The position numbers were made by a program, and so were the translations under genes. Positions 1-64,000 of a stretch of DNA of 64,000 bases are shown in pieces; within the stretch, counting starts at the first letter, position 1, and each line of letters starts with the position of its first letter. The stretch is taken from positions 20,290-84,289 of the forward strand of contig DAIRUS010000001.1 of the NCBI GenBank assembly GCA_036803205.1, given 5' to 3'. The notes under the pieces are model-generated. The model ran no database searches. It was given only the letters and a program-made list of their open reading frames with translations, and was not told the origin of the DNA. Origin of the DNA: a bacterium. Lineage in GTDB: Bacteria > Patescibacteriota > Minisyncoccia > Minisyncoccales > GBS-2.

Positions 1-44
1 AAACTAATGAATTAAGAAAAAAAATCCTTCCAATTAAAGAAAGA

Positions 45-1166
45 ATGGCTAAGCTTTCTTTTGCCTTAAAAATGATGAAAGATTGTCCTTTTGACTCTAT
101 CTTCAGTCGCGATGTTTTCGTTTTTACCACCGATTATCTTCAGAAAAAAGCTCCCGGGGTAAGCTGGCAGGTCTCGCGGGTTCCTTTATTTGAAGGTATT
201 AAGAACCCGAGAAGTAATAGTTTTGTTGATTTCTATTGTCCAAAAACCGGCTTCTACTATCTTTCTCCTTCTCCGGACCAAACAGTTGAGGAAATAGTTA
301 AGTTTTGGGGGGTGTCGGATCTTTCGGAACTTAGTCAGATTATTGGAGGTTGGGAGGAAATATTTACCGAGGCTGAACAGGCAACTTCAGTTTCGCCAGA
401 ATATCAGTTAAATATCAGTTGTCCTTTTTCTATTCCTTTCGGAGAGATGATGGAAAAGTTTTTAGAAATATTAGGAGAAATAATAAAGCAGTTAGAAGGT
501 ATTGTTGATTCTCCCTCAATTCTTCCTCCTAAAATTAACGATTACTATCAACTTACTTTCGAATGCAAGCCAGAGAATTGTTCTCCTTTTTGTCGCTGCG
601 TTTCTGACTGTACTTGCCGGTGTTCTTGTACGGGCAGTTCCTGTCCTCTAATGCTTATAATCCAGTCAGCTCTGATTCACTTTGATTTTTCTGGAATAAA
701 AGATAGAATTAAAAAAATCAATTTTAGCCAGATAGAAAAATGGTTAAATGATTGGGAAAAAATAGAAAAGGAGGTGAGAAAAAGAGAAACACCATTAACA
801 AAACAAGGGATTGAAAACCTTTATCAAAAATTTCCCAATTCGCCAGAAATAGTGGCTTTTGAAATTATGGCTTCAAGAATGCACTATTGTTTAGCTCATG
901 CCATGGAGGTAGAAGCAGGCTGGATGTTATCACCCTGTGATGAATACAAGGAAGGGTGTCTAGCGCCAGATGGGAAAAAAGTTGAAAGTATAGAAGATTG
1001 TAAATGTGAAAAATCGCAAGAATGCAGAAATTCTTATCCAGTCCTCCATTCCTATAAATGTGAATATTTAGCGCCAGCTTTTTGGTTAGCTAAGCTTTTT
1101 AAGTTTGATACTGACAAATGCCATCTCTTCAATTATTTTTGTTGCCGACCATTTGAAAGAAAATGA
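45..1166 (+). CDS. Cys-rich hypothetical protein, first gene of a four-gene co-directional cluster; reading frame is open to the window edge, so the gene may be 5'-partial
   Basis: ORF with no stop between window position 3 and the ATG at 45. Cys-rich segment CSPFCRCVSDCTCRCSCTGSSC. ATGA overlap with the next gene (1163). No recognisable catalytic motif. Confidence 0.5.
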   Translation: MAKLSFALKMMKDCPFDSIFSRDVFVFTTDYLQKKAPGVSWQVSRVPLFEGIKNPRSNSFVDFYCPKTGFYYLSPSPDQTVEEIVKFWGVSDLSELSQIIGGWEEIFTEAEQATSVSPEYQLNISCPFSIPFGEMMEKFLEILGEIIKQLEGIVDSPSILPPKINDYYQLTFECKPENCSPFCRCVSDCTCRCSCTGSSCPLMLIIQSALIHFDFSGIKDRIKKINFSQIEKWLNDWEKIEKEVRKRETPLTKQGIENLYQKFPNSPEIVAFEIMASRMHYCLAHAMEVEAGWMLSPCDEYKEGCLAPDGKKVESIEDCKCEKSQECRNSYPVLHSYKCEYLAPAFWLAKLFKFDTDKCHLFNYFCCRPFERK

Positions 1167-2221
1167 AAAAATATTTTTTTACAATTTTCTTAATCATCCT
1201 CTCACTTTTTCCTCTTTTAATTTTTTCCCGGGATTTAGAAGGGAGATACCCGAGAATTGGCGCTTTAACTCTTACCCCTGATGTTCACCCCATCGTTTAT
1301 GGCCAGTATCTTTTTAACTTTGCTCTGGCAGTGATAGGTATTTTTGCCTTCTTCTCTTTAGTTTGGGCAGGTTTTCAATATCTAACTTCTGCCGGAAATG
1401 TTGAGGTCAAAAGAGCGGCAAAAGAGAGAGTGAAAGCTACTTTTTTGACTTTAGCCATCCTTGCTTTCTCTTATTTAATTTTAACCACTTTTAGAAAAGA
1501 GTGGGAAAGAATGGCCTTAATTAGCCCCACTTTAGTAGGAACACCGCCTACTTATCCCACTTATCAATATACTGCTGACCCTTTACTTCATGTTCGCAAT
1601 ACCGCTAAAACAATGAAGGAAATAATAGAAAGTATTAAAGAAGAAAGTAATGATTTTAAAACCTTGCTTGACAATTGTACCTGTGGAAATCTTATTAACA
1701 TTTGTAGTTTTGCTCCAGGTTGTAAAAATGTTGGTTGTGCCGGCGATCCCTGCCCTAATCGCCAAGACATTGAAGAAGAGCAAATAAAACTCAGGTTAAA
1801 ATTAGAAGAGCTTCTTTTTTATCACCGGCTTTTAGTCGATGCTACTACTAAAAAAAATTTGACGGCTGCTTTATGGGGACGTCAGCCAACTCCTCAAATT
1901 GAAAATCAACTCGAAGCTCTTAGGAATTTGGTAGCCAAATTAGAAAACCCTATAAGTAAACTTCGACCCTTAATTCCAGATTATACAAATCTGGCTAATG
2001 AGTGTGAAATTGAAGATCATTGTGAAGGCCAATGCCATACGTTGGCAACAAACAGTATCACCAAATGTTCCCCCGCAACCGCTAATTGCTACTCAAAAAG
2101 TGGTACACCCCTTTGTCCTATGACAAAAGTAAATAATATAAATAGTAATATCAATAATTTGGCTGGGGAAATTGCCAATATCCTCAACGAAATCGAATCT
2201 TTTTCTCTTGGGTTTCAATAA
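1163..2221 (+). CDS. secreted/membrane Cys-rich protein with a VirB2/TrbC-pilin-like module (signal peptide + TM1-SAGN-loop-TM2) and a Cys-rich C-terminal domain
   Basis: N-terminal signal peptide MKKYFFTIFLIILSLFPLLIFS, then hydrophobic helix ...FQYLTSAGN, amphipathic loop VEVKRAAKERVKA, and second hydrophobic helix TFLTLAILAFSYLILTTF. Paralogous to modules in genes 2223-4202 and 4204-5745. The VirB2/TrbC assignment is inferred from architecture only. Confidence 0.55.
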   Translation: MKKYFFTIFLIILSLFPLLIFSRDLEGRYPRIGALTLTPDVHPIVYGQYLFNFALAVIGIFAFFSLVWAGFQYLTSAGNVEVKRAAKERVKATFLTLAILAFSYLILTTFRKEWERMALISPTLVGTPPTYPTYQYTADPLLHVRNTAKTMKEIIESIKEESNDFKTLLDNCTCGNLINICSFAPGCKNVGCAGDPCPNRQDIEEEQIKLRLKLEELLFYHRLLVDATTKKNLTAALWGRQPTPQIENQLEALRNLVAKLENPISKLRPLIPDYTNLANECEIEDHCEGQCHTLATNSITKCSPATANCYSKSGTPLCPMTKVNNINSNINNLAGEIANILNEIESFSLGFQ

Positions 2222-2222
2222 A

Positions 2223-4202
2223 ATGGGGAAGATAAATAAAAAAAAGCTTTCTTTTTTTCTTCTTTTTTTAGTTCCTTGGATAGCTTTGGCTCAGCCCAGC
2301 TTTGAAATTGACTATCCATTGATAACTGGATTTCCCACCCCAACTTTAGGAGGAAAAGTTTCGGCTCAAGATTTGGCTAATTATATCCAATATATTTTCT
2401 ATTTTGCCATTTTAGCTGGTATTATTTTGGCTCTGGTAATTTTAGTTTTAGGGGGTCTTCGCTATCTCTATTCAGCAGGAAATCCCCAGGTTCAATCCCA
2501 AGCCAGAAGCCAAATAACCAATGCTCTTGTTGGCCTTATTTTACTTTTAGTTTCTTATACCCTTCTCGTTACTATTCGACCCGAATTTGGCAAAGTGGTA
2601 CCGGTTCAACTGCGGGAAGCGAAAATAGTAGTTAATACCTTAAGAAGAGTAAGAAGAACTCTACCTTGGCGGGAAATAGTTGAACAGCTTGAACCATCAT
2701 TCGTTCCCCTGGAAGTAACCTATCCGACAGCCGGCGGATTTAGACCCGAGTTTATTCCTTTTACCACCCCGGCAGCTCCCCACCTTTATCCTTTGGAAAA
2801 ATTAGTTGCCCGCTATGGAAGATACCTTTATGATTTTAGTTTTATGGTTGGAGTTATCTTGGCTCTTCTTTTTATAATTATCGGCGGAATAAAACATTTA
2901 ACTGCTGCTGGAAACATTGCTCAGACTGCTGATGCCAGAGACCAAATTTTTTCTTCTCTTTTGGGCTTACTTTTACTCTTAGGTTCTTATCTCATTCTAA
3001 CTTCCTTTCGACCAGAATTTGCCACCATTGACCCGGCAGAATTAGAAGAAACAGAAATAGAAATAGAACCAGGGGTTTATCTTTGTACTCATCCAATGGA
3101 TAATAATATAAACAATGATTTAATGGCCAGGGTTTGTCGCTGTCGGGACTTAAAAACTTTATCTCAAACTTATGGAGGAGGCGAGTTTATAAATCAGTAT
3201 AATAAAGAATGTTTCTTCACAAAAAGACAAAAAAAAGAACTTTCTACCTTTATTTCCCTCAATTGTTTCTTAATTCAAAGTTCAGAAACCCTACCTCCGG
3301 AGTTAATTGGCGAACCGGTTGATATAAAGAAAGTAGAAGAAGAACTAGAAAAATTAAAAGAAAAAAAATTAATTAGCGATGATGAATACAACGAGATTGT
3401 TAATGGATGGAGAGAGTATAATGCGTCTCGATCAGTAGTAGCCTTTACTGCCCTTTATATTAATGGAAATTATGGAGTTATTTTGCACCAAGAAAAAGAT
3501 TTTAAAGGAAGAGGAGATATAATTATGAAACATGACTTCAAAAACGCGCTTCTTCACTTTTTTCCGGGAAACGAAAGTTTTATTAGATATAGCGATGGGA
3601 TTGTTCACAAGCTGAATACGAATTATTTTTATCGCCATGATCCAAAGACCATTAACCTTTCGTCTTTTAAGTCTGTGACTCTTTTTGAAGATAGGGTGGT
3701 AGATTGCGTCTTAAAAACACCGGCGAAAGATTTCTTTGTCGATATTTCAGATTGTCTTGAAATAAAAAATTTTGACGATGTTACATTTTTTTTCTATAAC
3801 GTTCCTGACTTTGGAACTCTGGAAGAAAAAGAGAAAAATCTTGGATATATTGTAATGCAGTGGGCTGAATTTTTCTCTACTACAGGCGGACGCGCAGCAT
3901 TACATACTCTAGCACGTGGTGGCCATGGAGGAAATGTTAACTTATTAACAGATCTGCTCCGAAACCCAATTTATTCTCTCAAACTGCCGGCAGAAGAAAG
4001 ATGGATTGTCGTGGTTGGAGCACATACGTCAAACCAAACAAATGTGCTGGCTCCTTTTTTCTCAAAACTTTATGTTTTAAATAAAAGTGAAAGAAACTTT
4101 GAGGCAACTTATGTCCGAAGTTTCTGTCAAAAAGGTGATCGGGAATATCCCTGTATTAGCCATTTTTTCGCTTATCCAGGGAAAATGGTTAGACAAAAGT
4201 AA
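2223..4202 (+). CDS. secreted Cys-rich protein carrying two tandem copies of the pilin-like module and a large C-terminal domain
   Basis: Signal peptide MGKINKKKLSFFLLFLVPWIALA|QP. Module 1: EIDYP...LRYLYSAGNPQVQSQARSQITNALVGLILLLVSYTLLVTIRPEF. Module 2: EVTYP...IKHLTAAGNIAQTADARDQIFSSLLGLLLLLGSYLILTSFRPEF. C-terminal GNYGVILHQEKDFKG...YPCISHFFAYPG matches the gene 4204-5745 C-terminus. Start taken at MGK, 1 nt after the upstream stop. Confidence 0.6.
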   Translation: MGKINKKKLSFFLLFLVPWIALAQPSFEIDYPLITGFPTPTLGGKVSAQDLANYIQYIFYFAILAGIILALVILVLGGLRYLYSAGNPQVQSQARSQITNALVGLILLLVSYTLLVTIRPEFGKVVPVQLREAKIVVNTLRRVRRTLPWREIVEQLEPSFVPLEVTYPTAGGFRPEFIPFTTPAAPHLYPLEKLVARYGRYLYDFSFMVGVILALLFIIIGGIKHLTAAGNIAQTADARDQIFSSLLGLLLLLGSYLILTSFRPEFATIDPAELEETEIEIEPGVYLCTHPMDNNINNDLMARVCRCRDLKTLSQTYGGGEFINQYNKECFFTKRQKKELSTFISLNCFLIQSSETLPPELIGEPVDIKKVEEELEKLKEKKLISDDEYNEIVNGWREYNASRSVVAFTALYINGNYGVILHQEKDFKGRGDIIMKHDFKNALLHFFPGNESFIRYSDGIVHKLNTNYFYRHDPKTINLSSFKSVTLFEDRVVDCVLKTPAKDFFVDISDCLEIKNFDDVTFFFYNVPDFGTLEEKEKNLGYIVMQWAEFFSTTGGRAALHTLARGGHGGNVNLLTDLLRNPIYSLKLPAEERWIVVVGAHTSNQTNVLAPFFSKLYVLNKSERNFEATYVRSFCQKGDREYPCISHFFAYPGKMVRQK

Positions 4203-4203
4203 A

Positions 4204-5745
4204 ATGAAAAAAATAATTTTAATTTTGTTTTTGATTTTACCCTGGGAAGTTTTTGCCCAAACTTTTCCTTTTGAGGTTACTTATCCGAGACTTGGACCAG
4301 TTACTCTTCCTTCTCCTCAAGTTGTAGTTGAAGACCCAGGTTATTACATCAGATACCTTTACCAGGCAGGAGTAATTGCTGGTGTTGTTCTTGCTCTTTT
4401 TTCTCTTGCTTTCGGTGGTTTTCTTTTTCTTTTTTCAGCCGGAAATGTTAGTCGACAAATAGAATCCAAAGATCGAATCGCTGGTGCTTTTGTCGGCCTT
4501 TTTCTTTTACTTTCTTCTTTTTTAATTTTGAGGACAATTAACCCTGAATTTACAAGATTCCAATTCAGAAGACCCCCATACCCTTTTACCGAAATTGAAG
4601 AAGGTGTCTGGCTTTGTCAGAAGGAAATTAAGGAAACTTACCAAATGAATAATATAGAACATACTTTGACTTTTGAAGCTTATATCGAATCAAGAAGATC
4701 TATAAGAGAGTATTGGTGGCCAAGCCTTGAGATAGAAGAACAAAAAGCCATTCATAATCTTTATTATAATGTCCATAGCAATTGCCATTTAATTTCTATT
4801 AGTCAAGAATTGCCAGAAAATTTTAGAAGAGCCAGACATGTCTATATTGTTGGAAATTATGGAATAGTTTTTCACCGTTTTCCAAACTTCAAAGGTCCCT
4901 ACAAATTAGTGGCGCTTGAGCGAAAGATGTATCTTGATTTGGATAAGAATATAAATCAAATTGAAAGTGGACCTCGACCTCTGTCTTACTTTGTTTTGCG
5001 TAATGAAGAAATTCCCAATTTTTCCGTGACCTTATTTAAAGACTTTAGATTAGATTATCTGGACTCCTTTGCTGTTGACAAGCGGTTATTACCTTTTCAG
5101 GAATATAGGGGAGAGTTCCCACGGCAAGGAACTATCACCTTTTATACTTTCCGAAACTTTCATGAAGATTTGCCTTCCAAATTCCAGAAGCCTGAGAGCA
5201 CTTGCCCTTCTTTCCGAGACCATCAAGGCTTTCCTCGAGAAACTCAAAAATGTTTTAAAACCTATGAGTTTAAAATCGAAAATTTCTTTGTTACCTTTAA
5301 CCAACAGCCCTTTACTGTTAAGATAGGTAATGATTCATTTATAGAAAATTTTTGGGTAGGCACTGTTTCTCTACATTATATTGGCACTATTGATGGTGGA
5401 AAAATTACCAACGGAGTTGAACTGGACAGCTGTTATTCTCTCAAGATTGATACCCCAGGAAAATACTATGAAGGTAAATCTTGGTGGATAGTAATTGTTA
5501 GAGGATATCCTCGGGAAGACTCTTCATCTCTACCTCTACCACCCGTCGACTTAAACATAGATTTGAGGATCTGGGCAATGCAACAACCTCACTTTTGGGG
5601 TGAAGCTTTTGATAAGAGCGACCGAAACCTTGAAGATAATTATGTTTCCTTTTTTTGCGAGGACAAAGCCAGACAAAAAAGATATCCCTGTGTTCACACA
5701 GCAATTGTTTTCCCTGGAAGAATAATTAAGGAAGTAGAAAGATAG
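4204..5745 (+). CDS. secreted Cys-rich protein with one pilin-like module, paralog of 2223-4202
   Basis: Signal peptide MKKIILILFLILPWEVFA|QT. Module: EVTYP...FLFLFSAGNVSRQIESKDRIAGAFVGLFLLLSSFLILRTINPEF, followed by EIEEGVWLC. C-terminal GNYGIVFHRFPNFKG...YPCVHTAIVFPG is paralogous to the previous gene. Start at MKK, 1 nt after the upstream stop. Confidence 0.6.
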   Translation: MKKIILILFLILPWEVFAQTFPFEVTYPRLGPVTLPSPQVVVEDPGYYIRYLYQAGVIAGVVLALFSLAFGGFLFLFSAGNVSRQIESKDRIAGAFVGLFLLLSSFLILRTINPEFTRFQFRRPPYPFTEIEEGVWLCQKEIKETYQMNNIEHTLTFEAYIESRRSIREYWWPSLEIEEQKAIHNLYYNVHSNCHLISISQELPENFRRARHVYIVGNYGIVFHRFPNFKGPYKLVALERKMYLDLDKNINQIESGPRPLSYFVLRNEEIPNFSVTLFKDFRLDYLDSFAVDKRLLPFQEYRGEFPRQGTITFYTFRNFHEDLPSKFQKPESTCPSFRDHQGFPRETQKCFKTYEFKIENFFVTFNQQPFTVKIGNDSFIENFWVGTVSLHYIGTIDGGKITNGVELDSCYSLKIDTPGKYYEGKSWWIVIVRGYPREDSSSLPLPPVDLNIDLRIWAMQQPHFWGEAFDKSDRNLEDNYVSFFCEDKARQKRYPCVHTAIVFPGRIIKEVER

Positions 5746-5746
5746 T

Positions 5747-6238
5747 TTAAGGATAGGGTCTGATGATGACCTTTCTTTCTGGTTCTTTTCCAGTGCTTTG
5801 GGTGGTAACATCTCCTCTGCCGGCTAATTCCAAATGAATGATTCTTCTTTCATAAGCTGGCATCGGTGGCAAAACTTTTTCTTTTTTGGTTAAAGCTACT
5901 TCGTCGGCTAAACTTTTGGCTAAATCTTTTAAGTATTTAATTTTTTTCTTTTTATAATCATTAATATCCAAATCAATATAAAAAACTTCTTTCTCTCCAA
6001 AAAGAGAAGTTACATTGAAGGACTGACGTCTCCTTTTCAAAATCGCCTTGAGAAGGTGTTGAATTTCCAGCAGCGTTTGTCCACCCTCTCCAATTAAAAG
6101 CTGGGAGTCATCACTGGTCAGATTAATCGGTAAAGTTAAATCTTTAGGAAGACCTATCTCAATTTTTACCTCAAAGCCCATTTTTTGGAAAAATTCGCTA
6201 ACAATTTTTTTTATTTCTTCTAGATTTTGAGTCTTCAT
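5747..6238 (-). CDS. jag: Jag/KhpB RNA-binding protein (KH + R3H domains)
   Basis: KH-like N-terminus and R3H-like ERRIIHLELAGRGDVTTQSTGKEPERKVIIRP. Canonical position downstream of yidC. Confidence 0.75.
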   Translation of the reverse strand: MKTQNLEEIKKIVSEFFQKMGFEVKIEIGLPKDLTLPINLTSDDSQLLIGEGGQTLLEIQHLLKAILKRRRQSFNVTSLFGEKEVFYIDLDINDYKKKKIKYLKDLAKSLADEVALTKKEKVLPPMPAYERRIIHLELAGRGDVTTQSTGKEPERKVIIRPYP

Positions 6239-6981
6239 GTTTTTAAAATAAGTTTTTGCTGAATAATGGAATAAAGCGAGCTAACCGACCAATAAAGGGC
6301 AATGGCTGATGGCAATTGAATTAAGATGAAAAAAGAAAAAAAGATTAAAAAATAAGTCATTTGTTTTTGAAATAACTGGGGAAAATTTTTTGAACCAGCT
6401 TCTTTTTTCATTTTTGGTTGAGCGGTCCGCATTTGGAGAAAAGACAAAACGGTTGCCAAAATTATCAAAGGAAAAACTGGCCAATAATAGGTTATTTGGC
6501 TTTCAACGGTTAGACTAAAGGATTTAGAAAGGTCTAAAATCCCTAAAAAGAAGGGGGAAATAGTGGTTGGTTTTGGAACAAAATGATAAAGATTTTTTAG
6601 TTCTAGCTCGGCCAAGCCATTACCAAAGGCTCTTAAAACCAAAAAAAGGGCAATCATTACCGGTATTTGAATCAGAGGAAATAAAAATCCACCAAAGGGG
6701 TTGACTTTTTTCTCTCGCCAAAGTTTAAGCGTTTCTTGAACTTGTTTTTCTTTGTCGCCATTATATTTCTTTTGAATTTCCTGAAGTTGAGGCTGAATTT
6801 CTTGTATTGCCTTCTGAATCTTTAAAGAACGAGTCACAAAAGGATGTAAAATAAGCCTGATAAGAAGGGTTAAAAAAATAATCGCTATTCCCAAATCATG
6901 GCCGGGTAAAAACTGGACAAATAAAATCAAAAGATTAAAGATGGGCCGATAGAATATTGTATTAAAAATTTCTCCAATCAT
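6235..6981 (-). CDS. yidC: membrane protein insertase YidC (short form)
   Basis: Polytopic protein with YidC/Oxa1-like core (PFGGFLFPLIQIPVMIALFLVLR). Lies within rnpA-yidC-jag synteny. Confidence 0.8.
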   Translation of the reverse strand: MIGEIFNTIFYRPIFNLLILFVQFLPGHDLGIAIIFLTLLIRLILHPFVTRSLKIQKAIQEIQPQLQEIQKKYNGDKEKQVQETLKLWREKKVNPFGGFLFPLIQIPVMIALFLVLRAFGNGLAELELKNLYHFVPKPTTISPFFLGILDLSKSFSLTVESQITYYWPVFPLIILATVLSFLQMRTAQPKMKKEAGSKNFPQLFQKQMTYFLIFFSFFILIQLPSAIALYWSVSSLYSIIQQKLILKT

Positions 6982-7313
6982 AGATTAATTTTTTTAAAGA
7001 AATTACTAATTATCTCTTTTATTTCCAAAAATTTTTGATTTTCAATTCCGGGAAGGGCAATGAAAATAGCGTCTATTCCTTTTTTAAAACCCTTTATTTC
7101 TCCCCTGACTGCTTCCGTCATTCTCCTTTTAATTTTATTGCGCAAAACCGCCTTTTTGGAAATTTTTTGAGAGACGATAAAGCCAAATCGGCTATAACCT
7201 AAATTATTTGATAGAAACTTAATAATTAAAAACTTTTCTTTAAAACTTTTTCCTTCTTTAAAGATCTTTTCAAAATCTTTTTTCTTTTTCAATCGATTCT
7301 TCTTTGCTAACAT
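6978..7313 (-). CDS. rnpA: ribonuclease P protein component
   Basis: Basic 111-aa protein, LAKKNRLKKKKDFEKIF...RNKIKRRMTEAVR. Located downstream of rpmH. Confidence 0.8.
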   Translation of the reverse strand: MLAKKNRLKKKKDFEKIFKEGKSFKEKFLIIKFLSNNLGYSRFGFIVSQKISKKAVLRNKIKRRMTEAVRGEIKGFKKGIDAIFIALPGIENQKFLEIKEIISNFFKKINL

Positions 7314-7323
7314 TTTTAGGAGC

Positions 7324-7458
7324 TCAAACTGTTAACCGCCAACGACCTTTCTTTTTTCGACGCAGTAAAACTTTCCTTCCACCAGAAGTAAGCTTTCTTT
7401 TTCTGAAGCCGTGAGTTTTTTTTCTTTTTCTCTTTTTCGGACGATAAGTAATTGACAT
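7324..7458 (-). CDS. rpmH: 50S ribosomal protein L34 (44 aa), absent from the ORF track because it is under 60 aa
   Basis: Manual minus-strand translation gives [44 protein letters not shown], then TGA. This is the canonical L34 sequence and C-terminus, upstream of rnpA. Confidence 0.9.
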
Positions 7459-7491
7459 ATCATCTATTTTACTCCGTCAAAATATTTAAGT

Positions 7492-7500
7492 CAATCCACA
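7492..7500. promoter_or_regulatory. weak DnaA-box-like 9-mer (CAATCCACA, 7/9 to TTATCCACA) in the AT-rich rpmH/dnaA divergent intergenic region
   Basis: Direct sequence match. The region 7459-7604 is AT-rich and lies between rpmH and dnaA. Confidence 0.3.
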
Positions 7501-7604
7501 ATTTTTACCCAGTTTATTAACAAAATTTAGCTTTTTGGCTGTCTTTACTTCTTCTTGACTTTATAATATGATATATAAAGTATTCTTAATTTGGGCTCAC
7601 TCAT

Positions 7605-8960
7605 ATGACCAAAGAAGAACTCTGGCAAGCAGTTTTAGCCCAGATTCAACTAACTATTTCTCCGGCTAATTTTGCTACCTGGTTTAAAGACACGGCAATT
7701 GTTTCCCTTCAAGACGGAGTGGCTTTTATCTCTGTTCCAAATTCTTTCGTTAAAGAATGGCTTGAACAAAAATATAACAAAACTATTTTCAAAATTCTTC
7801 ACAGTTTAGATGAAGGAATTAAAGAGATAAAATACGATTTGGGTAAACCCCGACCAAAAATAATTAAAAAAAGTTTTCCCGTCTTGCCAGAAGAAGGTCA
7901 GTTAGAATTTCCCGAATTTAAAGTTGACAAAGAAACAAATCTTAACCCAAGATATACTTTCGATAATTTTATTGTTGGACCGTGTAATGAATTAGCTCAG
8001 GCTGCCGCCTGGGCTGTCTCCCAAAATCCTGGCCAGATTTACAATCCTCTTTTTATTTACGGTGGAGTTGGCTTAGGAAAAACTCATTTGCTCCAAGCAA
8101 TTGGCAATGAAATAGTTAAAAAATTAAATCAAAGAAAAGTTAGATATGTCCAAACAGAAAAATTTATTTCCAATGTCATTTCAGCCATCCGCAACCACCA
8201 AATCGAACAACTTAAGGCACTATATCAACCGATTGACGTTCTTATTATTGATGATATTCAATTTTTAGCCGGAAAAGAAAAAACTCAAGAAGAGTTTTTT
8301 TATATCTTTAATTCTCTCTATGAAAAAAACAAACAAATCGTTCTTTCTTCCGACCGTTCTCCAAAAGCCATTCCAGCTTTAACCGAAAGGCTAAGGTCTC
8401 GGTTTGAAGGAGGAATGATTGCCGATATTACTTTTCCCGATTTTGAAACCAGGATGGCTATTTTAAAAGCAAAGTGTCAAGAAAGAAAAGGTGAATTTTC
8501 CGATGAAATATTAAATTATATTGCCTCAAATATTCAAAGGAATATTAGAAAATTAGAAGGGGCTTTAAACATTTTACTTGCCCACCGAAAACTTCAAGGA
8601 GATTCGCCCAACCTAGAAACAGCCAAGTCATTACTGAAAGACCTCGTCTTATCTCCAGTAAGAGTTATTAATCCAAAAGAAGTCGTCAGGGCAGTGGCTG
8701 ATTTCTATGATTTAAAGGAAAAAGATCTATTTTCTTCCTCTCGAAAAAAAGAAATTGTCAAACCAAGGCAAATAGCTATGTATCTATTAAGGGAAGAATT
8801 AAAAAACTCTTTCCCTTTTATTGGAAGAAAGTTCGGTGGAAAAGACCACACTACCGCCATTCATGCCTATGAAAAAATCTCCAAAGAAATAGAAAAAAAC
8901 GAAAACCTTCGCGAGGAAATTGCCTTAATTAAACAAAGATTTATTAGTGGAGAAATTTAA
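7605..8960 (+). CDS. dnaA: chromosomal replication initiator protein DnaA
   Basis: AAA+ Walker A GGVGLGKTHLLQAIGNE, Walker B LIIDDIQFL, C-terminal DNA-binding domain. 451 aa. Confidence 0.95.
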   Translation: MTKEELWQAVLAQIQLTISPANFATWFKDTAIVSLQDGVAFISVPNSFVKEWLEQKYNKTIFKILHSLDEGIKEIKYDLGKPRPKIIKKSFPVLPEEGQLEFPEFKVDKETNLNPRYTFDNFIVGPCNELAQAAAWAVSQNPGQIYNPLFIYGGVGLGKTHLLQAIGNEIVKKLNQRKVRYVQTEKFISNVISAIRNHQIEQLKALYQPIDVLIIDDIQFLAGKEKTQEEFFYIFNSLYEKNKQIVLSSDRSPKAIPALTERLRSRFEGGMIADITFPDFETRMAILKAKCQERKGEFSDEILNYIASNIQRNIRKLEGALNILLAHRKLQGDSPNLETAKSLLKDLVLSPVRVINPKEVVRAVADFYDLKEKDLFSSSRKKEIVKPRQIAMYLLREELKNSFPFIGRKFGGKDHTTAIHAYEKISKEIEKNENLREEIALIKQRFISGEI

Positions 8961-9010
8961 AAAAAACAGTGGAAAAAAAGGGTAAAAATATTGGCCGCAA
9001 ATTTCCTAAC

Positions 9011-9043
9011 TTATCAACACTTAATTTCCTTAATTTATCCACA
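9011..9043. promoter_or_regulatory. two DnaA boxes in the dnaA-dnaN intergenic region, candidate oriC element
   Basis: TTATCAACA at 9011-9019 and perfect consensus TTATCCACA at 9035-9043, in the same orientation, within the AT-rich spacer 8961-9108. Confidence 0.7.
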
Positions 9044-9108
9044 CTTTTGTTGGTGTTAAAACAACGTATTTCTCTTAATTTTGTCAAAAACAACAACAAT
9101 TAAACTAT

Positions 9109-10233
9109 ATGAAATTAACAATTCTAAAAGATGTAATGAAAAAAGGTATAGAGGTTGTCGAAAAAATAACTCAAAAAAATCTTACGCTACCTATTCTTCA
9201 AACAACCATTTTTCAAACAGAAAAAAATTTTTTAACTCTCTCATCTACTAATTTAGAAACAGGAGTTATTTGGTGGGGTTTAGCCAGGATAGAAAAAGAA
9301 GGAAAAATTTGTCTACCAACCAAAGTTTTATCTCAACTTATTAGTTTTGTACCGCAAAAATCTATCTCTTTATTTAAAGAAAACTTATCTCTCTGGGTTG
9401 AATGCGAAAATTATAAAACCGAGATTATCGGATTAGACGCGGAAGAATTTCCAATTATTCCAAAAATTCAAACTGAAAATTCCATTTTGGTTGATACCTC
9501 TCTTTTTTGTCAATCTCTTTCTCAAGTTGTTAAAATTCCTTCTCCTTCTACTGCTCGACCGGAAATTTCCGGAGTTCTTTTGAATTTTCAAGAAAATATA
9601 ATCAAAATTGCCGCCACTGATAGTTTCCGTTTAGCCGAGAAAAAATTGTTTTTACCAAACCCTTTTCCTCAAAAACACTCTTTGATTTTACCCCAGAATT
9701 CAGTTAGAGAAATAATTGGCATTTTTGGAGAGTTGGAAGGAGAAATGCGAATTTATATTTCTCCAAAACAAATATGGTTTGAGTCTCTAATGTCGGAAAT
9801 TTCCCACCCTCAAATTCAGTATACTTCTCGTTTGATTGAAGGGGAATATCCAAATTACGAAGAAATTACTCCTAAAAAATTTGGAACCACTGTTTCTCTC
9901 TCAAAAGAGAAATTATTGAACCAGATTAAAACCGCCAGTCTTTTCAGTGGTAAAAACAATGAAATCATAATGAAAATTGACCCAAAAAATGAAACGATAA
10001 CAATCTTAAGTCAAAGTCCTAATTTAGGAAAATACGAAGGTTCTCTTGCCGGAAAGATTAAAGGAGAAAAAGTAGAAATTGCTTTTAACCACCGTTTTTT
10101 AATAGATGGAATTTTAGAAATAAAAAGTCCGGAATTAACCCTTAATCTAACTAATGAAGAAGGTCCAGCCGTTTTAAGACCAGTTGATCTGGAAGATTAT
10201 TTCTATATTCTAATGCCGATTAAAACTATTTAA
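9109..10233 (+). CDS. dnaN: DNA polymerase III beta sliding clamp
   Basis: 374 aa with three-domain clamp architecture, immediately downstream of dnaA. N-terminus MKLTILKDVMKKGIEVVEKI is typical of DnaN. Confidence 0.85.
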   Translation: MKLTILKDVMKKGIEVVEKITQKNLTLPILQTTIFQTEKNFLTLSSTNLETGVIWWGLARIEKEGKICLPTKVLSQLISFVPQKSISLFKENLSLWVECENYKTEIIGLDAEEFPIIPKIQTENSILVDTSLFCQSLSQVVKIPSPSTARPEISGVLLNFQENIIKIAATDSFRLAEKKLFLPNPFPQKHSLILPQNSVREIIGIFGELEGEMRIYISPKQIWFESLMSEISHPQIQYTSRLIEGEYPNYEEITPKKFGTTVSLSKEKLLNQIKTASLFSGKNNEIIMKIDPKNETITILSQSPNLGKYEGSLAGKIKGEKVEIAFNHRFLIDGILEIKSPELTLNLTNEEGPAVLRPVDLEDYFYILMPIKTI

Positions 10234-10238
10234 TTTAT

Positions 10239-12155
10239 TTATTCTGGTTTTAAGAAACTTTCTTTTGGATACTTTGGTAGGACTTGCACTAAAAAATCGT
10301 GAAAAATTGGACCAGCCACCATCATTCCCGGCTGTTTTTTAATTGGCTCATTGTTATTATTTCCTACCCAAATGCCAACAACGATTGAAGGGGTATAACC
10401 AATTGTCCAGGCGTCACGGTAATCTTGACTTGTTCCGGTTTTTACCGCAACTTGATAACCTTCAAAATAAAGCGGGGAGCGAGGACCAAACATCGCTGCC
10501 CGGGCTTCATTGTCTGAGAGAACGTCATTAAGTAATCTAACAGCATTTTTCCCCAAAATTCTTAGTTCGGTTTTTTTATTTTCTTCAAGAATATTACCTT
10601 GAGAATCTTCAATTTTCAAAATGGCAGTGGTTGGTACCTTTAATCCATCATTAGCAAAAACTCCATAAGCTGAAGTCATTTCCAAAAGCTTTACCTCCCA
10701 ACCACCGAGAACAATTGATGGGCCGAAAGGTGGTTTAAGTGTGGTGATACCACAAGCTTGAGCTGTTTCTACGCTTTCTTTCAACCCCGCTAAATAAAGT
10801 AAAACTTTAACTGAGGGAATGTTCAGAGACTGAGCCAAGGCTTCTCTTAAGGTAACTGGGCCTCGGAACTTCCCATCGTAATTTTGGGGAATATATTCTT
10901 TACCGCCCCAGACTCCAAAGTTGGTTAGTTCATCAACGACTACTTTTTTGTCATCATAGCCTTTTTGAAAGGCGGTCACATAAACAAAAGGTTTGAAAGC
11001 CGATCCTGGTTGACGACCCAAATACCCTTCTACCCCGGTGATAACGTTAAATTTTGGATCAAATAAACAATTAACTCCGGCTTGACAACCTTCAGGATAA
11101 GGTTGGGCATAATAATCTCCCGTTCCTATTGTCATTGCCAAAATTTCTCCGGTTTTGGCTGAAATAGCAACTAAAGCCGCGTTATGAGCATTGGCAACCT
11201 TATTTCTTTCAAGCCCCTTTTTGACCACTTCTTCAGCTATTTTTTGTAGCTCCCAATCTAAAGAGGTATAAACCATTAATCCCTTTCGTTCTAAAAATTC
11301 CCGACCATACTTTTTTTCCAATAACTCTTTAACCCATAAAGTGAAATAAGGAGCTTTAAGCTCAACCCTTTTTTCGACAAACTTTATTTCCTCTTTTTTT
11401 GCCTCATCAGCTTTTTCCGGACTTAAATAACCTTTAACTACCATTCGATCTAAAACATAATCTTTTCGCGCCAAAAGCTCTTTTTTTCCGTTTTCGTCAT
11501 AGGGAGAAAGACGATAAGGTGCTTTAATCAAAGAAGCCAAGGTTGCTGCTTCGGCTAAAGAGATTTCCGATACGGATTTTTTAAAATAGGTTTGACTTGC
11601 CTCTTCTACTCCATAGGCATTTTGACCGAATGGTATTTGATTTAAATACCATTCTAAAATTTGATCTTTTGAGTAGCGACGGTCCAGTTCTAAAGCCAAG
11701 ACAATTTCCCTAGTCTTTCTTTGGGCGGTTTTTTCGGCTGATAAAAAAGTTGACCTCACTAACTGTTGAGGGATGGTGGAGCCTCCATAAATTGGCTTTC
11801 CTATCTTTAAATCTTCTAAAATTGCTCTCGCAATTCCTTTCCAATCAATTCCAAAATGAGAATAGAAATTAGCATCTTCAGCCACTATCACCGCCTGTTT
11901 TAAATATTCAGGGATTTCTTCTAAAAGAACCCAGGTTCTTTTTTCTTCGCCATAAACTTCATATAAAATAACTTTTCCCGTTCGGTCGTAAATTTTAGTT
12001 GATTGAGCTAATTGTCTTTCGCTAAATATTTCCGGCCGGGGAAAATCTTTGACATAATAAAAAAATAAAAAAAGAGGTCCGCAAATAAAAAGGAAAAAGA
12101 GCCCCCCTAAAATTTTAAAAATCAAGCTAATTTTATTCTTTTTTTTCTTTGTCAT
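10239..12155 (-). CDS. class A penicillin-binding protein (glycosyltransferase + transpeptidase), PBP1A-like
   Basis: N-terminal TM anchor. GT51 motifs (EDANFYSHFGID, GGSTIPQQL). Transpeptidase SAFKP (SxxK) and KTGT motifs. Confidence 0.85.
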   Translation of the reverse strand: MTKKKKNKISLIFKILGGLFFLFICGPLFLFFYYVKDFPRPEIFSERQLAQSTKIYDRTGKVILYEVYGEEKRTWVLLEEIPEYLKQAVIVAEDANFYSHFGIDWKGIARAILEDLKIGKPIYGGSTIPQQLVRSTFLSAEKTAQRKTREIVLALELDRRYSKDQILEWYLNQIPFGQNAYGVEEASQTYFKKSVSEISLAEAATLASLIKAPYRLSPYDENGKKELLARKDYVLDRMVVKGYLSPEKADEAKKEEIKFVEKRVELKAPYFTLWVKELLEKKYGREFLERKGLMVYTSLDWELQKIAEEVVKKGLERNKVANAHNAALVAISAKTGEILAMTIGTGDYYAQPYPEGCQAGVNCLFDPKFNVITGVEGYLGRQPGSAFKPFVYVTAFQKGYDDKKVVVDELTNFGVWGGKEYIPQNYDGKFRGPVTLREALAQSLNIPSVKVLLYLAGLKESVETAQACGITTLKPPFGPSIVLGGWEVKLLEMTSAYGVFANDGLKVPTTAILKIEDSQGNILEENKKTELRILGKNAVRLLNDVLSDNEARAAMFGPRSPLYFEGYQVAVKTGTSQDYRDAWTIGYTPSIVVGIWVGNNNNEPIKKQPGMMVAGPIFHDFLVQVLPKYPKESFLKPE

Positions 12156-12184
12156 AATCTCAATTTTATGATATCATTTTTAAT

Positions 12185-13390
12185 ATGCAAGCGAAAACTA
12201 CTCTCCAAAAAATTAAAGAGGTTTTAACCAGAGGGGTAGAGAAAATTATTGAAAAAGAGAGTTTGCTTAAGAAATTAAAATCTGGTAAAAAATTGCGAGT
12301 TAAATTAGGCATTGACCCTACTGCCCCGGATCTTCATCTTGGAAATGCCGTTGTTTTATGGAAATTGAAAGAGTTTCAAGATTTAGGGCACACTATTATT
12401 TTGATTATTGGCGATTTCACCGCTCGGATTGGCGATCCTTCCGGCCGATTCTCGCTTAGAAAGATGCTTTCCGAGAAGGAAATTAAAGAGAATATGAAGG
12501 CTTATGAACTTCAAATTGGAAAAATTTTAAACCTTAAAAAGACAAAAATTATTTATAATAGCCGACATTTATCAAACCTCAGGTTTTCGGAAATGTATCG
12601 CCTTTTGCATTTTTTTAGCGTTAACCAGATATTAGAAAGGGATATATTTCGAAAAAGAAGAGAATTAAAAAAACCAATTTGGCTAAATGAATTTTTCTAT
12701 CCAATTTTTCAAGCTTATGATTCGGTCATTGTTAAGGCCGATATAGAAGTCGGCGGTAGCGACCAACTTTTTAATATGTTGATAGGGCGTCAATTACAAC
12801 CTCATTTTGGTCAACCGCCGCAAGATATTATCACCGTAAGGATTTTAGTTGGCACTGACGGAAAGCAAAAGATGAGCAAGAGTTTTAACAACTACATCGG
12901 TATTAACGAATCAGCAAAAGAGCAATTCGGGAAATTAATGTCTATAAAAGACGAGGCTATTTCAGAATACTTTGAACTTTGTACCCGCCTGCCAATGACT
13001 GAAATAAAAAGAGATATTTCCCTTCTTAAAACCGACAAAATTAATCCTCGTGATCTTAAAGCTAAATTAGCCCGGGAAATTGTTTTTTTGTATCATGGGA
13101 AAGAAGCTGCTTTGATGGCAGAAGAGGAATTTAACAGGATTTTTAAAGAAAAAAAATTACCTTCGGAGATGACTGAAGTTAAAATAAAAGAGAGATTTCT
13201 CAACATCTTGGACTTATTAACAAAAACAAGATTAGTTAACTCCAAAAGCGAAGCTAAAAGATTAATTTCTCAAAAAGCAGTTAGAATTGATGGGGTTTTA
13301 AAAGAGGATTGGCGGGAAATGATTGAGATTGAGAAAGGAACGACGGTTAAAATTGGTAAAAGAAAGTTTGCTAAAATAAATCCCCACTAA
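12185..13390 (+). CDS. tyrS: tyrosine--tRNA ligase
   Basis: HIGH-type motif DPTAPDLHLGN, KMSKS motif, C-terminal S4-like domain. Confidence 0.85.
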   Translation: MQAKTTLQKIKEVLTRGVEKIIEKESLLKKLKSGKKLRVKLGIDPTAPDLHLGNAVVLWKLKEFQDLGHTIILIIGDFTARIGDPSGRFSLRKMLSEKEIKENMKAYELQIGKILNLKKTKIIYNSRHLSNLRFSEMYRLLHFFSVNQILERDIFRKRRELKKPIWLNEFFYPIFQAYDSVIVKADIEVGGSDQLFNMLIGRQLQPHFGQPPQDIITVRILVGTDGKQKMSKSFNNYIGINESAKEQFGKLMSIKDEAISEYFELCTRLPMTEIKRDISLLKTDKINPRDLKAKLAREIVFLYHGKEAALMAEEEFNRIFKEKKLPSEMTEVKIKERFLNILDLLTKTRLVNSKSEAKRLISQKAVRIDGVLKEDWREMIEIEKGTTVKIGKRKFAKINPH

Positions 13391-13435
13391 GTTTTAGCGG
13401 GGATTAAATAATTTTTTATTTTCTTAGAAGAAAGC
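13374..13435. terminator. hairpin plus T-tract at the tyrS 3' end, possibly a bidirectional terminator
   Basis: AATCCCCACTAAGTTTTAGCGGGGATT inverted repeat overlapping the tyrS stop, followed by an AT/T-rich run. Confidence 0.35.
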
Positions 13436-13622
13436 TTTTTCTACTCAATTTCTTCTTCTTCAGCTCCTAATCTTTCTTCTCCTTCTTCTAAGCCTTCCTC
13501 TTCATCTTGATAAATCATAGTTTTTTTTGAATAGTAATTTTTTTTCGACCTTTTTATTTATTACTGAAAATAATTATAAACAGACAAAAGTAATTGTCAA
13601 ACTCAGCCCAGAAAAGGTGTGG

Positions 13623-14120
13623 TTAAGGTTTAAAAAAAATCTTTAAAAAACAGGTTAGAGCAATTGCCAAAGCATCGACAGCGTCATCGGATTTTGGCAT
13701 TTCTTTTAGTTTGAGCAAATTTTTTGTCTTTTTTTGAACAAGCCCCTTTTTTGCCCAACCAAAGCCAGTTATCGCTAGTTTGACTTGAAGTGGAGTAAAT
13801 TCATAAACTGGAATTTTATTTTTGGCAGCAGTCAATAAAATTACTCCTTTGGCTTGACTAACCGGAATAGCAGTTTTTAGATTTTTAAAAAAATAGACAT
13901 TTTCGACGGCTAAAATTTTGGGCTGGTATTTTTTGATTAATTTCGAAAGCTCGTTATTGATTTTTTTTAATCGTTCGGCAGAAGAGAAAGAGGGGTTGGT
14001 TTTAATCAGACCATAACCCAAACACTTTAAACTAGTTTTTATGTTTCCTCCCTTGCTTTTTACCTTTATTAGTCCGAAGCCGGTGCTGGCTGTACCTGGG
14101 TCTATTCCTAAAATAACCAT
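13623..14120 (-). CDS. ruvC: crossover junction endodeoxyribonuclease RuvC
   Basis: N-terminus MVILGIDPGTASTGFGLI, RNase H-like fold signature, 165 aa. Confidence 0.85.
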   Translation of the reverse strand: MVILGIDPGTASTGFGLIKVKSKGGNIKTSLKCLGYGLIKTNPSFSSAERLKKINNELSKLIKKYQPKILAVENVYFFKNLKTAIPVSQAKGVILLTAAKNKIPVYEFTPLQVKLAITGFGWAKKGLVQKKTKNLLKLKEMPKSDDAVDALAIALTCFLKIFFKP

Positions 14121-14123
14121 AGT

Positions 14124-14861
14124 TTAAACTTTTAAATTAGAAAAGATTTCTTGAACGCTATCTAATTCATCCAAGGCCTCAAAAAGCTTTAAACAATCCT
14201 CTTTTTCTTTTTCTCCTATCTCAATCATCTCTTTTGGTTTCCAGTCTAAAGTAACTGATTCAATCGCAATTCCCATATCTTGAAATTTTTTTCTTATTTT
14301 TTCTAAGTCTTCAACTTTTGTATAGACATCAAGGGTTTCGTCTTGCCAGTAAAGGTCTTCTGCTCCCGCCTCAATCGCCATCAACTCCAACTCTTCTTTT
14401 TTCTTGATTGGTAATTTTTCTAGATTGATAACTCGTATGGTGAGACATCCTTTTCTTTCAAACAACCACTTCACCGCTCCATCGCCAACCAATTTTCCAT
14501 TATATTGGCTTAAGACTTGTTTAACTTCAGTTAAAGCCCGATTCTTGTTATCAGTAATTCCTTCAATAATCAGCGCAACTCCGGCCGGACCATATGCTTC
14601 AAAAGTAACCTCCTCCAGTTTTTCTTCGGCAAGCTCACCAGTTGCCTTCTTTATTGCTCGTTCGATATTTTCTTGGGGAACATTATAATCACGGGCCATT
14701 TCAATAGCTAATCTCAATTTGGAATTTGTTTCCGGATTTGCCCCGCCCTTCCTGACAGCAATTGAAATTAACCTAGCCATCTTTGAAAAAATTTGGCCTC
14801 TTTTTTGGGCGCTAGCTTCTTTAATTCTTCTAACTGTTTTTGCGTGGCTGTGACCTGACAT
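14124..14861 (-). CDS. yebC: YebC/PmpR family DNA-binding transcriptional regulator
   Basis: MSGHSHAKTVRRIKEASAQKRGQIFSKMARLISIAV..., the canonical YebC N-terminus. 245 aa. Confidence 0.85.
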   Translation of the reverse strand: MSGHSHAKTVRRIKEASAQKRGQIFSKMARLISIAVRKGGANPETNSKLRLAIEMARDYNVPQENIERAIKKATGELAEEKLEEVTFEAYGPAGVALIIEGITDNKNRALTEVKQVLSQYNGKLVGDGAVKWLFERKGCLTIRVINLEKLPIKKKEELELMAIEAGAEDLYWQDETLDVYTKVEDLEKIRKKFQDMGIAIESVTLDWKPKEMIEIGEKEKEDCLKLFEALDELDSVQEIFSNLKV

Positions 14862-14876
14862 ATTTTCTAATCAATT

Positions 14877-15965
14877 TTAATCTATTTTTCTTCGGTAATC
14901 AAATTTCTTTTTGAGAAGTAGAATTGTTAATCCAGAGAAAGCAGCAGTGGTTAGAGCGGGAAGAAAAACAAAAAGAAATTTTGACATTTTTTCTTTTAAA
15001 TCTTCTTGTCCAAAAGGGGTAATGACTGTTGCCAGCTCTTTTTTGTCCGATTCTATTTTTAGAAAAGCCAACTCAGGGTCAACCCAGGCCAATCCTTGTT
15101 TTTTAATTTCTTCCAGTTTCCTTTCTCCAAGTCCTTTTACTCGGGTTAACTCATCTAAAGAGTGAAATGGTCTGGCGCTGATTATTCTTTGAGCCAATAC
15201 TTTACCGATGCCGACTAGCTTCTGGAGTTCTTTTGCCGAGGCAGTGTTTATATCTATTTTGAGAGGTTCGACTATATTCGGGTTAACGGTTGTTTTCGAG
15301 GGGATGAATTGTTCTTGGGGGCGGGATGTTTCCTCGTTAGGTTGAAGAGGCTCTACCTTAGACTCTGATTGGGATTTTTCTTGGAATGATTGAGAAGGAG
15401 GGGTTAATTCAAAATCATTAGCATTATTATTTGTATCCTGATAAAGTCCGGCTATTTTTTTTCTTTCTAATTTTTGATTAGGGCCAGGATTTTCCGGAAA
15501 AGAGTTTCCTTCAAAAAGAAGGTTGTCGAAATCGCCCCAGCCAACAGCGTCAATAATTCGACCGGTGTTTTCTTGCCCCAATCTTAAAGCCACGCCATTA
15601 TTTGGAGCAATAGTTTGGGAGGTTGAAGTCTCGACATTGGAGAGAGCTGTATAATCTTTATTTGTCCAGAGATAATATCCTTTGGCCGGAATTTTAGCGT
15701 TTGGTTCTTTTGACCAGGATTTGATAGTATAATCTTTAGCGCTAGTTTTTGTCCTTTTGACCAATCTGATATAGCTGCCTTGATAATTCCCAAGATAGAT
15801 ATCAGAGTTAGTAGGATTGTAAATTTTTATAAAATCGTCAGAAGTTTTTTCTCCGGCAATTTGAACTTCAACAATTAAAAGCTCGGTGGCTAAAGCTAAT
15901 TTTAGAGGAATTAAAGAGATAAATCCCACCGTTAAGAAAACGTTTATTCTTGACAAATTTCTCAT
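14877..15965 (-). CDS. ComEA-like helix-hairpin-helix DNA-binding protein fused to an N-terminal lamin-tail (LTD) domain, with a C-terminal TM helix
   Basis: HhH pair INTASAKELQKLVGIGKVLAQRI...LTRVKGLGERKLEEIK. LTD-like LLIVEVQIAGEKTSDDFIKIYNP...GYYLW. N-terminal signal/TM and C-terminal hydrophobic tail. Confidence 0.65.
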   Translation of the reverse strand: MRNLSRINVFLTVGFISLIPLKLALATELLIVEVQIAGEKTSDDFIKIYNPTNSDIYLGNYQGSYIRLVKRTKTSAKDYTIKSWSKEPNAKIPAKGYYLWTNKDYTALSNVETSTSQTIAPNNGVALRLGQENTGRIIDAVGWGDFDNLLFEGNSFPENPGPNQKLERKKIAGLYQDTNNNANDFELTPPSQSFQEKSQSESKVEPLQPNEETSRPQEQFIPSKTTVNPNIVEPLKIDINTASAKELQKLVGIGKVLAQRIISARPFHSLDELTRVKGLGERKLEEIKKQGLAWVDPELAFLKIESDKKELATVITPFGQEDLKEKMSKFLFVFLPALTTAAFSGLTILLLKKKFDYRRKID

Positions 15966-16107
15966 AATCTGTTAATATAAGGATTATCCCGGAACCAAGC
16001 CTGGAATTTCTTTCAATTCGGACAACCTGGAGAAGTTCTGGGTTGCTCCTTGAAGAAATTCTGACTTAAGCAGCAAGCTTTTGGCCCCTTTGGTTCCGGG
16101 ATATTTT

Positions 16108-17406
16108 TTATTCAGCAGTCACCCTTTCTATTTCCTCGAAAGTTGTTTTTCCTTCTAAAACTTTAATATATCCATCGAGATGCATTTCGACCATTCCTTT
16201 TTTTATTGCCAGCTCCTTCAAATCGACAATTGAAGGGTTGGTTAAAATAAACCTTTCCATCTCGTCATCGACAACAAAGACTTCAAAAATACCCATCCTT
16301 CCTTTGTAACCGGTAAAATTACAACTTCGACAACCCTTAGTCACAGGAACTTTCATCCATGACCTTAGCTCTTTGACTTTCACGTTTTTAGGAAGACCCT
16401 TAAATGCCTCTTGTAATTTAGTCAAGCGTTCAGACGAAATTAGCTGGAATTGGACGCATTCTTTGCAGACCTTTCTGACTAACCTTTGACCAATAACTAA
16501 ATTTAAGGCGGGAGCGATATTACTTAGTTTTTCTCCTAAAGATTGTAAGCGAGCGACCGTGCCAGCGGCATCATTGGTATGCACGGTGGTAAGGACCAAA
16601 TGACCGGTTAAGGCTGCTTGGAAAGAGATTTGAGCGGTTTCAGAATCGCGGATTTCTCCGACTAAAATAACATCTGGGTCTTGTCTGACAACCGCTCTTA
16701 GGGCATTAGCGAAAGTGTAGCCTTTTGATTCGTCAACTTGACTCTGAGAAACTCCTTTTAAGTGATATTCGATGGGGTCCTCGATAGTGATGATTTTAAT
16801 TTCTGGAGAAGTTAGTTTTTGAAGAAAAGCATAAAGGGTGGTGGTTTTTCCTGAACCAGTCGGACCAGTACAGATAATCATTCCGGTGGGTTTTTTTAGT
16901 TCCTCATAAAAAACTTTCAGCATATCTTCTCTTAAATCAAGGTCTTCCATGCTCACTACCCACTTTGGGTTTAGAATTCTCATTACTATTGCTTCTCCAT
17001 ATTCAGAGGGGAGAGAGGAGGTTCTGATTTCAATCGAGGTATCTTCAATTAAAAGAGAAAAACGACCATCTTGAGGCCGGTTGGTTATATTGAGTTTTAA
17101 ACCGGAGAGAAGTTTCAAACGGGAAAGCAAAGCTTGATAAACAGCAAGGTCTAACAATAAAACATCATGCAAAACTCCGTCAATTCGGATGCGTAAAAGA
17201 ACATTTTCTTTTTTTGGCTCTAGATGGATATCGGAAGCGTCAAGGTAGAGAGTGCCGATTAGGAGGATTTCAACTAAGCCGGTTATTTCTCCGGAGAGAA
17301 GTCTTTCAATTTCTTTCTTGAAATCTAAGATACATTTTATTTTTTCTTTGGCGACCAAAGTTTTTTCCGGTGAAATTTTGACTTGGCCGGTGAGTTTTTC
17401 TCTCAT
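16108..17406 (-). CDS. type II/IV secretion-family ATPase (PilB/GspE/ComGA-like)
   Basis: Walker A ICTGPTGSGKTTTLYAF. Asp box, His box and C-terminal tetracysteine (CKEC...CRSC) typical of PilB/GspE. Adjacent to ComEA-like. Confidence 0.8.
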   Translation of the reverse strand: MREKLTGQVKISPEKTLVAKEKIKCILDFKKEIERLLSGEITGLVEILLIGTLYLDASDIHLEPKKENVLLRIRIDGVLHDVLLLDLAVYQALLSRLKLLSGLKLNITNRPQDGRFSLLIEDTSIEIRTSSLPSEYGEAIVMRILNPKWVVSMEDLDLREDMLKVFYEELKKPTGMIICTGPTGSGKTTTLYAFLQKLTSPEIKIITIEDPIEYHLKGVSQSQVDESKGYTFANALRAVVRQDPDVILVGEIRDSETAQISFQAALTGHLVLTTVHTNDAAGTVARLQSLGEKLSNIAPALNLVIGQRLVRKVCKECVQFQLISSERLTKLQEAFKGLPKNVKVKELRSWMKVPVTKGCRSCNFTGYKGRMGIFEVFVVDDEMERFILTNPSIVDLKELAIKKGMVEMHLDGYIKVLEGKTTFEEIERVTAE

Positions 17407-17506
17407 AATTTTTAAAATTTACATTTTTCTCAATTTCTCTAAAATAGAAGATGGATTAATTCTTCAACTGATTATTTTTGGTTATCTCATTTTTTTAAAT
17501 TTGTCA

Positions 17507-17956
17507 ATGGAGAAAAACTATCTTACCAAAAATTCCTCTCAAACAAAAAAAATAGGAGAATTACTTGCGAAAAATCTTCTCAATAAAGGAATTAAAAAAA
17601 GAGCCTTAGTCATTGGTTTGGAAGGAGATTTGGGTGGTGGAAAAACTACTTTTTTACAAGGATTTGCTAAAGGTTTGGGGATAAAAGAGAAAATTTTAAG
17701 CCCCACCTTTATTATTATGAGAAAATTTAAAATTCGGGATTCAAAATTTAAAACCTTCTATCATTTTGATTGTTATCGGATTGAAAAACCAAAAGAGATA
17801 TTAAAATTGGGTTTTGTAAAGATTCTTTCTGGCCCAAGAAATATTGTCGCTATTGAGTGGCCAGAAAAGGTAAAAAAATTTTTACCGAGGAAAATAATTT
17901 GGGTTAATTTCCAACTTATTAGTAAAAACAGTCGAAAACTTATAATAAAAGAATAA
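17507..17956 (+). CDS. tsaE: tRNA threonylcarbamoyladenosine biosynthesis protein TsaE
   Basis: P-loop GLEGDLGGGKTTFLQGFAKGLG. Start placed at MEKNY; the longer ORF from 17252 overlaps pilB and is probably not translated. Confidence 0.7.
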   Translation: MEKNYLTKNSSQTKKIGELLAKNLLNKGIKKRALVIGLEGDLGGGKTTFLQGFAKGLGIKEKILSPTFIIMRKFKIRDSKFKTFYHFDCYRIEKPKEILKLGFVKILSGPRNIVAIEWPEKVKKFLPRKIIWVNFQLISKNSRKLIIKE

Positions 17957-17988
17957 AAAGAAAAGGAGTTTTGCTCCTTTAATTTGAA

Positions 17989-18939
17989 ATGGAAAAAAAA
18001 AGATTAATCATCATTGATAGTAATTCTATTATTCACCGCGCCTTTCACGCCTTACCGGTTTTGACTACAAAAAAAGGAGAATTGGTTAATGCTGTTTATG
18101 GTTTTTTATTGGTTTTTTTTAAAGCAATCAGGGAGTTCCAACCAGATTTTATTGTTGCCTGTTTCGATTCACCCGGGCCAACTTTTCGTCACAAAAAATT
18201 TGAAGAATACAAAGCAAAAAGACCTCCCACGCCAAAAGATTTAGTTTCTCAATTTCCGAAAGTAAAAGAAATTTTAAATGCCTTTAACGTTTCCATTTTT
18301 GAGAAAAAGGGCTTTGAAGCCGATGATTTAATTGGCACGATTACTAAAAAGTTTCCAGAAATTGAAAAGATTATTTTAAGTGGTGATTTAGATACTTTAC
18401 AGTTAATTGACCCCCAGACCAAAGTTTATCTCCTCAGAAGAGGGGTGAAAGAAACAATTTTATATAATGAAAGCCGGGTTCAGGAAAAATACCAAGGTTT
18501 AGGTCCAGCTGGGCTTGTTGATTTCAAAGCTTTAAGGGGCGATCCTTCTGATAATATTCCGGGATTGCCCGGCATTGGCGAGAAAACCGCTGTTGAGTTG
18601 ATTTTGAAATTCGGCAGTTTAGAAAATTTATACAAAGAGCTTGAAAAAAACTCTGAAAAAACCAAAACCCTTAAACCTAAACTAAAAGAAAATTTATTGA
18701 AATATAAAAAACAGGCAATCCTTGCGGCAGCATTAGTTAAAATTGAAAGAAATATATTATTAGATGTCGATTTAAAAAAATGTCACTGGCAAGAATATGA
18801 TAAGACGAAAGTCGTTCAGTTCCTAAAAGCCCTTGAATTCGAAAGTTTAATTAATCGTCTGCCAGAGCGGAAAGAGGTTCGGGGACAAGAAAAACCAGTT
18901 TTTAAAAAAGAAATTAAAGAAAATCTAAAATTGTTATAA
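17989..18939 (+). CDS. 5'-3' exonuclease (FEN / Pol I N-terminal domain family)
   Basis: LIIIDSNSIIHRAFHALP, acidic clusters, and helix-3-turn-helix GIPGIGEKTA. Confidence 0.8.
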   Translation: MEKKRLIIIDSNSIIHRAFHALPVLTTKKGELVNAVYGFLLVFFKAIREFQPDFIVACFDSPGPTFRHKKFEEYKAKRPPTPKDLVSQFPKVKEILNAFNVSIFEKKGFEADDLIGTITKKFPEIEKIILSGDLDTLQLIDPQTKVYLLRRGVKETILYNESRVQEKYQGLGPAGLVDFKALRGDPSDNIPGLPGIGEKTAVELILKFGSLENLYKELEKNSEKTKTLKPKLKENLLKYKKQAILAAALVKIERNILLDVDLKKCHWQEYDKTKVVQFLKALEFESLINRLPERKEVRGQEKPVFKKEIKENLKLL

Positions 18940-19046
18940 AATTCTACTCAATAGAAGAAAAATTGGCCAACCGAAAACCATCTAAAATTAACTTGTTGGC
19001 AAAACGACAAAAATGGTAGAATGAAAAAAAGAGAAGTCCGAGGGAG

Positions 19047-19688
19047 ATGAAAAAAATAAATAAGCATAAATTTATGACCAATAACCAAATTAATCAGGAG
19101 GAACTTCAGAGATTGCTTGAGCTTCCGGGCAAAGTCAGGGGACAGGTGTTTATAACTGATTTCAAATATATCAAAGAGAAAGAAGGAAAGAGAGGGCTAG
19201 AGATTTTAAAAAAAAGAATGGAAAAATTGGGAAACCCAATTGATTACGAAAGGATAAAAACATTTGATTGGTATCCAGTCGGCCTGAGGGCCGTTTCTTT
19301 GTTGGTTATTAAAGAAACCTTTGGTTTTAGAGAGAAAGAGATTTCTGTAATGGGGAATTCAGCCCCAAAATATTCTTTCATTGTTAAATTGATAATGAAA
19401 TATTTTTTTTCTCTCCACAAAGTTTTTCAAGAGTCCCCAAAGTATTGGAAAAAGCATTATAACGTCGGTGAGCTAGAGACAGTGGAACTTAACGAAAAAG
19501 AAAAATATCTTATTGTCCGTTTAAAAGATTTTAAAGTCCACCCCATTTTATGTAATTACTTATTTGAAGATGGTTATTTTTTAAGACTCGCTCAATATGT
19601 CTTAGAAAGTCCAAACATTACCTCAAGAGAGACTAAGTGTATGTTTAAGGACGACCCCTATCATGAGTGCTTAATAAAGTGGGAATAA
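19047..19688 (+). CDS. V4R-like (4-vinyl-reductase-type) small-molecule-binding domain protein, paralog A
   Basis: C-terminal pattern ELETVELNEKEKYLIVRLKDF...CNYLFEDGYF...ETKCMFKDDPYHECLIKW fits V4R-like G.LE.VE...V...C.f..GY...ETkC..G...C.F (judged from memory). Paralogous to the next gene. Confidence 0.4.
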   Translation: MKKINKHKFMTNNQINQEELQRLLELPGKVRGQVFITDFKYIKEKEGKRGLEILKKRMEKLGNPIDYERIKTFDWYPVGLRAVSLLVIKETFGFREKEISVMGNSAPKYSFIVKLIMKYFFSLHKVFQESPKYWKKHYNVGELETVELNEKEKYLIVRLKDFKVHPILCNYLFEDGYFLRLAQYVLESPNITSRETKCMFKDDPYHECLIKWE

Positions 19689-19691
19689 ATT

Positions 19692-20297
19692 ATGGTCGAC
19701 CCAAAAGAGGAATTTGGAAAATTAAATTTGGAAGCAATTAAAGGCGAGGTAATTGGTCTGGCCCTAGAAAACCATTTTAAATTTATTCTCGAAAAATACG
19801 GTCCAGAGGAAGTAAAGAGGCTTGAGGAAGGTTTGGCAAAATTGGGATATTCTCTTAAACACCAAGAGATAGAAAATTTTAAGTGGTATCCAAGAAAAAT
19901 AGACGAAGCTATCTATTTTGTGCTGAAAAAGATGCTTAACTGGGAAGACGAGATTTTCAGAGAAAGTGGAAAACTAGGAGCAAAAATTTCTTATATTACC
20001 CGGGTTATGATGCGTTATTTTGTTTCGTTAGAACGGATTTTTCAAGAAGTGGGCAACTATTGGCGAAAATACTACACCGTTGGTCATTTAAAGCCAGTGG
20101 AACTTAGCCTTAAAGAAAGATATTTTATTCTGGAGTTAGAAGATTTTCCAATCGTCTGCTCCGAACACTGTCGGTATTGGGAGGGGTATTTTTGGCAAAT
20201 TACCTCTCATGTTTTACCAAAAGAAAATTTAAAACTATGGGAAACAGGCTGTCCTCTTAAAGGAGCCAAGGTCCATCGTTTTAAAGCTACTTGGTAA
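19692..20297 (+). CDS. V4R-like domain protein, paralog B
   Basis: YWRKYYTVGHLKPVELSLKERYFILELEDFPIVCSEHCRYWEGYF...ETGCPLKGAKVHRFKATW aligns with paralog A. Confidence 0.4.
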   Translation: MVDPKEEFGKLNLEAIKGEVIGLALENHFKFILEKYGPEEVKRLEEGLAKLGYSLKHQEIENFKWYPRKIDEAIYFVLKKMLNWEDEIFRESGKLGAKISYITRVMMRYFVSLERIFQEVGNYWRKYYTVGHLKPVELSLKERYFILELEDFPIVCSEHCRYWEGYFWQITSHVLPKENLKLWETGCPLKGAKVHRFKATW

Positions 20298-20309
20298 TTT
20301 TTTATTGGA

Positions 20310-20891
20310 ATGGAGGAAAAAGATTCTCAAAAAATTATTATTGAACAACTTTCCCAGGATTTAGAAGATTTGGGAGGTTATTTACAGGACCTTTGGCAAT
20401 TTTTGCCCTTACCGATTCTTTATGTCAACCCCCTTTTTATTATTCTGGATGTTAATCAGGCCGTGGAAAGGGTTTTTGGCCTTAAAGCAATGGATTTGAT
20501 TGGAGAAAAGATAGAGAAGCTTTTGAAGAGCGAATTGACCGTCAAGATTCTCGAAGAAATTTCAAAAGAAAAAAAAATTGAAAATAGAGAATTAAAGTTA
20601 GTAACCAAAGAAGAAAAGAAAGTGTTTAGCCTCTCGGCCAGCAGTCGTCGAGACGCTGAAGGCAACATTATTGGTTATTATTTTTCTTTCTTTGACATCA
20701 CTCTTTTAAAGGAACTTCAAGAAAAATTAGAAGAAAAGGTAAAGGAGAGAACAAAAGAATTAGAAGAAAAAATTGTTCAACTTGAGACTTTTCAACGACT
20801 TACAGTCGGCCGGGAATTAAAGATGATAGAATTAAAAAAAGAAATAGAAAAATTAAGAACTCAATTGAAAAAGGTCGAAAAAAGGAAATAG
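20310..20891 (+). CDS. cytoplasmic PAS-domain protein with C-terminal signalling-helix/coiled-coil tail
   Basis: PAS-like ILDVNQAVERVFGLKAMDLIGEKIEKLL. S-helix repeat VKERTKELEEK. C-terminal motif FQRLTVGRELKMIELKKEIEKL shared with the 21713 gene and the HK. Confidence 0.6.
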   Translation: MEEKDSQKIIIEQLSQDLEDLGGYLQDLWQFLPLPILYVNPLFIILDVNQAVERVFGLKAMDLIGEKIEKLLKSELTVKILEEISKEKKIENRELKLVTKEEKKVFSLSASSRRDAEGNIIGYYFSFFDITLLKELQEKLEEKVKERTKELEEKIVQLETFQRLTVGRELKMIELKKEIEKLRTQLKKVEKRK

Positions 20892-20900
20892 ATCGTTTTT

Positions 20901-21704
20901 ATGAAAAACATAAATCTCATCTTTGTTTCAATTCTGTCAATTCTGATTGTTGTATTGGTAGGAGGGTTTGTTTATTATTGGTTTTTGTCTTCTCTTGGTA
21001 AAAAAGAAGTTGTTGACCCTAAAATTAAAGAGATAATTAGTCGGGGTAAAATTTTAGTCGGGACGGAAGCCGCTTATCCTCCTATGGAATATTTTGACGA
21101 GACCGGCAATTTTGTCGGTTTTGACATTGATTTAGCCAAAGAAATCGCTTCCGATCTTGGAGTGGGGGTGGATTTTAAAAATCTTCCTTGGGTAGAAATT
21201 TTTGATTCAGTAATGAAAGGCGAAGTCGATATGATAATTTCTGCCATCGCTATTACTCCAGAAAGACTTGAGGCTTTAAGCTTTTCTGATCCCTACCTTA
21301 ATGTTGGCCAGGTTATTGTTACTAAAAAAGATTTAGTCATTCAAGGAGTAGAAGACCTTCAAGGAAAAATTATAGGCGTTCAAAAAGGAACAATAAGTGA
21401 AGAAGAAGCAAAAAAACGCACCGACCTTTCTCTCGTCAAAAGTTATGCCAATTATTCTTTAGTTAAAGAAGCCCTTTTTCGAGGAGAGATTGAAGTAATT
21501 CTGATTGATTACCCGGCCGGAATAAAAATGGTGGCCCAAGACGAGGAGTTGAAAATTGTTGGAGAGCCTTTCACTCAAGAATTTTATAGCGTAGCAGTTC
21601 AGAAAGGTCAAGAGGTTCTTTTGGCGAGAATTAATCAGACAATCAGGAGACTAAAACAAACAGGAAAATTAAGGGCTTTAGAAGAAAAATGGCTGAGCGA
21701 ATAA
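20901..21704 (+). CDS. periplasmic substrate-binding protein, family 3 (amino-acid-binding type), membrane-anchored
   Basis: N-terminal TM, then KILVGTEAAYPPMEYFDETGNFVGFDIDLAKEIA (SBP_bac_3-like). Confidence 0.7.
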   Translation: MKNINLIFVSILSILIVVLVGGFVYYWFLSSLGKKEVVDPKIKEIISRGKILVGTEAAYPPMEYFDETGNFVGFDIDLAKEIASDLGVGVDFKNLPWVEIFDSVMKGEVDMIISAIAITPERLEALSFSDPYLNVGQVIVTKKDLVIQGVEDLQGKIIGVQKGTISEEEAKKRTDLSLVKSYANYSLVKEALFRGEIEVILIDYPAGIKMVAQDEELKIVGEPFTQEFYSVAVQKGQEVLLARINQTIRRLKQTGKLRALEEKWLSE

Positions 21705-21712
21705 TCATCTAA

Positions 21713-22792
21713 ATGAAAATACGACTTTCTCTCCAAATTAAATTAGTTTTAACGACAGCGGTGGTAGTGATTTTTGCTTTTTCAATTTTGGCTTATTTAA
21801 CCATCGAGAGTCAAAGGAAATTTTTTCAATCTATTTTTCAAAATTTAGCTATCAATGTAGCCCAAACTCTTGAGGCTAATATTACTACCAATAAAGACCT
21901 CGAAGATAGGGCTAAACTTTTATCAAATATATTGAAAATAGTCAGTGGAGAGAGTGGGGTTGGGCCCTGGATAGTTTTGATTAATATAAATCTACCCGAC
22001 AATGGCGTCCTTAAAACAGTAGTTTCCAACAATAGTATTTTGATTGGGACAAAACCATCGCCGGAAAATTTTTACACTTATCGTGATGGAAAAACGCGAC
22101 TAAGTAAAATCAAGGGACCAGACCAAACTGAACTATTAAATGTCATTACCCCTATCAATATTGGAGGTGAAAAAGTGGGCACTTATGAGATAAGATTATC
22201 TCTCCAGGAATTAGAAGAGACAATTTCTAAAACTCAGAGACAATTTCTAATAACGACATTTATTTCGGTTACTTTTATTATTTTTAGCCTTTATTTTTTG
22301 ATGAAACTGACGGTTATTAATCCAGTCAAAGAAATGCAACTTGGCATGAAAGAAGTTGGCGAGGGTCATCTTGATTTTCGGATTAAAACGAAAAGAAAAG
22401 ATGAATTTGGAGATTTAATCCTAGGATTTAATCAAATGGTTGACAGGCTTCAAGAAAGTTATCATAAATTAAAAGAGATTCAAAAGAATCTTGAAAAAAT
22501 GGTTCAAGAGAGAACCCAAAAATTAGAGGAGGCCAAATCGGTCCTTGAAATAAAAGTGAGAGCTAGAACTCGAGAATTAAAAGATTTAACCTCTGTTCTT
22601 GAAGAAAAAGTTAGAGAAAGGACCAAAGAACTTCGAGCCAGCCAAGAAGAACTTCAAAAGAAAATTAAGGAATTGGAGAAATTTCAGAAATTAGCGATTG
22701 GTCGAGAGCTAAAAATGGTAGAAATGAAAAAGAAAATTAAAGAGTTGGAAGAAAAATTAAGACCCCAAAACCAAAACGGTTCTCCAAAATGA
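21713..22792 (+). CDS. membrane sensor with HAMP domain and signalling helix but no kinase domain; paralog of the N-terminal half of the HK at 25074
   Basis: Two TM helices flank a periplasmic region. HAMP KDEFGDLILGFNQMVDRL matches the HK's KDEFEDLAITFNEMVKEL. S-helix repeats VQERTQKLEE / VRARTRELKD / VRERTKELRA. Ends in GRELKMVEMKKKIKELEEKL with no HisKA/HATPase. Confidence 0.65.
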   Translation: MKIRLSLQIKLVLTTAVVVIFAFSILAYLTIESQRKFFQSIFQNLAINVAQTLEANITTNKDLEDRAKLLSNILKIVSGESGVGPWIVLININLPDNGVLKTVVSNNSILIGTKPSPENFYTYRDGKTRLSKIKGPDQTELLNVITPINIGGEKVGTYEIRLSLQELEETISKTQRQFLITTFISVTFIIFSLYFLMKLTVINPVKEMQLGMKEVGEGHLDFRIKTKRKDEFGDLILGFNQMVDRLQESYHKLKEIQKNLEKMVQERTQKLEEAKSVLEIKVRARTRELKDLTSVLEEKVRERTKELRASQEELQKKIKELEKFQKLAIGRELKMVEMKKKIKELEEKLRPQNQNGSPK

Positions 22793-23781
22793 CCATAAAG
22801 ACAATTTTAATTGCCTTACTTATCTTTTTTCTTCTTTTTTACTCTCTTTACTTTTGTTGGTATTCTTTCTTTTTTACTCTTCCGGCGGAAAAACTGGAAG
22901 TTTTCCCGCCGGAACAACCGAAAAGAGGACCTGGTGGGAAAGATTATCTTGCCCAAGGGGTGGAAATCTTTGAACTAAGGAAAAATGGCGAGACTGTTTT
23001 TTTGTTTTTACCAAAAGGAGTTGACTTGAATTCTCAACCAGTTCTTTTAGTTTTTTTTCAATTTACTTTTGACCACTGGCAACGTCTTACTAAAAACGCC
23101 AACCTTCTTCATTTAGCTAAAAAAGGAAATATTGTTGTTGTGCCGGTTTATCAAAGGTCAATTTGGGACCCGTTTGATTCCCAAAAATTGATTAGTAAAA
23201 GTTATGAATTAACCAAAGAGGCTTTTGCTAAAATAAGAGAGCTTGCTCCCCAAAACGATTTTTCCAACTTTGCCATTTTAGGAATTTCTTTAGGCAGTGC
23301 AATTGCTACTCAGATTATTAATACCGACCTGCCTTCAACCCAAGCTTTAATTCTTATTGTTCCTACCGAAGGATTACCTTTAATTTCTCCCCGAATTTAT
23401 GGAGTTCCTTTTGGGGATTTAAAAGTACTTTCTTATAATTCTTTTTTGGTTGGTATTTTAGCCGAAAAAGATCACATCGTTTTTCAGTCTCGGATTGAAA
23501 AATTATTTAAACAAGCCGTTCCAAGAGAAAAACATCTTTTCAAAATTCCCTCTGATAATTACGGAAGTCCGCCAGTTATTAGTAACCATTTAAGCTTTTT
23601 TAATCAGTTTAATGTTCTTAATTTTTATGGCTACCTGAAAATTGTTGACGCGACTTTAAGTTGCCTTTTTTACAACCGGGATTGTGCAATTGCCAAAGGA
23701 GAAAGCGAGGAAGCTTTTTCGATGGGAAAATGGAGCGATGGTCGGCCGATTAATCAAATTATAAAAATTTTTCCCAAATAA
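22789..23781 (+). CDS. membrane-anchored alpha/beta-hydrolase-fold protein (esterase/lipase-like)
   Basis: N-terminal TM. Nucleophile elbow GISLGS (GxSxG). Confidence 0.5.
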   Translation: MTIKTILIALLIFFLLFYSLYFCWYSFFFTLPAEKLEVFPPEQPKRGPGGKDYLAQGVEIFELRKNGETVFLFLPKGVDLNSQPVLLVFFQFTFDHWQRLTKNANLLHLAKKGNIVVVPVYQRSIWDPFDSQKLISKSYELTKEAFAKIRELAPQNDFSNFAILGISLGSAIATQIINTDLPSTQALILIVPTEGLPLISPRIYGVPFGDLKVLSYNSFLVGILAEKDHIVFQSRIEKLFKQAVPREKHLFKIPSDNYGSPPVISNHLSFFNQFNVLNFYGYLKIVDATLSCLFYNRDCAIAKGESEEAFSMGKWSDGRPINQIIKIFPK

Positions 23782-23966
23782 GAATTTACGATTAATACTT
23801 TATTGCTATTAACTGTTAGTCGAGAAATAAAAATGATAGAATTAAAAAAAAGAATTAAAGAATCAGAAGAAAAATTAAAAAACAAATAGAAAAAATCATT
23901 ATTTTATCTTTTTGTCAAATTTTCCAAAAAGGTCGGGCTAAACTTTAAACTTTTTTAAATCAAAAT

Positions 23967-25058
23967 ATGGCTAAAAAAATTTGGTTAATTTTGTTTTTAA
24001 ATTTAATAATCCTAATTATTGGTGGTGCAATTTTTCTCTCAAGAAAACCTTCTCCTCCACTTCCTTCCCCAACTAAGGAAAGAGAACTCAATATTTTTAA
24101 TTGGGAAGATTATCTTTCTGAAGAAGTGATTAAAGATTTCGAGGCTAAATTTGGAATTGAAGTTAATCTCGATACTTTTGGAGAGAGCGAAGAAATGTTT
24201 TCGGTTCTCCAGTCACAGCCAGACAAATACGATTTAGTAGTGACCGATGACCGGATGGTGATTTTAATGAAAAATTTAAAATTACTTTCTCCCCTTGATC
24301 ATTCCCAATTACCTAACTTGAAATATCTCAAACCCCAAATGAAGGAAAACGCTTATGATCCCGGTAATATTTATTGTCTTCCCTATGTTTCAGGTTTCAC
24401 CGGAATTGCTATTAATGAAAAACACGTCAAAGATTTTGACGGAAGGCGAAAAATTCTTTGGGACGAAAAATATAAAGGAAAAATTAGTTTACCCAATATT
24501 TCGGAAGAGGTTCTTTTTAACGCCCTTTTTTATCTTGGTTATTCAATTAATACCCCTAATCAAAATCAGTTAGAAGAAGCAATTAATTTAGTTTTAAAAC
24601 AAAAACCTTTAGTCATCGGCTATGACGATCCAATCAGACAAAGAGAATTGCTGATTAACGAAGAGGCCTGGATTGCCTATATTTACTCGACCGAAATTGA
24701 ACCAATTCAAAGAATCAACCCTGACATTAAATTCTTCGCGCCAAAAGAAGGGGTTTTGCTCTGGACTGATAATTGGTGTATTCCTAAAGATGCTCCTCAT
24801 AAAACTGCTGCCCACCAATTTTTGAATTATCTTTTCGAACCAGAGGTAAATGCCAAAAATTCCCAAGTAATTGGAGTAATGACGGTGAACGAAAAAGCTC
24901 AAGATTTTCTTTCGGCCGAATTTAAAAAAAGAATGGAGGGACTTGATTTTCCTTTAGAGGAAGAAACATTTTCGAAAAGTCAATACTTTACCGAAATTTT
25001 GGATATCAAAATCAGGGAAGCAGTTAATCGATTAGAGGCCGAATTGTTTACTGATTAA
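23967..25058 (+). CDS. periplasmic solute-binding protein, family 1 (PotD/PotF polyamine-binding-like), membrane-anchored
   Basis: N-terminal TM, then LNIFNWEDYLSEEVIKDFEAKFGIEVNLDTFGESEEMFSVLQ, the PotD-like N-terminus. Confidence 0.65.
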   Translation: MAKKIWLILFLNLIILIIGGAIFLSRKPSPPLPSPTKERELNIFNWEDYLSEEVIKDFEAKFGIEVNLDTFGESEEMFSVLQSQPDKYDLVVTDDRMVILMKNLKLLSPLDHSQLPNLKYLKPQMKENAYDPGNIYCLPYVSGFTGIAINEKHVKDFDGRRKILWDEKYKGKISLPNISEEVLFNALFYLGYSINTPNQNQLEEAINLVLKQKPLVIGYDDPIRQRELLINEEAWIAYIYSTEIEPIQRINPDIKFFAPKEGVLLWTDNWCIPKDAPHKTAAHQFLNYLFEPEVNAKNSQVIGVMTVNEKAQDFLSAEFKKRMEGLDFPLEEETFSKSQYFTEILDIKIREAVNRLEAELFTD

Positions 25059-25073
25059 TTTTTAAATGAAAAG

Positions 25074-27383
25074 ATGAAAAGTTTTAAAATATCATTTAGA
25101 ACAAAAACTATTTTTGTTTTACTTTTCTTTGGGATGGCGCCTCTTTTTCTGAACGGTCTTTTTACTCTTTTTAGTTCTGAAAGTTTTCTTAAAGCAAGAA
25201 CCAGCCAAAATTTAGAGGAGATAAATAAATTAGTGGCTGGCCAAATTGAAAATTTTATTACTGAAGCCTTCAAGAGTGTTATTATCTTTTCCCAAAACCC
25301 TATTCTTGCCTCGCTAGAAGTTTCCCTAGAAGAAAAAGCATCTGAGATAGAAAAACAAGCTTTTTATTATCCAATCTTTCAGGATATTACCCTTCTTGAT
25401 AGAAATGGTCGCCTTCTTACTTCTTCTTCATTCAAATTTTATGGTAAATGGACGAGTAATTTTTGGTTTTTGGAGGCGAAAGAAAAGAAAAAAGTTGTGA
25501 TGTCTGACCTTTATGCAACGGTTGATGTTACTCAACCAATTTTGGCTTTTTTTGTTCCCATTGTTAATCAAGAAGGAGAAATTAATTTTTTCATCGTTAC
25601 TCAGATTAACACTGATAGATTTTTAGAGATAATTAGTTCAGTTACTGTCGGCGAAAGAGGACAGGTTTTTTTAATCAATTCAAGAGGAGATATTATTGCC
25701 CACCTTTATCGTTCCATTCTTTTTGAAAAAATTTCTCCAACTTATCCTCTAAAAATGGCCAGCCTTATGAAAAAGGGTGAAGTTAATTTTGATTTCCGCG
25801 GGGAAGAAATGATTGGTAATTTTAGGGTTATTGAAAGCTTTCAGCAATATCCCGGCAAAAACTGGCATTTAATTGTAGCCCAACCCAAACAAGAAGCTCT
25901 TAGTTTAGTGAGAGAGATTAGAAATCAAACTATTCTCTTCTTAATCTTCTCTTCTTTAGCCATTATTTTAATCGCCTCTTTTTTGGGTAAATACATCACC
26001 CAACCTTTGGAAAAACTGGCTTTGGCAGCAAAAAAAGTTTCGGCTGGCGATTTCCAGGTTCAGGTAGATATTCACACTAAAGATGAGTTCGAAGATTTGG
26101 CAATTACTTTTAACGAAATGGTGAAAGAATTAAAAAATTTTTACACCTTTTTAGAAGAAACTAAGAAAAATTTGGAAGCCCAAGTGAAAGCGCGGACGGA
26201 AGAACTAGAAGTTTTAGCTAGCAATCTTGAGAAAGAAGTTAGGAGGCGAACAGAAGAGCTTCAAAGAAGAATTCAAGAATTAGGAAACTCAAGAATTGCT
26301 TTAATGAATATCTTAGAGGATGTCGAAGCAGCTAGAAAAAAAGCTGAAGAGGAAAGAGATAAAACCACAGCTTTATTTGTTAATTTTGCCGACGGCCTCT
26401 TATTTTTTGACCAAAAAAACAATTTTTCAATGATTAATCCTCAGGCAGAAATCTTTTTCAACGTTAAGGGAAAAGAAATAATTGGTCGCAACATTCTAGA
26501 GTTTTCCCATCTTCCAGGGCTATCTTCTTTGGTACAATTTTTAGGAAAAGAACCGAGAAAAATTTTTAGAGAAGAACTATTTCTTAGAGAAGATCTGGTT
26601 TTAGAAGTTTCAACCGTCTCTATAGGAGAAACGGGTATCCTGGTTATTTTGCGTGACGTCACCCGAGAAAAAATGGTTGAAAGAATGAAGACCGAATTTG
26701 TTTCTCTTGCTGCTCATCAATTGAGGACACCGCTTTCAGCGATTAAATGGACCCTCCAAATGTTTTTAGAAGGAGATCTGGGCAAGATAACGGAAGAGCA
26801 AAGGGAGTTTGTTGAAAAAACTTATCAGGCAAATGAAAGAATGATTAGATTAATCAACGACCTTTTGAATGTCGCGCGGATTGAAGAAGGAAGATATCTT
26901 TATAAGCCCATCCTTTCCGATCTTGGATTAATTGTTGAATCTGTGGTAGACTTTTATAAAGAGGAGGCTGAAAGAAAAGGGGTTAAAATTAAATTTGAAA
27001 AGAAGGAAAAATTACCAAAGGTTAAAGTGGATGAAGAAAAGATAAAATTAGCCGCTACCAATTTAATTGACAATGCAATCGAGTATACTCCAAAAGGAGG
27101 GGAAGTGACAATTTGCCTTAAAAGTGATAAAAAAGAAATAGAGTTTTCAGTTCAAGATACAGGAATAGGGATTCCCGAAAATCAAAAAGAAAGAGTTTTT
27201 ACCAAATTTTTCAGAGCGGCTAATGCAATGAGAATACAAACGGAAGGAACAGGGTTAGGGCTTTTCATTACAAAAAATATTATTGAAGCTCATAAAGGTC
27301 GAATTTGGTTTCAATCAAAAGAAGGAGAAGGAACAACTTTTTATTTCACCTTACCTATTGCAGAAGAAGGAGAAAATTTTTGA
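25074..27383 (+). CDS. sensor histidine kinase (periplasmic sensor domain, HAMP, S-helix, PAS, HisKA, HATPase_c)
   Basis: Two TM helices around a periplasmic domain. HAMP KDEFEDLAITFNEMV. HisKA H-box FVSLAAHQLRTPLSAI. N-box LIDNAIEYT. G-boxes DTGIGI / GTGLGL. Confidence 0.85.
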   Translation: MKSFKISFRTKTIFVLLFFGMAPLFLNGLFTLFSSESFLKARTSQNLEEINKLVAGQIENFITEAFKSVIIFSQNPILASLEVSLEEKASEIEKQAFYYPIFQDITLLDRNGRLLTSSSFKFYGKWTSNFWFLEAKEKKKVVMSDLYATVDVTQPILAFFVPIVNQEGEINFFIVTQINTDRFLEIISSVTVGERGQVFLINSRGDIIAHLYRSILFEKISPTYPLKMASLMKKGEVNFDFRGEEMIGNFRVIESFQQYPGKNWHLIVAQPKQEALSLVREIRNQTILFLIFSSLAIILIASFLGKYITQPLEKLALAAKKVSAGDFQVQVDIHTKDEFEDLAITFNEMVKELKNFYTFLEETKKNLEAQVKARTEELEVLASNLEKEVRRRTEELQRRIQELGNSRIALMNILEDVEAARKKAEEERDKTTALFVNFADGLLFFDQKNNFSMINPQAEIFFNVKGKEIIGRNILEFSHLPGLSSLVQFLGKEPRKIFREELFLREDLVLEVSTVSIGETGILVILRDVTREKMVERMKTEFVSLAAHQLRTPLSAIKWTLQMFLEGDLGKITEEQREFVEKTYQANERMIRLINDLLNVARIEEGRYLYKPILSDLGLIVESVVDFYKEEAERKGVKIKFEKKEKLPKVKVDEEKIKLAATNLIDNAIEYTPKGGEVTICLKSDKKEIEFSVQDTGIGIPENQKERVFTKFFRAANAMRIQTEGTGLGLFITKNIIEAHKGRIWFQSKEGEGTTFYFTLPIAEEGENF

Positions 27384-27393
27384 AAACGAAACC

Positions 27394-27765
27394 ATGAAAA
27401 AGAAAATTTTATTAGTGGAGGATGAAGAGATAATAAGAAATCTTCTTAAAAAGAAATTAGAACAAGAAGGTTATGAAGTAAAAATAGCGATAGACGGTGA
27501 AGATGGTCTAAAAGCAATGCGGAACGAAAAACCAAACCTTGTTTTGTTAGATATTATCATGCCAAAATTGAGCGGATTTGAAGTGATGGAAGAAATACAA
27601 AAGAACGAAGAATTAAAGATGATTCCGGTTATCGTAATTTCAAATTCAGGCCAGCCAGTTGAATTAGATAAGGCCAAAAAATTAGGGGCAAAAGATTGGT
27701 TAATAAAAACAGAATTTGACCCCCAAGAGGTAGTTGCCAAAGTAGTAAAACAAATAGGGAGATAG
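27394..27765 (+). CDS. single-domain response regulator (receiver only)
   Basis: KKILLVEDEEIIRNLL...LLDIIMPKLSGFEV...KDWLIK. Conserved acidic pocket, phospho-Asp and Lys. Start placed at MKKKILLVEDE. Confidence 0.8.
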   Translation: MKKKILLVEDEEIIRNLLKKKLEQEGYEVKIAIDGEDGLKAMRNEKPNLVLLDIIMPKLSGFEVMEEIQKNEELKMIPVIVISNSGQPVELDKAKKLGAKDWLIKTEFDPQEVVAKVVKQIGR

Positions 27766-27766
27766 T

Positions 27767-28135
27767 ATGGCAAAGAAAATTCTTATTATAGAAGATGACA
27801 AATTTTTGAGAGAGCTTATTTCCCGAAAACTTGAGAATGAAGGATATTCGATTGTTGAAGCTGTTGATGGAGAAGAAGGAATCAAGAAAATAAGAGATGA
27901 ACCTCCAGATTTAGTTTTACTTGATTTAATTTTACCCGGAATTGATGGTTTTGAATTTTTAACCAGAGTAAAACAAGATCCAACTCTAGCTCCCATTCCG
28001 GTTATTGTTTTATCTAATCTTGGGCAGAGGGAAGAAATTGAAAAAGGATTAAAATTGGGAGCGATCGACTACCTGGTGAAAGCTCATTTTACTCCAGGAG
28101 AGATTGTCGAAAAGATTAAAAACGCTCTTAGATAG
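27767..28135 (+). CDS. single-domain response regulator (receiver only)
   Basis: KKILIIEDDKFLRELI...LLDLILPGIDGFEF...IDYLVK. 122 aa, no output domain. Confidence 0.8.
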   Translation: MAKKILIIEDDKFLRELISRKLENEGYSIVEAVDGEEGIKKIRDEPPDLVLLDLILPGIDGFEFLTRVKQDPTLAPIPVIVLSNLGQREEIEKGLKLGAIDYLVKAHFTPGEIVEKIKNALR

Positions 28136-28218
28136 TCTTGAATAGTTAAAGAAGCTTCATATTAAAGGCGTAAAACAGCGAAAAAGATGAAGTGTTTTAG
28201 GGATACGCCTTGATGACT

Positions 28219-29109
28219 ATGCCAGAATTACCAGAGGTTGAAACTACTGTTTTAGATTTAAAGGCAAAGATCCTGAAGAGGACCTTTGTTGACGTTTGGA
28301 CGGATTCAAAAAATTTAATTAAAAAACCAGAAAGCTTTGAGAAATTTAAAAAAGAAATTAAAGGAAAAAAAATTAAAAACATTTGGCGCCGGGGAAAGAA
28401 TATTATTTTTGAGTTGAGACAAACCGGAGTGAGACCAAAACTTTTTTTATTAATCCACCAAAAAATGACCGGGCATTTGCTTTTGGGAAAATGGAAATTA
28501 GAAAGAGAGAGATGGCAGGCAAAAAATCCCGGCCCCTTGGCTGAAGATCCGATGAATAGATTTTTGCATCTGATATTTTGGTTAAACGATGGTCAAATGC
28601 TAGCTCTTTCTGATTTAAGGAAATTTGCCAAAGCAGAATTATTAGATGAAAAAGATTTAGAAAAGGAACTAAGTGCTTTGGGTCCAGAACCTTTGGAAAA
28701 AGATTTTACTTTTGAAAAATTTAGAAAGTGTTTGGCTAAAAAAAAGAAAGGAAAAATAAAACAAGTTTTAATGGATCAAAAAGTTATTGCTGGAATCGGC
28801 AATATTTATTCTGATGAAATTTTATGGGAGGCAAGGGTGCATCCCTTTAAAGAGATTAGACAATTGGACAAAGAGGAAATGAAGAAAATTTATCAGGCGA
28901 CAAAAAAAATCTTACTAAAAGCAGTTGAGTTAGGTGGCGAATCAATTTCTGATTACCGAAAACCTTCCGGAGAAAAAGGAGGTTTTGATCCTTTAAGAAA
29001 GGTTTATCGTCGAGAAGGTGAAAAATGTTCTCTCTGTGGAGTTATTATTAAAAGAACAAAACTAGCCGGGAGATCAGCTCATTTTTGTCCCCAGTGCCAA
29101 AAACTATGA
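28219..29109 (+). CDS. mutM: formamidopyrimidine-DNA glycosylase (Fpg/MutM)
   Basis: N-terminus MPELPEVETT (catalytic Pro2/Glu3). H2TH domain. C-terminal zinc finger CSLCG...CPQCQK. Start placed at MPELPEV. Confidence 0.85.
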   Translation: MPELPEVETTVLDLKAKILKRTFVDVWTDSKNLIKKPESFEKFKKEIKGKKIKNIWRRGKNIIFELRQTGVRPKLFLLIHQKMTGHLLLGKWKLERERWQAKNPGPLAEDPMNRFLHLIFWLNDGQMLALSDLRKFAKAELLDEKDLEKELSALGPEPLEKDFTFEKFRKCLAKKKKGKIKQVLMDQKVIAGIGNIYSDEILWEARVHPFKEIRQLDKEEMKKIYQATKKILLKAVELGGESISDYRKPSGEKGGFDPLRKVYRREGEKCSLCGVIIKRTKLAGRSAHFCPQCQKL

Positions 29110-30059
29110 TTATATTTTTATATGGAACTGATACCTACAGATCTAGACAGAAGCTAAACGAGATTATCGAACATTACCAAAAACTCCACAAAAGTGGGTT
29201 GAATTTAATTTCTTTTGAAGGAGAAAAATTAGATTTCTCAGATTTCAAAAATACCCTCAATTCTTCTTCAATGTTTAAAGAGAAAAAATTGATAATTTTA
29301 AAAGAGATTTTTTCTAATCCAGTTTTTAAAGAAGAATTTTTAAAAGAAAAAGAGAAACTGGTTAAGGTTAAAGATATAATTTTAATCTATGAAAAAAAAG
29401 AAATTAACCCTAACGATTCTTTCTTTCGATTTCTCAAAAAAAATTCCAAATTTCAAGAATTTAATCCTTTAAGGGCTGAGAAATTAGAGAATTGGGTTAA
29501 AAGAGAGTTTTTAAAATATGGCAGAGAAATTGAAAGAGAGGCTTTAGATAGACTAATTGAATTCGTCGGCAATAACCTTTGGCAGATGGCAAACGAAATT
29601 AAAAAATTGGTTAATTATAAAGGATATAAAGGAAGAGAAAAAATTAAAATTAAAGATGTTCAACTTTTGGTCAGACCAAAGATTGAAACCGATATTTTTA
29701 GAACCATTGGCGCAATATCCGAAAGAAAAAAACCCTTGGCTTTACGCTTTCTTCATCAGCATTTAGAAAAAGGCGAGAACCCCTTATATTTATTGGTAAT
29801 GATTAACTTTCAGTTTCGAAATTTACTCGCCTTGCGGTCTCAATTGATGAATAAGGGTCGAATGTTTCAAATAAATGACTTAAGCAAAAAATTAGGATTA
29901 CCCCCCTTGGTAATCGGAAAGTTAATTCCTCAGGCCAGAAAATTTTCCTTAGAGGAATTAAAAAAAATCTACCAAAAAATATTTGAAGTAGATCTTAGTA
30001 TTAAGACCGGGAAAATAAAACCAGAAATAGCCTTAGATTTACTTATCACTGAGATTTGA
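29106..30059 (+). CDS. holA: DNA polymerase III delta subunit
   Basis: MIIFLYGTDTYRSRQKLNEII... delta-subunit N-terminus. About 318 aa. ATGA overlap with the fpg stop. Confidence 0.65.
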   Translation: MIIFLYGTDTYRSRQKLNEIIEHYQKLHKSGLNLISFEGEKLDFSDFKNTLNSSSMFKEKKLIILKEIFSNPVFKEEFLKEKEKLVKVKDIILIYEKKEINPNDSFFRFLKKNSKFQEFNPLRAEKLENWVKREFLKYGREIEREALDRLIEFVGNNLWQMANEIKKLVNYKGYKGREKIKIKDVQLLVRPKIETDIFRTIGAISERKKPLALRFLHQHLEKGENPLYLLVMINFQFRNLLALRSQLMNKGRMFQINDLSKKLGLPPLVIGKLIPQARKFSLEELKKIYQKIFEVDLSIKTGKIKPEIALDLLITEI

Positions 30060-30309
30060 AGATTAATTTTGTAATCCTTGATTTTTTCCTAGCAGCAGTA
30101 TTTTTCTTGATGAGAGCTTTTTTAGCTGCCTTATCTAAAACTTTATAAACTTGGGGCAACAATTTTTTTGCCTCTTCAATCTTCTTTTGAGAAACCAATC
30201 TCTTTACCTCTTTAATTAGGCTTTTTATTTTTTCTTTTTTTTGGATATTTCTGGCCCTTCTTTTTAAATTTTGACGAAGGGCTTTTTTTGCTGATTTAGT
30301 AATAGGCAT
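30046..30309 (-). CDS. rpsT: 30S ribosomal protein S20
   Basis: MPITKSAKKALRQNLKRRARNIQKKEKIKSLIKEV...; 87 aa, basic. Confidence 0.85.
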   Translation of the reverse strand: MPITKSAKKALRQNLKRRARNIQKKEKIKSLIKEVKRLVSQKKIEEAKKLLPQVYKVLDKAAKKALIKKNTAARKKSRITKLIFKSQ

Positions 30310-30371
30310 TTTTTTAGATTAACATATTTTGAAAGTTTTTTCAATATGTTAAAATAAAAATTGATTTTATT

Positions 30372-30800
30372 ATGGAAAAACCTTCAATCCAAGGAGAACC
30401 CCCACTTGAAAAAGGAATGTCAGCTGAAGAACATCCTGAAATTGAAGAATTAAAAAAGAGAATTGAAAAACTGGAAGCGCGTTTAGAAAGAAAAAAAATA
30501 CCCGAGGAAAGAGAAAAGATTATTAAACAGGAAATTAAGGCTTACCTTCAAAGGATTCAAAAAATGCCTTCTTTTGCCGCTCCTCGGACAGCGAGAGATG
30601 AAGCAAAAGAAATAGCAGTTCTTCCCCCCAGCCAACAAGTTGGAGCCTTAATTTCTCTTGTTTTTGAAAAAAGCTTAAAAGAAGCAATCTCGATTGCTAG
30701 GACCCTTAATAATCCAGCGATTTTAGACGAATTTCATGATATTTTAGTTGACCGTTATTATCAAACTCTTGTTGAAAAAGGAATTTTAAAATCTTTATAA
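30372..30800 (+). CDS. hypothetical coiled-coil protein, translationally coupled to the downstream T4CP gene
   Basis: Charged coiled-coil N-terminus. Stop lies 3 nt before the T4CP start. No recognisable motif. Confidence 0.4.
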   Translation: MEKPSIQGEPPLEKGMSAEEHPEIEELKKRIEKLEARLERKKIPEEREKIIKQEIKAYLQRIQKMPSFAAPRTARDEAKEIAVLPPSQQVGALISLVFEKSLKEAISIARTLNNPAILDEFHDILVDRYYQTLVEKGILKSL

Positions 30801-30802
30801 AA

Positions 30803-33265
30803 ATGCCATTTTTTTTCTTGAATTTGATTTTCTTTTTCTTATTTCTTTTTATACTATTTTTTATCATTTACCTCTTTTTAAGGGGTGGGAAAATAAAAGG
30901 TTTTTTTAATCGGAGTATGAACCTGGCTCTTTTTTTGGTCACTCTTCCTCAACGGATTGAAAAAGAAATTTCTTTGCCAGAACATCTCAAGCTAGCCGAA
31001 CAATTCTATGCTTCTTTAGCTGGTCTTCAAGAAAAAAATAAATTTTTAAAATTTTTAATCGGCAATCCGGTCTTAGTTTTCGAAATTGCTGTCCATCGAA
31101 TTGGAGAGGAAATTTATTTTTATGTCGCTTGCCCCCGATCGATTTCTCAGTTAATGGAGAAGCAAATTCTCGGCTTTTGGCCCAAAGCCCAAGTTCAGCC
31201 GGTTTCTGACTATAATATTTTCAATCCGGTTGGTTTTTCGGTTGGGAGCGAGGCTTTTTTGGCAAAGTCAGCTGTTTTACCATTGAAATCTTCAAAAGAT
31301 TTTGGAACCGATCCCCTTTCAGCTATCACTTCGGTTTTTACCAAATTAGCCCGCGAAGGAGAAGGAGCGGCTATTCAAATTTTATTTCGACCGAGTCAAT
31401 CTCAAATTAAGAAAATTAGTCAGAACGTGATTAATCTATTAAAAGGCGGAATGCAACTTGAAGGAGCTTTAAAAAATGCTCAGGCAGCCACCGGTATTGG
31501 CGGTTTTCTTAAAGTCCCAGGTGAAATCTTCTCAGCTAAACCTATTCAAACAACAAAAACCTCTGAGAAAACTTTTTTTCCGCCACCAATCACCGCCGAA
31601 CAACAAGAGATTATATCTACCCTTGATAAAAAATCAGCCCAACCTCTTTTTGATGTTAATCTAAGAATTTTAACCTCTGCCCTCACCGAAATCAGGGCTC
31701 AAGAAATTCTTAGCCAATTGGAGATTTCTTTTGGACAATTCAACAGCCCGGTTTTAAATCAGATTAAATTTAAAAAACTCTCAGGCCGGAGGTTAAAAGA
31801 GCTTTTTTATAATTTTTCTTTTAGAATTTTTAATGAGTCGGCAACAATGCTTCTTTCTTCAGAAGAATTAGCCAATCTTTATCATTTTCCCTCTTCAAGC
31901 TTGCTCACCCCTTACATCAAATGGTTGAAAGGCAGACAGGCTCCTCCGCCCCCAAATCTTCCCCGAGAAGGCATTATTATTGGCAAAAATGTTTTTCGCT
32001 CTGAAGAAAGGTTGGTTCCAATTTTGAGAGACGACCGACGACGTCACTTTTATATCATCGGCCAGACAGGAACGGGAAAATCAGTTTTACTCCAAGAGAT
32101 GATGAGGCAAGATATGAGGGTTGGCGAAGGCGTAGCCTTGATTGATCCCCACGGCGATTTAGCCGAAAGAGTTTTAGGATTGATTCCTTCTTCTCGGATT
32201 GAAGATGTGATCTATTTTGATCCTGGGGATATTGAAAGACCGCTTGGTTTAAATATGCTTGAATACGATATTAAATTTCCCGAATCAAAAATTTTTGTTG
32301 TCAATGAGCTTTTGGAAATTTTTGAAAAACTCTATAATCTCAAAGCCTTAGGTTTTGGGGGGCCGGTTTTCGAGCAATATATGAGAAATGCCCTTTTATT
32401 GGTAATGGAAGATCCCGAATCGGGAAACACTTTAATTGAAGTCCCAAGAGTTTTAGCTGATAAAGATTTTCGGAAATATAAACTTTCGCGCTGCCAAAAT
32501 ATAGTAGTCAAAAATTTCTGGGAGTTAGAAGCAGAAAAAGTCGGCGGAGAAGCGGCTTTAGCCAATATGGTTCCTTACCTCACCAGTAAAATGAATATTT
32601 TTATTGCCAACGATTTAGTCCGACCGATTATTGCTCAACAATCTTCTTCTTTTAATTTCCGAGAAGTAATGGATCAAGGAAAAATTTTAATTATTAACCT
32701 TTCTAAAGGCAAATTGGGTGATATAAATAGTTATCTTTTAGGAATGATTACTGTGGGTAAAATTTTAATTGCTGCTTTTTCTCGGGCCGATATTCCCGAA
32801 GAAAAGAGGCGGGATTTTTATCTTTATATTGATGAATTTCATAATGTGACCACCAGAACGATTATTTCCGCCCTAGCTGAAGCAAGAAAATATCGGCTCA
32901 ATTTAATTCTTTCCCATCAATTCATCGGGCAACTTGACGAAGAAACGAGGAAGGCTATTTTTGGCAACGTTGGTTCAATGTTAACCTTTAGATTAGGACC
33001 TGACGATGCAAAATATTTGATTACTGAGTATGAACCGGTTTTTGATGAAAATGACTTTGTTAACCTCGACAATTATAATGCCGCCCTACGCCTTCTGATT
33101 AATGGTGAAGCTTCCAAACCTTTTAACATTGTTACTTTTCCGCCGAGCAAAAGTAATCCTGAGGTTGCTAAACTTGTAAAAGAATATTCCCGTGCTAAAT
33201 ATGGTCGTGACCGTACCTTAGTAGAGTCAGATCTCTATCAGCGACTTTCAAAAAGTTATTTTTAA
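30803..33265 (+). CDS. type IV secretion coupling protein (TrwB/TraD/VirD4 family ATPase)
   Basis: N-terminal TM helices. Walker A FYIIGQTGTGKSVLLQEMM, then VALIDPHGDL (compare TrwB ...GATGTGKSVLLREL...VIVDPNGDM, recalled from memory). Walker B YLYIDEFHNV (T4CP-type DEF). LILSHQ. Confidence 0.75.
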   Translation: MPFFFLNLIFFFLFLFILFFIIYLFLRGGKIKGFFNRSMNLALFLVTLPQRIEKEISLPEHLKLAEQFYASLAGLQEKNKFLKFLIGNPVLVFEIAVHRIGEEIYFYVACPRSISQLMEKQILGFWPKAQVQPVSDYNIFNPVGFSVGSEAFLAKSAVLPLKSSKDFGTDPLSAITSVFTKLAREGEGAAIQILFRPSQSQIKKISQNVINLLKGGMQLEGALKNAQAATGIGGFLKVPGEIFSAKPIQTTKTSEKTFFPPPITAEQQEIISTLDKKSAQPLFDVNLRILTSALTEIRAQEILSQLEISFGQFNSPVLNQIKFKKLSGRRLKELFYNFSFRIFNESATMLLSSEELANLYHFPSSSLLTPYIKWLKGRQAPPPPNLPREGIIIGKNVFRSEERLVPILRDDRRRHFYIIGQTGTGKSVLLQEMMRQDMRVGEGVALIDPHGDLAERVLGLIPSSRIEDVIYFDPGDIERPLGLNMLEYDIKFPESKIFVVNELLEIFEKLYNLKALGFGGPVFEQYMRNALLLVMEDPESGNTLIEVPRVLADKDFRKYKLSRCQNIVVKNFWELEAEKVGGEAALANMVPYLTSKMNIFIANDLVRPIIAQQSSSFNFREVMDQGKILIINLSKGKLGDINSYLLGMITVGKILIAAFSRADIPEEKRRDFYLYIDEFHNVTTRTIISALAEARKYRLNLILSHQFIGQLDEETRKAIFGNVGSMLTFRLGPDDAKYLITEYEPVFDENDFVNLDNYNAALRLLINGEASKPFNIVTFPPSKSNPEVAKLVKEYSRAKYGRDRTLVESDLYQRLSKSYF

Positions 33266-33421
33266 TTTACCATTTATTTAATTTATAATTATATATATAA
33301 CCAAATTTTGAATTTAGTAGAAAAAAGAGTAGAAAGAGGCAGGAAAAAGAGATTAAAAGACTTCACAAAAAAAGTCACCAAATAAAAAAAAGGTCGAAAA
33401 TAAATCATAAAAATAAAAAAT

Positions 33422-34102
33422 ATGCCTGAGTTTGGATTTCAATTTGAAGGGAAACCTCAACAACCTAAAACGGAAAGAAGAGAAGACAGAGAAGAAAGGG
33501 AAAGAAGAGAAAAAATAGCCCATGTTCAGGAACTTGTTTCACCCACTAGCAAAAGAGACGACCTTTATGAACTGATAACAAGGGAAGTTTACAAAGGAAG
33601 TGACTTGCAAGAAGAGCGTAAAGCCAGATTAAGGGAAATTGGATACGACCCTAATTACTTAGAACAAGTAGGGAAAGATAATATAAGGCGCTGGGAAGAA
33701 TTGATAAATAAAACAAGCTTTGAAGGAGGATTATCTCCACGAGAACAGGAAGAATCCAAAAGGCTTTTTGGTTTATGTTTTAGAGAACAAGAAGGAAAAG
33801 GATTTCGGCATTCTGAATTAACTATCGGAGCTATGACTGAATTTTCAAGACAAATAGGAAAGCTAATGGCGGCAGGATTAGAAGGAGACCCTAAAAAACG
33901 AGAGGAAACATTTTTTGGATCGTCGTCGGTCGAAATTTCGCCCCAAATGGTAGAAAGATTTGTTAAAGAAAGAAACTCAGAAAAGATGGAAGAAGTTGCC
34001 AAAAAGATGAATTCTATTATTGAAAAAATTGAGAGTCCAGATAAGCAAAAACAATATACGGCGATCAGAGGATTTTTATTTCGAGAATCCAAAGAAAAAT
34101 AA
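33422..34102 (+). CDS. hypothetical charged (K/E/R-rich) protein
   Basis: ORF only. Low-complexity N-terminus. No motif recognised. Confidence 0.4.
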   Translation: MPEFGFQFEGKPQQPKTERREDREERERREKIAHVQELVSPTSKRDDLYELITREVYKGSDLQEERKARLREIGYDPNYLEQVGKDNIRRWEELINKTSFEGGLSPREQEESKRLFGLCFREQEGKGFRHSELTIGAMTEFSRQIGKLMAAGLEGDPKKREETFFGSSSVEISPQMVERFVKERNSEKMEEVAKKMNSIIEKIESPDKQKQYTAIRGFLFRESKEK

Positions 34103-34205
34103 GACGTTAAAGTAGAACGAAAATTTGCCTCGTACGTCTAAAAAATAAAAGTAAAAACATTGGAAAGTTTATCGGCCAGAAATAGAAAAAGAAAATAAAA
34201 TTATT

Positions 34206-35006
34206 ATGCCTTTTGAACAAGAAAAATTTGAAAGACCACCGGAAATAAATCCAAAACAAGAAGGTAAAGAAAAAAAAGAAAAGGAGGAAGAAAAATTCAG
34301 AGAATTTTTAGCTCAACAAATTTCTCGTCCAGAAGGTGAGTGGAGTGAAGAATTTAGAAATTATATTAAAAAAAAGGATCGTGAAAAAACCGATTGTGAA
34401 AAAACCGCCGAGATTCTAGAAAGATCTATAGAAGAAGAACAGCAATTAACATTTGAAAGGTATCTTAAGGGACTGGATTTAAGGGAAGAAGATTTAAGGA
34501 GAAAAAGGATATTGGATTTGGGTTGTGGAAAGGGAGAATTTGTAAAAGAATGTTTGGAAAGAAAATTAACTTCTAAGGCTTATGGTTTAGATTTAAAAGT
34601 AGAACCCTCAGACCATTTTATCCAAGGGAACTTTGAAGATAAAGCCTCTTTTTCAAAAATTCCTCAAGAAGAATTCGACTATATTGTCTCTTTTGGCGCC
34701 ATAGAAGCTCCGGCCTCTGAAGAAGAGGAAGGGGTTTTTAATCCAAGAGCAACATTAAAGAATGCTTTAGGTGTACTTAAAGAAAATGGCGAGATTAGAA
34801 TTTATCCTCTTCGTAGAGCCCCTCCTGAAAGTGGATTAAAAGGAATTGAATTTGCCAGAAAGAAATGGATGGAGACATTAGAAACTTTATTTAAAGAAGA
34901 GAACATTAAATATGAACTGAAACCAATTGATATTGGGGTAGATGGAAAAAAACCCGATGTTTGGTTAAAGGAAGTTTTAATAATTAAAAAAGGAAAATCT
35001 CGTTAA
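34206..35006 (+). CDS. hypothetical protein with class I SAM-methyltransferase-like motif I
   Basis: RILDLGCGKGEFVKE... (motif I) ...LDLK (motif II acidic). Highly charged N-terminal 90 aa. Confidence 0.45.
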   Translation: MPFEQEKFERPPEINPKQEGKEKKEKEEEKFREFLAQQISRPEGEWSEEFRNYIKKKDREKTDCEKTAEILERSIEEEQQLTFERYLKGLDLREEDLRRKRILDLGCGKGEFVKECLERKLTSKAYGLDLKVEPSDHFIQGNFEDKASFSKIPQEEFDYIVSFGAIEAPASEEEEGVFNPRATLKNALGVLKENGEIRIYPLRRAPPESGLKGIEFARKKWMETLETLFKEENIKYELKPIDIGVDGKKPDVWLKEVLIIKKGKSR

Positions 35007-35052
35007 TTTCTACGCTTCAAAAAAAGAAAAGCGTTAATAATCAAAAAAAATA

Positions 35053-35907
35053 ATGAAATTTGAAAAATTTGAAAGTTTTAGCCAAAAGATTGAACAAGTC
35101 GGAAGCAGAGAACAGAAAGAAAGAGACATAGAGAGAAAGAGGGGGATAGAAACGTTAAATAGCAAAATTGAAGAAGACGTCGAAAGATTAAGAGAATTTT
35201 TACCACTGACAGCTGAAGGTCGCATTGATCCTAATAGTTTTGAAGAAGTTTATTCTCGAGAGAAAATAGAAGAGGATAAAAAATGGACACAAGCTAAAGA
35301 AGAAGAATATAAAAGTAGAGGAAATCCCGAGGCGAGAAAAAAGGGAGAATTAAGGGAAAAAGTTACCCTATTAATTTTGAATAAATTTTTCGGGCCATTA
35401 ATAACGGTTAGAACGGCAGAGATAGATGATAAGAAGCGACATAGCGATTTTCTTTTTTTTGACCCGGAAAGTGGAAAGGTGATTTGCGGAGCCGATAGTG
35501 GTTCGCCGGAAGGACCACTGCATCAAGAAAAAAAGAAAACGATTTTTGAAAAAAACATAGGGGTTTTGCCAGGAGAAGGAGGGGTGAAAATAGATTACGG
35601 AGCGATTTTAAGGAAAAGAGGCGACAAGATTGAAACCATTCTTACTTCTCTTTCTCGTCTTCCTCTTTTTGGCGTTTACATTTCAGATAATGAAATGGAA
35701 GAATATTTGCAGACTTTAGGTCGTCAAGATTACTCAGAAACCGAAAAAATAGAAAGAAAAATCGCTCGAAATATCACCCAAAATTTTCAAGAACAAGCTG
35801 CAACATTAAAAAAAGAAAAATTGCACCCGAGGGTAGCTGAAGGAATCGAATCTTTTGAAAAAGTTTTGAACTCTATTTCGAAAAATTTAGAAAATAAAGA
35901 ACAATAA
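35053..35907 (+). CDS. hypothetical protein, paralog A of a two-member family
   Basis: KGELREKVTLLILNKFFGPLITVRTAEIDDKKRHSDFLFFDPESGKVICGAD... aligns with the next gene. Confidence 0.45.
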   Translation: MKFEKFESFSQKIEQVGSREQKERDIERKRGIETLNSKIEEDVERLREFLPLTAEGRIDPNSFEEVYSREKIEEDKKWTQAKEEEYKSRGNPEARKKGELREKVTLLILNKFFGPLITVRTAEIDDKKRHSDFLFFDPESGKVICGADSGSPEGPLHQEKKKTIFEKNIGVLPGEGGVKIDYGAILRKRGDKIETILTSLSRLPLFGVYISDNEMEEYLQTLGRQDYSETEKIERKIARNITQNFQEQAATLKKEKLHPRVAEGIESFEKVLNSISKNLENKEQ

Positions 35908-35911
35908 CACT

Positions 35912-36754
35912 ATGCCATTTGAAAGTCTTGAAAAAAGACCTTCTATTTCAGAGAAAAAAGATGAATCTCGCGAAAAGCTTGAAACTATACTCGGAAAACT
36001 GGCTGAAGGGCTAGGCAAATTAGGTTTTCCGATAGATACAGAATGCCGGATTAAACCCGAAGTTTTTTCAAAAATAATTCCATCGGAAGAAATTAAAAGG
36101 GATTTAAAATATGTTGGAGAAATGGAAGAAAAATTTTCGGCCGAAGATAAAAGTAAAGAAAAAAAGGGTGAATTGTTAGAAATGTATGTTACTCTTTTAT
36201 TGAATAAATATTTAAACAAAGAAAAATTTGCCATTGTGAGAACTTCGAGATATGACGATATTAAAAATGGTGCCGATCATCTTTTCCTTGATATTAAAAC
36301 GGGCGAAGTTGTTGGTATTTTTGATGTCGTTTCGGCTGTGGGAGATGAACGTCACAGAGAAAAAACTCAGAATTTTTTTGAAAATAATTTAGGTAAATTA
36401 CTGGGGGGAACCGAAATCAAATATGGGATAGGGATAAAAAAAGAAGATGGCAAAATTTTATTTGAACCTCGCTCTTATACAAAAACGCCCCTTCCTCTTT
36501 TTTGTCTTGCTCTTAGCCCAGAAGAACTAGAAACGGCTATTAAAAAATTTAATTCTCCAGAAAAAGAGGATAGGGAGTATGAAAGAAAAATGGCGCTTTA
36601 TTTTTTACTTTGCCTTCAATATCAATGCGAACTTTTAGAGAAAAAAGAATTAGTTTTAAAACCAACGCTTTACGAGAAAGTCAAGCATTTAAAAGAGAAC
36701 CTAGATCCTATCGTGAAAAAACATCAAGAAGACCTCAGGTTAAGGAATTTTTAA
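35912..36754 (+). CDS. hypothetical protein, paralog B
   Basis: KGELLEMYVTLLLNKYLNKEKFAIVRTSRYDDIKNGADHLFLDIKTGEVVGIFD... aligns with the previous gene. Only 4 nt separate the two. Confidence 0.45.
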   Translation: MPFESLEKRPSISEKKDESREKLETILGKLAEGLGKLGFPIDTECRIKPEVFSKIIPSEEIKRDLKYVGEMEEKFSAEDKSKEKKGELLEMYVTLLLNKYLNKEKFAIVRTSRYDDIKNGADHLFLDIKTGEVVGIFDVVSAVGDERHREKTQNFFENNLGKLLGGTEIKYGIGIKKEDGKILFEPRSYTKTPLPLFCLALSPEELETAIKKFNSPEKEDREYERKMALYFLLCLQYQCELLEKKELVLKPTLYEKVKHLKENLDPIVKKHQEDLRLRNF

Positions 36755-38678
36755 TTTCTTTAATTAAATCTCTAATTTTAGCTGCTCTTTCAAAGTCTAA
36801 ATTGCGGGCTGCTTCTCTCATCTCTTTTTCTAATAATTTTTTATCTCTAATTATCCAAAATTCCGAAGTCACCGCTTTTTCTTTCTGAACAAATGGCCAG
36901 TCCCTAATTGGCTTAATAATCGGCTGAGGAGTAATTTTCTGTTTTTTATTATATTCCATCTGAATTTTCCGCCTTCTTTTCACCTCCTTAATAGCCGCCT
37001 TCATTGATTTTGTGATTTTGTCAGCATACAAAATGACATGACCCTGAGGATGCCTAGCTGCCCGGCCCATCGTTTGAATTAAAGTTGTCTCTGACCTTAA
37101 AAATCCTTCTTTATCAGCATCTAAAATTGCCACCAAAGCCACTTCCGGCAAATCTAACCCTTCTCTTAATAGATTTATTCCAACCAAAACATCATATTTT
37201 CCCTCTCTTAAATCCCTTAAAATTTGCGGCCTTTCTAAGGTTTTTACTTCTGAATGAAGCCACTGGGTTTTGATTTTGTTTTCGGCAAGATAATCAGAAA
37301 TGGCTTCAGCTAATCTTTTGGTCAAAGTTAAAACTAAAATCCTTTGTTTTTCTTTAATTCTCTTTTTAATTTCCTCAATTAAATCTTTGACCTGATTTTT
37401 AGTTGGTCTAATTTCAATTGAAGGCTCTAATAATCCCGTTGGCCTGATTAATTGTTCAACAATAAACTTCTTGCCAGCTTTTTTTCTTTCCTCTTCAGCC
37501 GGCGTTGCCGAGACATAAATTATTTGACAAGCTCTTTCTTCAAATTCTTTATAGGTTAGAGGCCGATTATCAATTGCTGAAGGTAGCCTAAAGCCATATT
37601 CAATTAAACTTTTTTTTCTTGCCCGGTCTTGATTAGCCATGGCCTGAAGCTGAGGAAGAGTTTGATGGGATTCATCAATAAAAATTAAAAAGTCTTTTGG
37701 GAAATAATCAATTAAGGTAAAAGGTGCTTCAGCTGGTTTTCTGAATTCTAAATGCCTGGAATAATTTTCAATCCCATGACAATAACCCGTCTCTTTTATC
37801 ATTTCTAAATCATAATTGGTTCTTTGTTCTAATCTTTGAGCTTCCAAAAACTTTTTCTCTTTTCTTAATTTTTTTAATTGTTCTTCTAACTCTAATTTTA
37901 TATTTTCTAAAGCGATATTTAATTTTTCCTGGGGGGTAACCCAAAAGTGGGCAGGATACAGCCGGTATTTAGTATTCAGTGTTTTGTATTTAGGCGTCAA
38001 AGAAGGCTGGGCAATCGAAATCTTGTTAATTTCGTCACCAAAAAATTCAACTCTCAAGATTTTCCCTCCAGTAACCAAATAAATATCAATGATATCTCCT
38101 CTGACTCGAAAAGTGCCTGGCTTAAAATTAACATCGTTTCTTTGATATTGCAGGGAGGTAAGGTAAGAAATCAACTCCTTTCTTTTAATTTTTTTGCCCG
38201 ATTTAATTTCCAAAGATACTTTCTGATAGTCTTGAGGAGAGCCAATGTTATAAATACAAGAAACCGAAGCAACAATAATAATATCTTTCCTAGTTAATAA
38301 ATCTTGGACAGCCGCATGTCTTAATCTATCAATTTCTTCATTAATTTTGGCGTCTTTCTCAATATAAGTGTCGGTTTGGGGAATATAGGCTTCTGGCTGA
38401 TAATAGTCATAGTAGCTTACAAAAAAATGAACAGCATTATTGGGAAAAAATTCTTTAAATTCTTGATAAAGTTGAGCGCAGAGTGTTTTATTGGGAGAGA
38501 TAACGAGGGTTGGTTTTTGAATATTTTTAATTACCCATCCCATCGTAACCGTTTTTCCGCTGCCGGTTACACCCAAAAGAATCTGTCTTTTTACTCCTGA
38601 TTTCAAATTCTTAACAAGCATCTTAATCGCTTGAGATTGGTCGCCTCTCGGTTTTAACAAATATTTCTCATCGAACAT
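36735..38678 (-). CDS. uvrB: excinuclease ABC subunit B
   Basis: Walker A GVTGSGKT. Helicase motifs. Beta-hairpin region. C-terminal UvrB/UvrC-interaction helix ...DFERAAKIRD. 647 aa. Confidence 0.9.
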   Translation of the reverse strand: MFDEKYLLKPRGDQSQAIKMLVKNLKSGVKRQILLGVTGSGKTVTMGWVIKNIQKPTLVISPNKTLCAQLYQEFKEFFPNNAVHFFVSYYDYYQPEAYIPQTDTYIEKDAKINEEIDRLRHAAVQDLLTRKDIIIVASVSCIYNIGSPQDYQKVSLEIKSGKKIKRKELISYLTSLQYQRNDVNFKPGTFRVRGDIIDIYLVTGGKILRVEFFGDEINKISIAQPSLTPKYKTLNTKYRLYPAHFWVTPQEKLNIALENIKLELEEQLKKLRKEKKFLEAQRLEQRTNYDLEMIKETGYCHGIENYSRHLEFRKPAEAPFTLIDYFPKDFLIFIDESHQTLPQLQAMANQDRARKKSLIEYGFRLPSAIDNRPLTYKEFEERACQIIYVSATPAEEERKKAGKKFIVEQLIRPTGLLEPSIEIRPTKNQVKDLIEEIKKRIKEKQRILVLTLTKRLAEAISDYLAENKIKTQWLHSEVKTLERPQILRDLREGKYDVLVGINLLREGLDLPEVALVAILDADKEGFLRSETTLIQTMGRAARHPQGHVILYADKITKSMKAAIKEVKRRRKIQMEYNKKQKITPQPIIKPIRDWPFVQKEKAVTSEFWIIRDKKLLEKEMREAARNLDFERAAKIRDLIKEIKNSLT

Positions 38679-39151
38679 ATTTTATTTTATGTTATAATTA
38701 AGTATAACAACAAAATAAATCTTTACGAAAACTATCTTTTGAGATCAACATTTTTAGAGGTAATATTTAAAGAATGGTGACTACGCTATGAACCTGTGAA
38801 ACGACTTTGCTAACAATATAATAATCGTAATATCAATGTTATTTGGAGCTATATATATCTGACTGCTACCTATTTTTTAATCAGTAGAAAAAGAAAAATT
38901 TTATCTTCCGAAAAGTTTCTTTTTTTCTTTTTTGGTTTTGTGTTTTTTAAGTTCTTTATTATACGGAATTAATTCATTTCTGGATATCATCTGGGGTCGT
39001 GTTTCTAATATAAATTACTTGATATTTTCTTTTGTCTATATTATTTATTTTCTTCAACTTATTTCCAACTTTTTATATTTTTAAGATCTAATTTAAAAAA
39101 AACAGTTAAATGAATATAAACTCAACAATAATATAAAAAGTTAAAAAAATT

Positions 39152-40387
39152 ATGGAAAAAATGCCGAGATTTTTTTTAGAAAAATTAATGTCTCTTCCCC
39201 ACAGAGGAAATGCAACCCCTGAAATTGAAAAGGCGGCAGAAATTATTTTAGAAGAATACAAAAAACATAATGTTAAGGGAGAAATTTACGAATTCAAAAG
39301 TGCCGAGCAAAGCCATTATTTAATGAGTTTCATTACCACTCTTTTTATTATTGCTCTTATATTAAAACTTTTTAATAATTTTATTTTATCGCTTATTTTT
39401 TATTTTTTAGGTTGGGTTTTTTATCTTAATTGGCTTCCAATTTGGCAACGCTTTTCTCTTTTATTTCGTTCTTTTTCGGCAAAAGGGATTTTTGCTGAAG
39501 TTCCTTCTAGAGAAAAAGGAAAACATACTCTTGTTGTTAGTGCTCATTATGACACCCCACATGCAACACTTGGATTAAACATTTTACGAGCGATTAATAA
39601 AACAAATTTTGGACGAAAACTTTTTTCGCAAAATGAAAATCTCCTTTTTTTCCTTAGGGGCCCTCTTTTTCTTTTTAATATTGCTATTATATTTTTAGGA
39701 ATCATTATTTTTCTTTCTCTAAAATGGTTTTTACTTCTTTTTTTTATCCCCCTTATTTTATTTTTATTAGCCCTTTTTTTGCATTTACATATGGCTTTTT
39801 CCTCACCGGTTCCGGGAGCCTTTGATAATGGTTCCGGGACGGCCGTTGTTATGGCTTTGGCAGTTTACTTTGCTCAAAATCCTTTAAAAAATATTCGTTT
39901 AATATTTTTAACCAATCCATGCGAAGAAGGATACATTGATGGTTTTAAAGAATTTTTTAAAAAGGCAAAAATAAATAAAGAAAACACCTATTTTATAGTT
40001 CTAGACGGTGTGGGTGCAAAAAACTTAAAGATAGTTTATAAAGAGTTATCTCAGGCAATAGGAAAAACTGTTCGTTGTGACCCAATATTAAAACCATTGA
40101 TTGCTGAATTAATTGCCAGCGAAGAAAAATTTAATCAAATAAAAGAATTTTTTCTTCCGGTTCAATCTGATGCTACCAATATTTTAAAAAGAGGGGGAAA
40201 GACAGCTTTTATTTTAACTTCTATTAACGATGATGGCTTTGTTGATTTTTACCATCAACCAGAAGATACTATTGATAAAATTAATTTTAATACTCTTAAT
40301 TTATCTTATCAGTTTATGATTAAACTCCTTCAAAGGGTAAATGATTTTTTAAACTCAAAAAGCGAAAATGAAAAAAATAATTCCTAA
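39152..40387 (+). CDS. polytopic membrane protein with embedded M28-family zinc peptidase motifs
   Basis: TLVVSAHYDTPH and PGAFDNGSGTAVVMALA (M28 HxD / D-N-G-S-G signatures), interleaved with multiple hydrophobic helices. Confidence 0.55.
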   Translation: MEKMPRFFLEKLMSLPHRGNATPEIEKAAEIILEEYKKHNVKGEIYEFKSAEQSHYLMSFITTLFIIALILKLFNNFILSLIFYFLGWVFYLNWLPIWQRFSLLFRSFSAKGIFAEVPSREKGKHTLVVSAHYDTPHATLGLNILRAINKTNFGRKLFSQNENLLFFLRGPLFLFNIAIIFLGIIIFLSLKWFLLLFFIPLILFLLALFLHLHMAFSSPVPGAFDNGSGTAVVMALAVYFAQNPLKNIRLIFLTNPCEEGYIDGFKEFFKKAKINKENTYFIVLDGVGAKNLKIVYKELSQAIGKTVRCDPILKPLIAELIASEEKFNQIKEFFLPVQSDATNILKRGGKTAFILTSINDDGFVDFYHQPEDTIDKINFNTLNLSYQFMIKLLQRVNDFLNSKSENEKNNS

Positions 40388-41573
40388 TTTTTTCTTAAGT
40401 TTTTATCATTTTTCCTTAGCCTTTTTGGGAACTCTTTTTTATGGACTTCCCTCGAAAAAAATAAAGGTGATTGGAATTACTGGTACTAACGGCAAAACTA
40501 CGGTTTCTGAAATGGTAAACCAAATTTTTGAAAAAGCCGGTTTTAAAGTTGCTTTATCAAATTCTATTCGCTTTAAAATTGACAAAAGCGAATCTTTAAA
40601 CAAACTAAGAATGACAATGCCTGGTAGAGCTTTTTTACAAAAATTTTTGAGGAGGGCAATAAAAGAAAATTGTCAATACGCAATCTTAGAAGTTACCTCA
40701 GAGGGAATTAAACAATATCGGCATAAATTTATTAATTTTGAAATAGCTGTTTTTACCAATTTAAGCCCAGAACACATTGAAGCTCACGGTTCTTACGAAA
40801 AATATAGAGAAGCCAAAGGAAAACTTTTTCAAGAAACAAAAAACATTCATATTATAAACACCGACGATAAAGAAGCCAATTTTTTCCTTAAATTTCCAGC
40901 TAAAAGAAAAATTACTTTTGGCTTAGAACAAGGAGAAATCAATAATCGAGAGCTAAATTTAAAATTGAAAATCCCCGGTCAGTTTAATATTTATAATGCT
41001 TTGGCGGCAATTTCTATTGCTTACTCTCAGGGAGTAGATAAAAATTTTGCCAAAGAGGTAGTCGAAAATTTTGAAGGGGCACCCGGAAGGATGGAATTAG
41101 TTATTGCAAAACCCTTTAAGGTTTTTGTTGATTATGCTTTTACACCGGCGGCTTTAGAAAAAGTTTATCAAACTCTTATTAAACTAAATAATGAAACTCA
41201 CAAATCTCCCTCTAATTTAATTTGCGTTTTGGGTTCTTGTGGAGGGGGAAGAGATAGGTGGAAAAGGCCGGTTTTAGGGGCTTTGGCAAAAAATTATTGT
41301 CAAGAAGTAATTATTACTAACGAAGATCCTTATAATGAAGACCCAATGGAAATTATAAATCAAGTTGCTAAAGGAGTAGGCGAAAAAGCAAAAAAAATAT
41401 TAGACCGCAGGGAAGCGATTAGAGAAGCCTTAAAAATAGCAAAAGAAAATGATATTGTAATTATTACCGGTAAAGGTTGCGAGCCCTCAATTTGTATTAA
41501 AGGCAAAAAAATTCCTTGGGATGACAGAGATGTGGTAAGAGAAGAATTCAACCGATTATTTAATCAACAATAA
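40368..41573 (+). CDS. Mur ligase family protein (MurE/MurF/MurT-like)
   Basis: Central-domain P-loop IGITGTNGKTTVSEM plus Mur ligase middle and C-terminal domains. Too short (401 aa) to assign specificity. Confidence 0.65.
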   Translation: MKKIIPNFFLSFYHFSLAFLGTLFYGLPSKKIKVIGITGTNGKTTVSEMVNQIFEKAGFKVALSNSIRFKIDKSESLNKLRMTMPGRAFLQKFLRRAIKENCQYAILEVTSEGIKQYRHKFINFEIAVFTNLSPEHIEAHGSYEKYREAKGKLFQETKNIHIINTDDKEANFFLKFPAKRKITFGLEQGEINNRELNLKLKIPGQFNIYNALAAISIAYSQGVDKNFAKEVVENFEGAPGRMELVIAKPFKVFVDYAFTPAALEKVYQTLIKLNNETHKSPSNLICVLGSCGGGRDRWKRPVLGALAKNYCQEVIITNEDPYNEDPMEIINQVAKGVGEKAKKILDRREAIREALKIAKENDIVIITGKGCEPSICIKGKKIPWDDRDVVREEFNRLFNQQ

Positions 41574-41631
41574 CCTCCTGTAATATCATTGCCATGGCTT
41601 TCTTATTACAGGAGATTAGAGGAATTAAGAT

Positions 41632-42063
41632 ATGGAGAAATATGAAATTTTAGAACATAGGGCAGATCTAAAAATCAGGATTTTTGGTAAAACCAAAAAA
41701 GAATTATTTCAGAATGCCCTTTTAGGAATGAGTGAAAGTATGAAGGCCGAAATTGAAAGCCCGGCAGAAAAAGTAAAAAGAAAAGTTAGAATAGAATCGT
41801 TTGATTTGCCTTCTTTATTGGTTGATTTTTTAAGCGAGATTCTTTATTTGAGTCAGGTTAATAAAGAGGTCTATTTTGAGGTGAAGTTTAAAAAATTTTT
41901 TGTTCCGTTAACAAGCTCAAGACAGGCTGAAATAGAGTGTGAACTAATCGGTCAAAAAGTAGAGAGATTCGGCAAAGACATAAAGGCGGTGACTTATCAC
42001 GATTTGGACATTCGTCAGAGAAAAAATAAAACCTGGCAGGCAACAGTGCTTTTTGATATATAA
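41632..42063 (+). CDS. archease (RtcB activator)
   Basis: YEILEHRADLKIRIFGKTKKELFQNALLGM matches the archease N-terminus (consensus recalled: [30 protein letters not shown]). 143 aa, upstream of rtcB. Confidence 0.75.
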   Translation: MEKYEILEHRADLKIRIFGKTKKELFQNALLGMSESMKAEIESPAEKVKRKVRIESFDLPSLLVDFLSEILYLSQVNKEVYFEVKFKKFFVPLTSSRQAEIECELIGQKVERFGKDIKAVTYHDLDIRQRKNKTWQATVLFDI

Positions 42064-42192
42064 GTTGGTTTTTAGGTTTAATTTTTTCAATCTCTATTGA
42101 TTTGACTTTCCCACAGGAATACCACAAGATTTTTTAATTGGGCTAGATAAGAAAGCCTTTTCTTTTTAGAAAACTTAAGCTAAAATGGGAAT

Positions 42193-43641
42193 ATGATTTC
42201 AAAAAAAGATTTTAGAAAAATTTCAGAGTTTCTTTGGGAAATTCCAAAAACTTTTAGGGCAAATATGCGAGTTCCGGCAAGAATTTATGTTTCTGAAAAG
42301 ATGTTAGAAGAAGTATTTCGAGATCAATCGATTCCTCAATTAATCAATGGCACCACCCTTCCGGGAATAGTAAAATATGGCATTGCCATGCCTGACTGCC
42401 ATGAAGGATATAGTGTGCCTATCGGATTTGTTGGGGCATTAAGAGTTTCTGACGGAATTATTTCTCCTGGAGCAGCAGGGTTTGATTTGAATTGTGGAAT
42501 GAAACTTTTAAAATCGGAATTATCAGAAAAAGATATAAAGCCATATTTAGAGAAGCTGGCAACAGAAATTCAGAAAGAAGTACCTTCGGGACTTGGCCGA
42601 GGAGGACAAATAAAACTTTCTTTTGAGGAGATTAATAAAATTTTAGAGGGCGGAGCTCAAAAGATGGTCCAACAAGGTTTTGGCGAGAAAGAAGATATAG
42701 AAAATTGTGAATCTCATGGAAGATTAAACTGGGCCGACGCCTCAACTGTTTCTTCGCGAGCTAAAAATCGAGGAAGGGACCAGTTGGGAACCTTGGGAAG
42801 CGGAAATCATTTCCTCGAAATTCAAAAGGTGGCTGAGGTTTTTGATGAGAAAACAGCCGAAGCTTTTGGATTGTTTAAAGACCAAATTGTAACGATGATT
42901 CATACCGGTTCGCGCGGGCTCGGACATCAGGTTTGTACTGATTATTTAAGGGAATTTATTCCGGTAATGGAAAAAAAGTATAAAATCAATGTTCCTGATA
43001 GAGAATTTGCCTGTGTACCATTCAATTCGCCAGAGGGTCGAAGGTATTTTTCAGCTATGGCCTCGGCCGCCAATTATGCCTGGGCTAATCGCCAAATGAT
43101 CGCCCACTTTATTAGAAAAGCCTGGAAGTCAGTTTTGGGTGAGAAAGACAGTTATTTGGTGGCTCTTTATGATGTTGCTCACAATATTATTAAAAAGGAA
43201 AAATATATTATTGATGGTAAAGAAATTGAAGTGATTGTTCATCGTAAAGGATCCACCCGGGCTTTTCCTCCGGGCCACCCGGAAATCCCTGAAAGATATC
43301 GAAATGTCGGTCAACCAGTTTTAATTCCCGGCTCAATGGGAACTGCCTCTTACGTTCTAGTTGGAACCAGAGAAGGAGAGGAAGCTTTTTTCTCGACTTG
43401 TCATGGCGGAGGTCGGACAATGTCTCGACACGAAGCCATGAGACGAGTTTCTGGAAAAGAAGTAGTAAAAAGTTTAGAATCAAAAGGAATTATTGTTAAG
43501 TGCCGGTCTTTGAGGGGTATTGCCGAAGAGGCGCCCCTAGCATATAAAAACATTGATGAGGTAGTAGAGATAGTCCATAATGCTGGTCTATCAAAAAAAG
43601 TAGCAAAATTGATGCCATTGGCAGTAATTAAGGGAGAATAA
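42193..43641 (+). CDS. rtcB: RNA-splicing ligase RtcB
   Basis: RtcB motifs DLNCGM, GSGNHF, HRKGSTRA, plus C-terminal His/Cys metal ligands. 482 aa. Confidence 0.85.
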   Translation: MISKKDFRKISEFLWEIPKTFRANMRVPARIYVSEKMLEEVFRDQSIPQLINGTTLPGIVKYGIAMPDCHEGYSVPIGFVGALRVSDGIISPGAAGFDLNCGMKLLKSELSEKDIKPYLEKLATEIQKEVPSGLGRGGQIKLSFEEINKILEGGAQKMVQQGFGEKEDIENCESHGRLNWADASTVSSRAKNRGRDQLGTLGSGNHFLEIQKVAEVFDEKTAEAFGLFKDQIVTMIHTGSRGLGHQVCTDYLREFIPVMEKKYKINVPDREFACVPFNSPEGRRYFSAMASAANYAWANRQMIAHFIRKAWKSVLGEKDSYLVALYDVAHNIIKKEKYIIDGKEIEVIVHRKGSTRAFPPGHPEIPERYRNVGQPVLIPGSMGTASYVLVGTREGEEAFFSTCHGGGRTMSRHEAMRRVSGKEVVKSLESKGIIVKCRSLRGIAEEAPLAYKNIDEVVEIVHNAGLSKKVAKLMPLAVIKGE

Positions 43642-43860
43642 ATGGACTAAAAATTAAGGTCCAAAATGGAAAATTATAGTTTAAAATTTAAAAACTTTGA
43701 AAACCTAACAACCCCTTTTTTTCTATGGAAAGACATCGTTTGCCAAGGTCAATCAGAAAGTTTATTCGAGAGGAAAAGGCGAGAATTCGGCGAGAAGTTT
43801 TAGATTTGCAACAACAAGAAAAATTAATCACTCAGCTTTATCAAAAATTTTTCAATCAAT

Positions 43861-44808
43861 ATGCGAATAAGAGAAATATTCAATCTGGCGATTCAAAAGG
43901 GGATTGAGGCCGATTTTCGGGGGAAAAAGACCATTGAAGAGATTTTGGTCAGAAAAAGAGAAAAATATCAAAAACTTTCTGAAAAAGAAAAAGATTATTT
44001 TGACAAAGAGGCATTAAAAAATCCCTATTTAGATTCAAGGATTTTAAACATCGCTCAAGAGAAAGAAGTTAAAAAAGTTTTGGTTGGCATTGATATTGAA
44101 CCAGCCGAAATTTTAATGGCAAAAGAAATTGGCGGAATTGATTTAGTTATTTCTCATCACCCCTTAGGAAAAGGTTTAGCTAATTTACATGAAGTAATGG
44201 AGCTGCAGTGCGATATTTTGAATTTATATGGCCTGCCAATTAATGTAGCGGAAAAATTGATGAAAGAAAAAATTTCTGAAGTGGCAAGAGGAATAAACAG
44301 AGTGAACCATCAGAGAACAGTTGATGCGGCAAAAATTTTAGGATTAAATTTAATGTGTCTCCACACTGTCACCGACAATTTAGCCGCCAAATTTTTAAAA
44401 GCAAAAGTAGAGAAGGAAAATAGTTTAATGAGATTAGAAGATTTATTGGATCTTTTGAAAGAAATCCCGGAATACAAAGAAGCGGCAAAAATTGGAGCTG
44501 GCCCAAAAATTTTCGTTGGCGACAAAGAAGCAAGATGTGGCAAAATTGCGGTTACTGAAATTACTGGTGGAACCGAGGGCTCACCAAAGATTTATGAAAA
44601 AATGGCCATTGCTGGAATTGGAACCGTCATTGGAATGCATATGGAAGAAGAGCATAAAAAAGAAGCCGAAATAGCTAACATTAACGTTGTCATTGCTGGT
44701 CACATGAGTTCGGATTCTTTGGGAATGAATCTTTTTTTGGATGAATTAGAAAAGAGGGGAATTGAAATTATACCCTGCTCGGGATTAATTAGAGTCCAAC
44801 GGTTTTGA
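43861..44808 (+). CDS. Nif3/YqfO-family dinuclear-metal-centre protein
   Basis: VLVGIDIEPAEILMAKEIGGIDLVISHHPL (NIF3 HHP motif) and C-terminal IAGHMSSDSLG (GHY.SE-like). Confidence 0.55.
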   Translation: MRIREIFNLAIQKGIEADFRGKKTIEEILVRKREKYQKLSEKEKDYFDKEALKNPYLDSRILNIAQEKEVKKVLVGIDIEPAEILMAKEIGGIDLVISHHPLGKGLANLHEVMELQCDILNLYGLPINVAEKLMKEKISEVARGINRVNHQRTVDAAKILGLNLMCLHTVTDNLAAKFLKAKVEKENSLMRLEDLLDLLKEIPEYKEAAKIGAGPKIFVGDKEARCGKIAVTEITGGTEGSPKIYEKMAIAGIGTVIGMHMEEEHKKEAEIANINVVIAGHMSSDSLGMNLFLDELEKRGIEIIPCSGLIRVQRF

Positions 44809-44896
44809 TTTTCCTTAATTTTTCTGGCAAAGCAATAAATTGAGATTTTTACAAAATTAATTGGCCCAAAAGCCAGTTTTTTGATAAAATTAAAGT

Positions 44897-46039
44897 ATGC
44901 GCACAGGGATTGCCACGATTCCGTTAGATTATGGCCGTTGTCCGCGATGGCTTTTTGAGAGAATGAAGAGATTGAGTCGAAGTATTGTCATAGCTATTGT
45001 TGAAGAATTTGGGGTTGAAGAATTTTTAAAGCGTCTTTCCGATCCCATATGGTTTCAGAGTTTTGGATGCGTCCTTGGTTTTGACTGGAATAGCAGCGGT
45101 CTGGGGGTTACTACCCTAGGTGCCCTAAAAGTGGGGCTTTTTGATCTCCAAGACCGGTTGGGAATTTATGTTTGCGGTGGCAAAAGAGAATCGAGAAAGA
45201 CGCCGGAAGAGATTATTGCTTACGGAATATCGCGGGGTTTTGATTTTGCCAACAATTTAGTTTATGCCTCAAAAATGGCAGCGAAGGTTGATTCAGCTTT
45301 AATTCAGGATAATTATTCTCTTTATCATCATAATTTTATTTTTACCAAAGATGGCAAGTGGATTGTAATTCAGCAGGGAATGAATTTGGAGAACCAAACT
45401 GCCCGACGTTACCATTGGCTTTCTTCAAGTTTAAGGAGTTTTACTGAAGAACCTCACTCTGGGATTATTTCTGGCTCAAAATTAAGATTAAAACCTTTAA
45501 ATTTGGTTGCCAAAGAAAGCAAGGAAAATAAAGAAATTTCGACCGAATTAGTTAGAGAGGAGCCAAAAACATTTTTACGCGATATTAAATTAATTTCAGA
45601 AAAATCAAATACCTTAATTAAACAAAGAAGATTTGAAAATTTTGCCGAAATAGAATTAAAAAATGTTGAATTTCGTCACCATCCAGTTGAAAAAGAGAAA
45701 TTTGATTTAAGAAGATTAGAAAAAACCATTTTTGTTGCCCACGGAGAAAAACCAGAAAACTTTGAGAAGCTTTTATCTTTAAAAGGAGTAGGACCAAAAA
45801 CCATTCGAGCCCTTTCTTTAGTTAGCGAATTAATCTATGGTGCTCCACCATCTTATGAGGACCCAGCTCGTTATTCTTTCGCCGTGGGTGGGAAAGACCA
45901 TACGCCAATGCCAATTCAACGAGATGTTTATGACCAACTATTATCTATAATGGAAAAAGGAATTAAAAAAGCAAAAATTTTTCACCGAGAAAAAATAGAA
46001 GCCCAAAGGAGATTATATGGTTTGGTTAAAAATAACTAA
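44897..46039 (+). CDS. uncharacterised conserved protein (DUF763-like), with an HhH-like segment
   Basis: N-terminus ...CPRWLFERMKRLSRSIV... recalled as DUF763-like (from memory). KGVGPKTIRAL HhH. Assignment uncertain. Confidence 0.3.
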   Translation: MRTGIATIPLDYGRCPRWLFERMKRLSRSIVIAIVEEFGVEEFLKRLSDPIWFQSFGCVLGFDWNSSGLGVTTLGALKVGLFDLQDRLGIYVCGGKRESRKTPEEIIAYGISRGFDFANNLVYASKMAAKVDSALIQDNYSLYHHNFIFTKDGKWIVIQQGMNLENQTARRYHWLSSSLRSFTEEPHSGIISGSKLRLKPLNLVAKESKENKEISTELVREEPKTFLRDIKLISEKSNTLIKQRRFENFAEIELKNVEFRHHPVEKEKFDLRRLEKTIFVAHGEKPENFEKLLSLKGVGPKTIRALSLVSELIYGAPPSYEDPARYSFAVGGKDHTPMPIQRDVYDQLLSIMEKGIKKAKIFHREKIEAQRRLYGLVKNN

Positions 46040-46108
46040 TTAAAAGGTTGCAAAAATTGTTCCATTGAGTGAAAAGCCAGAAAAAATATTTTAAAGACAG
46101 AAAAAAAT

Positions 46109-46309
46109 ATGAGCAAAGAAACTCCTAAAAGAAGTCAGATTGAAATACGGAAAAAAAGAAAGAGGAAAGAAAAAATCAAAAAATTGAAGGAAAAATATTT
46201 AGTAGCTCAAACCCAAGAGGAAAAACAAAAAATAATTGAAAAAATTCTAAAAATCGCGCCTCATTATCCAATTGCGGAAATTTTGAAGTTTAATGAATCT
46301 AAAAAGTAA
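46109..46309 (+). CDS. small lysine-rich hypothetical protein (66 aa)
   Basis: ORF only. Overlaps the downstream gene start by 17 nt. Low-complexity basic sequence. Confidence 0.25.
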   Translation: MSKETPKRSQIEIRKKRKRKEKIKKLKEKYLVAQTQEEKQKIIEKILKIAPHYPIAEILKFNESKK

Positions 46310-47141
46310 GGAATTTTTGAATTTTTTTTTCATCGAAGCATTTTTATTTTCCTTAACCTTAATTGCGGGGGTTTTTTCAGCAAAAAGAATTCAAAAATTT
46401 TCTTCTTCACAAGAAATTGAGATACCTCCCGTTTCTCTTTTGTATTTTATTTTAAGCTTTGCTATTGCCACTCTCTTTATTTTTTTGCTTGTTAAATTTT
46501 TAAAGAGAAAATTACTAAAAGGAAAAATTTATAAAACCCTTTTTCTTTTCACTGTTTTTTTGAGCGGATTAACTTTTTTTGAAATTTGGTTTGGCGAACC
46601 TTTAGCTCTCTTTTTAATTTCTCTTTTAATTTTTTGGTGGGTTAAAAAACCAAATGTTTTGAATCAAGACCTTTTGATGGTTTTCGGAATAGCCGGCATT
46701 TCAAGCATTTTAGGATTGGGACTAAAACCAGAGCCAATAGTCTTTATTTTAATTTTATTTTCAATTTATGATTTTGTTGCTGTTTATAAAACGAAACATA
46801 TGGTAGAAATGGCAAAGGAAATGATAGAACAAAAAACAATTTTTGGGTTTGTCATTCCTCAAGATATTTTTTCTTTTAGAGAAAGCTTATTAAATGTTCA
46901 ACCTGGAGGTAAATTTCTTGTTCTAGGAGGAGGAGACGTTGCCCTTCCTCTTTTATTTTCGGTTTCCCTTTTGCCGAGCGGATTCTTAAATTCAATCATT
47001 GTTGCCGCCTTTTCTCTCCTCGGCCTTTTTATCAGTTTCTACATTTTTACCCATCAAAAAGTTCGCCGACCTATCCCCGCTCTTCCCCCAATTGCCTTTT
47101 TTTCAATTATTGGTTTTTTGCTCATAAGAATTTTGTGGTAA
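46293..47141 (+). CDS. presenilin / signal-peptide-peptidase-like GxGD intramembrane aspartyl protease
   Basis: Polytopic protein with motifs in order YD (FSIYDFVAVY), GxGD (LVLGGGDVALPLL), PAL (RPIPALPPIAFF), at spacings matching archaeal presenilin homologs. Confidence 0.6.
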   Translation: MNLKSKEFLNFFFIEAFLFSLTLIAGVFSAKRIQKFSSSQEIEIPPVSLLYFILSFAIATLFIFLLVKFLKRKLLKGKIYKTLFLFTVFLSGLTFFEIWFGEPLALFLISLLIFWWVKKPNVLNQDLLMVFGIAGISSILGLGLKPEPIVFILILFSIYDFVAVYKTKHMVEMAKEMIEQKTIFGFVIPQDIFSFRESLLNVQPGGKFLVLGGGDVALPLLFSVSLLPSGFLNSIIVAAFSLLGLFISFYIFTHQKVRRPIPALPPIAFFSIIGFLLIRILW

Positions 47142-47156
47142 ACTGAAATAATTTCA

Positions 47157-47516
47157 ATGTTGGATAAAAATAAAAAATATCTCCAGATTGCCTTAAATAG
47201 CACTCTTGAGGAGGTAAGAGCAGTTATTAATCAAATTCCCTTAGATGAAAGAATTATTATTGAAACAGGTCTCCCCTGATTAAAGCTCACGGCTCGATGG
47301 AAATTAGGCAAAGAATCAGAAATTCCTTTTCACGAGATTGCCAGGATTAAAAATGAATGCGATATTATGGTAGCTATTGCCGGTGGAGATACCATTCAAG
47401 AAGTTCAACAGGCAACTTTTAATGATACCGACATCGTCGTTTCCTGGAAATCTTTTTACCAAAGGACAACTGAAACCATCCAATTAACCGAGGAGTTTTT
47501 GAAAGAAATTAGATAA
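47157..47516 (+). pseudogene. 3-hexulose-6-phosphate synthase / OMP-decarboxylase-family pseudogene (in-frame TGA plus large internal deletion)
   Basis: N-terminus YLQIALNSTLEEVRAVINQIPLDERIIIETGLP*LK matches HPS LQLALD...VDIVEIGTPVIK. In-frame TGA at 47277-47279. C-terminus IARIKNECDIMVAIAGGDTIQEV...TDIVV matches the HPS C-terminal barrel strands. About 110 aa of the middle is missing. Confidence 0.6.
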
Positions 47517-47559
47517 GAGTAAATTGGAACCTTTTAATAATTCTTTTTTCTTTCAACAA

Positions 47560-48260
47560 TTAAAGATTTTATCCCCTCCAAGATTTCTACCGGCAAAGCA
47601 AAAACTATGGTCTTTGATGGGTCAGTTGAAGTTTGTCAATTGTCTGTAAAGTTCTCAAAGATAATCCACCAGGAATTACTCCTAAAATTTCAGCTGCTTT
47701 TTAAAGATTTTCAGATGCTTTCAGTTCTCCTTCTCATTTAATAATTAAGACCCTTCTTTCTCTTTCAGTTTCTGCCTGAGCAGCCATTGTTCTTTTCATT
47801 GCTGCTGGTAACTTAATGTCTTGCATTTTTATTGCCGTAACATCAATTCCCCAGGGATCAGTTTCTGTATCTACCACTTTTTTGATTTCGCTGGCAATTC
47901 TTTCTCTTTCCGTAAGCAAAGTATCAAGCTCTACTCCACCGACAATGTCTCGCATTGCTGCCAAAGCATATTGCGAGGTGGCATAAGAATAATTCTCAAT
48001 TTTTAAAATAGCATCCTCTGCCCTTATTACTCGAAAATAAACGACTGCATTTATTCCTAATGGAATATTGTCTTTTGTAATGGCCTCTTGGCGAGGAATG
48101 TCAACCGTAGTGATTCTCATGTCAACTTTTATCATTCTTTGAATGCCGGGAAAAATCTAACGGAGTCCGGAAGAACAGTTCTGCTATATTTGCCTAAAGT
48201 TAAAACCACTCCTCTTTCCTATTCATTCACTATCCGTAATCCTCGTAACCAAAAAACTAC
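47560..48260 (-). pseudogene. SPFH/band-7 (stomatin/HflK-like) pseudogene with nonsense codons and frameshifts
   Basis: The ORF at 47734-48135 encodes only the band-7 core (VDMRITTVDIPRQEAITKDNIPLGINAVVYFRV...). Homology continues upstream in another frame (ERGVVLTLGKYSRTVLPDSVRFFPAFKE, across a TAG). Downstream it continues through TGA and TAA (LIIK*EGELKASENL*KAAEILGVIPGGLSLRTLQT), then in a shifted frame (SKTIVFALPVEIL). No TM anchor is present. Confidence 0.7.
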
Positions 48261-48325
48261 CAAAAAAACTAAAAAATATACAAGAATCTTCCCCATTAAT
48301 TTATTAAATTTAAACCAATTTTAGA

Positions 48326-48353
48326 TTGCCAACCTTTTGATCATTTGTATAAT
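48326..48353 (+). promoter_or_regulatory. sigma70-like promoter upstream of the UDG gene
   Basis: -35 TTGCCA (48326-48331), 16-nt spacer, -10 TATAAT (48348-48353), 11 nt before the ATG at 48365. Confidence 0.4.
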
Positions 48354-48364
48354 ACTAACAAAAT

Positions 48365-48919
48365 ATGCTAAAAAAAGAAGCGTTAGAAAAATTAAATCAA
48401 AAAATTAGAAGTTGCCGAAAATGTCTTTTATGGAGAAAAAGAAAAAATGTTGTCCCGGGAGAAGGATCTGTTGATGGGAAATTAATGTTGATAGCTCAGG
48501 CGCCAGGTATTGAGGAAGATAAATTAGGCGGTCCCTTTGTGGGGCGAGCCGGCAAACTTTTAAATCATTTGTTAAAATTAACCGGCATTAAAAGAGAAAA
48601 AGTTTTTATTACTTCTTGTTTAAAATGTCTTCCCCAACCACCGATAAATAGAAAGCCCAAAAAAGAAGAAATTGAAAACTGCTTGCCTTATTTAAAAAAA
48701 CAAATTGAAATCATCAATCCCAAAAGATTTATTTTATTAGGCGAGGTTGCTTTTTCGGTATTTTTCCCAAATAAAAAGTTAAAAGATTTTCGAGGAAGAT
48801 GGATTAAAAAAGAGGACAAAGAATTTTTTGTTACCTACCATCCGGCGGCTGGTCTTCGCTTTCCGAAAATCAAAAAAATTTTGGAAAAAGATTTTAGAAA
48901 ATTTGTTTCTGGCCATTAA
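48365..48919 (+). CDS. uracil-DNA glycosylase, family 4
   Basis: SCRKCLLWRKRKNVVPGEGSVDGKLMLIAQAPGIEEDKLGGPFVGRAGKLL, the family-4 UDG signature (GEGP/GE.PG..ED..G.PF.G.AG). Confidence 0.8.
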   Translation: MLKKEALEKLNQKIRSCRKCLLWRKRKNVVPGEGSVDGKLMLIAQAPGIEEDKLGGPFVGRAGKLLNHLLKLTGIKREKVFITSCLKCLPQPPINRKPKKEEIENCLPYLKKQIEIINPKRFILLGEVAFSVFFPNKKLKDFRGRWIKKEDKEFFVTYHPAAGLRFPKIKKILEKDFRKFVSGH

Positions 48920-48989
48920 AATTCATTCATTTCTAAAAAAAGACCATCAACACAAGTTCTCAATCCTCTTTTTGTCGTCCAAGAACCAC

Positions 48990-49790
48990 AAAGCCCTATT
49001 CCGCCTTTAGTTAAAAAACTTAAGGCAAAATAAACTCTTTCTTTTGGCAAAAAAATTTTTTCAATTCCAATTGTTTTTTTCAATCATTTCTTTCGGCCCA
49101 CAATTTAAAATAAAATCACCTTCTTTTTTATTTCCTTTCCCAAAAATTTTAGCCCCAAAACTTTATTTATTTTTTCGTCGGCCCCTCTCTTTCTTTTTTT
49201 AAAATAGGCAAAATCCAAATTTCCTAAAAGTTTAGCCAAAGCCCCTCCTTTAGCTAAAGAACCTTTATCAGGAGCTATTACCTGCCAATCTTTTTTATTT
49301 TTAATGATTTTTTTATTGCCATTGAAAAAGGAAAATAAGCCTCAACCTCTATAAGCTTTATTCCGACTTTTTTGTAAAAATTTTTGATGTCTTTGCTATG
49401 GAGGTCGCAGGTAGTTACTTTTTTTGGTGTCAACTGCGGCCAATAATTTTACCAAAAGTTTTTCCGAGATTGGCTCTTTTTTTTCTGGAGTTGTTTTTTT
49501 ATTTTGTCTTGAGGAGGGTAAAGAAGGAAAAATTAAAATAATTTCTTTTACCCCATTTTCTCTAATGGCTTCGATAATTAAAAGAGTTTCTAAAATTGTT
49601 TTATTGGGATTTGGAGTGGTAGTTTGATAAACAAAAATTTTTTCTGGCTAACATTTTCCAAAAGTTGAACGTAAATTTTCCCACAGGCAAATTTTTTGAT
49701 GATAATTTTGCCAAATTTTAAATTTGCCAATTTAGCTAATTTTTCAGCACTCTTTTTATCAGCGCTCCCAGAAAATAAAATTTTTTCCAT
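48990..49790 (-). pseudogene. prs: ribose-phosphate pyrophosphokinase (prs) pseudogene, multiple frameshifts
   Basis: Minus-strand translations in three different frames match Prs in order. N-terminus: KILFSGSADKKSAEKLAKLANLKFGKIIIKKFACGKIYVQLLENVSQKKFLFI (residual ORF 49590-49790). Then ETLLIIEAIRENGVKEIILIFPSLPSSRQNKK, then VTTCDLHSKDIKNFY, then IAPDKGSLAKGGALAKLLGNLDFAYFKKRKRGADEKINKVLG. Low-coordinate boundary is approximate. Confidence 0.7.
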
Positions 49791-49793
49791 TTT

Positions 49794-50174
49794 CTAAACT
49801 GCTTTATTTTTGTTAACTAAATTTTCTATTGCCATTATGGCAACCTCACAATCGGTAATTAAAGGAACCCCTTTTTCTACTGCTTTTTGCCGAATTAATT
49901 TGCCATCGTTTATTTCCTTAAGGCTTTCTTTTTTTCTGCTTGGAATGTTAATAATTAAATCAAACACTCTCTTTTTTAAAAGATCAGCAATACCCAATCC
50001 TTTTTTCTTTTCTTTTTCAGACATTTTGTAGACCCGAAGGGCACGAATTCCATGTCTTTTTAAAAATTTATGAGTACCTCTTGTGGCATAGAGGACATAG
50101 TTTTGGTTTTGGGCTAATTTTTTAATTGACGGAAGCAAGAGTTTCTTATTTTCAATTCTTCCAACGGAAAGCAA
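49794..50174 (-). CDS. stand-alone MGS-like domain protein (CarB C-terminal / PurH N-terminal type fold)
   Basis: NYVLYATRGTHKFLKRHGIRALRVYK...DLIINIPSRKK...IRQKAVEKGVPLITD resembles the methylglyoxal-synthase-like domain (from memory). 126 aa, no fused catalytic domain. Confidence 0.4.
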   Translation of the reverse strand: MLSVGRIENKKLLLPSIKKLAQNQNYVLYATRGTHKFLKRHGIRALRVYKMSEKEKKKGLGIADLLKKRVFDLIINIPSRKKESLKEINDGKLIRQKAVEKGVPLITDCEVAIMAIENLVNKNKAV

Positions 50175-50177
50175 AAT

Positions 50178-51329
50178 TTATTTTGGAAAAAGAGAAAATA
50201 TAGCTGCCTTTCCATATCTTTTTTCATCCCAATCTCCAGTTTGTCTATTTAAGAGTGAAAAAATTGCCACCTTTCTTATGTCTTTTTCACCAAAAAGATA
50301 TTGAAGAAAGCGTTCATTACCAATACCATAACCAGCATGAGGGTTGGTTAGTTTGTTTTTGATGACATTGAGATACCATTCAAAATCACTGTATTCTCCA
50401 CCACGCTCCAAATGTAATTTAAACATCGTAGAGGTTAACAACCTTTCCCTAAGCTTTTCAAAGTTACACTCTCTAACTGCTGAACCTACTCCTTCTCCGG
50501 CATAAGGAAAGATTACATCAGCAGACAAAACCACTCGCGGATCTTTTGTCCAAACCTTCATATTAAAGAATTTAATTTCTTTTGGGTACTTCATAATAAA
50601 AACAGGAGACTCTTTTTTAAGAGAAGAGATTTTTTTCCTAATTGAGCCGTTATTTAAGTATTGAACAATCAGTGCCTCATGTTCAGCCTTTAAATCGTCA
50701 CCAAATTTAATCTTTGGATAACCATTTTTGTTTAATATTTTGATTGCCTCTTCGTAAGTGATTCTTAAAAATGGTCTTTCAACAGCTTCTTTTAATTTTT
50801 GAGTATTACGCCTATAAACCTTTTCTAGTATTTCTTCATAGTTTTTTAAGATATTTTTTATTGCTGATTTGATAGTAGATTCGATGTGATTTAATAAGGT
50901 TTCATACATTTTGTCTTCATCATATTTTTCCCTATTCATTCCAGCCAAGGTGCAATCAAATTCTTCTTCTGTTAGAAGAAATTGTTTTAAATGACGCTTG
51001 TCCTCTTTTTCTTCGTCTCTGCCAGAATGAATGACCGTCCAAACGCCGGGGAAAGATTGAAGCGCTTGTTCAAGATATAGTTGACCAGTTTGGGCAAAAA
51101 AAAGAGGTAAAGAAAGGCGATTATAAATTCTAAATAAAGTATCGATGTTCTCGCAGGCTCCTGTTATACCAACAATAACTGGTACATCAACGTAGGTTAA
51201 GCTTCTTTTTTGAAATTCAAAAAAACAGCCTTCTTTGAAGGCTTGGCTAATTTTTACTAAGTTGGCGAAATGTTTTTTAAACTCGATGTTAATTTCTTTA
51301 TTTTCGACGTTAAGATTAACTTGTGACAT
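50178..51329 (-). CDS. class IIb aminoacyl-tRNA-synthetase-like catalytic core without an anticodon-binding domain (archaeal-type AsnA asparagine-synthetase-like)
   Basis: Motif-2 region FAQTGQLYLEQALQSFPGVWTVIHSGRDEEKEDKRHLKQFLLTEEEF (compare SPQLYKQ...ERVFEI..FRNE...RHL.EF.MLE). Motif 3 HAGYGIGNERFLQYLFG. No N-terminal OB-fold domain. Confidence 0.45.
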   Translation of the reverse strand: MSQVNLNVENKEINIEFKKHFANLVKISQAFKEGCFFEFQKRSLTYVDVPVIVGITGACENIDTLFRIYNRLSLPLFFAQTGQLYLEQALQSFPGVWTVIHSGRDEEKEDKRHLKQFLLTEEEFDCTLAGMNREKYDEDKMYETLLNHIESTIKSAIKNILKNYEEILEKVYRRNTQKLKEAVERPFLRITYEEAIKILNKNGYPKIKFGDDLKAEHEALIVQYLNNGSIRKKISSLKKESPVFIMKYPKEIKFFNMKVWTKDPRVVLSADVIFPYAGEGVGSAVRECNFEKLRERLLTSTMFKLHLERGGEYSDFEWYLNVIKNKLTNPHAGYGIGNERFLQYLFGEKDIRKVAIFSLLNRQTGDWDEKRYGKAAIFSLFPK

Positions 51330-51508
51330 AGGAGCTAAAAATTTCTCCCCTTTGGGAGTAACAGACCTTTAATATAAGTTTTAGATTTTTCCAGCATAAA
51401 AAAAACTGCCCCTTGGGCAATTTTCTGACTTTCGGGTGCGACTTTTTCTTTTTTTGACACATTTTTAAAAATTTTACTCATCCAAGAATTTTTGTCAAGA
51501 GAAGTAAT

Positions 51509-53128
51509 TCACAGTCTTTTTGTCATGTAAGTATTTTTAAGTTTGTATCCCAATTTTCTAAAATATTCTCTTGCCCCGGTACTAGAAATTGCTACCATTT
51601 TTTTTAAGCCAAATTCTTTTTTAGTGATTTTTTCTGCTTCTTTGATTAATTTTTTTCCCAGACCCTGATGTTGGGGAGCGATTTTTTTGACTCCGATTGG
51701 CACTGACTGGCCAAAAGTTTTAATTTCTCGGATTATTGCCGACTCTTTTAATATCGGCAGAACCGATAAAAGCCGGGTTTCTCTTGAAACAAAAGAGGGG
51801 AGGCGAAGACGGATGAGGCTATAAAGCTTTGTTCTATTTTTATTTTCAAAACTGAGAAAAATTTCCTTTCCGCCAGAAGCCTCATAATCCAGGCGGAAAA
51901 AAGACAGCCTTTCTTTTGGGTCATAATTTTCTTTTACTTCTCGACACCTGATGCATTTACATTGCCATTTTTCTTTTTTTATCTCTTTAGCCAAAATTTG
52001 TCGGATGTTAGAAATTTTTGCTCCACCAGCAATGATTTTTTGAGATGGGATATCTCTAGCAATTCTTTGGATTCTGACATAATAAGGAATTTTCTTTTTG
52101 ATTTTTTTTATAAGCTTGAATAAAGTTTTTTTAGAATAAGGCTTATATTTCCCAGTTTGCCACCACTGATAGAGCGGCGCTTCTTTTAATAAAGCGCAGG
52201 GATAGATTTTTAAATAATCTGGCTGAAAATCAGGATTTTGAAATAATTCCTCAAACATTTTTTCATCTTTTTTTACATTGGAGCCCGGCAAATTCGGCAT
52301 TATTTGATACAAAACCTTAAAACCGGCATCTTTTAAAAATTTGGTTGCCAAAATTGTTTCTTTTACGCCGTGTCCTCGTAAATTTAATTTTAAAACATCA
52401 TCATAAATCGACTGAACCCCCAATTCAACCATAGTTATTCCTAATTTCCTCAACCATAAAATTTCTTTTTCGTTTATAAAATCAGGCCTAGTTTCAATAG
52501 ATAATCCAACAATTCTATGCCTTGCCTTTTCATTTAATTTTTGCGCCCTCTCTAATTCCTGTAAAACAAATGCCATGGCATTTATTTTACAGTTGGATGG
52601 ATTTTTGTTGTTGCAGGCTTGGAAACACCTTTTAATAAACCAGGCTTGATATTTTTTGGGATAATAACTCCAGGTTCCACCGACTATTCTCAATTCAATT
52701 TTATCAGTGGGATGTCCTTCATTTTCTAGCGTTTCAATTCTTTTTTTCACTTGTAGATAAGGGTCGTAATTTAATCTTTTTGCCCTTTCGACGGCTGGCT
52801 CTCCAGAAAGATAGCTTTTGGGAATACCTTTTTCAATTGGACAATAAAGACATTTGCCAGGACAGAGATAGGGCTTGGTTAAAACCGAGACATTAACAAT
52901 TCCAGAAAGAGAACGAATTGGTCGCGTTTTAAGTAACCTTTCAATTCTTTCAGATTTTTTAATTCTTTTCTTTCTGAGTAATTTCTGATAAACTCTTAAT
53001 AGCTCGATATTGCTTGGGCAAGAGATTTTATATTTTTTTGTTACTTCTCTCTTTAAAAAATCCAAATCAACCTCATTTTTTATTCGGCTTTTAATTAATT
53101 CGCTGATTACAAGTTCATTAACATTCAT
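51509..53128 (-). CDS. elp3: Elp3-type radical-SAM/GNAT protein (tRNA wobble-uridine carboxymethyl modification enzyme homolog)
   Basis: Radical-SAM cysteine cluster LCPGKCLYCP. Elp3-like core. C-terminal GNAT motif QHQGLGKKLIKEAEKI. 539 aa. Confidence 0.75.
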   Translation of the reverse strand: MNVNELVISELIKSRIKNEVDLDFLKREVTKKYKISCPSNIELLRVYQKLLRKKRIKKSERIERLLKTRPIRSLSGIVNVSVLTKPYLCPGKCLYCPIEKGIPKSYLSGEPAVERAKRLNYDPYLQVKKRIETLENEGHPTDKIELRIVGGTWSYYPKKYQAWFIKRCFQACNNKNPSNCKINAMAFVLQELERAQKLNEKARHRIVGLSIETRPDFINEKEILWLRKLGITMVELGVQSIYDDVLKLNLRGHGVKETILATKFLKDAGFKVLYQIMPNLPGSNVKKDEKMFEELFQNPDFQPDYLKIYPCALLKEAPLYQWWQTGKYKPYSKKTLFKLIKKIKKKIPYYVRIQRIARDIPSQKIIAGGAKISNIRQILAKEIKKEKWQCKCIRCREVKENYDPKERLSFFRLDYEASGGKEIFLSFENKNRTKLYSLIRLRLPSFVSRETRLLSVLPILKESAIIREIKTFGQSVPIGVKKIAPQHQGLGKKLIKEAEKITKKEFGLKKMVAISSTGAREYFRKLGYKLKNTYMTKRL

Positions 53129-53819
53129 GGAGATTGAATATGCAAAATTCTTATTAGAAAAGACTCGCCGAGATTATAACCTAATTGCCGAAGAGTTTTC
53201 AAGAACAAGAGAAAAGCCATGGGAAGAAATAAGATTTTTATTCGATAATTATCTAAATCCTAAAGAGAAGGTTTTAGATTTAGGTTGCGGTAACGGTCGT
53301 TATTTTGAATTTTTTAAAGAAAAAAATGTTGATTATTTAGGAGTGGATAATTCGGAAAAATTAATAGAAATTGCTAAAAATAAATATCCTTCAGGAAGAT
53401 TTCAAACAGAAGATGCTTTAAGTTTATCATTTCCAAACGAGTTTTTTGATAAGGTTTATAGCATTGCCGTTTTACATCACATTCCCTCAAAAAAATTGCG
53501 ACTCAGGTTTTTAAAGGAGGCAAGAAGAGTTCTTAAACTAAAAGGACAATTGATTTTAACCGTTTGGAAATGCCATCGGCCAAAAGAATTGTATCTATTA
53601 TTTAAATATACAATTTTAAAAATATTTAGAAAATCTAAATTAGATTGGAAAGATATTTTTAAACCGTGGGGAAAAAAAATTGCAAGATATTATCATTGTT
53701 TTTCGGAAAAAGAGTTAAGAGATTTAATTGAAAAATCGGGATTTAATCTAAAAAAAATTGGGATAGTAAAAAATAAAAAAGGAAACAGAAAGAATCTTTA
53801 TTTAGTTGCCGAAAAATAA
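53127..53819 (+). CDS. class I SAM-dependent methyltransferase
   Basis: Motif I VLDLGCGNGRYF. Motif II VDYLGVDNS. Post I/II VYSIAVLHH. Start at MEIEYAKF; its ATG overlaps the divergent elp3 start codon by 2 nt. Confidence 0.65.
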   Translation: MEIEYAKFLLEKTRRDYNLIAEEFSRTREKPWEEIRFLFDNYLNPKEKVLDLGCGNGRYFEFFKEKNVDYLGVDNSEKLIEIAKNKYPSGRFQTEDALSLSFPNEFFDKVYSIAVLHHIPSKKLRLRFLKEARRVLKLKGQLILTVWKCHRPKELYLLFKYTILKIFRKSKLDWKDIFKPWGKKIARYYHCFSEKELRDLIEKSGFNLKKIGIVKNKKGNRKNLYLVAEK

Positions 53820-53822
53820 ATT

Positions 53823-53894
53823 GTCCCTATAGCTTAATGGATAAAGCACAACCCTCCGGAGGTTGGGATCTCCGTTCGAGTCGGAGTAGGGACA
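53823..53894 (+). tRNA. tRNA-Arg (anticodon CCG)
   Basis: Cloverleaf: acceptor GTCCCTA/TAGGGAC. D-arm GCTT-AATGGATA-AAGC. Anticodon stem CAACC/GGTTG with loop CTCCGGA (CCG). T-arm CTCCG-TTCGAGT-CGGAG. Discriminator A. CCA not encoded. Confidence 0.85.
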
Positions 53895-53997
53895 CAAACA
53901 TATAAAATTGAAACTCCAAAAAGATGGTTTTGCCTAATTAAATTTTAGCATTCCTCAGTTAAAGGCTTGACAGGCAATTTTGAAAAATTAAAATAAT

Positions 53998-54126
53998 GAT
54001 GAGGGGGGAAACGAGTTTTTCTCGTTGGGCAACAATTCCCGTTGTTGGAGACAAAAGGATATCCCCAGCGACGCCCAATCTGGGTTCGAACTGAAGTCAA
54101 AAACAACAGGAATTGTATCCTCCCTC
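53998..54126 (+). ncRNA. candidate structured small RNA (unknown class) closed by a long-range stem and followed by an intrinsic terminator
   Basis: GAGGGGGGA (54002) pairs with TCCTCCCTC (54119). Internal hairpins AACGAG-TTTTT-CTCGTT, CAACAA-ttcccg-TTGTTG, GGATATCC, CCCA-atc-TGGG, GTTCGAAC. Not a tRNA cloverleaf. Confidence 0.3.
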
Positions 54127-54175
54127 ACCAAAACCGTTAGAGCAGACCCTCTGACGGTTTTTGGTTCTTTATTTT
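54127..54175 (+). terminator. rho-independent terminator
   Basis: CCAAAACCGTTAGAG-CAGACC-CTCTGACGGTTTTTGG perfect extended hairpin, followed by TTCTTTATTTTCATTTTC. Confidence 0.65.
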
Positions 54176-54203
54176 CATTTTCTAGTGTGCTAAATTAAAA
54201 TAT

Positions 54204-54785
54204 ATGAAATACAAAATAGCTGTTTCTGGAGCAGCTCAAATTAACCATTGCTGCAAAGAAATAATAGAAATTTCTAAGGAAGTTGGCAGAGAAATCGCCA
54301 GACAAAATTGTGTTTTAATTACTGGGGCAACAACCGGCGTTCCTTATTTTGCGGCTTTAGGCTGTCAAGAGGTTGGGGGTTTTTCGGTTGGTTTTTCTCC
54401 TGCCGCTTCTGAAGCCGCTCATTTAAAGACCTATAAATTGCCAGTTGATGCTTTTAATGTGATGATTTATACTGGCGCTGATTATGTGGGCAGAAATGTT
54501 ATTATGACTAAATCGGCTGATGGAGTAATTATTATCTGTGGACGAATAGGAACCCTACACGAATTTGCTACCGCTTTTGAGATCCAAAAACCAATCGGTG
54601 TTTTAGAAGGAAGTGGAGGAACAGCAGATAAAATAAAACAAATTGCTACCGGTCCTTACCGCGGGGTAAAAAAGATTATTTATGAAAAAGATCCAAAAAG
54701 GTTAGTTGAAAGGCTGATTAGAGAGATTAAAAAAGAAAAGCAACTAAACTCAAAAATTCAAAGGTCGAAAAAGTTATTTAAATAA
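54204..54785 (+). CDS. Rossmann-fold nucleotide-binding protein of the LOG/DprA-like (SLOG, TIGR00725-like) family
   Basis: KIAVSGAAQ...VLITGATTGVPYFAALG...IICGRIGTLHEFATAFEIQKPIGVLEGSGGTADKI pattern (from memory). Confidence 0.4.
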   Translation: MKYKIAVSGAAQINHCCKEIIEISKEVGREIARQNCVLITGATTGVPYFAALGCQEVGGFSVGFSPAASEAAHLKTYKLPVDAFNVMIYTGADYVGRNVIMTKSADGVIIICGRIGTLHEFATAFEIQKPIGVLEGSGGTADKIKQIATGPYRGVKKIIYEKDPKRLVERLIREIKKEKQLNSKIQRSKKLFK

Positions 54786-54791
54786 ATCATT

Positions 54792-55046
54792 ATGAATGAG
54801 GAAGGAAAATTAATTGGTAGGGTCGCTCACTATTTTGGTAAAATTGGAGTGGCGGTGGTTGAATTATCTGATAAACTAAAAGTTGGTGAGACTATTCGGA
54901 TCGTTGGCGGAGAAACCGATTTTAATCAAACGGTTGAATCGATGGAAATTGAACATGAGAAAGTTCAAGAGGCAAAAGCCGGAGATTCAGTAGGGCTAAA
55001 AGTTAGTCAAAAAGTTAAGGAAGGCTACAAAGTTTATAAGCTATAA
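54792..55046 (+). CDS. small beta-barrel protein resembling EF-Tu domain 2 (stand-alone)
   Basis: IGRVAHYFGKIGVAVVELSDKLKVGETIRIVGGETDFNQTVESMEIEHEKVQEAKAGDSVGLKV resembles translation-factor domain-2 barrels (from memory). Confidence 0.35.
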   Translation: MNEEGKLIGRVAHYFGKIGVAVVELSDKLKVGETIRIVGGETDFNQTVESMEIEHEKVQEAKAGDSVGLKVSQKVKEGYKVYKL

Positions 55047-55138
55047 TTTAAACAATCCGAATTTATATCGGATACTCAGAAGAAAAATTAAAGATATTCT
55101 TATAATTCGGGCACTATTCCTAAATTCGGATTGATTTT

Positions 55139-55570
55139 ATGGAATTTTTTTTCCAGTTAATTTTGGCTATTTTTTTGGGAGCTTTTATTGGTTTGGAAAG
55201 AGAAATTAAAAGAAAAGAGGCCGGACTGAGGACTTATAGTTTAGTGACCTTAGGAACTTGTCTTTTTACTATCATCGCCTTTGAGTTATTTAACTTTTAT
55301 GAAGGGAAAGTTGGTATTGTCCTTGATCCTTCGCGAATCATTCAGGCAATCGCTACCGGAATTGGTTTTATTGGAGCGGGAGTAATTTTCCGGCAAGGCG
55401 AAGGGATTATTGGTTTAACTACCGCTGCCGGGCTTTGGGTGGCAGCAGCTATCGGAGTCGCTATTGCCGTAAAATTTTATTCTTTAGCTATTTTCACTGC
55501 TTTTTTAACAGTTTTTGTCCTCTCTATCTTTGGACTTTTAGAAGAGAAGGTTTTGAAAACGAAAGGATAA
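55139..55570 (+). CDS. MgtC/SapB family membrane protein (transmembrane domain only)
   Basis: LILAIFLGAFIGLEREIKRKEAGLRTYSLVTLGTCLF...IATGIGFIGAGVIFRQGEGIIGLTTAAGLWVAAAIGVAIA. Confidence 0.75.
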   Translation: MEFFFQLILAIFLGAFIGLEREIKRKEAGLRTYSLVTLGTCLFTIIAFELFNFYEGKVGIVLDPSRIIQAIATGIGFIGAGVIFRQGEGIIGLTTAAGLWVAAAIGVAIAVKFYSLAIFTAFLTVFVLSIFGLLEEKVLKTKG

Positions 55571-55597
55571 ACTACCAGCTTAGAAATAACAATAGTT

Positions 55598-56860
55598 ATG
55601 GTTTTTATTACTGATTTTCATATCCACTCGAAATATTCTAGAGCTACTAGTAAAGATATGAACCTGGAGAATCTTGATAAGTGGGCAAGAATCAAAGGCA
55701 TTAAGGTTTTAGGGACAGGAGATTTTACTCATCCTCAATGGCTAAAAGAATTAAAAGAAAAATTGGAACCGGCCGAAGTCGGACTTCTTAAGTTAAAATT
55801 CAATCAGCAATCAGTGCGTTTTATTCTAACCACTGAAGTTAGCTGTGTTTATTCCAAAAAAGGAAAAGTTAGAAAAATTCATATTGTAATTTTCGCCCCT
55901 TCTTTTGAAAGCGTTGACAAAATTAACGCCCATTTGAGTTGGATTGGCAATCTCAAAGCTGATGGCCGACCAATTTTAGGATTAGATGTCAAAGAATTAG
56001 CTAAAGTTGTTTTAAACATCTCTCCAGACTGTTTTATTGTTCCAGCTCATATTTGGACCCCTCACTTTAGTTTATTTGGCTCGCGTTCCGGTTTTGATTC
56101 AATAGAAGAGAGTTTTGAAGAGTATTCGAAATATGTTTTTGCTGGCGAAACCGGCTTAAGCTCAAATCCGGCCATGAATTGGCGGTGGTCAGCCTTAGAT
56201 AAAATTACTTTAATCTCAAATAGCGATAGCCATTCGCCATCGCGTATTGGCCGAGAAGCTAATGTTTTTGAGGGCGAAGAAATAAACTACAATTCTATTA
56301 TTGGAGCGATAAAACACAGAGGTTCAACCTTTGCCAATTTAAAATTGATTTATACGATTGAATTTTTTCCCGAAGAAGGAAAATATCATTATGACGGTCA
56401 CCGGCTTTGCGGAATTTCTTTATCTCCAAAAGAAACCAAAAAGTATAATGAAATCTGCCCGGTTTGTGGTCGACCTTTAACAATCGGAGTTTTAAATCGG
56501 ATTGAACAATTAGCTGATCGACCGGAAGGTTTTAAACCAGAAGGCGCCATTCCTTTCAAAAGTTTAATCCCTCTCGAAGAAATCATTGCCGATGCCATAT
56601 CGCAGAGCCGGGGGACAGTTGAAGTAGAAAAAGAATACAAAAGTTTAATAGAAAAATTTGGCTCGGAATTTGAGGTTTTAATTAATACTAAAAGAGAAGA
56701 TTTAGAAAAAGCTACCTTGCCAGAGATCGCCGAAGGAATAATCAGGGTCAGAGAAGGGAGAGTGAAGATTGAACCTGGCTATGATGGGGTTTATGGAAAA
56801 GTTAACCTTTTTTCTCAGAGAGAGCAAAAATTAACTTCTCGCCAAAAGACCTTGTTTTAA
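55598..56860 (+). CDS. endonuclease Q-like protein (PHP domain + C-terminal zinc finger)
   Basis: MVFITDFHIHSKYSRATSKDM (compare archaeal EndoQ DLHIHSRYSRATS, from memory). PHP-type His/Asp ligands. CPVCGRPLTIGVLNRIEQLADR zinc-finger region. 420 aa. Confidence 0.6.
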   Translation: MVFITDFHIHSKYSRATSKDMNLENLDKWARIKGIKVLGTGDFTHPQWLKELKEKLEPAEVGLLKLKFNQQSVRFILTTEVSCVYSKKGKVRKIHIVIFAPSFESVDKINAHLSWIGNLKADGRPILGLDVKELAKVVLNISPDCFIVPAHIWTPHFSLFGSRSGFDSIEESFEEYSKYVFAGETGLSSNPAMNWRWSALDKITLISNSDSHSPSRIGREANVFEGEEINYNSIIGAIKHRGSTFANLKLIYTIEFFPEEGKYHYDGHRLCGISLSPKETKKYNEICPVCGRPLTIGVLNRIEQLADRPEGFKPEGAIPFKSLIPLEEIIADAISQSRGTVEVEKEYKSLIEKFGSEFEVLINTKREDLEKATLPEIAEGIIRVREGRVKIEPGYDGVYGKVNLFSQREQKLTSRQKTLF

Positions 56861-56863
56861 TTT

Positions 56864-57742
56864 ATGAAAGTGGGTATACCAAGAGCTTTAATTTATTGGA
56901 AAAGACCCTATTTCTGGGAGAATTTTTTTGAAAATTTAGGACTTGAGGTCTTACTTTCGCCAATGACAAATAAAGAAATTATTGAGACGGGAGTGAAGAC
57001 TTCTGACCCGGAAAATTGTTTTTCCAATAAGGTTTATTGGGGACATTTGTTGTGGCTTGAGGGAAAATGTAATTTTATTTTTGTTCCGAGATTAAAGACA
57101 AACGAAGAGAAGTTAGAATACTGTCCGAAATTTTTTGGGATTCCAGACTTGGCAAAAATTTTGGTTAAAACCCCAATTTTAACCGAAATTTTTGACGAAA
57201 GAAAAGAAAAATTTGAGAAAACCCTTGAAAAATTAGGGCAGAAATTAAAGAAAACCAAAAAGGAGGTAAAAGAAGCGTTAGAAAAAACTCTTTTGAGAGA
57301 AAAAGAAGCGAAAGAAAAAGAGCGCAAAAAATTTTTTGAAAAAATTAGTTCCAAAAAGAAAAAAATTATTTTGATTTCCCACCCCTATAATTTATATGAT
57401 GAATATATTAATCTAAAAATGGGAGAAAGGTTGCAAAAATTGGGATCTGAGGTAATATTTATAGACGAAATTCCCGCTAATAAATTACAAGCTGAATGGC
57501 CAAAGTTTCACTGGGAATTTGGTAAAGAAATAATGGAGAAAATTGATGAGATTTTGAAGCACGAAATTTCTGGGGCAATCCAAATTTCTTCTTTTGCCTG
57601 TGGTTGCGATGCTGTCCTGAAAGAATTTGTTGAAAAAAGAGTCAAAGAAGCCAAAGTCCCATTCTTATACCTAATCATTGATGAACACACCGGCGAAGCC
57701 GGTTTTCAGACAAGGTTAGAAGCCTTTGTTGATACAATATGA
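56864..57742 (+). CDS. CoA-substrate-specific-enzyme-activase-associated domain protein (DUF2229 / 2-hydroxyacyl-CoA-dehydratase-like), part 1
   Basis: Ends ...SSFACGCDAVLKEF...HTGEAGFQTRLEAFVDTI, paralogous to the next gene's C-terminus (EQVAEAGINTRLEAFVD). Family assignment from memory. Confidence 0.45.
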   Translation: MKVGIPRALIYWKRPYFWENFFENLGLEVLLSPMTNKEIIETGVKTSDPENCFSNKVYWGHLLWLEGKCNFIFVPRLKTNEEKLEYCPKFFGIPDLAKILVKTPILTEIFDERKEKFEKTLEKLGQKLKKTKKEVKEALEKTLLREKEAKEKERKKFFEKISSKKKKIILISHPYNLYDEYINLKMGERLQKLGSEVIFIDEIPANKLQAEWPKFHWEFGKEIMEKIDEILKHEISGAIQISSFACGCDAVLKEFVEKRVKEAKVPFLYLIIDEHTGEAGFQTRLEAFVDTI

Positions 57743-58809
57743 TACCAATTGTTACTTTTGCTAGATGGGGCAATTATACAATTGCTTTTAAAACCCTATT
57801 TGAACAACTAGGGGTAAAAGTTATTTCTCCAGAAAAGACAACTTCTCAAACGATTACTGAAGGAGCAAAAATTGCACCGGAGATGTATTGCTTTCCTTTG
57901 AAAGTTAATTTAGGGAATTATTTAGAGGCAATCAGGAAAGGAGCCAACACTATTTTTATGGCTACCGCCTTGAGTGGTTCTTGTCGTTTGAGGTATTATG
58001 GTATAGTTCAGGATAAGGTTTTGAGAGAGGCTGGTTATCAACCAAACTTTATCATTTTCGATCAAAACCTCAAAGACATCTACTTTAAACTAAAAAAAAT
58101 TTCTAAAGCTTCCTTCTGGCAAATTTTAAAGGCGGCAAAATTTTGTCTTAGAAAGCTAAGGCTTGTTGAGAAATTAGAAAAAAAGGCTCAATATATAAGA
58201 CCGAGAGAGATTGAAAAAGGAGCAATTGATAGATTGCTGAATGAAGCTTTTTTAAAGCTCGAGAAGATAAATAAAGAAAAAGATTTTTCAAATTTTCAAA
58301 AAGAGATTTTCAAAAAAGTTTCAGAAATTAGAATAGATAAAGATAGGGACGTGCCGAAAGTAGGTTTGATTGGAGAAATTTATACAGTTTGTGATCCGAT
58401 AGTAAATTTTGAGGTTGAAAAGAAATTAGGCCAAAAAGGCTTTGAGGTTCATCGTGAAATGGACTTAACTTATCACCTAAAGAAAAAAATTTTTCTCTGG
58501 AAAGATTGGATAATCCAAAAAGAAATAAATCCCTATTTACGTTCCACGGTTGGTGGTCATGGTCGAGATGCCATTTACGAAATGCTAAAATATACGAAAG
58601 AAGGTTTTGATGGAATAATTCATCTATTGCCGGCTATGTGTATGCCAGAGGTAACCGTTAGGCCAATTTTAGAAAAAATTCACCAAGAATCGGGCATCCC
58701 ATTTTTGTCGCTTTCATTAGATGAACAAGTGGCTGAGGCCGGAATTAATACCCGGCTTGAAGCTTTTGTTGATGTCGTTGAAAATTACTATGCAAGAAAA
58801 AAAGCTTAA
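57739..58809 (+). CDS. CoA-substrate-specific-enzyme-activase-associated domain protein (DUF2229/HGD-D-like), part 2
   Basis: Cys-containing SGSCRLRYYG, LLPAMCMPEV. C-terminal AEAGINTRLEAFVD. ATGA overlap with the previous gene. Confidence 0.45.
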   Translation: MIPIVTFARWGNYTIAFKTLFEQLGVKVISPEKTTSQTITEGAKIAPEMYCFPLKVNLGNYLEAIRKGANTIFMATALSGSCRLRYYGIVQDKVLREAGYQPNFIIFDQNLKDIYFKLKKISKASFWQILKAAKFCLRKLRLVEKLEKKAQYIRPREIEKGAIDRLLNEAFLKLEKINKEKDFSNFQKEIFKKVSEIRIDKDRDVPKVGLIGEIYTVCDPIVNFEVEKKLGQKGFEVHREMDLTYHLKKKIFLWKDWIIQKEINPYLRSTVGGHGRDAIYEMLKYTKEGFDGIIHLLPAMCMPEVTVRPILEKIHQESGIPFLSLSLDEQVAEAGINTRLEAFVDVVENYYARKKA

Positions 58810-59770
58810 AACTTATTTGGGAATTGATGTGGGCTCCTTGACCATAAAGATTGTTCTGATTAACAAAGAAAATCAGGTTTTATATTCAACTTATGAAAGG
58901 ACGGGCGGAAGACCGATTGAAGCTATTCAAAATGGCTTGAAAGCTTTAAAAAATTGGATTTTAAACCACAATCCAGAAATTGAAATTTGTGGAGTGGGAA
59001 CTACTGGTTCGGCCAGATATTTGGCGGGAGTAATTATTGGCGCTGACTTAATCAAAAACGAAATTACTGCCCATGCTAGAGGAGTAACCAGTTTTCTTCC
59101 TGCTGTCAAAACAGTGATTGAAATTGGTGGCCAGGATTCAAAAATTATCATTTTGGAAAATGGCACAGTTGTAGATTTTGCTTTAAATTTAGTTTGTGCC
59201 GCTGGTTGCGGCTCTTTTCTTGATGCACAGGCGTTTCGACTAGGAATTCCAGTGAAGATGTTTGGCGAATTGGCTTTGAAATCAAAAAATCCCACCACCC
59301 TAGGTAGTCGTTGTACAGTATTTTGCGAATCAGACATGATTCACAAACAACAAATTGGCCATAAAACCGAAGATATTATAGCTGGACTTTGTCAGGGATT
59401 GGCAAGGAACTTTTTATCTAATGTTGCTAGAGGTAAAAAGATTTTGCCACCAATTGTTTTTTTGGGAGGAGTTTCAGAAAATGTGGGAATGAGAAAAGCG
59501 TTTGAAGAAGCTTTAGGCCAAAAAATTATTGTCCCCTCCTATAATACGGTGATGGGGGCATTCGGAGTAGCTTTGTTGGTTAAGGAAAATCCTCCTCAAG
59601 AAACAAAATTTTTAGGTTTTGAAATTTCTGACAAAGATATAAGATGTACTTCCTTTCAATGCCAGGGATGTCCCAATCGCTGCGAAGTAATTGAAGCCAG
59701 AATTGAAGAAAAAATTATTGCCCGTTGGGGAGATCGTTGCGGAAAGTGGTCGAATCTAACTTCCACTTAA
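58790..59770 (+). CDS. BadF/BadG/BcrA/BcrD-type ATPase (CoA-substrate-specific enzyme activase, HgdC-like)
   Basis: LGIDVGSLTIKIVL (ASKHA phosphate-1). GVGTTGSAR. IGGQDSK. Cluster-bridging cysteines CAAGCGSFLD. C-terminal CxxC..C. Start placed at MQEKKLKTY. Confidence 0.7.
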   Translation: MQEKKLKTYLGIDVGSLTIKIVLINKENQVLYSTYERTGGRPIEAIQNGLKALKNWILNHNPEIEICGVGTTGSARYLAGVIIGADLIKNEITAHARGVTSFLPAVKTVIEIGGQDSKIIILENGTVVDFALNLVCAAGCGSFLDAQAFRLGIPVKMFGELALKSKNPTTLGSRCTVFCESDMIHKQQIGHKTEDIIAGLCQGLARNFLSNVARGKKILPPIVFLGGVSENVGMRKAFEEALGQKIIVPSYNTVMGAFGVALLVKENPPQETKFLGFEISDKDIRCTSFQCQGCPNRCEVIEARIEEKIIARWGDRCGKWSNLTST

Positions 59771-59852
59771 CCACCCAACACTGCCTATTTATTATTGCGA
59801 TCGCAATAATTGTGAGGCAGTAAAAATCTTATTAAGGCTTTATAAGGTTTAT

Positions 59853-60368
59853 ATGGAGGTTTTAGAAGTTATTAAAAATCGCCGGAGTATTCGGAAATTT
59901 GAAAAAAAAGAAATCCCAATAGAGGTTTTTGATAAATTAGCTGAATCTTTAATTTGGGCACCGAGCGCGGGTAATCTCCAATCGAGGAAATTTTATTTTA
60001 TTTTTAATCAGGAAATTAAAGAAAAATTAGCTGAGGCTGCTTTGAACCAAGATTTTATTGCTCAAGCCCCTTTAGTGATTGTTGGTTGCGCTGACGATAA
60101 AATCGTTTTTAGATATGGAGAGCGGGGGAAAAATCTTTATTCAATTTGTGACGTTTCGGCTTCAATTGAGAATATGATGATTTTGGCTACCGAATTTGGT
60201 TTGGGCAGTTGTTGGGTTGGTGCTTTTGATGAAAAAGAAGTGGCGAAAATTTTAAATTTACCAGAAAATTTAAGACCGGTGGTCATCTGTCCTATTGGCT
60301 ACCCCGCCGAGAAACCTTCGGCTCCTCCGCGGGTCTCAAAAAAAGAGGCAGTAAATCTCATTAAATAA
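59853..60368 (+). CDS. nitroreductase family protein
   Basis: VIKNRRSIRKFEKKEIPIEV...APSAGNLQ nitroreductase signature. 171 aa. Confidence 0.8.
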   Translation: MEVLEVIKNRRSIRKFEKKEIPIEVFDKLAESLIWAPSAGNLQSRKFYFIFNQEIKEKLAEAALNQDFIAQAPLVIVGCADDKIVFRYGERGKNLYSICDVSASIENMMILATEFGLGSCWVGAFDEKEVAKILNLPENLRPVVICPIGYPAEKPSAPPRVSKKEAVNLIK

Positions 60369-60379
60369 AATCTTTTTCT

Positions 60380-60742
60380 ATGATTGAAGAGTATTATTTT
60401 GGTTTAATTACTATTGATGGGAAAACTTACAATCACGATATTGAGGTCCGTTGGACGGGGGAAGTTTTGAAATGGCAGAGAGCTGAAAGTCATGTGATTG
60501 ATGTTGAAGATGTAAAACGAGCAGTTGAGCAGAATCCAGAAACGATTATTATTGGAACCGGTGAAGGAGGGGTGGCCAAGGTGACTGAAGGGGCTCAAAA
60601 ATTTATCAAGGAAAAAGGGATTGAGTTAATTATTGATTTGACCGAGCAGGCAATCAAAACCTTCAACATTAGAAAAGAAGAATCAAAAGAAGGGGAAGGC
60701 AGAGAAGAAAGGGTAATCGGTCTCTTTCATTTGACATGTTAA
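60380..60742 (+). CDS. Mth938-like domain protein (DUF498)
   Basis: GLITIDGKTYNHDIEV...TIIIGTGEGGVAKVTEGAQKFIKEKGIELIIDLTEQAIKTFN matches the Mth938 pattern (from memory). Confidence 0.55.
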   Translation: MIEEYYFGLITIDGKTYNHDIEVRWTGEVLKWQRAESHVIDVEDVKRAVEQNPETIIIGTGEGGVAKVTEGAQKFIKEKGIELIIDLTEQAIKTFNIRKEESKEGEGREERVIGLFHLTC

Positions 60743-60897
60743 TTTAATTTGTTAAAATAAGGTAGACGGATAAGTCGAAGTATCTTAAATTAAGTCTTCA
60801 ATAATTTTTTTTAAAAATTAGAGAAGGCCAAATAAGTAGAGCGACTTAGAGTCAACAAAGGTCGCTTTTAATTTTATTTGCTAATTAAAGCGAATTT

Positions 60898-61083
60898 ATG
60901 GCCTTCAAAAAATTTGAACCAAGAGGGGATTTTACTCCCCGCCAGATGGTTAAAGGAAATTGGAAATGTACTGATTGTGGAGTAGAAATAACCGAGCTAC
61001 CATTTGAACCAGCCCCCGATAGACCAATTTACTGTCGAGATTGTTGGGCGAAAAGAAGAAAAGAAAGACCAAGGCGCTTCTAG
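60898..61083 (+). CDS. small zinc-ribbon protein (CxxC...CxxC)
   Basis: NWKCTDCGVEITELPFEPAPDRPIYCRDCW. 61 aa, basic C-terminus. Confidence 0.45.
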   Translation: MAFKKFEPRGDFTPRQMVKGNWKCTDCGVEITELPFEPAPDRPIYCRDCWAKRRKERPRRF

Positions 61084-61092
61084 TCTCCAGCA

Positions 61093-61125
61093 AAAGCTCC
61101 GCTAATAGCGGGGCTTTTTGTTATA
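61093..61125 (+). terminator. rho-independent terminator after the zinc-ribbon gene
   Basis: GCTCCGCTAATAGCGGGGC hairpin followed by TTTTTGTT. Confidence 0.6.
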
Positions 61126-61223
61126 ATAAAAACCTTTTTTAAAAACAACTAAAAAGTTGTTATAATAAACTAATTAATCCCCAATCAAACAAAGGTTGAA
61201 TAATTAAAAAAAGAAGGCTAAAT

Positions 61224-62804
61224 ATGCCAGAAGAAAAGAGAGAACAATTTTTAAGCTTTCAACCTCAGGAAATTTCCTTCCGGGAGAAAAAACCTAAACC
61301 GAAAGTCTTCACCTCGATTTTGATTTTGGTCCTAATTCTTTTTGCCGGATTGATCGGAATTTTAGCTTCTAGAATGTGGGATCCGCTTTGGAATCCTTTT
61401 CGACCAGCACCAGAAAGAGTAATTGAAAAAATGTTTTTAGAAATGAAAAAAATCAAAACTTCCCAGAGGAAAGCCGGGTTTTCAATAAAAGGAGAGAACG
61501 GAGAAAAATTAGAACTGACTATCAAAACAGAAGGAAAAATAGACAAGATTAACCCCGAAAATCCAAAAATTGAAGAACGTTTTGACCTCCTTTTCCAAAG
61601 TGATTTTGAAGAAACGCCCCTGGGCATAAAATTTGCTTTTAGTGGAGAGTCGAAGGTAATAGATAATGTTTTTTATATAAAATTTACTAAATTGCCCTCA
61701 ATCCCTGGCTTAGAAATAATTGGGGTAATTTTTCCTTCAATTAGAGACCAATGGATTAAAATCGATAAAGAGTCATTGATTGAATATATGAAAAAAGTCT
61801 TTCCCGAGAAATGGACGCCAGAAACGGAAAGGATGATAAAGGAAAGTTTCGAAAGGCAAAAAACTTTCGAAAAGGAGGCTGGAGAAAGACTAGAAGAGAT
61901 TTTGAGGAACAAAAAGCTTTTTATCGTAAAAAAAGAATTGCCTGATGAAAAAATTGAGGGAGTAAAAGTTTATCACTATGTCATTAGTCTGAACCATGAA
62001 GAAATTATCCGAACCATTCCTGAAATTTTAAAGGTAGTCGAAGAAACAGTATTAAAAGAATATGGAGCCTCACCAACAATAGAGATGGATGAAGAGTTTG
62101 AGAAAAAAATGAGAGCAATTTTTGATAAGATTGGAGAAATAGAAGGAGAGCTTTGGATCGGGAAAAAAGACTATCTTCTTTATCGGGTTAAAGGGAAAAA
62201 AGTTTTTGACTTGAGCAAATTAACTGAAAATAAAGAAAAAGGTTATTTCACAATTAAGATAGAGATTGAAAATTCTCGATTTAATCAGCCAGTGGAAATT
62301 AGTCTTCCTGCTGAATTTAAAACCATCGAAGAAGCTTTAGATCCACTCTTCCAGGGAATAAAAAAAAGAGGACAAGCGGCAGCAGACCTCCAGCTCAAAA
62401 TGTCTCTTAACTATTTGTATTTTTTAGCCAAAGAAATATATTCGAAAGAAAAGTCGTACAAGAATCTTTGTCTTAATTTTACCCTTAATGAAAATGAGAA
62501 AAATTATGGAAAAGATTTGTTCCAGCTAGAAAATGATATTAAAGAAATTCAAGGAGGGCGATTAAAACTTTCTTGCTATAGCCTAACTGACTCTTATTGT
62601 GTGACCGCTGATTTAGTTTCGAGAGTGGGTAAATTCTGCCTAGATTCTTCAGGTAAAGTTTGGGAAATTAGTGCCACTTCTAGCTGCATAGGAGGTACTT
62701 CAAAAGACCCTTATCGTTGTCCCGAAGCCAAAACAGAGGAGATTCAACCTTACGAATTGGAATTTCCCCTAGAAGAGTTATTTCTCCCTCAAACTTCACC
62801 CTAG
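61224..62804 (+). CDS. membrane-anchored hypothetical protein with C-terminal Cys-rich domain
   Basis: N-terminal TM (VFTSILILVLILFAGLIGILA). C-terminal cysteines C..C...C..C.....C. No motif recognised. Confidence 0.45.
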   Translation: MPEEKREQFLSFQPQEISFREKKPKPKVFTSILILVLILFAGLIGILASRMWDPLWNPFRPAPERVIEKMFLEMKKIKTSQRKAGFSIKGENGEKLELTIKTEGKIDKINPENPKIEERFDLLFQSDFEETPLGIKFAFSGESKVIDNVFYIKFTKLPSIPGLEIIGVIFPSIRDQWIKIDKESLIEYMKKVFPEKWTPETERMIKESFERQKTFEKEAGERLEEILRNKKLFIVKKELPDEKIEGVKVYHYVISLNHEEIIRTIPEILKVVEETVLKEYGASPTIEMDEEFEKKMRAIFDKIGEIEGELWIGKKDYLLYRVKGKKVFDLSKLTENKEKGYFTIKIEIENSRFNQPVEISLPAEFKTIEEALDPLFQGIKKRGQAAADLQLKMSLNYLYFLAKEIYSKEKSYKNLCLNFTLNENEKNYGKDLFQLENDIKEIQGGRLKLSCYSLTDSYCVTADLVSRVGKFCLDSSGKVWEISATSSCIGGTSKDPYRCPEAKTEEIQPYELEFPLEELFLPQTSP

Positions 62805-62851
62805 GCAGGCTTGTTAAAGCTCTTCAAGAAGTAAAATTTATATTTTCCTAA

Positions 62852-63751
62852 ATGTTGCCCAATTATTTAATTCTTTCTAAAGAAGAAATAGATTTTAGAA
62901 TTAAAAAACTTTTTAAAAAGTTAGAAAAGTGCGAAATTTGTCCAAGAAAATGCCGCAAAAATAGATTAAAGGAAGAAAGGGGATATTGTAATTTAGGTTT
63001 TTTGCCAATGGTTTCAGCTTATCATCCTCATTTTGGCGAAGAAAGCGTTTTGGTGGGAAAATATGGCTCAGGAACAATTTTTTTCACCTCTTGTAATCTT
63101 ACCTGTCTCTATTGCCAAAATTATGAAATTTCTCAATTAAGAATTGGCAAAGAAATTTCTTTTGAGGAATTGACGGAAATGATGATTAGTTTACAAAATC
63201 GAGGTTGTCACAATATCAATTTAGTCACTCCCACCTCTCAAGTCCCCCAAATTGTCAAAGCTCTCTCAATTGCCATTGAAAAAGGTTTGAAAATTCCTAT
63301 AGTTTACAACACCAATGCCTATGATTCGGTTGAGACCTTACAATTATTAGACGGCATTATAGATATTTATATGCCTGATGCTAAATATTCAGATGATAAA
63401 ATTGCTCTGAGATATTCTAATGCCCAAAATTATTTTGAAATAATGAAGTTGGCGATAAAAGAAATGTACCATCAGGTAGGCGATTTAATTTTGAATGAGG
63501 ATGGGATAGCTGTTAAAGGTTTATTAGTAAGACACTTGGTTTTGCCAAATGGATTGGCTGGTTCTGAAAAAATTTTTCAATTTTTAGCTAAAGAAATTTC
63601 AAAAAATGTATTTTTAAACATCATGGATCAGTACTGGCCTGCCTGGGAGGCTTTTGAATGCCCTGAGCTTTCAAGGAAAATTTCTGAACAAGAATATCAA
63701 AGAACAATTGACTTAGCCAAAAAAGCCGGCTTAAAAAGACTTTACCGATGA
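62852..63751 (+). CDS. radical SAM protein resembling the AmmeMemoRadiSam-system radical SAM enzyme / PflX-like activase
   Basis: N-terminal auxiliary cluster CEICPRKCRK...GYC. Radical-SAM CNLTCLYCQNYEIS. Family assignment from memory. Confidence 0.5.
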   Translation: MLPNYLILSKEEIDFRIKKLFKKLEKCEICPRKCRKNRLKEERGYCNLGFLPMVSAYHPHFGEESVLVGKYGSGTIFFTSCNLTCLYCQNYEISQLRIGKEISFEELTEMMISLQNRGCHNINLVTPTSQVPQIVKALSIAIEKGLKIPIVYNTNAYDSVETLQLLDGIIDIYMPDAKYSDDKIALRYSNAQNYFEIMKLAIKEMYHQVGDLILNEDGIAVKGLLVRHLVLPNGLAGSEKIFQFLAKEISKNVFLNIMDQYWPAWEAFECPELSRKISEQEYQRTIDLAKKAGLKRLYR

Positions 63752-64000
63752 AAAAATTTTTTCTTTTTTGGACAATTTTTCTTTTTGTCGCTATTTTTTT
63801 TGATTTTTTCTTTTAGTTGAAATCGGAAAATTTGAAAGGGAAATTTCTGAGATTTTTTAACTCAGATACCTGCCCCCTTTTTAAAGTGTCGGTTTCAGCC
63901 AATTACTCTTTTTTTGGGGGTGATATTATGTTGGCAAGGGGAGTTAAGGAAATGGTTGAAAAATATGGCCAAGGTGATTATAAATTCCCTTTTTAAAAAA

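Follow-up and report, generated by a model that had tools for sequence, protein, structure and literature searches.

Tandem genes beside dnaA encode pilin-like hairpin proteins with large putative ectodomains in an apparent Patescibacterial T4SS locus

The window, the whole 64,000-nt stretch of DNA analyzed here, begins with four tandem genes, g1 to g4, all on the + strand. Only the 3' part of g1 (1..1166) lies inside it, with the reading frame open to the window edge, and is followed by g2 (1163..2221, 352 aa), g3 (2223..4202, 659 aa, ATG start) and g4 (4204..5745, 513 aa). An earlier note on this DNA described the genes as co-directional and 1-4 nt apart, and our coordinates agree: g1 and g2 overlap by 4 nt (ATGA), and 1 nt separates g2 from g3 and g3 from g4. 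The array was also correctly placed next to the origin region, as dnaA (7605-8960) lies just beyond g4, with jag, yidC, rnpA and rpmH between them. Comparison with a full-length g1 orthologue on the nearly identical contig L001 (L001:4984-6933) showed that the window encodes only the last ~388 residues of a 649-aa protein, whose signal peptide and module are encoded outside the window. Besides a signal peptide and a single module, the orthologue has 29 Cys; a hydropathy and motif scan of the in-window part of g1 found no signal peptide, TM segment or module. Thus, the claim that four genes share one module is true genome-wide but not inside the window.

The products of g2, g3 and g4 each begin, as previously claimed, with a Sec-type signal peptide (nt 1163-1228, 2223-2291 and 4204-4257, respectively, + strand), which was recognized by eye from a K/R-rich start, a hydrophobic core and an A-x-A-like site. 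On the same strand, each then carries one or two copies of a two-helix module of ~100 aa, located at about nt 1229-1498 in g2 and at nt 4258-4551 in g4. In g3, two modules stand in tandem, module a at nt 2292-2588 and module b at nt 2700-3020, with a linker before the second; a module HMM found both domains. The motifs listed by the earlier note were recovered at the places given there, with E[VI][TD]YP at aa 28 and 164 of g3 and aa 24 of g4, xSAGN at aa 76 of g2, 84 of g3 and 78 of g4, and [RN]PEF at aa 119 and 263 of g3 and aa 113 of g4. The paralogous modules are 35-41% identical over 84-106 aligned positions and match one another by BLASTP with E-values of 5e-11 to 4e-16; by this similarity, the g2-g4 modules are true paralogues.

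The two hydrophobic helices ascribed to each module were likewise supported, since g2, g3 and g4 each contain two strongly hydrophobic 19-aa windows (Kyte-Doolittle 1.9-3.1) and the AF2 model of g4 shows a helical hairpin (pLDDT 88-96) of helices aa 45-77 and 82-112. What had been described as a 12-14 aa amphipathic loop between the helices is the start of helix 2 in this model, and the real turn consists of four residues, S78-A-G-N81. With 12 close homologues the g4 model reached a pLDDT of 56, and the addition of 54 distant relatives gave the usable model.

The earlier note read the module as similar to VirB2/TrbC pilins. Results from profile searches upheld a pilin-like reading for g3 (44.7 bits, in two stretches) and g2 (26.8 bits), which score above the gathering cut-off of PF18895 (T4SS_pilin; 26.6 bits), but not through the TrbC/VirB2 family itself, as PF04956 matched none of the four window proteins at E<=1. 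The score of g4 against PF18895 (18.6 bits) falls under the cut-off. Among 22 modules, 21 matched PF18895, as did 54 of the 66 members of the g4 family, and four g1 orthologues have precomputed matches to it; PF04956 was matched by 4/66 relatives (best E 6.8e-6) and 1/22 modules. Outside PF18895, the best curated family match was to NF045849, the pilin-like family of the Mycoplasma ICE proteins Mbov_0395 and MMCAP2_0565, which 19/22 modules matched at E<=0.01 (best E 2.1e-9). The scores of g3, g2 and g4 against NF045849 (36.8, 17.7 and 11.6 bits) are below its cut-off of 40 bits, so the proteins studied here are related to this family and not members of it. When the module profile was aligned by hhalign with A. 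tumefaciens VirB2 and F TraA, a weak test, the probability was <1%. The only match of the module profile among PDB sequences, to a viral glycoprotein TM segment (E 0.038), was rejected as spurious.

The earlier note asked for a check of co-occurrence with VirB4, and this association was found. In L001, L005 and L008, genes for PrgI, a TrsD-like protein and a VirB4 ATPase lie directly upstream in the same operon, in a region corresponding to sequence outside the window, and PF12666 and PF26593 were assigned to the PrgI/VirB3 and TrsD-like proteins of all three loci. The VirB4 ATPase (L001:2870-4639) scored 361.7 bits against NF045971 (cut-off 325) and 265.6 bits against the Mbov_0397 family VirB4 model (cut-off 590), and the 204-aa TraC-like/TrsD-like protein matched N-terminal parts of VirB4 models and TrsD. 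From virB4 through g1-g4, neighboring genes in these loci overlap or are separated by no more than ~20 nt, except at the g3-g4 start call in L001. The PF18895 match, together with the adjoining PrgI/VirB3, TrsD-like and VirB4 genes, identifies the system as a Patescibacterial T4SS. The array had been described as matching no operon that could be named; it corresponds instead to the distal part of the published Patescibacterial T4SS (PMC10633639; PMC12102498). Judged from gene content, the locus is of the kind reported in 2023-2025, a Patescibacterial T4SS with a VirB2-like pilin array beside dnaA.

These results also bear on whether g1-g4 are unrelated secreted proteins in which the hairpin merely mimics a pilin and the vicinity of virB4 and dnaA is incidental. 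Such an explanation would account for the missing PF04956 match and the low PF18895 score of g4, but the genes continue from virB4 at close spacing, and two independent curated pilin-like families give consistent profile matches. We regard it as very improbable.

Searches of the window and of 21.5 kb of L001 yielded no VirB6 homologue; one query for the window was a 648-aa polytopic protein of L004, whose gene adjoins a g4-like gene. VirB6 is scarce in Microgenomatia (PMC12102498). An 820-aa protein encoded in the window (30803-33265) matched TraD/VirD4 only in the Walker A region and far below the cut-offs, and no relaxase family was found among the scanned window ORFs. In T4SSs of this descent, the coupling protein and the relaxase usually lie far away or are missing.

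The four paralogues keep their order in relatives at 36-66% identity (51% and 36% for g4 in two of them), and orthologues of g1-g4 occupy matching positions in L003, L005 and L008, down to 36% identity. In L008, g3 and g4 are joined in a single 891-aa polypeptide that has three modules and lacks any internal signal peptide; each hairpin must therefore have both ends outside. From its sequence, this fusion argues that g3 and g4 act together. A scan of genome contigs found the g4-type protein in only two species representatives, which makes the exact four-gene set lineage-restricted. The phrase "family-level expansion" in the earlier note was therefore misleading for these four genes, which are separate components with conserved orthologues and an unchanging order, and a recent expansion or variation cassette was rejected because orthology and gene order are conserved.

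Arrays of 2-11 divergent pilin genes near virB4 and dnaA have been reported, especially in Microgenomatia, and were proposed to serve variation (PMC12102498). According to this idea, g1-g4 would be interchangeable pilin genes for antigenic or host-range variation, as has been suggested for the multi-copy VirB2 arrays of Bartonella and Anaplasma, and the low identity among the paralogous modules fits it. However, each of the four proteins has its own architecture and its positional orthologues, the ectodomains are not hypervariable, and g3 and g4 can be fused into a single protein. We consider this explanation improbable here, and the fixed set of four types argues against simple antigenic variation as the cause of pilin arrays in this lineage.

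The earlier note called all of these proteins Cys-rich, which is correct for g1 (5.9% Cys) and g2 (3.4%) but not for g3 and g4 (1.4% each). The g1 family alignment shows 20 invariant and 4 nearly invariant Cys; the g2 family has 6 invariant Cys. The g2 ectodomain (nt 1499-2218, +) contains 12 Cys, and hhalign gives homology between its initial part and that of g1 (probability 99.8%). Searched against the PDB, the g1 family profile returned only uninformative coiled-coil-type matches; these weak matches hint that the Cys-rich g1 ectodomain is probably largely helical. In a set of 145 representatives, the Cys number was even in 83% of the ectodomains of >=100 aa. Surface exposure of the ectodomains, as previously suggested, is plausible given the topology and the conserved, even-numbered Cys.

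The C-terminal domains of g3 (nt 3021-4199, +) and g4 (nt 4552-5742, +) are homologous over the entire domain by BLASTP and carry the expected GNYG (aa 415 of g3, 217 of g4) and YPC (aa 642 and 494) motifs. Their Cys residues are few but conserved. Structure comparison of the predicted g4 model showed that the core of its ectodomain consists of paired Greek-key domains superposable on crystallins, including gamma-S and beta-B3. The Y/F/H-x4-F-x-G signature, which answers to the Y/F/W-x4-Y/F-x-G signature of the fold, and the Ser in both halves are shared with microbial and vertebrate beta-gamma-crystallin domains, flavollin, clostrillin and nitrollin among them, and are conserved among 66 sequences: position 224 is H/Y/F in 66/66, position 229 is F/Y in 60/66 and G231 is present in 65/66, while S274 is found in 61 and S412 in 64. 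The second key of the g4 ectodomain has Y314 and F319. The domain differs from crystallins in its large insertions, one of them a helical pair (aa 157-193), in its attachment to a membrane hairpin and in a Ca2+-site motif (D-N-x-I-[GS]) that is partly present. The Pfam crystallin domain matched neither the window proteins nor the 66-member g4 family, Foldseek of the g4 model against the PDB gave no match with E<0.1, and PDB profile matches to flavollin, beta-B1 and beta-B2 crystallin reached E-values of 0.1-0.8 only. We describe the domain as beta-gamma-crystallin-like; it is predicted to be foldable and possibly Ca2+-dependent.

The named comparator for the whole locus is the Patescibacterial T4SS with VirB2-like pilin arrays, described in S. 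epibionticum (SEML1_0006-0019; Wang et al. 2023) and surveyed by Quinonero-Coronel et al. (2025), with which it shares tandem PF18895 genes in a PrgI/TrsD/VirB4 cluster of monoderm (MPF-FATA) descent that adjoins dnaA, dnaN, rnpA and rpmH, with no relaxase nearby. The T4SS genes of S. epibionticum, a member of the Saccharibacteria, are essential, those of the pilin series among them, and the T4SS is needed for the epibiotic lifestyle in this sole Patescibacterium tested (PMC10633639). Of its pilin genes, SEML1_0017-0019 are 381-417 nt long (126-138 aa), whereas the proteins described here are 352-659 aa; all four have a large ectodomain, and one has two modules. They are longer than small stand-alone pilins (about 125-190 aa), and a module HMM search found no small plain pilin gene in the locus or the whole 64-kb window. 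The classical VirB2, TrbC and TraA pilins likewise have a signal peptide, two hydrophobic helices with a short basic connection and a co-encoded VirB4, but they are about 70-120 aa long without an ectodomain and belong to diderms, whereas the host here is a monoderm. The Mycoplasma ICE pilin-like family shares the setting of a monoderm conjugation system, and its profile covers 80 positions with no ectodomain.

Altogether, g1-g4 are best explained as the distal half of a Patescibacterial (Microgenomatia-like) T4SS operon whose products serve this machine as VirB2-type hairpin proteins, a reading that we think somewhat probable. The operon runs in the order PrgI/VirB3, TrsD-like protein, VirB4 ATPase, a ~110-aa membrane protein, g1, g2, g3 and g4, and abuts the jag-yidC-rnpA-rpmH and dnaA-dnaN origin region. 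After Sec export and loss of its signal peptide, each product would span the membrane as a helical hairpin of the VirB2 type, its two ends outside the cell and the K/R-rich stretch that follows the SAGN turn on the cytoplasmic side; in g3, two hairpins would lie in tandem. With both hairpin ends outside, the large C-terminal domain would be extracellular, Cys-rich in g1 and g2 and a beta-gamma-crystallin-like double domain with conserved Cys in g3 and g4. On this reading, the VirB4 machine would extract the hairpins and build them into a short heteromeric pilus- or stalk-like structure, with the hairpins at its center and four kinds of ectodomain pointing away from it to form the surface that contacts the host.

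Our search of the literature yielded no demonstration that Patescibacterial pilins assemble into an extracellular filament (PMC12857230), and reasoning alone suggests that a VirB2-type filament may have little room for a 240-390-aa domain on each of its subunits. A possible alternative, to which we give distinctly less credence, is that a hairpin of pilin ancestry serves as a membrane anchor and that g1-g4 are stationary T4SS-linked surface proteins that form no filament. Equally tentative roles for them would be adhesion, cell-envelope spacing or replacement of channel, stalk or tip parts of the VirB6/VirB8/VirB5 type. The size of the ectodomains, the scarcity of VirB6 described above and its absence from the window would fit this arrangement, as would the fact that Gram-positive T4SSs normally employ surface adhesins and not pili (PMC12102498). 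Furthermore, mean pairwise identity of the ectodomains (40-55%) is near that of the hairpins (56-64%), as for structural parts. However, conservation and spread are both greatest for the hairpin, which has 16,939 cluster representatives at E<=1e-3; module copies are repeated within single polypeptides (2-4 in 26/145 representatives), which simple anchoring does not need; and in Saccharibacteria the small PF18895 pilins lack any ectodomain that would need an anchor.

If g1-g4 do act as hairpin subunits of the T4SS, a more specific and quite uncertain possibility is that the surface structure in this Microgenomatia-like lineage is a fixed set of four pilin-hairpin proteins, one of them a covalent tandem of two hairpins, with different large disulfide-bonded ectodomains, in place of small pilins. 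Two ectodomains would be Cys-knot and two beta-gamma-crystallin-like, and together they could conceivably amount to a decorated organelle for host contact, heteromeric and driven by VirB4, in a monoderm, which we rate as similarly doubtful. Such an organelle would be without a described counterpart among T4SS pili. On this view, the affinity of the module to the Mycoplasma ICE pilin-like family would also imply arrival together with monoderm conjugation genes and not borrowing from diderms.

Published accounts treat the Patescibacterial VirB2-like pilins as small pilins, and we found no mention of fused ectodomains in them (PMC10633639; PMC12102498). What the sequences appear to add is that the pilins of this four-gene array are 352-659-aa fusions in a fixed order, that g3 and g4 can fuse, and that the module has an affinity to Mycoplasma ICE proteins. 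In another large class, the pilin hairpin routinely carries big conserved, putatively extracellular domains, of four types that are fixed and even fusible, and the g1-g4 ectodomains offer specific candidates for the part of the machine that touches the host.

Finally, promoter-like and terminator-like sites in positions 1-7700 showed no excess over shuffled sequences, and DnaA-box counts in the window were no higher than in shuffled controls. A single perfect DnaA box lies at 9035, between dnaA and dnaN.

The four tandem plus-strand genes at the left end of the window (g1 to g4) were shown to encode PF18895-type pilin-module proteins with large conserved ectodomains, within a Patescibacterial type IV secretion system (T4SS) operon. 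In the ORF listing, g2 (1163-2221), g3 (2223-4202) and g4 (4204-5745) encode proteins of 352, 659 (counted from the ATG) and 513 aa, respectively. They are closely packed, with a 4-nt overlap between g1 and g2 and 1-nt gaps between g2 and g3 and between g3 and g4. Sec-type signal peptides were predicted at the N-termini of g2 (MKKYFFTIFLIILSLFPLLIFS), g3 (MGKINKKKLSFFLLFLVPWIALA) and g4 (MKKIILILFLILPWEVFA), and each of these proteins contains paired, strongly hydrophobic segments. The earlier note had described four Cys-rich proteins sharing a two-helix, pilin-like hairpin (the module), and this observation was partly confirmed and its interpretation partly supported. The motifs it placed in g2 to g4 were found at those positions, and these three genes carry the module, g3 as two copies in tandem. 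The portion of g1 inside the window (45-1166) has no signal peptide, transmembrane segment or module, and its reading frame is open as far as base 3. A near-identical contig that reaches further left (L001; g2 and g4 proteins 100% identical) contains the full-length g1 counterpart, a 649-aa protein that combines a signal peptide with one module (…YLSSAGRIEQIVKAKKQIFGTFVGLILLLGSWLFLGLFRPEF) and has 29 Cys. Cysteine richness held for g1 (5.9% Cys) and g2 (3.4%) only; g3 and g4 contain 1.4% Cys, though these residues are conserved. The 64-kb window contains no module-bearing ORFs other than g2, g3 and g4.

The modules of the paralogues were 35-41% identical over 84-106 positions, and BLASTP comparisons between the proteins gave E values of 5e-11 to 4e-16. 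Against Pfam PF18895 (T4SS_pilin; cut-off 26.6 bits), g3 scored 44.7 bits in two stretches, g2 26.8 and g4 18.6, and the same profile matched 21/22 modules from relatives and 54/66 members of the wider g4 family. The specific likeness to TrbC/VirB2 fared less well: PF04956 matched none of the window proteins and only 4/66 of the relatives, and hhalign of the module profile with VirB2 and TraA, a weak test because the two sequences may be inexact, found nothing. The NCBIfam family NF045849 (Mycoplasma ICE "Mbov_0395 family pilin-like conjugal transfer protein") matched 19/22 modules, with a best E value of 2.1e-9 and scores below the family cut-off. Among curated families, it is the nearest to the Patescibacterial pilin module, and its match fits poorly with the statement that VirB2 homologues are missing from monoderm T4SS classes. 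This sequence relationship suggests that the pilin module may have arrived together with the monoderm machinery.

An AlphaFold2 (AF2) model of g4 showed long helices at aa 45-77 and 82-112 with the S-A-G-N turn between them (pLDDT 88-96). A K/R-rich segment follows the turn in every module copy; together with the cleaved signal peptide, it predicts that both ends of the hairpin are extracellular and the turn is cytoplasmic. VirB2/TraA propilins have this membrane topology, with both ends outside and a cytoplasmic turn.

Co-occurrence with VirB4, which the earlier note had proposed looking for, was observed just beyond the left edge of the window. Directly upstream of g1, L001 carries a closely packed series of genes on that strand, encoding a 146-aa protein, PrgI (PF12666, VirB3-like), a 204-aa TraC-like protein (PF26593), a 589-aa P-loop ATPase and a 109-aa membrane protein. 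The ATPase scored 361.7 bits against NF045971 (VirB4-like conjugal transfer ATPase, CD1110 family; cut-off 325) and 265.6 bits against the VirB4 model for Mycoplasma ICEs, short of the 590 required there; the 204-aa protein aligns with VirB4 models over their N-terminal part and with TrsD. Downstream of g4 and on the opposite strand are jag (5747-6238), yidC (6235-6981), rnpA (6978-7313) and rpmH (7324-7458), beyond which lie dnaA (7605-8960) and dnaN (9109-10233). An operon of the L001 type ending at jag/yidC/rnpA/dnaA was also found in the related contigs L005 (g4 36% identical) and L008, and the short contig L003 contains a small membrane protein followed by g1 to g4 in unchanged order. Thus, g1 to g4 form the tail of a T4SS operon, and the possibility that they are unrelated to the T4SS is disfavored by this continuity. 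The small membrane protein just upstream of g1 (L001 4658-4987) has no family match; its counterparts between virB4 and g1 in L001, L003, L005 and L008 have lengths of 97-115 aa and contain 2-3 hydrophobic segments. The dnaA-dnaN spacer contains the sole perfect DnaA box of the window (TTATCCACA, 9035-9043, +) and a one-mismatch box at 9011; box counts over the window were not above chance.

Much of this arrangement has been described previously. The Patescibacterial VirB4 clade falls inside MPF-FATA, and VirB4 is adjoined by TrsD and PrgI; VirB6 is rarely found in Microgenomatia (Quinonero-Coronel et al. 2025, PMC12102498). The same study, which covers 3,035 genomes, found VirB2-like pilins (PF04956/PF18895) close to virB4 in 1,135 assemblies, with 441 arrays of 2-11 pilin genes each, above all in Microgenomatia and Saccharimonadia, and T4SS genes near dnaA, dnaN, rnpA and rpmH. 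A 2025 review put forward the idea that these monoderms may have a pilus (PMC12857230). Therefore, the locus, its pilin-like reading and its near-origin position were already known. The S. epibionticum pilin genes SEML1_0017-0019 are 381-417 nt long (Wang et al., PMC10633639). In the accessible part of this literature, no mention was found of pilins fused to large ectodomains, of modules in tandem or of a crystallin-like fold; the locus departs from the known Patescibacterial T4SS pilin array in that its pilin modules are fused to ectodomains and, in g3, occur in tandem.

Homology between g3 and g4 extends to their C-terminal domains; in g4 the ectodomain comprises aa 117-513. An AF2 model of g4 built with 12 close homologues was poor (pLDDT 56). 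A g4-family profile searched against 1.84 billion cluster representatives matched 16,939 proteins at E<=1e-3, of which 2,260 reached E<=1e-10; among the best 150 matches, many were ~400 aa long and aligned well into the ectodomain. Columns of the g4 family contain a Greek-key signature (H/Y/F224-x4-F229-x-G231; Y314-x4-F319) and conserved serines (S274 in 61/66 sequences, S412 in 64/66), and 3/5 marginal PDB sequence matches were beta-gamma-crystallins. Neither Foldseek nor Pfam gave a significant crystallin match to the g4-type ectodomain; we therefore call it, for g3 and g4, a divergent beta-gamma-crystallin-like fold and not a member of that family. The g1 and g2 ectodomains have their first part in common, with a C-x-C…C…C-x-GDPC cluster (hhalign probability 99.8%), and 24 Cys are conserved in the g1 family. 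Among the best 145 representatives, a set biased toward ectodomain-bearing proteins by a query that took in the ectodomain, the last module is followed by 100 aa or more in 132 (median 280 aa), with an even number of Cys in 83% of these extensions, and 26 carry 2-4 modules in tandem.

Relatives contain orthologues of each of the four paralogue types, in the same order, at 36-66% identity. This fixed orthologous set disfavors antigenic variation among tandem pilin genes. Mean pairwise identity was 40-55% in the ectodomains (30% in the C-terminal half of g2) versus 56-64% in the hairpins, values that are close. In L008 (7788-10463), the 891-aa protein P0013 is a natural fusion of g3-like and g4-like proteins, with three modules and two compact ~275-aa ectodomains; its junction lacks a signal peptide. 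The fusion supports the topology with both ends outside and suggests that g3 and g4 act within one assembly. P0045 (916 aa) appears similar to P0013. The products of g1 to g4 would be exported by Sec, the hairpin entering the membrane with both ends outside, and VirB4-dependent assembly would then probably build them into a short heteromeric structure resembling a pilus or stalk, its ectodomains facing outward, which would serve in host contact. The main alternative to such assembly is that the hairpin is an anchor only and the four proteins are stationary T4SS-associated surface components.

About 25 kb away from the pilin genes, a 142-aa ORF and, after it, a gene for another P-loop ATPase of T4SS type (820 aa) occupy 30372-33265 (+). 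This ATPase matched TraD/VirD4 coupling-protein models only around Walker A (aa 400-456), far below the cut-offs, and may be a distant divergent T4CP homologue of the kind described in some Patescibacteria (PMC12102498). In two related contigs, L004 (1614-3560) and, judged by position, L005 (1-929), the T4SS genes adjoin a gene for a polytopic membrane protein of ~648 aa whose C-terminal half is soluble. This protein is a candidate divergent VirB6, and neither the window nor the examined L001 stretch contains a homologue. Genes for a PilB/GspE-type ATPase (16108-17406, -; T2SSE, E 6e-113) and a ComEA-like protein (14877-15965, -; LTD + HHH_3) lie <10 kb from the T4SS genes, in a neighborhood also present in L005, and fit the type IV pilus/competence machinery typical of Patescibacteria. 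Finally, a sensory block at 19047-27765 encodes two unannotated ORFs, a PAS protein, two solute-binding proteins, a HAMP protein, a dCache-HAMP histidine kinase and two stand-alone response-regulator receiver proteins, a signaling cluster unusually rich for a presumably small CPR genome.

Follow-up and report, generated by a model that had tools for sequence, protein, structure and literature searches.

The window analysed here – one stretch of 64,000 nucleotides from a candidate-phyla-radiation bacterium – opens with a tandem array of genes whose products carry the Pfam T4SS_pilin family (PF18895). The array extends from position 3 to 5745 on the plus strand and comprises three complete module genes and one partial. 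The partial gene lies first (3..1166, plus strand): the window holds its 3′ part, the translation of which runs collinear with the last ~390 aa of the product of L001:6936-8930, a protein of 664 aa with a pilin module at its N-terminus, and the corresponding module of the first gene lies upstream of the window. The second gene (1163..2221, plus strand) encodes a protein of 352 aa composed of a signal peptide, one pilin module (PF18895, 26.8 bits; one domain by a custom module HMM) and a Cys-rich C-terminal domain; orthologs occupy the same position in loci L001, L002, L003 and L004. The third gene (2223..4202, plus strand; ATG at 2223, stop at 4200-4202), whose 659-aa product contains the module twice, is the subject of this report. 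The fourth (4204..5745, plus strand) encodes 513 aa comprising a signal peptide, one pilin module and a C-terminal domain homologous to that of the third, and has P0050 and P0189-P0191 as orthologs.

Beyond the array lie jag (5747-6238), yidC (6235-6981), rnpA (6978-7313), dnaA (7605-8960) and dnaN (9109-10233), each labelled by way of Pfam matches at orthologous loci; proximity to dnaA, dnaN, rnpA and rpmH is also the setting of T4SS pilin arrays in Patescibacteria. The window's array runs off its 5′ end, and adjacency to virB4 and to the genes for PrgI and a TraC-like protein is seen in L001 and L002. There the order begins with a ~780-aa protein without a Pfam match, a ~135-aa protein, PrgI (VirB3-like, PF12666) and a TraC-like protein (PF26593), continues with a VirB4-type ATPase of ~595 aa, a ~110-aa protein and four pilin-module genes (products of 664, 356, 658 and 503 aa), and ends with convergent jag, yidC, rnpA and rpmH, followed by dnaA and dnaN. 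From the array onward the window matches this order. The comparison of gene order shows an array that would close a T4SS cluster of the Patescibacteria, monoderm (MPF-FATA-like) type, the core T4SS genes of which we infer from the orthologous loci.

The order of the four array genes is the same in L004, as is that of the first three in L003, a locus that ends downstream of them. In L005, L006 and L007 the same slot – between a 111-aa gene and jag – holds a single stand-alone pilin of 138 aa with 46-48% identity to the first module of the double-module protein. Related genomes alternate between a minimal, single pilin and an expanded array of four large pilin-module proteins, and the conserved order of the four genes points to specialised roles rather than to free variation in copy number.

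Two pilin modules in one polypeptide

The double-module protein begins with a predicted signal peptide (residues 1-23; 2223..2291, plus strand), recognisable in sequence and hydropathy by a K-rich n-region, a hydrophobic core and ALA followed by Q. This segment, which is presumably cleaved, can be aligned with the N-terminal ends of the orthologs and of the neighbouring genes' products. Module 1 (residues 24-122; 2292..2588, plus strand) has an EIDYP opening and proceeds through helix 1, an SAGN loop and helix 2 to RPEF. An inter-module linker (residues 123-157; 2589..2693, plus strand) with a conserved VVNxLRRxR..L.W motif leads to module 2 (residues 158-266; 2694..3020, plus strand), which has an LEVTYP opening, carries a 10-aa insertion (RPEFIPFTTP) and continues through helix 3, an AAGN loop and helix 4 to a closing RPEF. 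The remainder of the protein (3021..4199, plus strand) is a C-terminal domain of ~390 aa, predicted to be extracytoplasmic and homologous to the C-terminal domain of the next gene's product.

An earlier note on this DNA had proposed that the 659-aa product holds the module in two copies, opening with EIDYP and LEVTYP and closing with RPEF. All of these are seen in the translation (EIDYP at residues 28-32, LEVTYP at 163-168, RPEF at 119-122 and 263-266), together with a third RPEF at residues 174-177, within the N-terminal part of module 2. The further motif EIEPGVYLC (residues 280-288), which the note had placed after each copy, follows the second copy alone, the first being followed by the linker; and in the single-module neighbour (4204..5745) EIEEGVWLC is present as described, preceded by NPEF instead of the RPEF that had been reported. 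Self-alignment of the protein bears out the internal repeat: when the N-terminal 149 aa were compared with the following 151 aa by BLASTP, with compositional adjustment, residues 24-128 aligned with residues 155-271 at 38% identity over 116 aa (E 7e-15). PF18895 matches the 659-aa protein at 44.7 bits, against a gathering threshold of 26.6 bits, and does so in two stretches; the custom module HMM finds two domains, one spanning residues 23-124 and the other 157-268; and all 12 modules excised from the window and its orthologs match PF18895 individually (best E 5e-11; module 1, E 6.6e-9). Because the E-x-x-YP, SAGN and RPEF motifs are common to both copies and lie outside the hydrophobic helices, the similarity is not just one of transmembrane composition. 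We regard it as confirmed that a single polypeptide carries two copies of a ~100-aa VirB2-like pilin module. At the nucleotide level no repeat was found between the two modules, and any duplication must therefore be old.

That the modules form two helical hairpins of the VirB2-like (Pfam T4SS_pilin) kind, as the note also held, is a point on which PF18895, AlphaFold2 and hydropathy agree. AlphaFold2 places helices at residues 48-83 and 88-117, and again at 191-227 and 232-261, with a pLDDT of ~70 in the hairpins, while hydropathy reveals four hydrophobic segments after the signal peptide. Both methods find the layout of classical pilins – a signal peptide followed by a two-helix hairpin – with the hairpin present twice. 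The loop between the pilin helices has conserved basic residues on its flanks, as in lipid-binding pilins. The segment between hairpins 1 and 2 is poorly structured, and the full-length model is poor (mean pLDDT 43.8), the packing of the hairpins not being readable from it.

The linker, AKIVVNTLRRVRRTLPWREIVEQ, lines up position by position with the signal peptide GKINKKKLSFFLLFLVPWIALAQ and with LILPWEVFAQ of the next gene, its alignment partners being the signal peptides of module 1 and of array genes 2 and 4. Its mean hydropathy is -0.35 versus 2.43 for a genuine signal-peptide core, its net charge is +4, and residues N138 and L140 are invariant in six orthologs. The alignment is suggestive of a decayed internal signal peptide, although it falls short of proof. 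Had the hydrophobicity persisted, the linker would have crossed the membrane as a fifth pass and reversed the topology of all that follows. In the mechanism proposed below the linker would lie outside the cell, where a net charge of +4 is atypical, and this counts against that mechanism.

The C-terminal domain links the third gene to the fourth. Module 2 and the C-terminal region are together collinear with the entire product of 4204..5745 (BLASTP, E 4e-19); alignment A4, which joins the C-terminal regions of gene 3 and gene 4, contains 32 invariant columns; and six Cys are conserved in this domain among the gene-3 orthologs, four of which are also found in the gene-4 orthologs. The domain has no family in Pfam or NCBIfam, a profile search of 5.8 billion proteins returned nothing beyond orthologs of array genes 3 and 4, and comparison with the PDB by Foldseek gave no structural neighbour (best E 0.67). 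An AlphaFold2 model built from 11 sequences (mean pLDDT 56.6) is confident for the first ~155 residues alone. Judged by these searches the ~390-aa ectodomain is lineage-specific and common to array genes 3 and 4. Because it has no recognisable family or fold, a role as an adhesin is a guess.

Age, origin and frequency of the two-module form

A search of 5.8 billion proteins recovered five full-length orthologs (P0002-P0006; 633-658 aa, 36-63% identity) from NCBI, JGI and ENA assemblies, all of which hold both modules in a single reading frame. Three further cluster representatives built in the same way (P0011, P0015 and P0016) came from an exhaustive profile search, and the double-module gene is also present in L004, a genome from the GTDB species-representative collection. 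The count stands at a minimum of eight orthologs with both modules in one open reading frame (ORF), identity having been measured for five.

A neighbour-joining tree of 50 modules (100 bootstrap replicates; deep nodes weak) gathers module 1 of nine orthologs into one clade (bootstrap 70) and module 2 into another (bootstrap 80), and in none of the 100 replicates are the two clades sisters. From this separation it follows that the event that gave rise to the two-module form predates the divergence of the orthologs. Module 1 sequences share 51% identity within their clade and module 2 sequences 53%; neither copy, therefore, is degenerating. Between module 1 and module 2 identity averages 36%, modules of different array genes share 32-39%, and module 1 shares a mean of 38-43% with stand-alone small pilins. 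A recent duplication is ruled out: there is no DNA-level repeat, and the two modules fall in separate clades across orthologs.

The earlier note had called the repeat an internal tandem duplication, and this our data do not establish: the modules occupy separate clades that are never sisters, and the 36% identity between them is the same as that between array genes. Since each of the two resembles modules from adjacent genes at least as much as it resembles its partner, an old fusion of two already diverged array genes is as plausible as a duplication within one. The data do show that the two-module form is old, and they fit an origin in which an entire precursor unit was fused or duplicated, as the alignment of the linker with signal peptides would lead one to expect. 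Given that module 2 and the C-terminal domain are collinear with the product of the next gene, the simplest ancestor is a protein with a signal peptide, one module and the C-terminal domain; the simplest course, judging from these alignments, would have been addition of the extra module at the N-terminal side. Among the loci examined, none was found in which module 1 forms a gene of its own immediately before a single-module ortholog. Three two-module proteins of ~490 aa (P0019, P0026 and P0027) also entered the tree: the modules of all three cluster together (support 67), the two modules of P0019 pairing weakly with each other (support 42). This grouping suggests that multiplication of modules has occurred more than once.

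The breadth of the family is apparent from the exhaustive search with the module profile, which returned 50,916 cluster representatives at E ≤ 1e-3. Domains were counted in the best 150 of these representatives and in the orthologs, a set biased to high summed scores. In that set 81 proteins have one module, 25 have two, 16 three, 10 four, eight five, seven six and five seven, with one protein each at eight, nine and ten. By Pfam, P0012 contains six T4SS_pilin stretches, P0025 eight together with a match to TrbC/VirB2 (PF04956, 1.2e-42), and P0039 seven together with a PF04956 match of 1e-23. Other members combine modules with further parts: in P0008 and P0010 a cassette like gene 3 is joined to one like gene 4 within a single chain of ~900 aa, in P0013 an SLT lytic transglycosylase domain (PF01464, 1.5e-21) comes after four modules, and P0009 has three modules and a Cys-rich tail. 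A less biased sample consists of 120 loci on metagenome contigs picked by a degenerate DNA motif. The module is present at 74 of these 120 loci, in 143 module-bearing ORFs, of which 140 are single and three double (~2%); among the complete single-module ORFs, 41 of 116 are longer than 250 aa. Tandem modules are thus rare, yet they recur across the family, and appended domains are common. The word unusual, which the note had applied to a polypeptide with two hairpins, holds against textbook VirB2 alone, and not within the family, where two to at least ten modules occur in many 50%-identity clusters.

Possible roles of the double-module protein

The likeliest role for the double-module protein would be that of a pilus- or membrane-embedded subunit that displays its ectodomain. 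According to the mechanism we propose, the protein would be inserted by Sec/YidC and its signal peptide cleaved. Each hairpin would begin and end outside the cell, and because of this the addition of a hairpin would leave the topology unchanged: the number of modules could vary while the ectodomain stayed outside. The hairpins would be the parts handled by a VirB4-driven machinery, or else embedded in the membrane or in a filament, and the double-module protein may assemble together with the products of the other three array genes, forming a surface structure associated with the T4SS in which the ectodomains face the host cell. Within such a structure the covalent pair of hairpins could take two neighbouring pilin positions – so that every two hairpins would carry a single bulky ectodomain – and each hairpin might be specialised for a different neighbour. 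Distinct roles for modules 1 and 2 are suggested by their separate conservation (51% and 53% within each, 36% between them) together with the fixed four-gene order. Neither pili nor filaments have been observed in these bacteria, so that assembly into a filament is something that we infer. To this explanation as a whole, comprising both the identity of the locus as a T4SS array and the co-assembled surface structure, we give a probability of about one half.

One observation concerns packing. In a filament packed as closely as those of the VirB2 type, a domain of 390 aa at alternate hairpins would be bulky, and this counts against the filament reading.

Foremost among the alternatives – and rather unlikely, in our estimate – is that the hairpins are membrane anchors or elements of a channel wall and not polymerising pilins, the protein being a four-helix integral membrane component of the T4SS or else a surface-displayed protein; additional hairpins would then do no more than add mass within the membrane, as in a VirB6-like protein. 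Proteins with three to at least ten hairpins and little else (three in P0133, six in P0012, eight to ten in P0025) look polytopic, the SLT domain of P0013 needs anchoring and not polymerisation, and about one third of the complete single-module ORFs sampled are longer than 250 aa; moreover, T4SSs of the Gram-positive type are normally without pili (PMC12102498). However, stand-alone versions of the module of 98-194 aa, the size of true VirB2 pilins, sit in the same genomic slot, the module is connected to real pilins by the strong TrbC/VirB2 Pfam matches of certain multi-module proteins, and the conserved basic residues that flank the loop resemble those of lipid-binding pilins.

A bolder proposal, which we consider improbable, takes the covalent linkage of two diverged hairpins as its starting point. 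The double-module protein may be a dedicated adaptor within a heteropolymeric T4SS filament or stalk, fixing the order and stoichiometry of a four-protein surface structure involved in host contact, each hairpin docking to a different array paralog. In its general form the proposal would hold that a VirB2-type hairpin is topologically neutral, and might therefore be freely concatenated (from two to at least ten copies) and fused to domains such as SLT, giving rise to a class of 'poly-pilins'.

The linker raises a different prospect, namely that the protein is a polyprotein precursor from which cleavage in the linker frees a small pilin (module 1) and a pilin-ectodomain protein (module 2 with the C-terminal domain). 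Signal peptides can be aligned with it, the PSF/PTx-E-x-x-YP junction at its end resembles a real cleavage region, and module 1 is at least as like stand-alone small pilins (38-43%) as it is like module 2 (36%). Against this, the hydrophobic core of the linker has been lost (mean hydropathy -0.35), the linker of no ortholog contains a site of the A-x-A type, so that signal peptidase I is unlikely to act there, and the conservation of VVNxLRRxR suggests a retained structural role. We hold processing of this kind to be very unlikely.

Scarcely credible, finally, is an artefact in which a frameshift or assembly error fused two pilin genes, or in which the repeat reflects chance hydrophobic similarity: the pilin genes of the array do overlap or sit 1-4 bases apart, so that one indel could fuse two, but the same unbroken ORF, complete with its two modules, occurs in eight or more orthologs that were assembled independently – a comparison that the earlier note had named as able to refute the repeat – and the modules are similar at E 7e-15 despite compositional adjustment, match PF18895 independently of one another and conserve non-hydrophobic motifs in both copies. 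The single ORF in all orthologs compared rules out fusion by frameshift or assembly, and chance or compositional similarity is ruled out by the adjusted E value and by the PF18895 match of each excised module.

Comparison with known systems

With the classical pilins VirB2, TrbC and TraA the double-module protein shares a signal peptide, two hydrophobic helices, a short loop with flanking basic residues, a VirB4 ATPase encoded alongside (at the orthologous loci), and the predicted location of both termini outside. This last feature agrees with pilus structures and with the head-to-tail cyclisation of TrbC and VirB2. Classical pilins differ in their small size (~70-120 aa when mature), in possessing just one hairpin and in lacking any added domain, and the present host differs in being a monoderm. 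Membership of the TrbC/VirB2 family (PF04956) was not found, one of the 12 excised modules matching at E 0.054, and a profile search of PDB sequences recovered no solved pilins. PF18895 modules and PF04956 appear, from these matches, to be linked only indirectly, via other multi-module members.

FimH of chaperone-usher pili and CofB/TcpB of type IV pili likewise unite a polymerisation or anchoring module with a large exposed domain and are encoded beside plain pilins; the logic is the same as here. Their folds and assembly machines are unrelated, and none among them is known to have tandem pilin modules. The pilin-like protein of the Mycoplasma ICE Mbov_0395 family (NF045849) offers a further likeness: it is small, pilin-like and built of two helices, and belongs to a conjugation system of the MPF-FATA type in a monoderm. 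The match of module 1 to this family (36.8 bits, E 2.3e-9) falls below the curated cut-off of 40 bits, and the family differs in consisting of a single short module.

The T4SS pilin arrays of Patescibacteria share with the present locus PF18895, tandem divergent paralogs (identity of about 25-40%) that lie, at the orthologous loci, beside virB4, PrgI and TraC-like genes, and a position near dnaA, dnaN, rnpA and rpmH. VirB2-like arrays of 2-11 genes near virB4 have been reported from 383 assemblies on the basis of PF18895 and PF04956 (Quinonero-Coronel et al. 2025, PMC12102498), and in most Patescibacteria classes T4SS genes lie near dnaA, dnaN, rnpA and rpmH (PMC12102498). For the Saccharibacterium Southlakia epibionticum the predicted pilins of the T4SS cluster are essential (Wang et al. 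2023, PMC10633639); in the one Patescibacterium that has been tested genetically, epibiotic life requires the T4SS and its pilin array (PMC10633639, PMC11665869). Gram-positive T4SSs are normally without pili (PMC10633639), and a 2025 review calls a possible pilus an open question (PMC12857230). Neither the text of PMC10633639, PMC12102498 and PMC12857230 nor targeted literature searches yielded mention of several pilin modules in one polypeptide, and the searchable text of published descriptions of Patescibacteria arrays makes no mention of large C-terminal ectodomains.

The two-hairpin form is a rare, recurring and apparently undescribed variant of these known arrays. It overturns no current view, being one instance of a recurrent architecture. 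It nevertheless changes how the arrays are to be read, since some of their members are covalent multi-hairpin proteins with large ectodomains. Whereas published accounts count separate genes, here there are two modules per polypeptide and a large ectodomain, and the four-gene set is conserved in order across genomes. In this lineage that set is kept as a unit, while related genomes have a single 138-aa pilin in the same slot. For these reasons – multi-hairpin members with ectodomains, a conserved unit, and a slot that can be filled by one small pilin – a count of 'pilin genes' understates the structural diversity of Patescibacteria arrays.

A simpler form of the locus and more elaborate multi-module proteins

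A smaller version of the pilin locus is found at three loci of related genomes (L005, L006 and L007), where one stand-alone pilin of 138 aa occupies the same syntenic slot as the four large pilin-module genes and replaces them (L005:8001-8417, L006:1042-1458 and L007:3391-3807). The slot in these genomes is bounded by a gene of about 111 aa, which follows virB4, and by jag-yidC.

More elaborate arrangements came from the multi-module proteins recovered by exhaustive profile search. Two of these, P0008 (891 aa) and P0010 (916 aa), are single chains with the layout [module-module-C-domain]-[module-C-domain], the C-domain being the C-terminal region of about 390 aa common to the products of 2223..4202 and 4204..5745: both proteins are fused relatives of these two neighbouring genes. 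P0013 (618 aa) joins an SLT lytic transglycosylase domain to four pilin modules, while P0012 (552 aa), P0025 (1147 aa) and P0039 (1775 aa) carry from six to at least ten modules; P0025 and P0039 are also matched strongly by the classical TrbC/VirB2 Pfam model.

A third RPEF in the double-module protein

Module 2 of the 659-aa protein carries a 10-aa insertion in its N-terminal part. This insertion contains a third RPEF (2742-2753, residues 174-177; local sequence GFRPEFIPF), which resembles the RPEF motif that closes each module. Four orthologs have GFRP..[IV]P[FL] at this site; the most distant one reads KFQPSYIPF.

Distribution, a possible coupling ATPase and type IV pilus or competence genes

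In the species-representative (GTDB) collection the sole genome match was L004 (CAZGXQ010000041.1), an orthologous locus with the same four-gene array. Type IV secretion systems near dnaA are known from most classes of Patescibacteria, Paceibacteria and Microgenomatia among them (PMC12102498).

An 820-aa protein (30803-33265, + strand), encoded about 25 kb away from the pilin genes, shows similarity to VirD4/TraD-type coupling proteins. The matches are weak and confined to the P-loop region (TrwB_AAD_bind, 6.7e-11; SXT_TraD, 1.5e-8, far under the cut-off); the protein is possibly a T4SS coupling ATPase. Some 10 kb from the array lie two type IV pilus or competence genes, one for a ComEA-like protein with HHH_3 and lamin-tail domains (14877-15965, - strand) and one for a PilB/T2SSE ATPase (16108-17406, - strand).

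Comparison with the Mycoplasma pilin-like family

Monoderm MPF-FATA systems are described as being without VirB2. Module 1 (2373-2570, residues 51-116) nonetheless resembles a family known from Mycoplasma ICEs, the 'Mbov_0395 family pilin-like conjugal transfer protein' (NCBIfam NF045849), albeit below threshold (36.8 bits, slightly under the 40-bit cut-off). The resemblance hints that pilin-like hairpins are also present in other monoderm MPF-FATA systems.

Follow-up and report, generated by a model that had tools for sequence, protein, structure and literature searches.

A conserved signaling island of Paceibacteria-type genomes that may act as one multi-input two-component system with detached sensors

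A signaling island of ten genes (g1–g10) lies at positions 19047–28135 on the + strand of the window, the whole 64-kb stretch of DNA analyzed here, and consists of one kinase (g8), two receiver-only response regulators (g9 and g10), and seven accessory genes. It represents a conserved system that occupies one slot of Paceibacteria-type genomes, between a 5′–3′ exonuclease gene and fpg. We propose that the island is one multi-input two-component system, vertically inherited in Paceibacteria-type CPR bacteria, whose detached sensors couple to the kinase via a shared C-terminal helix (CTH), a reading whose chances we put at about even. Gene order, the fusion and fission of sensor modules, and gene co-occurrence together suggest this coupling in trans. 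The original prediction had given the island the same coordinates but counted 11 genes; the open reading frame list gives 10 on the + strand, and the items that the prediction itself named also number 10. Its labels of a PAS protein, an SBP3, a kinase-less HAMP sensor, a PotD-like solute-binding protein (SBP), and a full histidine kinase were confirmed using Pfam and NCBIfam models.

The genes are closely packed, with gaps of −4 to +15 bp within g1–g6 and within g7–g10 and a gap of 185 bp between g6 and g7. A hydropathy scan predicted one N-terminal TM helix in each of g4, g6, and g7 and, in each of g5 and g8, an outside domain bounded by two TM helices. Since the run of + strand genes extends from 17252 to 36754, wider than the island, the co-directional arrangement is not special in itself. 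The cluster is far beyond chance because about 30 further genomes carry the same gene set at this locus. A generic scan for sigma-70 promoters and terminators performed no better than on shuffled sequences and was uninformative on operons. The motif TGNTAGAAT, an extended −10 element that precedes g1 and g7, was rejected as promoter evidence because its 3 matches in the window equal the expectation (3.06) and two of the three are K-M-I-E codons of the CTH or its relic. An Rfam scan of 17000–30000 at E ≤ 1 detected no RNA family. Horizontal transfer of the island seems unlikely given its flat GC content (0.33–0.35) and a slot whose synteny is shared between genomes.

To describe the locus in relatives, 38 non-duplicate related loci, L043 and L044 included, were annotated with custom HMMs. 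The loci were gathered via similarity to V4RL, the V4R/H-NOX-fold proteins encoded here by g1 and g2, so co-occurrence with V4RL is conditional on this sampling; two loci were reached from CTH-only proteins, and these fall in the same island. Related loci also share kinship, and their counts overstate independence. In about 28 loci, the order V4RL, PASn-kinase, RECA, and RECB was found between the 5′–3′ exonuclease gene and fpg. A V4R-like protein, a kinase with a particular PAS domain (PASn) at its start, and two receivers form the core, and the sensor modules vary around it. For 37 of 42 V4RL runs, some of them in non-CPR loci, a gene that starts with PASn follows within ≤150 bp, and a CTH-ending gene precedes the V4RL run in 24 of 45 cases. 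This lineage-wide conservation and the fixed core had been overlooked in the earlier reading of the island.

The CTH terminates both kinase-less sensors of the window. The soluble g3 protein (20310..20891, +) comprises PASn (PAS_9, E 5e-11), one ERT S-helix, and the CTH (residues 155–190, IVQLETFQRLTVGRELKMIELKKEIEKLRTQLKKVE; 20772..20879, +), without an enzymatic domain. The g5 protein (21713..22792, +) has the architecture TM–outside domain–TM–HAMP–three ERT/ART S-helix units–CTH, in which the outside domain is WalK-N-terminal-like, HAMP is the sole domain match (E 4e-13), and the CTH covers residues 318–353 (22664..22771, +). Pfam searches detected no HisKA, HATPase, or MCPsignal match in g3 or g5, and NCBIfam MCP models matched g5 in the HAMP region only. 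That the PAS protein g3 and the HAMP protein g5 share a C-terminal helix had previously gone unnoticed.

The CTH consensus spans ~36 residues (...F-x-[KR]-L-x-V-G-R-E-L-K-M-I-E-L-K-K-E-I...) and is S-helix-like, with nothing after it. Every kinase-less sensor of the system ends in it: the CTH was found in 37 distinct kinase-less proteins (g3, g5, and 35 others), always ≤16 aa from the C terminus, behind N-terminal parts that vary (TM–HAMP, dCache–HAMP, polytopic membrane, PASn, or none). An exhaustive HMMER search of 1.84 billion representative proteins matched at least 2,484 clusters with E ≤ 1e-10; homologs retrieved with the CTH alignment were for the most part fragments of ≤107 aa. In 126 of the 131 motif-bearing top matches, the motif starts ≤45 aa from the C terminus, and no globular domain follows the CTH among the top HMMER matches. 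The helix carries on the heptads of the preceding S-helix, its invariant Arg-Glu falling at one of the core positions, and a 7-aa insertion in g5 keeps its heptad register.

The S-helix has been described as a coiled coil of heptads that is marked by an ERT signature and has its Arg at the "d" position (Anantharaman, Balaji and Aravind 2006; PMC1592074). Similarly, g3, g5, and g8 carry one (VKERTKEL), three (QERTQKL, RARTREL, and RERTKEL), and two (KARTEEL and RRRTEEL) ERT/ART units at 21-residue spacing, and the CTH, as read from its sequence, again has an Arg at the "d" position. The CTH differs from the S-helix in having its own consensus (F-x-[KR]-L-x-V-G-R-E-L-K-M) and in ending the protein. 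The S-helix position between two signaling domains was found in g8 and in none of the 37 CTH proteins.

These properties bear on the possibility that g3 and g5 are decayed kinase remnants, that is, truncated pseudogenes without function. The architectures of both do correspond to N-terminal halves of kinases, and CTH-coding relic DNA in the island testifies to gene decay there. However, the CTH is a distinct, strongly conserved element with an invariant Arg-Glu and does not look like a product of kinase truncation: its identification as a degenerate H-box (pseudo-DHp) was rejected, since hhalign comparison with DHp sequences from 31 kinases of the island gave a probability of 0.2%. Moreover, it is intact and C-terminal in thousands of clusters, and the g3 and g5 open reading frames are intact and tightly spaced. 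We therefore regard decay of these two genes as highly improbable.

The coupling of detached sensors to the kinase is suggested by the way in which modules are exchanged at one point of the kinase. A conserved junction helix of g8 (the NILED helix; residues 405–422, NSRIALMNILEDVEAARK; 26286..26339, +) marks where sensor modules either fuse to the kinase or end in a CTH instead. In most loci, PASn–S-helix is followed by ALMNILED–PAS–kinase and otherwise by the CTH; when PASn ends in a CTH, a short kinase starting near ALMNILED sometimes lies directly downstream (L019, L020, and L043). The dCache–HAMP–S-helix module likewise leads into the kinase (the window and L007) or into a CTH (L002, L031, and L039). 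A NILED-helix kinase was present in all 27 loci with a CTH gene, and all three kinases devoid of this helix come from loci that lack a CTH gene (Fisher p = 0.002, for loci that are not phylogenetically independent); in L029 and L035, the NILED helix is present and a CTH gene is absent from the fetched DNA. In addition, "REI" variants of the CTH occurred only where the kinase has LED[T/A], a hint of possible covariation.

The CTH was never seen in direct fusion with the NILED helix or with any partner, leaving no Rosetta-stone link for the CTH. This result, obtained among the top matches of the CTH search, would be expected if the CTH proteins bypassed the island kinase and instead targeted another partner, such as the receivers, a pilus/secretion ATPase, or an envelope machine, or oligomerized as a scaffold with an output of their own. 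Tiny proteins of 92–109 aa among the related loci, which consist of S-helices and a CTH alone, also resemble adaptors or competitors more than they do sensors, and the gene for the ATPase T2SSE is a conserved neighbor of the island. Yet T2SSE is divergent and is parted from the island by tsaE and the exonuclease gene, and a regulatory link to this pilus-type ATPase was rejected as resting on conserved synteny only, with divergent orientation and housekeeping genes between. The alternation of the same sensor modules between kinase-fused and CTH-ended forms at exactly the same junction, and the co-occurrence of CTH genes with the NILED-type kinase, likewise argue against another partner, which we consider a possible but doubtful target.

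The candidate recipient of the signals, g8 (25074..27383, +), has the architecture TM–dCache–TM–HAMP–two S-helix units–"ALMNILED" helix–PAS–HisKA–HATPase_c. Pfam matches to dCache_1, HAMP, PAS, HisKA (E 8e-17), and HATPase_c (E 2.8e-31), together with the motifs AAHQLRTP, NLIDNAIEYT, DTGIGI, FTKFFR, and GTGLGL, identify it as a predicted histidine kinase. Most kinases of the related loci are soluble, with dCache–HAMP carried on a protein of its own, a difference that the original prediction did not note. The downstream genes g9 (RECA type, 123 aa; 27394..27765, +) and g10 (RECB type, 122 aa; 27767..28135, +) encode proteins that are 50% identical and retain the receiver motifs (VEDEE/IEDD, LLDI/LLDL, ISNSG/LSNLG, and IKTEF/VKAHF). 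Response_reg was the sole Pfam domain in each (E 4e-25 and 2.6e-26, respectively), in agreement with the original prediction that both regulators lack an output domain. For these regulators, that prediction suggested a pilus- or motility-type output or a phosphate sink; no indication of PilZ- or FliM-type targets emerged from the present analysis. The receivers are the most conserved island genes (64–82% identity versus 50–69% for the exonuclease), and RECA and RECB are fused to each other in L023.

The first two genes, g1 (204 aa; 19074..19688, +, ATG 19074 being more likely than the alternative start at 19047) and g2 (19692..20297, +), encode paralogs with 34% identity (E 2e-36), g2 keeping the C...E-T-G-C-x7-H pattern. 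Neither had a Pfam match itself (E ≤ 0.1); V4R (PF02830) gave weak matches in 22 of 42 family members (E ≤ 1; best, 1.9e-5), and no V4RL member matched HNOB (PF07700) at E ≤ 1. According to Foldseek, the AlphaFold2 model of g1 (pLDDT 92.5) was most similar in the PDB to the H-NOX protein 3tf8 (E 3e-6, TMt 0.71); H-NOX or sGC beta1 accounted for 37 of the top 40 matches, followed by MopR/PoxR/DmpR and the V4R protein MJ1460 (5kbh, 5frx, 6iy8, and 2oso). A sequence-profile search of the family against PDB sequences gave chance matches only, and the kinship is visible solely at the fold level. The weak V4R matches in relatives and the predicted H-NOX/V4R fold of g1 thus allow the label "V4R-like" to stand.

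A putative Zn site in g1 comprises C160, E186, C189, and H197, of which both Cys residues are invariant and E186 and H197 are kept in ≥90% of V4RL sequences; the motif KYWxKH is also conserved. The Zn ligands of DmpR are C151, E172, C177, and C185 (PMC7264223), and the V4RL site has the putative composition of a V4R-type Cys/Glu/Cys/(Cys or His) metal cluster with a DmpR-like spacing. As in the V4R sensor domains of XylR, DmpR, MopR, and PoxR and in MJ1460, the C...E-x2-C-x7-H pattern, which parallels the DmpR ligands, is preceded by a conserved Trp. Unlike those regulators, V4RL stands alone and is apparently coupled to a kinase rather than to an AAA+ activator, and in overall topology it scores nearer to H-NOX than to MopR.

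According to PMC4436077, stand-alone H-NOX sensors control an adjacent histidine kinase in the H-NOX/HnoK and HahK systems. V4RL resembles these systems in that a soluble protein of ~200 aa with a modeled H-NOX-like fold is encoded directly upstream of a kinase and in that the kinase serves more than one response regulator. It also resembles soluble guanylate cyclase (H-NOX–PAS–coiled coil) in that a PAS domain and an ERT-type S-helix come next, although the PAS partner of V4RL is on a separate polypeptide. In contrast to H-NOX, V4RL lacks an HNOB match and, in the model, a conserved His on the heme-ligating helix; it has the V4R-type Cys/Glu/Cys/His site instead. Judged by secondary structure of the g1 model rather than by residue-level superposition, helix 102–111 has no conserved His, and K-Y-W-x-K-H-Y probably occupies the helix/strand junction that should hold Y-x-S-x-R, the propionate motif of H-NOX.

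Two N-terminally anchored SBPs are encoded next to the membrane sensors. The amino-acid-type g4 (SBP_bac_3, Pfam E 4.5e-40; 20901..21704, +) has the Gln/Arg-binding AncQR as its nearest solved structure (E 1e-47), and the PotD/PotF-like g7 (SBP_bac_8, E 1e-29; PotD, E 5e-40; 23967..25058, +) is nearest to Lmo0810, PotD, and PotF. With 137 bits against the PotD equivalog cut-off of 582, the relation of g7 to PotD is, on these scores, at the superfamily level only. Among the related loci, the gene immediately downstream of an SBP gene encodes a TM sensor in 9 of 9 cases (SBP_bac_3 in four loci, Bmp in two, and PotD-like in three), the SBP type matches the sensor type, and most membrane-anchored FIST genes show this arrangement as well. 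The pairs in the window are g4→g5 and g7→g8. No ABC permease or ATPase gene was found in about 77 kb (the 64-kb window plus about 10 kb beyond). The proposal in the original prediction that the SBPs pair with sensors is supported by this gene order and by the lack of nearby transporter genes, and the adjacent g4–g5 and g7–g8 are putative binding-protein-dependent sensor pairs.

LuxP–LuxQ and TorT–TorS are known sensors of this kind. Another is NspS–MbaA, in which a PotD-like protein works with a membrane c-di-GMP enzyme (PMC5646818), and such sensors have been reviewed (PMC8050422). The island resembles nspS–mbaA in that the gene of an extracytoplasmic SBP adjoins that of a membrane sensor in a cluster without transporter genes, and g7, like NspS, is PotD-like. 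It differs from all three systems in that g4 and g7 are tethered by an N-terminal TM helix and g5 is without enzymatic output.

Between the two pairs lies g6 (22789..23781, +; overlapping g5 by 4 bp), an N-terminally anchored protein whose alpha/beta hydrolase label agrees with its catalytic triad and modeled fold. Pfam gave only a sub-threshold Hydrolase_4 match, while distant homologs carry Abhydrolase_3/5 and Chlorophyllase domains; the triad (S167 within G165-x-S167-x-G169, D228, and H267) is invariant in 15 sequences, and the AlphaFold2 model (pLDDT 90) has cutinases and PET esterases as top Foldseek matches, predicting a cutinase/esterase-like fold. Among the related loci, g6 is present solely in the window and L007 and is a late lineage-specific addition. 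Directly after its stop codon and in frame is a relic of a CTH-coding 3′ end (23782..23886, +), a copy of the g5 3′ end that is absent from L007. By this sequence match, the 185-bp g6–g7 gap is in part a decayed gene relic and not a between-operon spacer.

That gap might otherwise indicate a chance juxtaposition, in which g4 and g7 would be ordinary ABC-importer parts and g1–g6 would be functionally unrelated to g7–g10. The closeness of g4 and g7 in sequence to transport SBPs, the extent of the + strand run well past the island, and the visible 64 kb of the genome, beyond which permeases could lie, are consistent with such an arrangement. Besides the relic, it is opposed by the type-matched placement of SBP genes directly upstream of TM sensors in the related loci, the absence of transporter genes within about 77 kb, and the recurrence of the g1–g3 and g5 gene types beside this kinase family in about 30 genomes. 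A fortuitous grouping thus seems quite unlikely.

In the multi-input system that we propose, three inputs would converge on g8. For the cytoplasmic input, g1 and g2 would bind a small ligand and act on a PASn domain, here that of g3, by analogy with the control of adjacent kinases by stand-alone H-NOX proteins. For the first extracellular input, g5, a WalK-like TM–HAMP sensor, would receive at its outside domain the ligand bound by g4; for the second, the dCache domain of the kinase itself would receive the ligand of the anchored polyamine-type g7. The CTH would serve as the output device of g3 and g5, which have no enzymatic output, and would link these detached sensors to the only kinase in trans, either directly at the "ALMNILED" helix or by way of the V4R-like protein, whose gene lies between CTH genes and PASn genes. 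After integrating these signals, the kinase would phosphorylate the two receivers g9 and g10, and these would act on their partners by protein–protein contact.

A broader and speculative extension, which we hold to be fairly unlikely, is that CTH proteins are a large undescribed class of "plug-in" receptors, in which detached sensors of any kind (TM–HAMP, dCache–HAMP, polytopic, or PAS) would dock on one shared soluble kinase through the terminal helix, with the Zn-site V4R/H-NOX-fold protein as an adaptor for coupling and ligand gating; they would then be a non-chemotaxis counterpart of receptor–CheW–CheA and the principal means by which many CPR bacteria sense their environment. Chemoreceptor–CheW–CheA arrays and auxiliary "three-component" kinase regulators, such as YycH/YycI with WalK and RetS with GacS, are known precedents. 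As in these systems, kinase-less TM–HAMP–coiled-coil receptors would control a separate kinase, and, as in the arrays, several receptors would share one kinase. In contrast to the arrays, g3 and g5 have no MCPsignal domain, the window shows no genes for CheW, CheA, or methylation, and the coupler would be a 36-residue terminal helix, possibly together with the V4R-like protein.

Our literature search found nothing specific on such a system in CPR/Parcubacteria or on output-less HAMP sensors. The shared CTH ending, the alternation of modules between fused and CTH-ended forms, and the succession of V4RL and a PASn gene are apparently new regularities, at least to us. To our knowledge, environmental sensing by small, host-dependent CPR cells is almost unstudied. 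Kinases are scarce in CPR bacteria, at about 0.29 per 100 genes (PMC10805038), and the island seems to be a CPR way of drawing several inputs from one kinase. Its interest lies in the fixed locus, the swappable sensor modules, and receivers that are better conserved than neighboring housekeeping genes. The V4R-like/PASn pair would extend the H-NOX–kinase paradigm to a metal-site, non-heme relative. If the CTH coupling is true, it would represent a new modular principle for two-component signaling, give a role to >2,000 unannotated protein clusters, and provide a compact, transplantable connector for sensor engineering.

In the ORF list, ten tightly spaced plus-strand reading frames (g1 to g10) occupied 19047-28135 of the window, which is part of a 105-kb metagenome contig. 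The original prediction had counted eleven genes, although its own list also held ten items. Its domain calls were confirmed by Pfam and NCBIfam for g3 (20310-20891, a PAS protein), g4 (20901-21704, SBP_bac_3), g5 (21713-22792, the proposed kinase-less HAMP sensor, with HAMP but neither HisKA nor HATPase), g7 (23967-25058, PotD/PotF-like), g8 (25074-27383, dCache_1-HAMP-PAS-HisKA-HATPase_c), and the two stand-alone receivers g9 (27394-27765) and g10 (27767-28135), all on the plus strand and the last two receiver-only. Apart from the gene count, the observation was essentially right; its interpretation was partly supported and could be sharpened considerably. A hydropathy scan placed a single N-terminal TM helix in each of g4, g6 (an alpha/beta hydrolase), and g7, and an outside domain between two TM helices in g5 and g8. 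Intergenic gaps were -4 to +15 bp within g1-g6 and within g7-g10, and 185 bp between g6 and g7. Since the plus-strand gene run extends beyond the island (17252-36754), co-directionality by itself carries little meaning. Promoter and terminator scans did not rise above shuffles, and an Rfam scan of 17000-30000 (E≤1) matched no family. It is uncertain where g1 starts: ATG 19074 (204 aa) is used by homologs and in the gene call, and 19047 (213 aa) by one database member. The presence of dnaA and dnaN at 7605-10233 puts the island about 10 kb from the likely origin. Type IV secretion-like genes (PrgI, TraC-like, VirB4-like ATPase, two T4SS_pilin, and a TrwB/VirD4-like coupling protein) lie on both sides of the region (1163-5745 and 30803-33265) and also in the related locus L042 (4875-7710).

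Loci from other genomes were fetched around g1 homologs and annotated using HMMs made from the proteins of the island. About 28 of these mutually related loci, gathered through V4R-like similarity, shared one core at one chromosomal position (T2SSE on the minus strand, tsaE, 5'-3' exonuclease, island, fpg, holA); nearly all were labelled Paceibacterota, Parcubacteria, or generic CPR, the taxon labels of many MAGs being generic. The core comprised between one and three V4R-like genes plus a kinase and two receivers, whose types (RECA and RECB, represented by g9 and g10) are fixed. Surrounding this core was a variable set of genes for sensors (TM-HAMP, dCache-HAMP, 430-450-aa polytopic membrane proteins, and small PAS proteins) and for anchored proteins (SBP_bac_3, Bmp, PotD-like, or FIST). 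The receivers were the best-conserved island genes, with identities across loci of 64-76% for g9 and 69-82% for g10, compared with 50-69% for the neighbouring exonuclease. In locus L023 (9287-10183), RECA (residues 10-125) and RECB (156-276) were fused into one 298-aa protein, suggesting that the two act together. The island is almost certainly a conserved two-component system.

The proposal that the solute-binding proteins work with adjacent sensors gained support. In the loci, each of the nine SBP genes immediately preceded the gene of a TM sensor of matching type, SBP_bac_3 occurring with TM-HAMP and PotD-like and Bmp proteins with dCache-HAMP. No ABC permease or ATPase genes were present in the window or in a further stretch of about 10 kb outside it. 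Among solved structures, g4 was closest to amino-acid binders and g7 to polyamine binders. Co-sensing by the g4/g5 and g7/g8 pairs, along the lines of NspS-MbaA and other such systems (review: PMC8050422), is quite likely.

The kinase-less proteins g3 and g5 share a C-terminal sequence (ETFQRLTVGRELKMIELKKEIEKL and EKFQKLAIGRELKMVEMKKKIKEL, respectively), a helix of about 36 residues designated CTH. Across loci, it ended 37 distinct kinase-less proteins, always within 16 residues of the C-terminus and independently of the N-terminal sensor type. Its Arg-Glu pair was invariant, and one to three signaling-helix (S-helix) units with the ERT signature preceded it; in a heptad reading, the CTH Arg occupies a 'd' position three heptads past the ERT Arg, and a 7-residue insertion in g5 and its ortholog in L007, the window's closest relative, keeps this register. 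Searched exhaustively with HMMER, a set of 1.84 billion representative proteins yielded 15,483 clusters with CTH at E≤1e-3, of which 2,484 reached E≤1e-10. The motif started within 45 residues of the C-terminus in 126 of the 131 motif-bearing top matches, the exceptions having low-complexity tails or a second copy, and none of these matches had a globular domain after CTH. Since the S-helix is described as nearly always flanked by two signaling domains (PMC1592074), a terminal version such as CTH is unusual. A degenerate H-box was ruled out as its identity (hhalign probability 0.2%). Tiny proteins of 92-109 aa, made of S-helix units and CTH without a sensor domain, were found directly upstream of a V4R-like gene (L043 8001-8282, L044 8001-8279, and L017 1697-2026); these could be adaptors or competitors. 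In minimal islands (L004 and its relatives L012-L015, L009, and L032), the sole CTH protein (8674-10029 in L004) was a polytopic membrane protein of 430-450 aa, a type not found in the window; the N-terminus of the L004 protein (MKILIAYYSKTGQTAKLA...) appeared flavodoxin-like by eye.

Comparison of the kinases revealed how sensor modules are fused and split. In most relatives, the kinase is soluble, 520-550 aa long, and arranged as PASn - S-helix - SR.ALMNILEDVE - PAS - HisKA - HATPase, in which PASn is the PAS domain type also found in g3. In the window and L007, the kinase (769 aa) carries dCache-HAMP in place of PASn, and PASn stands on the separate g3. L019, L020, and L043 have a short kinase starting near the ALMNILED helix with a PASn-CTH gene directly upstream; in L031, a FIST gene separates this pair. 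L002, L031, and L039 have a kinase-less dCache-HAMP-CTH gene after an SBP gene, a split form of g7 and g8. Past its last S-helix, a sensor module thus bears either a kinase or CTH. Kinases with this conserved junction (NILED) helix were present in 27/27 loci with a CTH gene, and the three kinases lacking it (L018, L023, and L024) were all in loci without CTH genes; in two loci with the helix, the fetched DNA contained no CTH gene (Fisher p=0.002, for loci that are not phylogenetically independent). CTH 'REI' variants were confined to loci whose kinase has LED[T/A], which hints weakly at covariation. When two CTH-only proteins encoded on long contigs were taken as starting points, both led to the same island. 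The kinase junction motif was duplicated in tandem (SRTALMNMLEDVEGSRKALMNMLEDVEE) in L002 (12595-14226) and L009 (10600-12246); the 14 added residues amount to two heptads, consistent with a coiled coil whose length can be adjusted.

The paralogs g1 and g2 (34% identity, E 2e-36) had no Pfam or NCBIfam matches of their own. More than 200 homologs of g1, of about 200 aa each, were mostly unnamed, the few named ones coming from Pacebacteria or Nealsonbacteria. Among 42 scanned family members, 22 gave weak Pfam matches to V4R (best E 1.9e-5) and none matched HNOB. A confident AlphaFold2 model of g1 (pLDDT 92.5) best matched H-NOX proteins and the sGC beta1 H-NOX domain in the PDB (TMt ~0.7), with V4R sensor domains (MopR, PoxR, and DmpR) and the V4R protein MJ1460 ranking next. 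The family keeps C160, E186, C189, and H197 (g1 numbering), a pattern retained in g2 and parallel to the DmpR zinc ligands C151/E172/C177/C185 (PMC7264223). Because of these fold matches and this residue pattern, the earlier label 'V4R-like' is fair, the model and the pattern pointing to an H-NOX/V4R-superfamily fold with a putative V4R-type metal site. L033 and L034 carry five-gene V4R-like arrays in 20 kb that lack genes for kinases, CTH proteins, and receivers, and represent a different use of the family.

In 37/42 cases, a gene starting with PASn followed within 150 bp of a V4R-like gene, or of the last in a run, often overlapping it; g1, g2, and g3 follow this rule. The order extends to WOR-3 and other non-CPR loci with a different downstream protein: in L021 (8493-12527), L027 (10007-12338), and L037 (2-1655), from WOR-3 MAGs and one binned as Hadarchaeota, a V4R-like gene precedes a multi-PAS protein that starts with PASn and has no match to the island kinase core. 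A partnership between V4R-like proteins and PASn is moderately likely. A CTH-ending gene preceded V4R-like runs in 24/45 cases; the island boundary mostly did so otherwise.

Among the related loci, g6 occurred only in the window and L007. It had only 15 homologs, in which G-x-S167-x-G, D228, and H267 were invariant; distant ones bear Abhydrolase_3/5 and Chlorophyllase domains, and the model (pLDDT 90) matched cutinase and PET-esterase-type hydrolases. The segment 23782-23886 (+), which comes right after the g6 stop and continues its frame, encodes EFTINTLLLLTVSREIKMIELKKRIKESEEKLKNK followed by a stop. This segment matches the CTH HMM (30 bits, E 3.8e-8) and, judged by sequence, is what remains of a 3' end that coded for CTH. 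It is 76% identical to the g5 3' end over 87 nt (score 72 vs 21±3 for shuffles) and is missing from the orthologous gap in L007, suggesting that g6 was inserted late, duplicating the end of g5. Between the exonuclease gene and g1 (18952-19032), 18952-18986 resembles the g4 3' end and the g4/g5 junction (score 38 vs 19±2.5), and 19009-19028 resembles, at a borderline score, the K-M-V-E codons of the g5 CTH (35 vs 21±3.3). An SBP3/HAMP-CTH module may once have stood here, as it still does upstream of the g1 counterpart in L002 and L019, and left this gap as a scar.

All parts of the island are known domain types. A literature search of limited coverage returned no description of the island, CTH, or the V4R-like/PASn pair; as far as can be told, a terminal helix common to detached sensors and this pairing are undescribed. 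The data establish what the island consists of, that it is conserved, how its modules fuse and split, and which gene orders recur. It is most likely a multi-input two-component system, in which g4 would signal to g5, and g7 to the g8 dCache domain. A small molecule in the cytoplasm would be sensed by g1 and g2, which would act on the PASn of g3, much as stand-alone H-NOX proteins act on adjacent kinases (PMC4436077). g3 and g5, which lack an enzymatic output, would act in trans on g8 via CTH, either at the ALMNILED helix or through a V4R-like protein; docking of CTH to the kinase is tentative, and we put it somewhat on the doubtful side. In turn, g8 would phosphorylate g9 and g10, whose output would be exerted by protein-protein contact.
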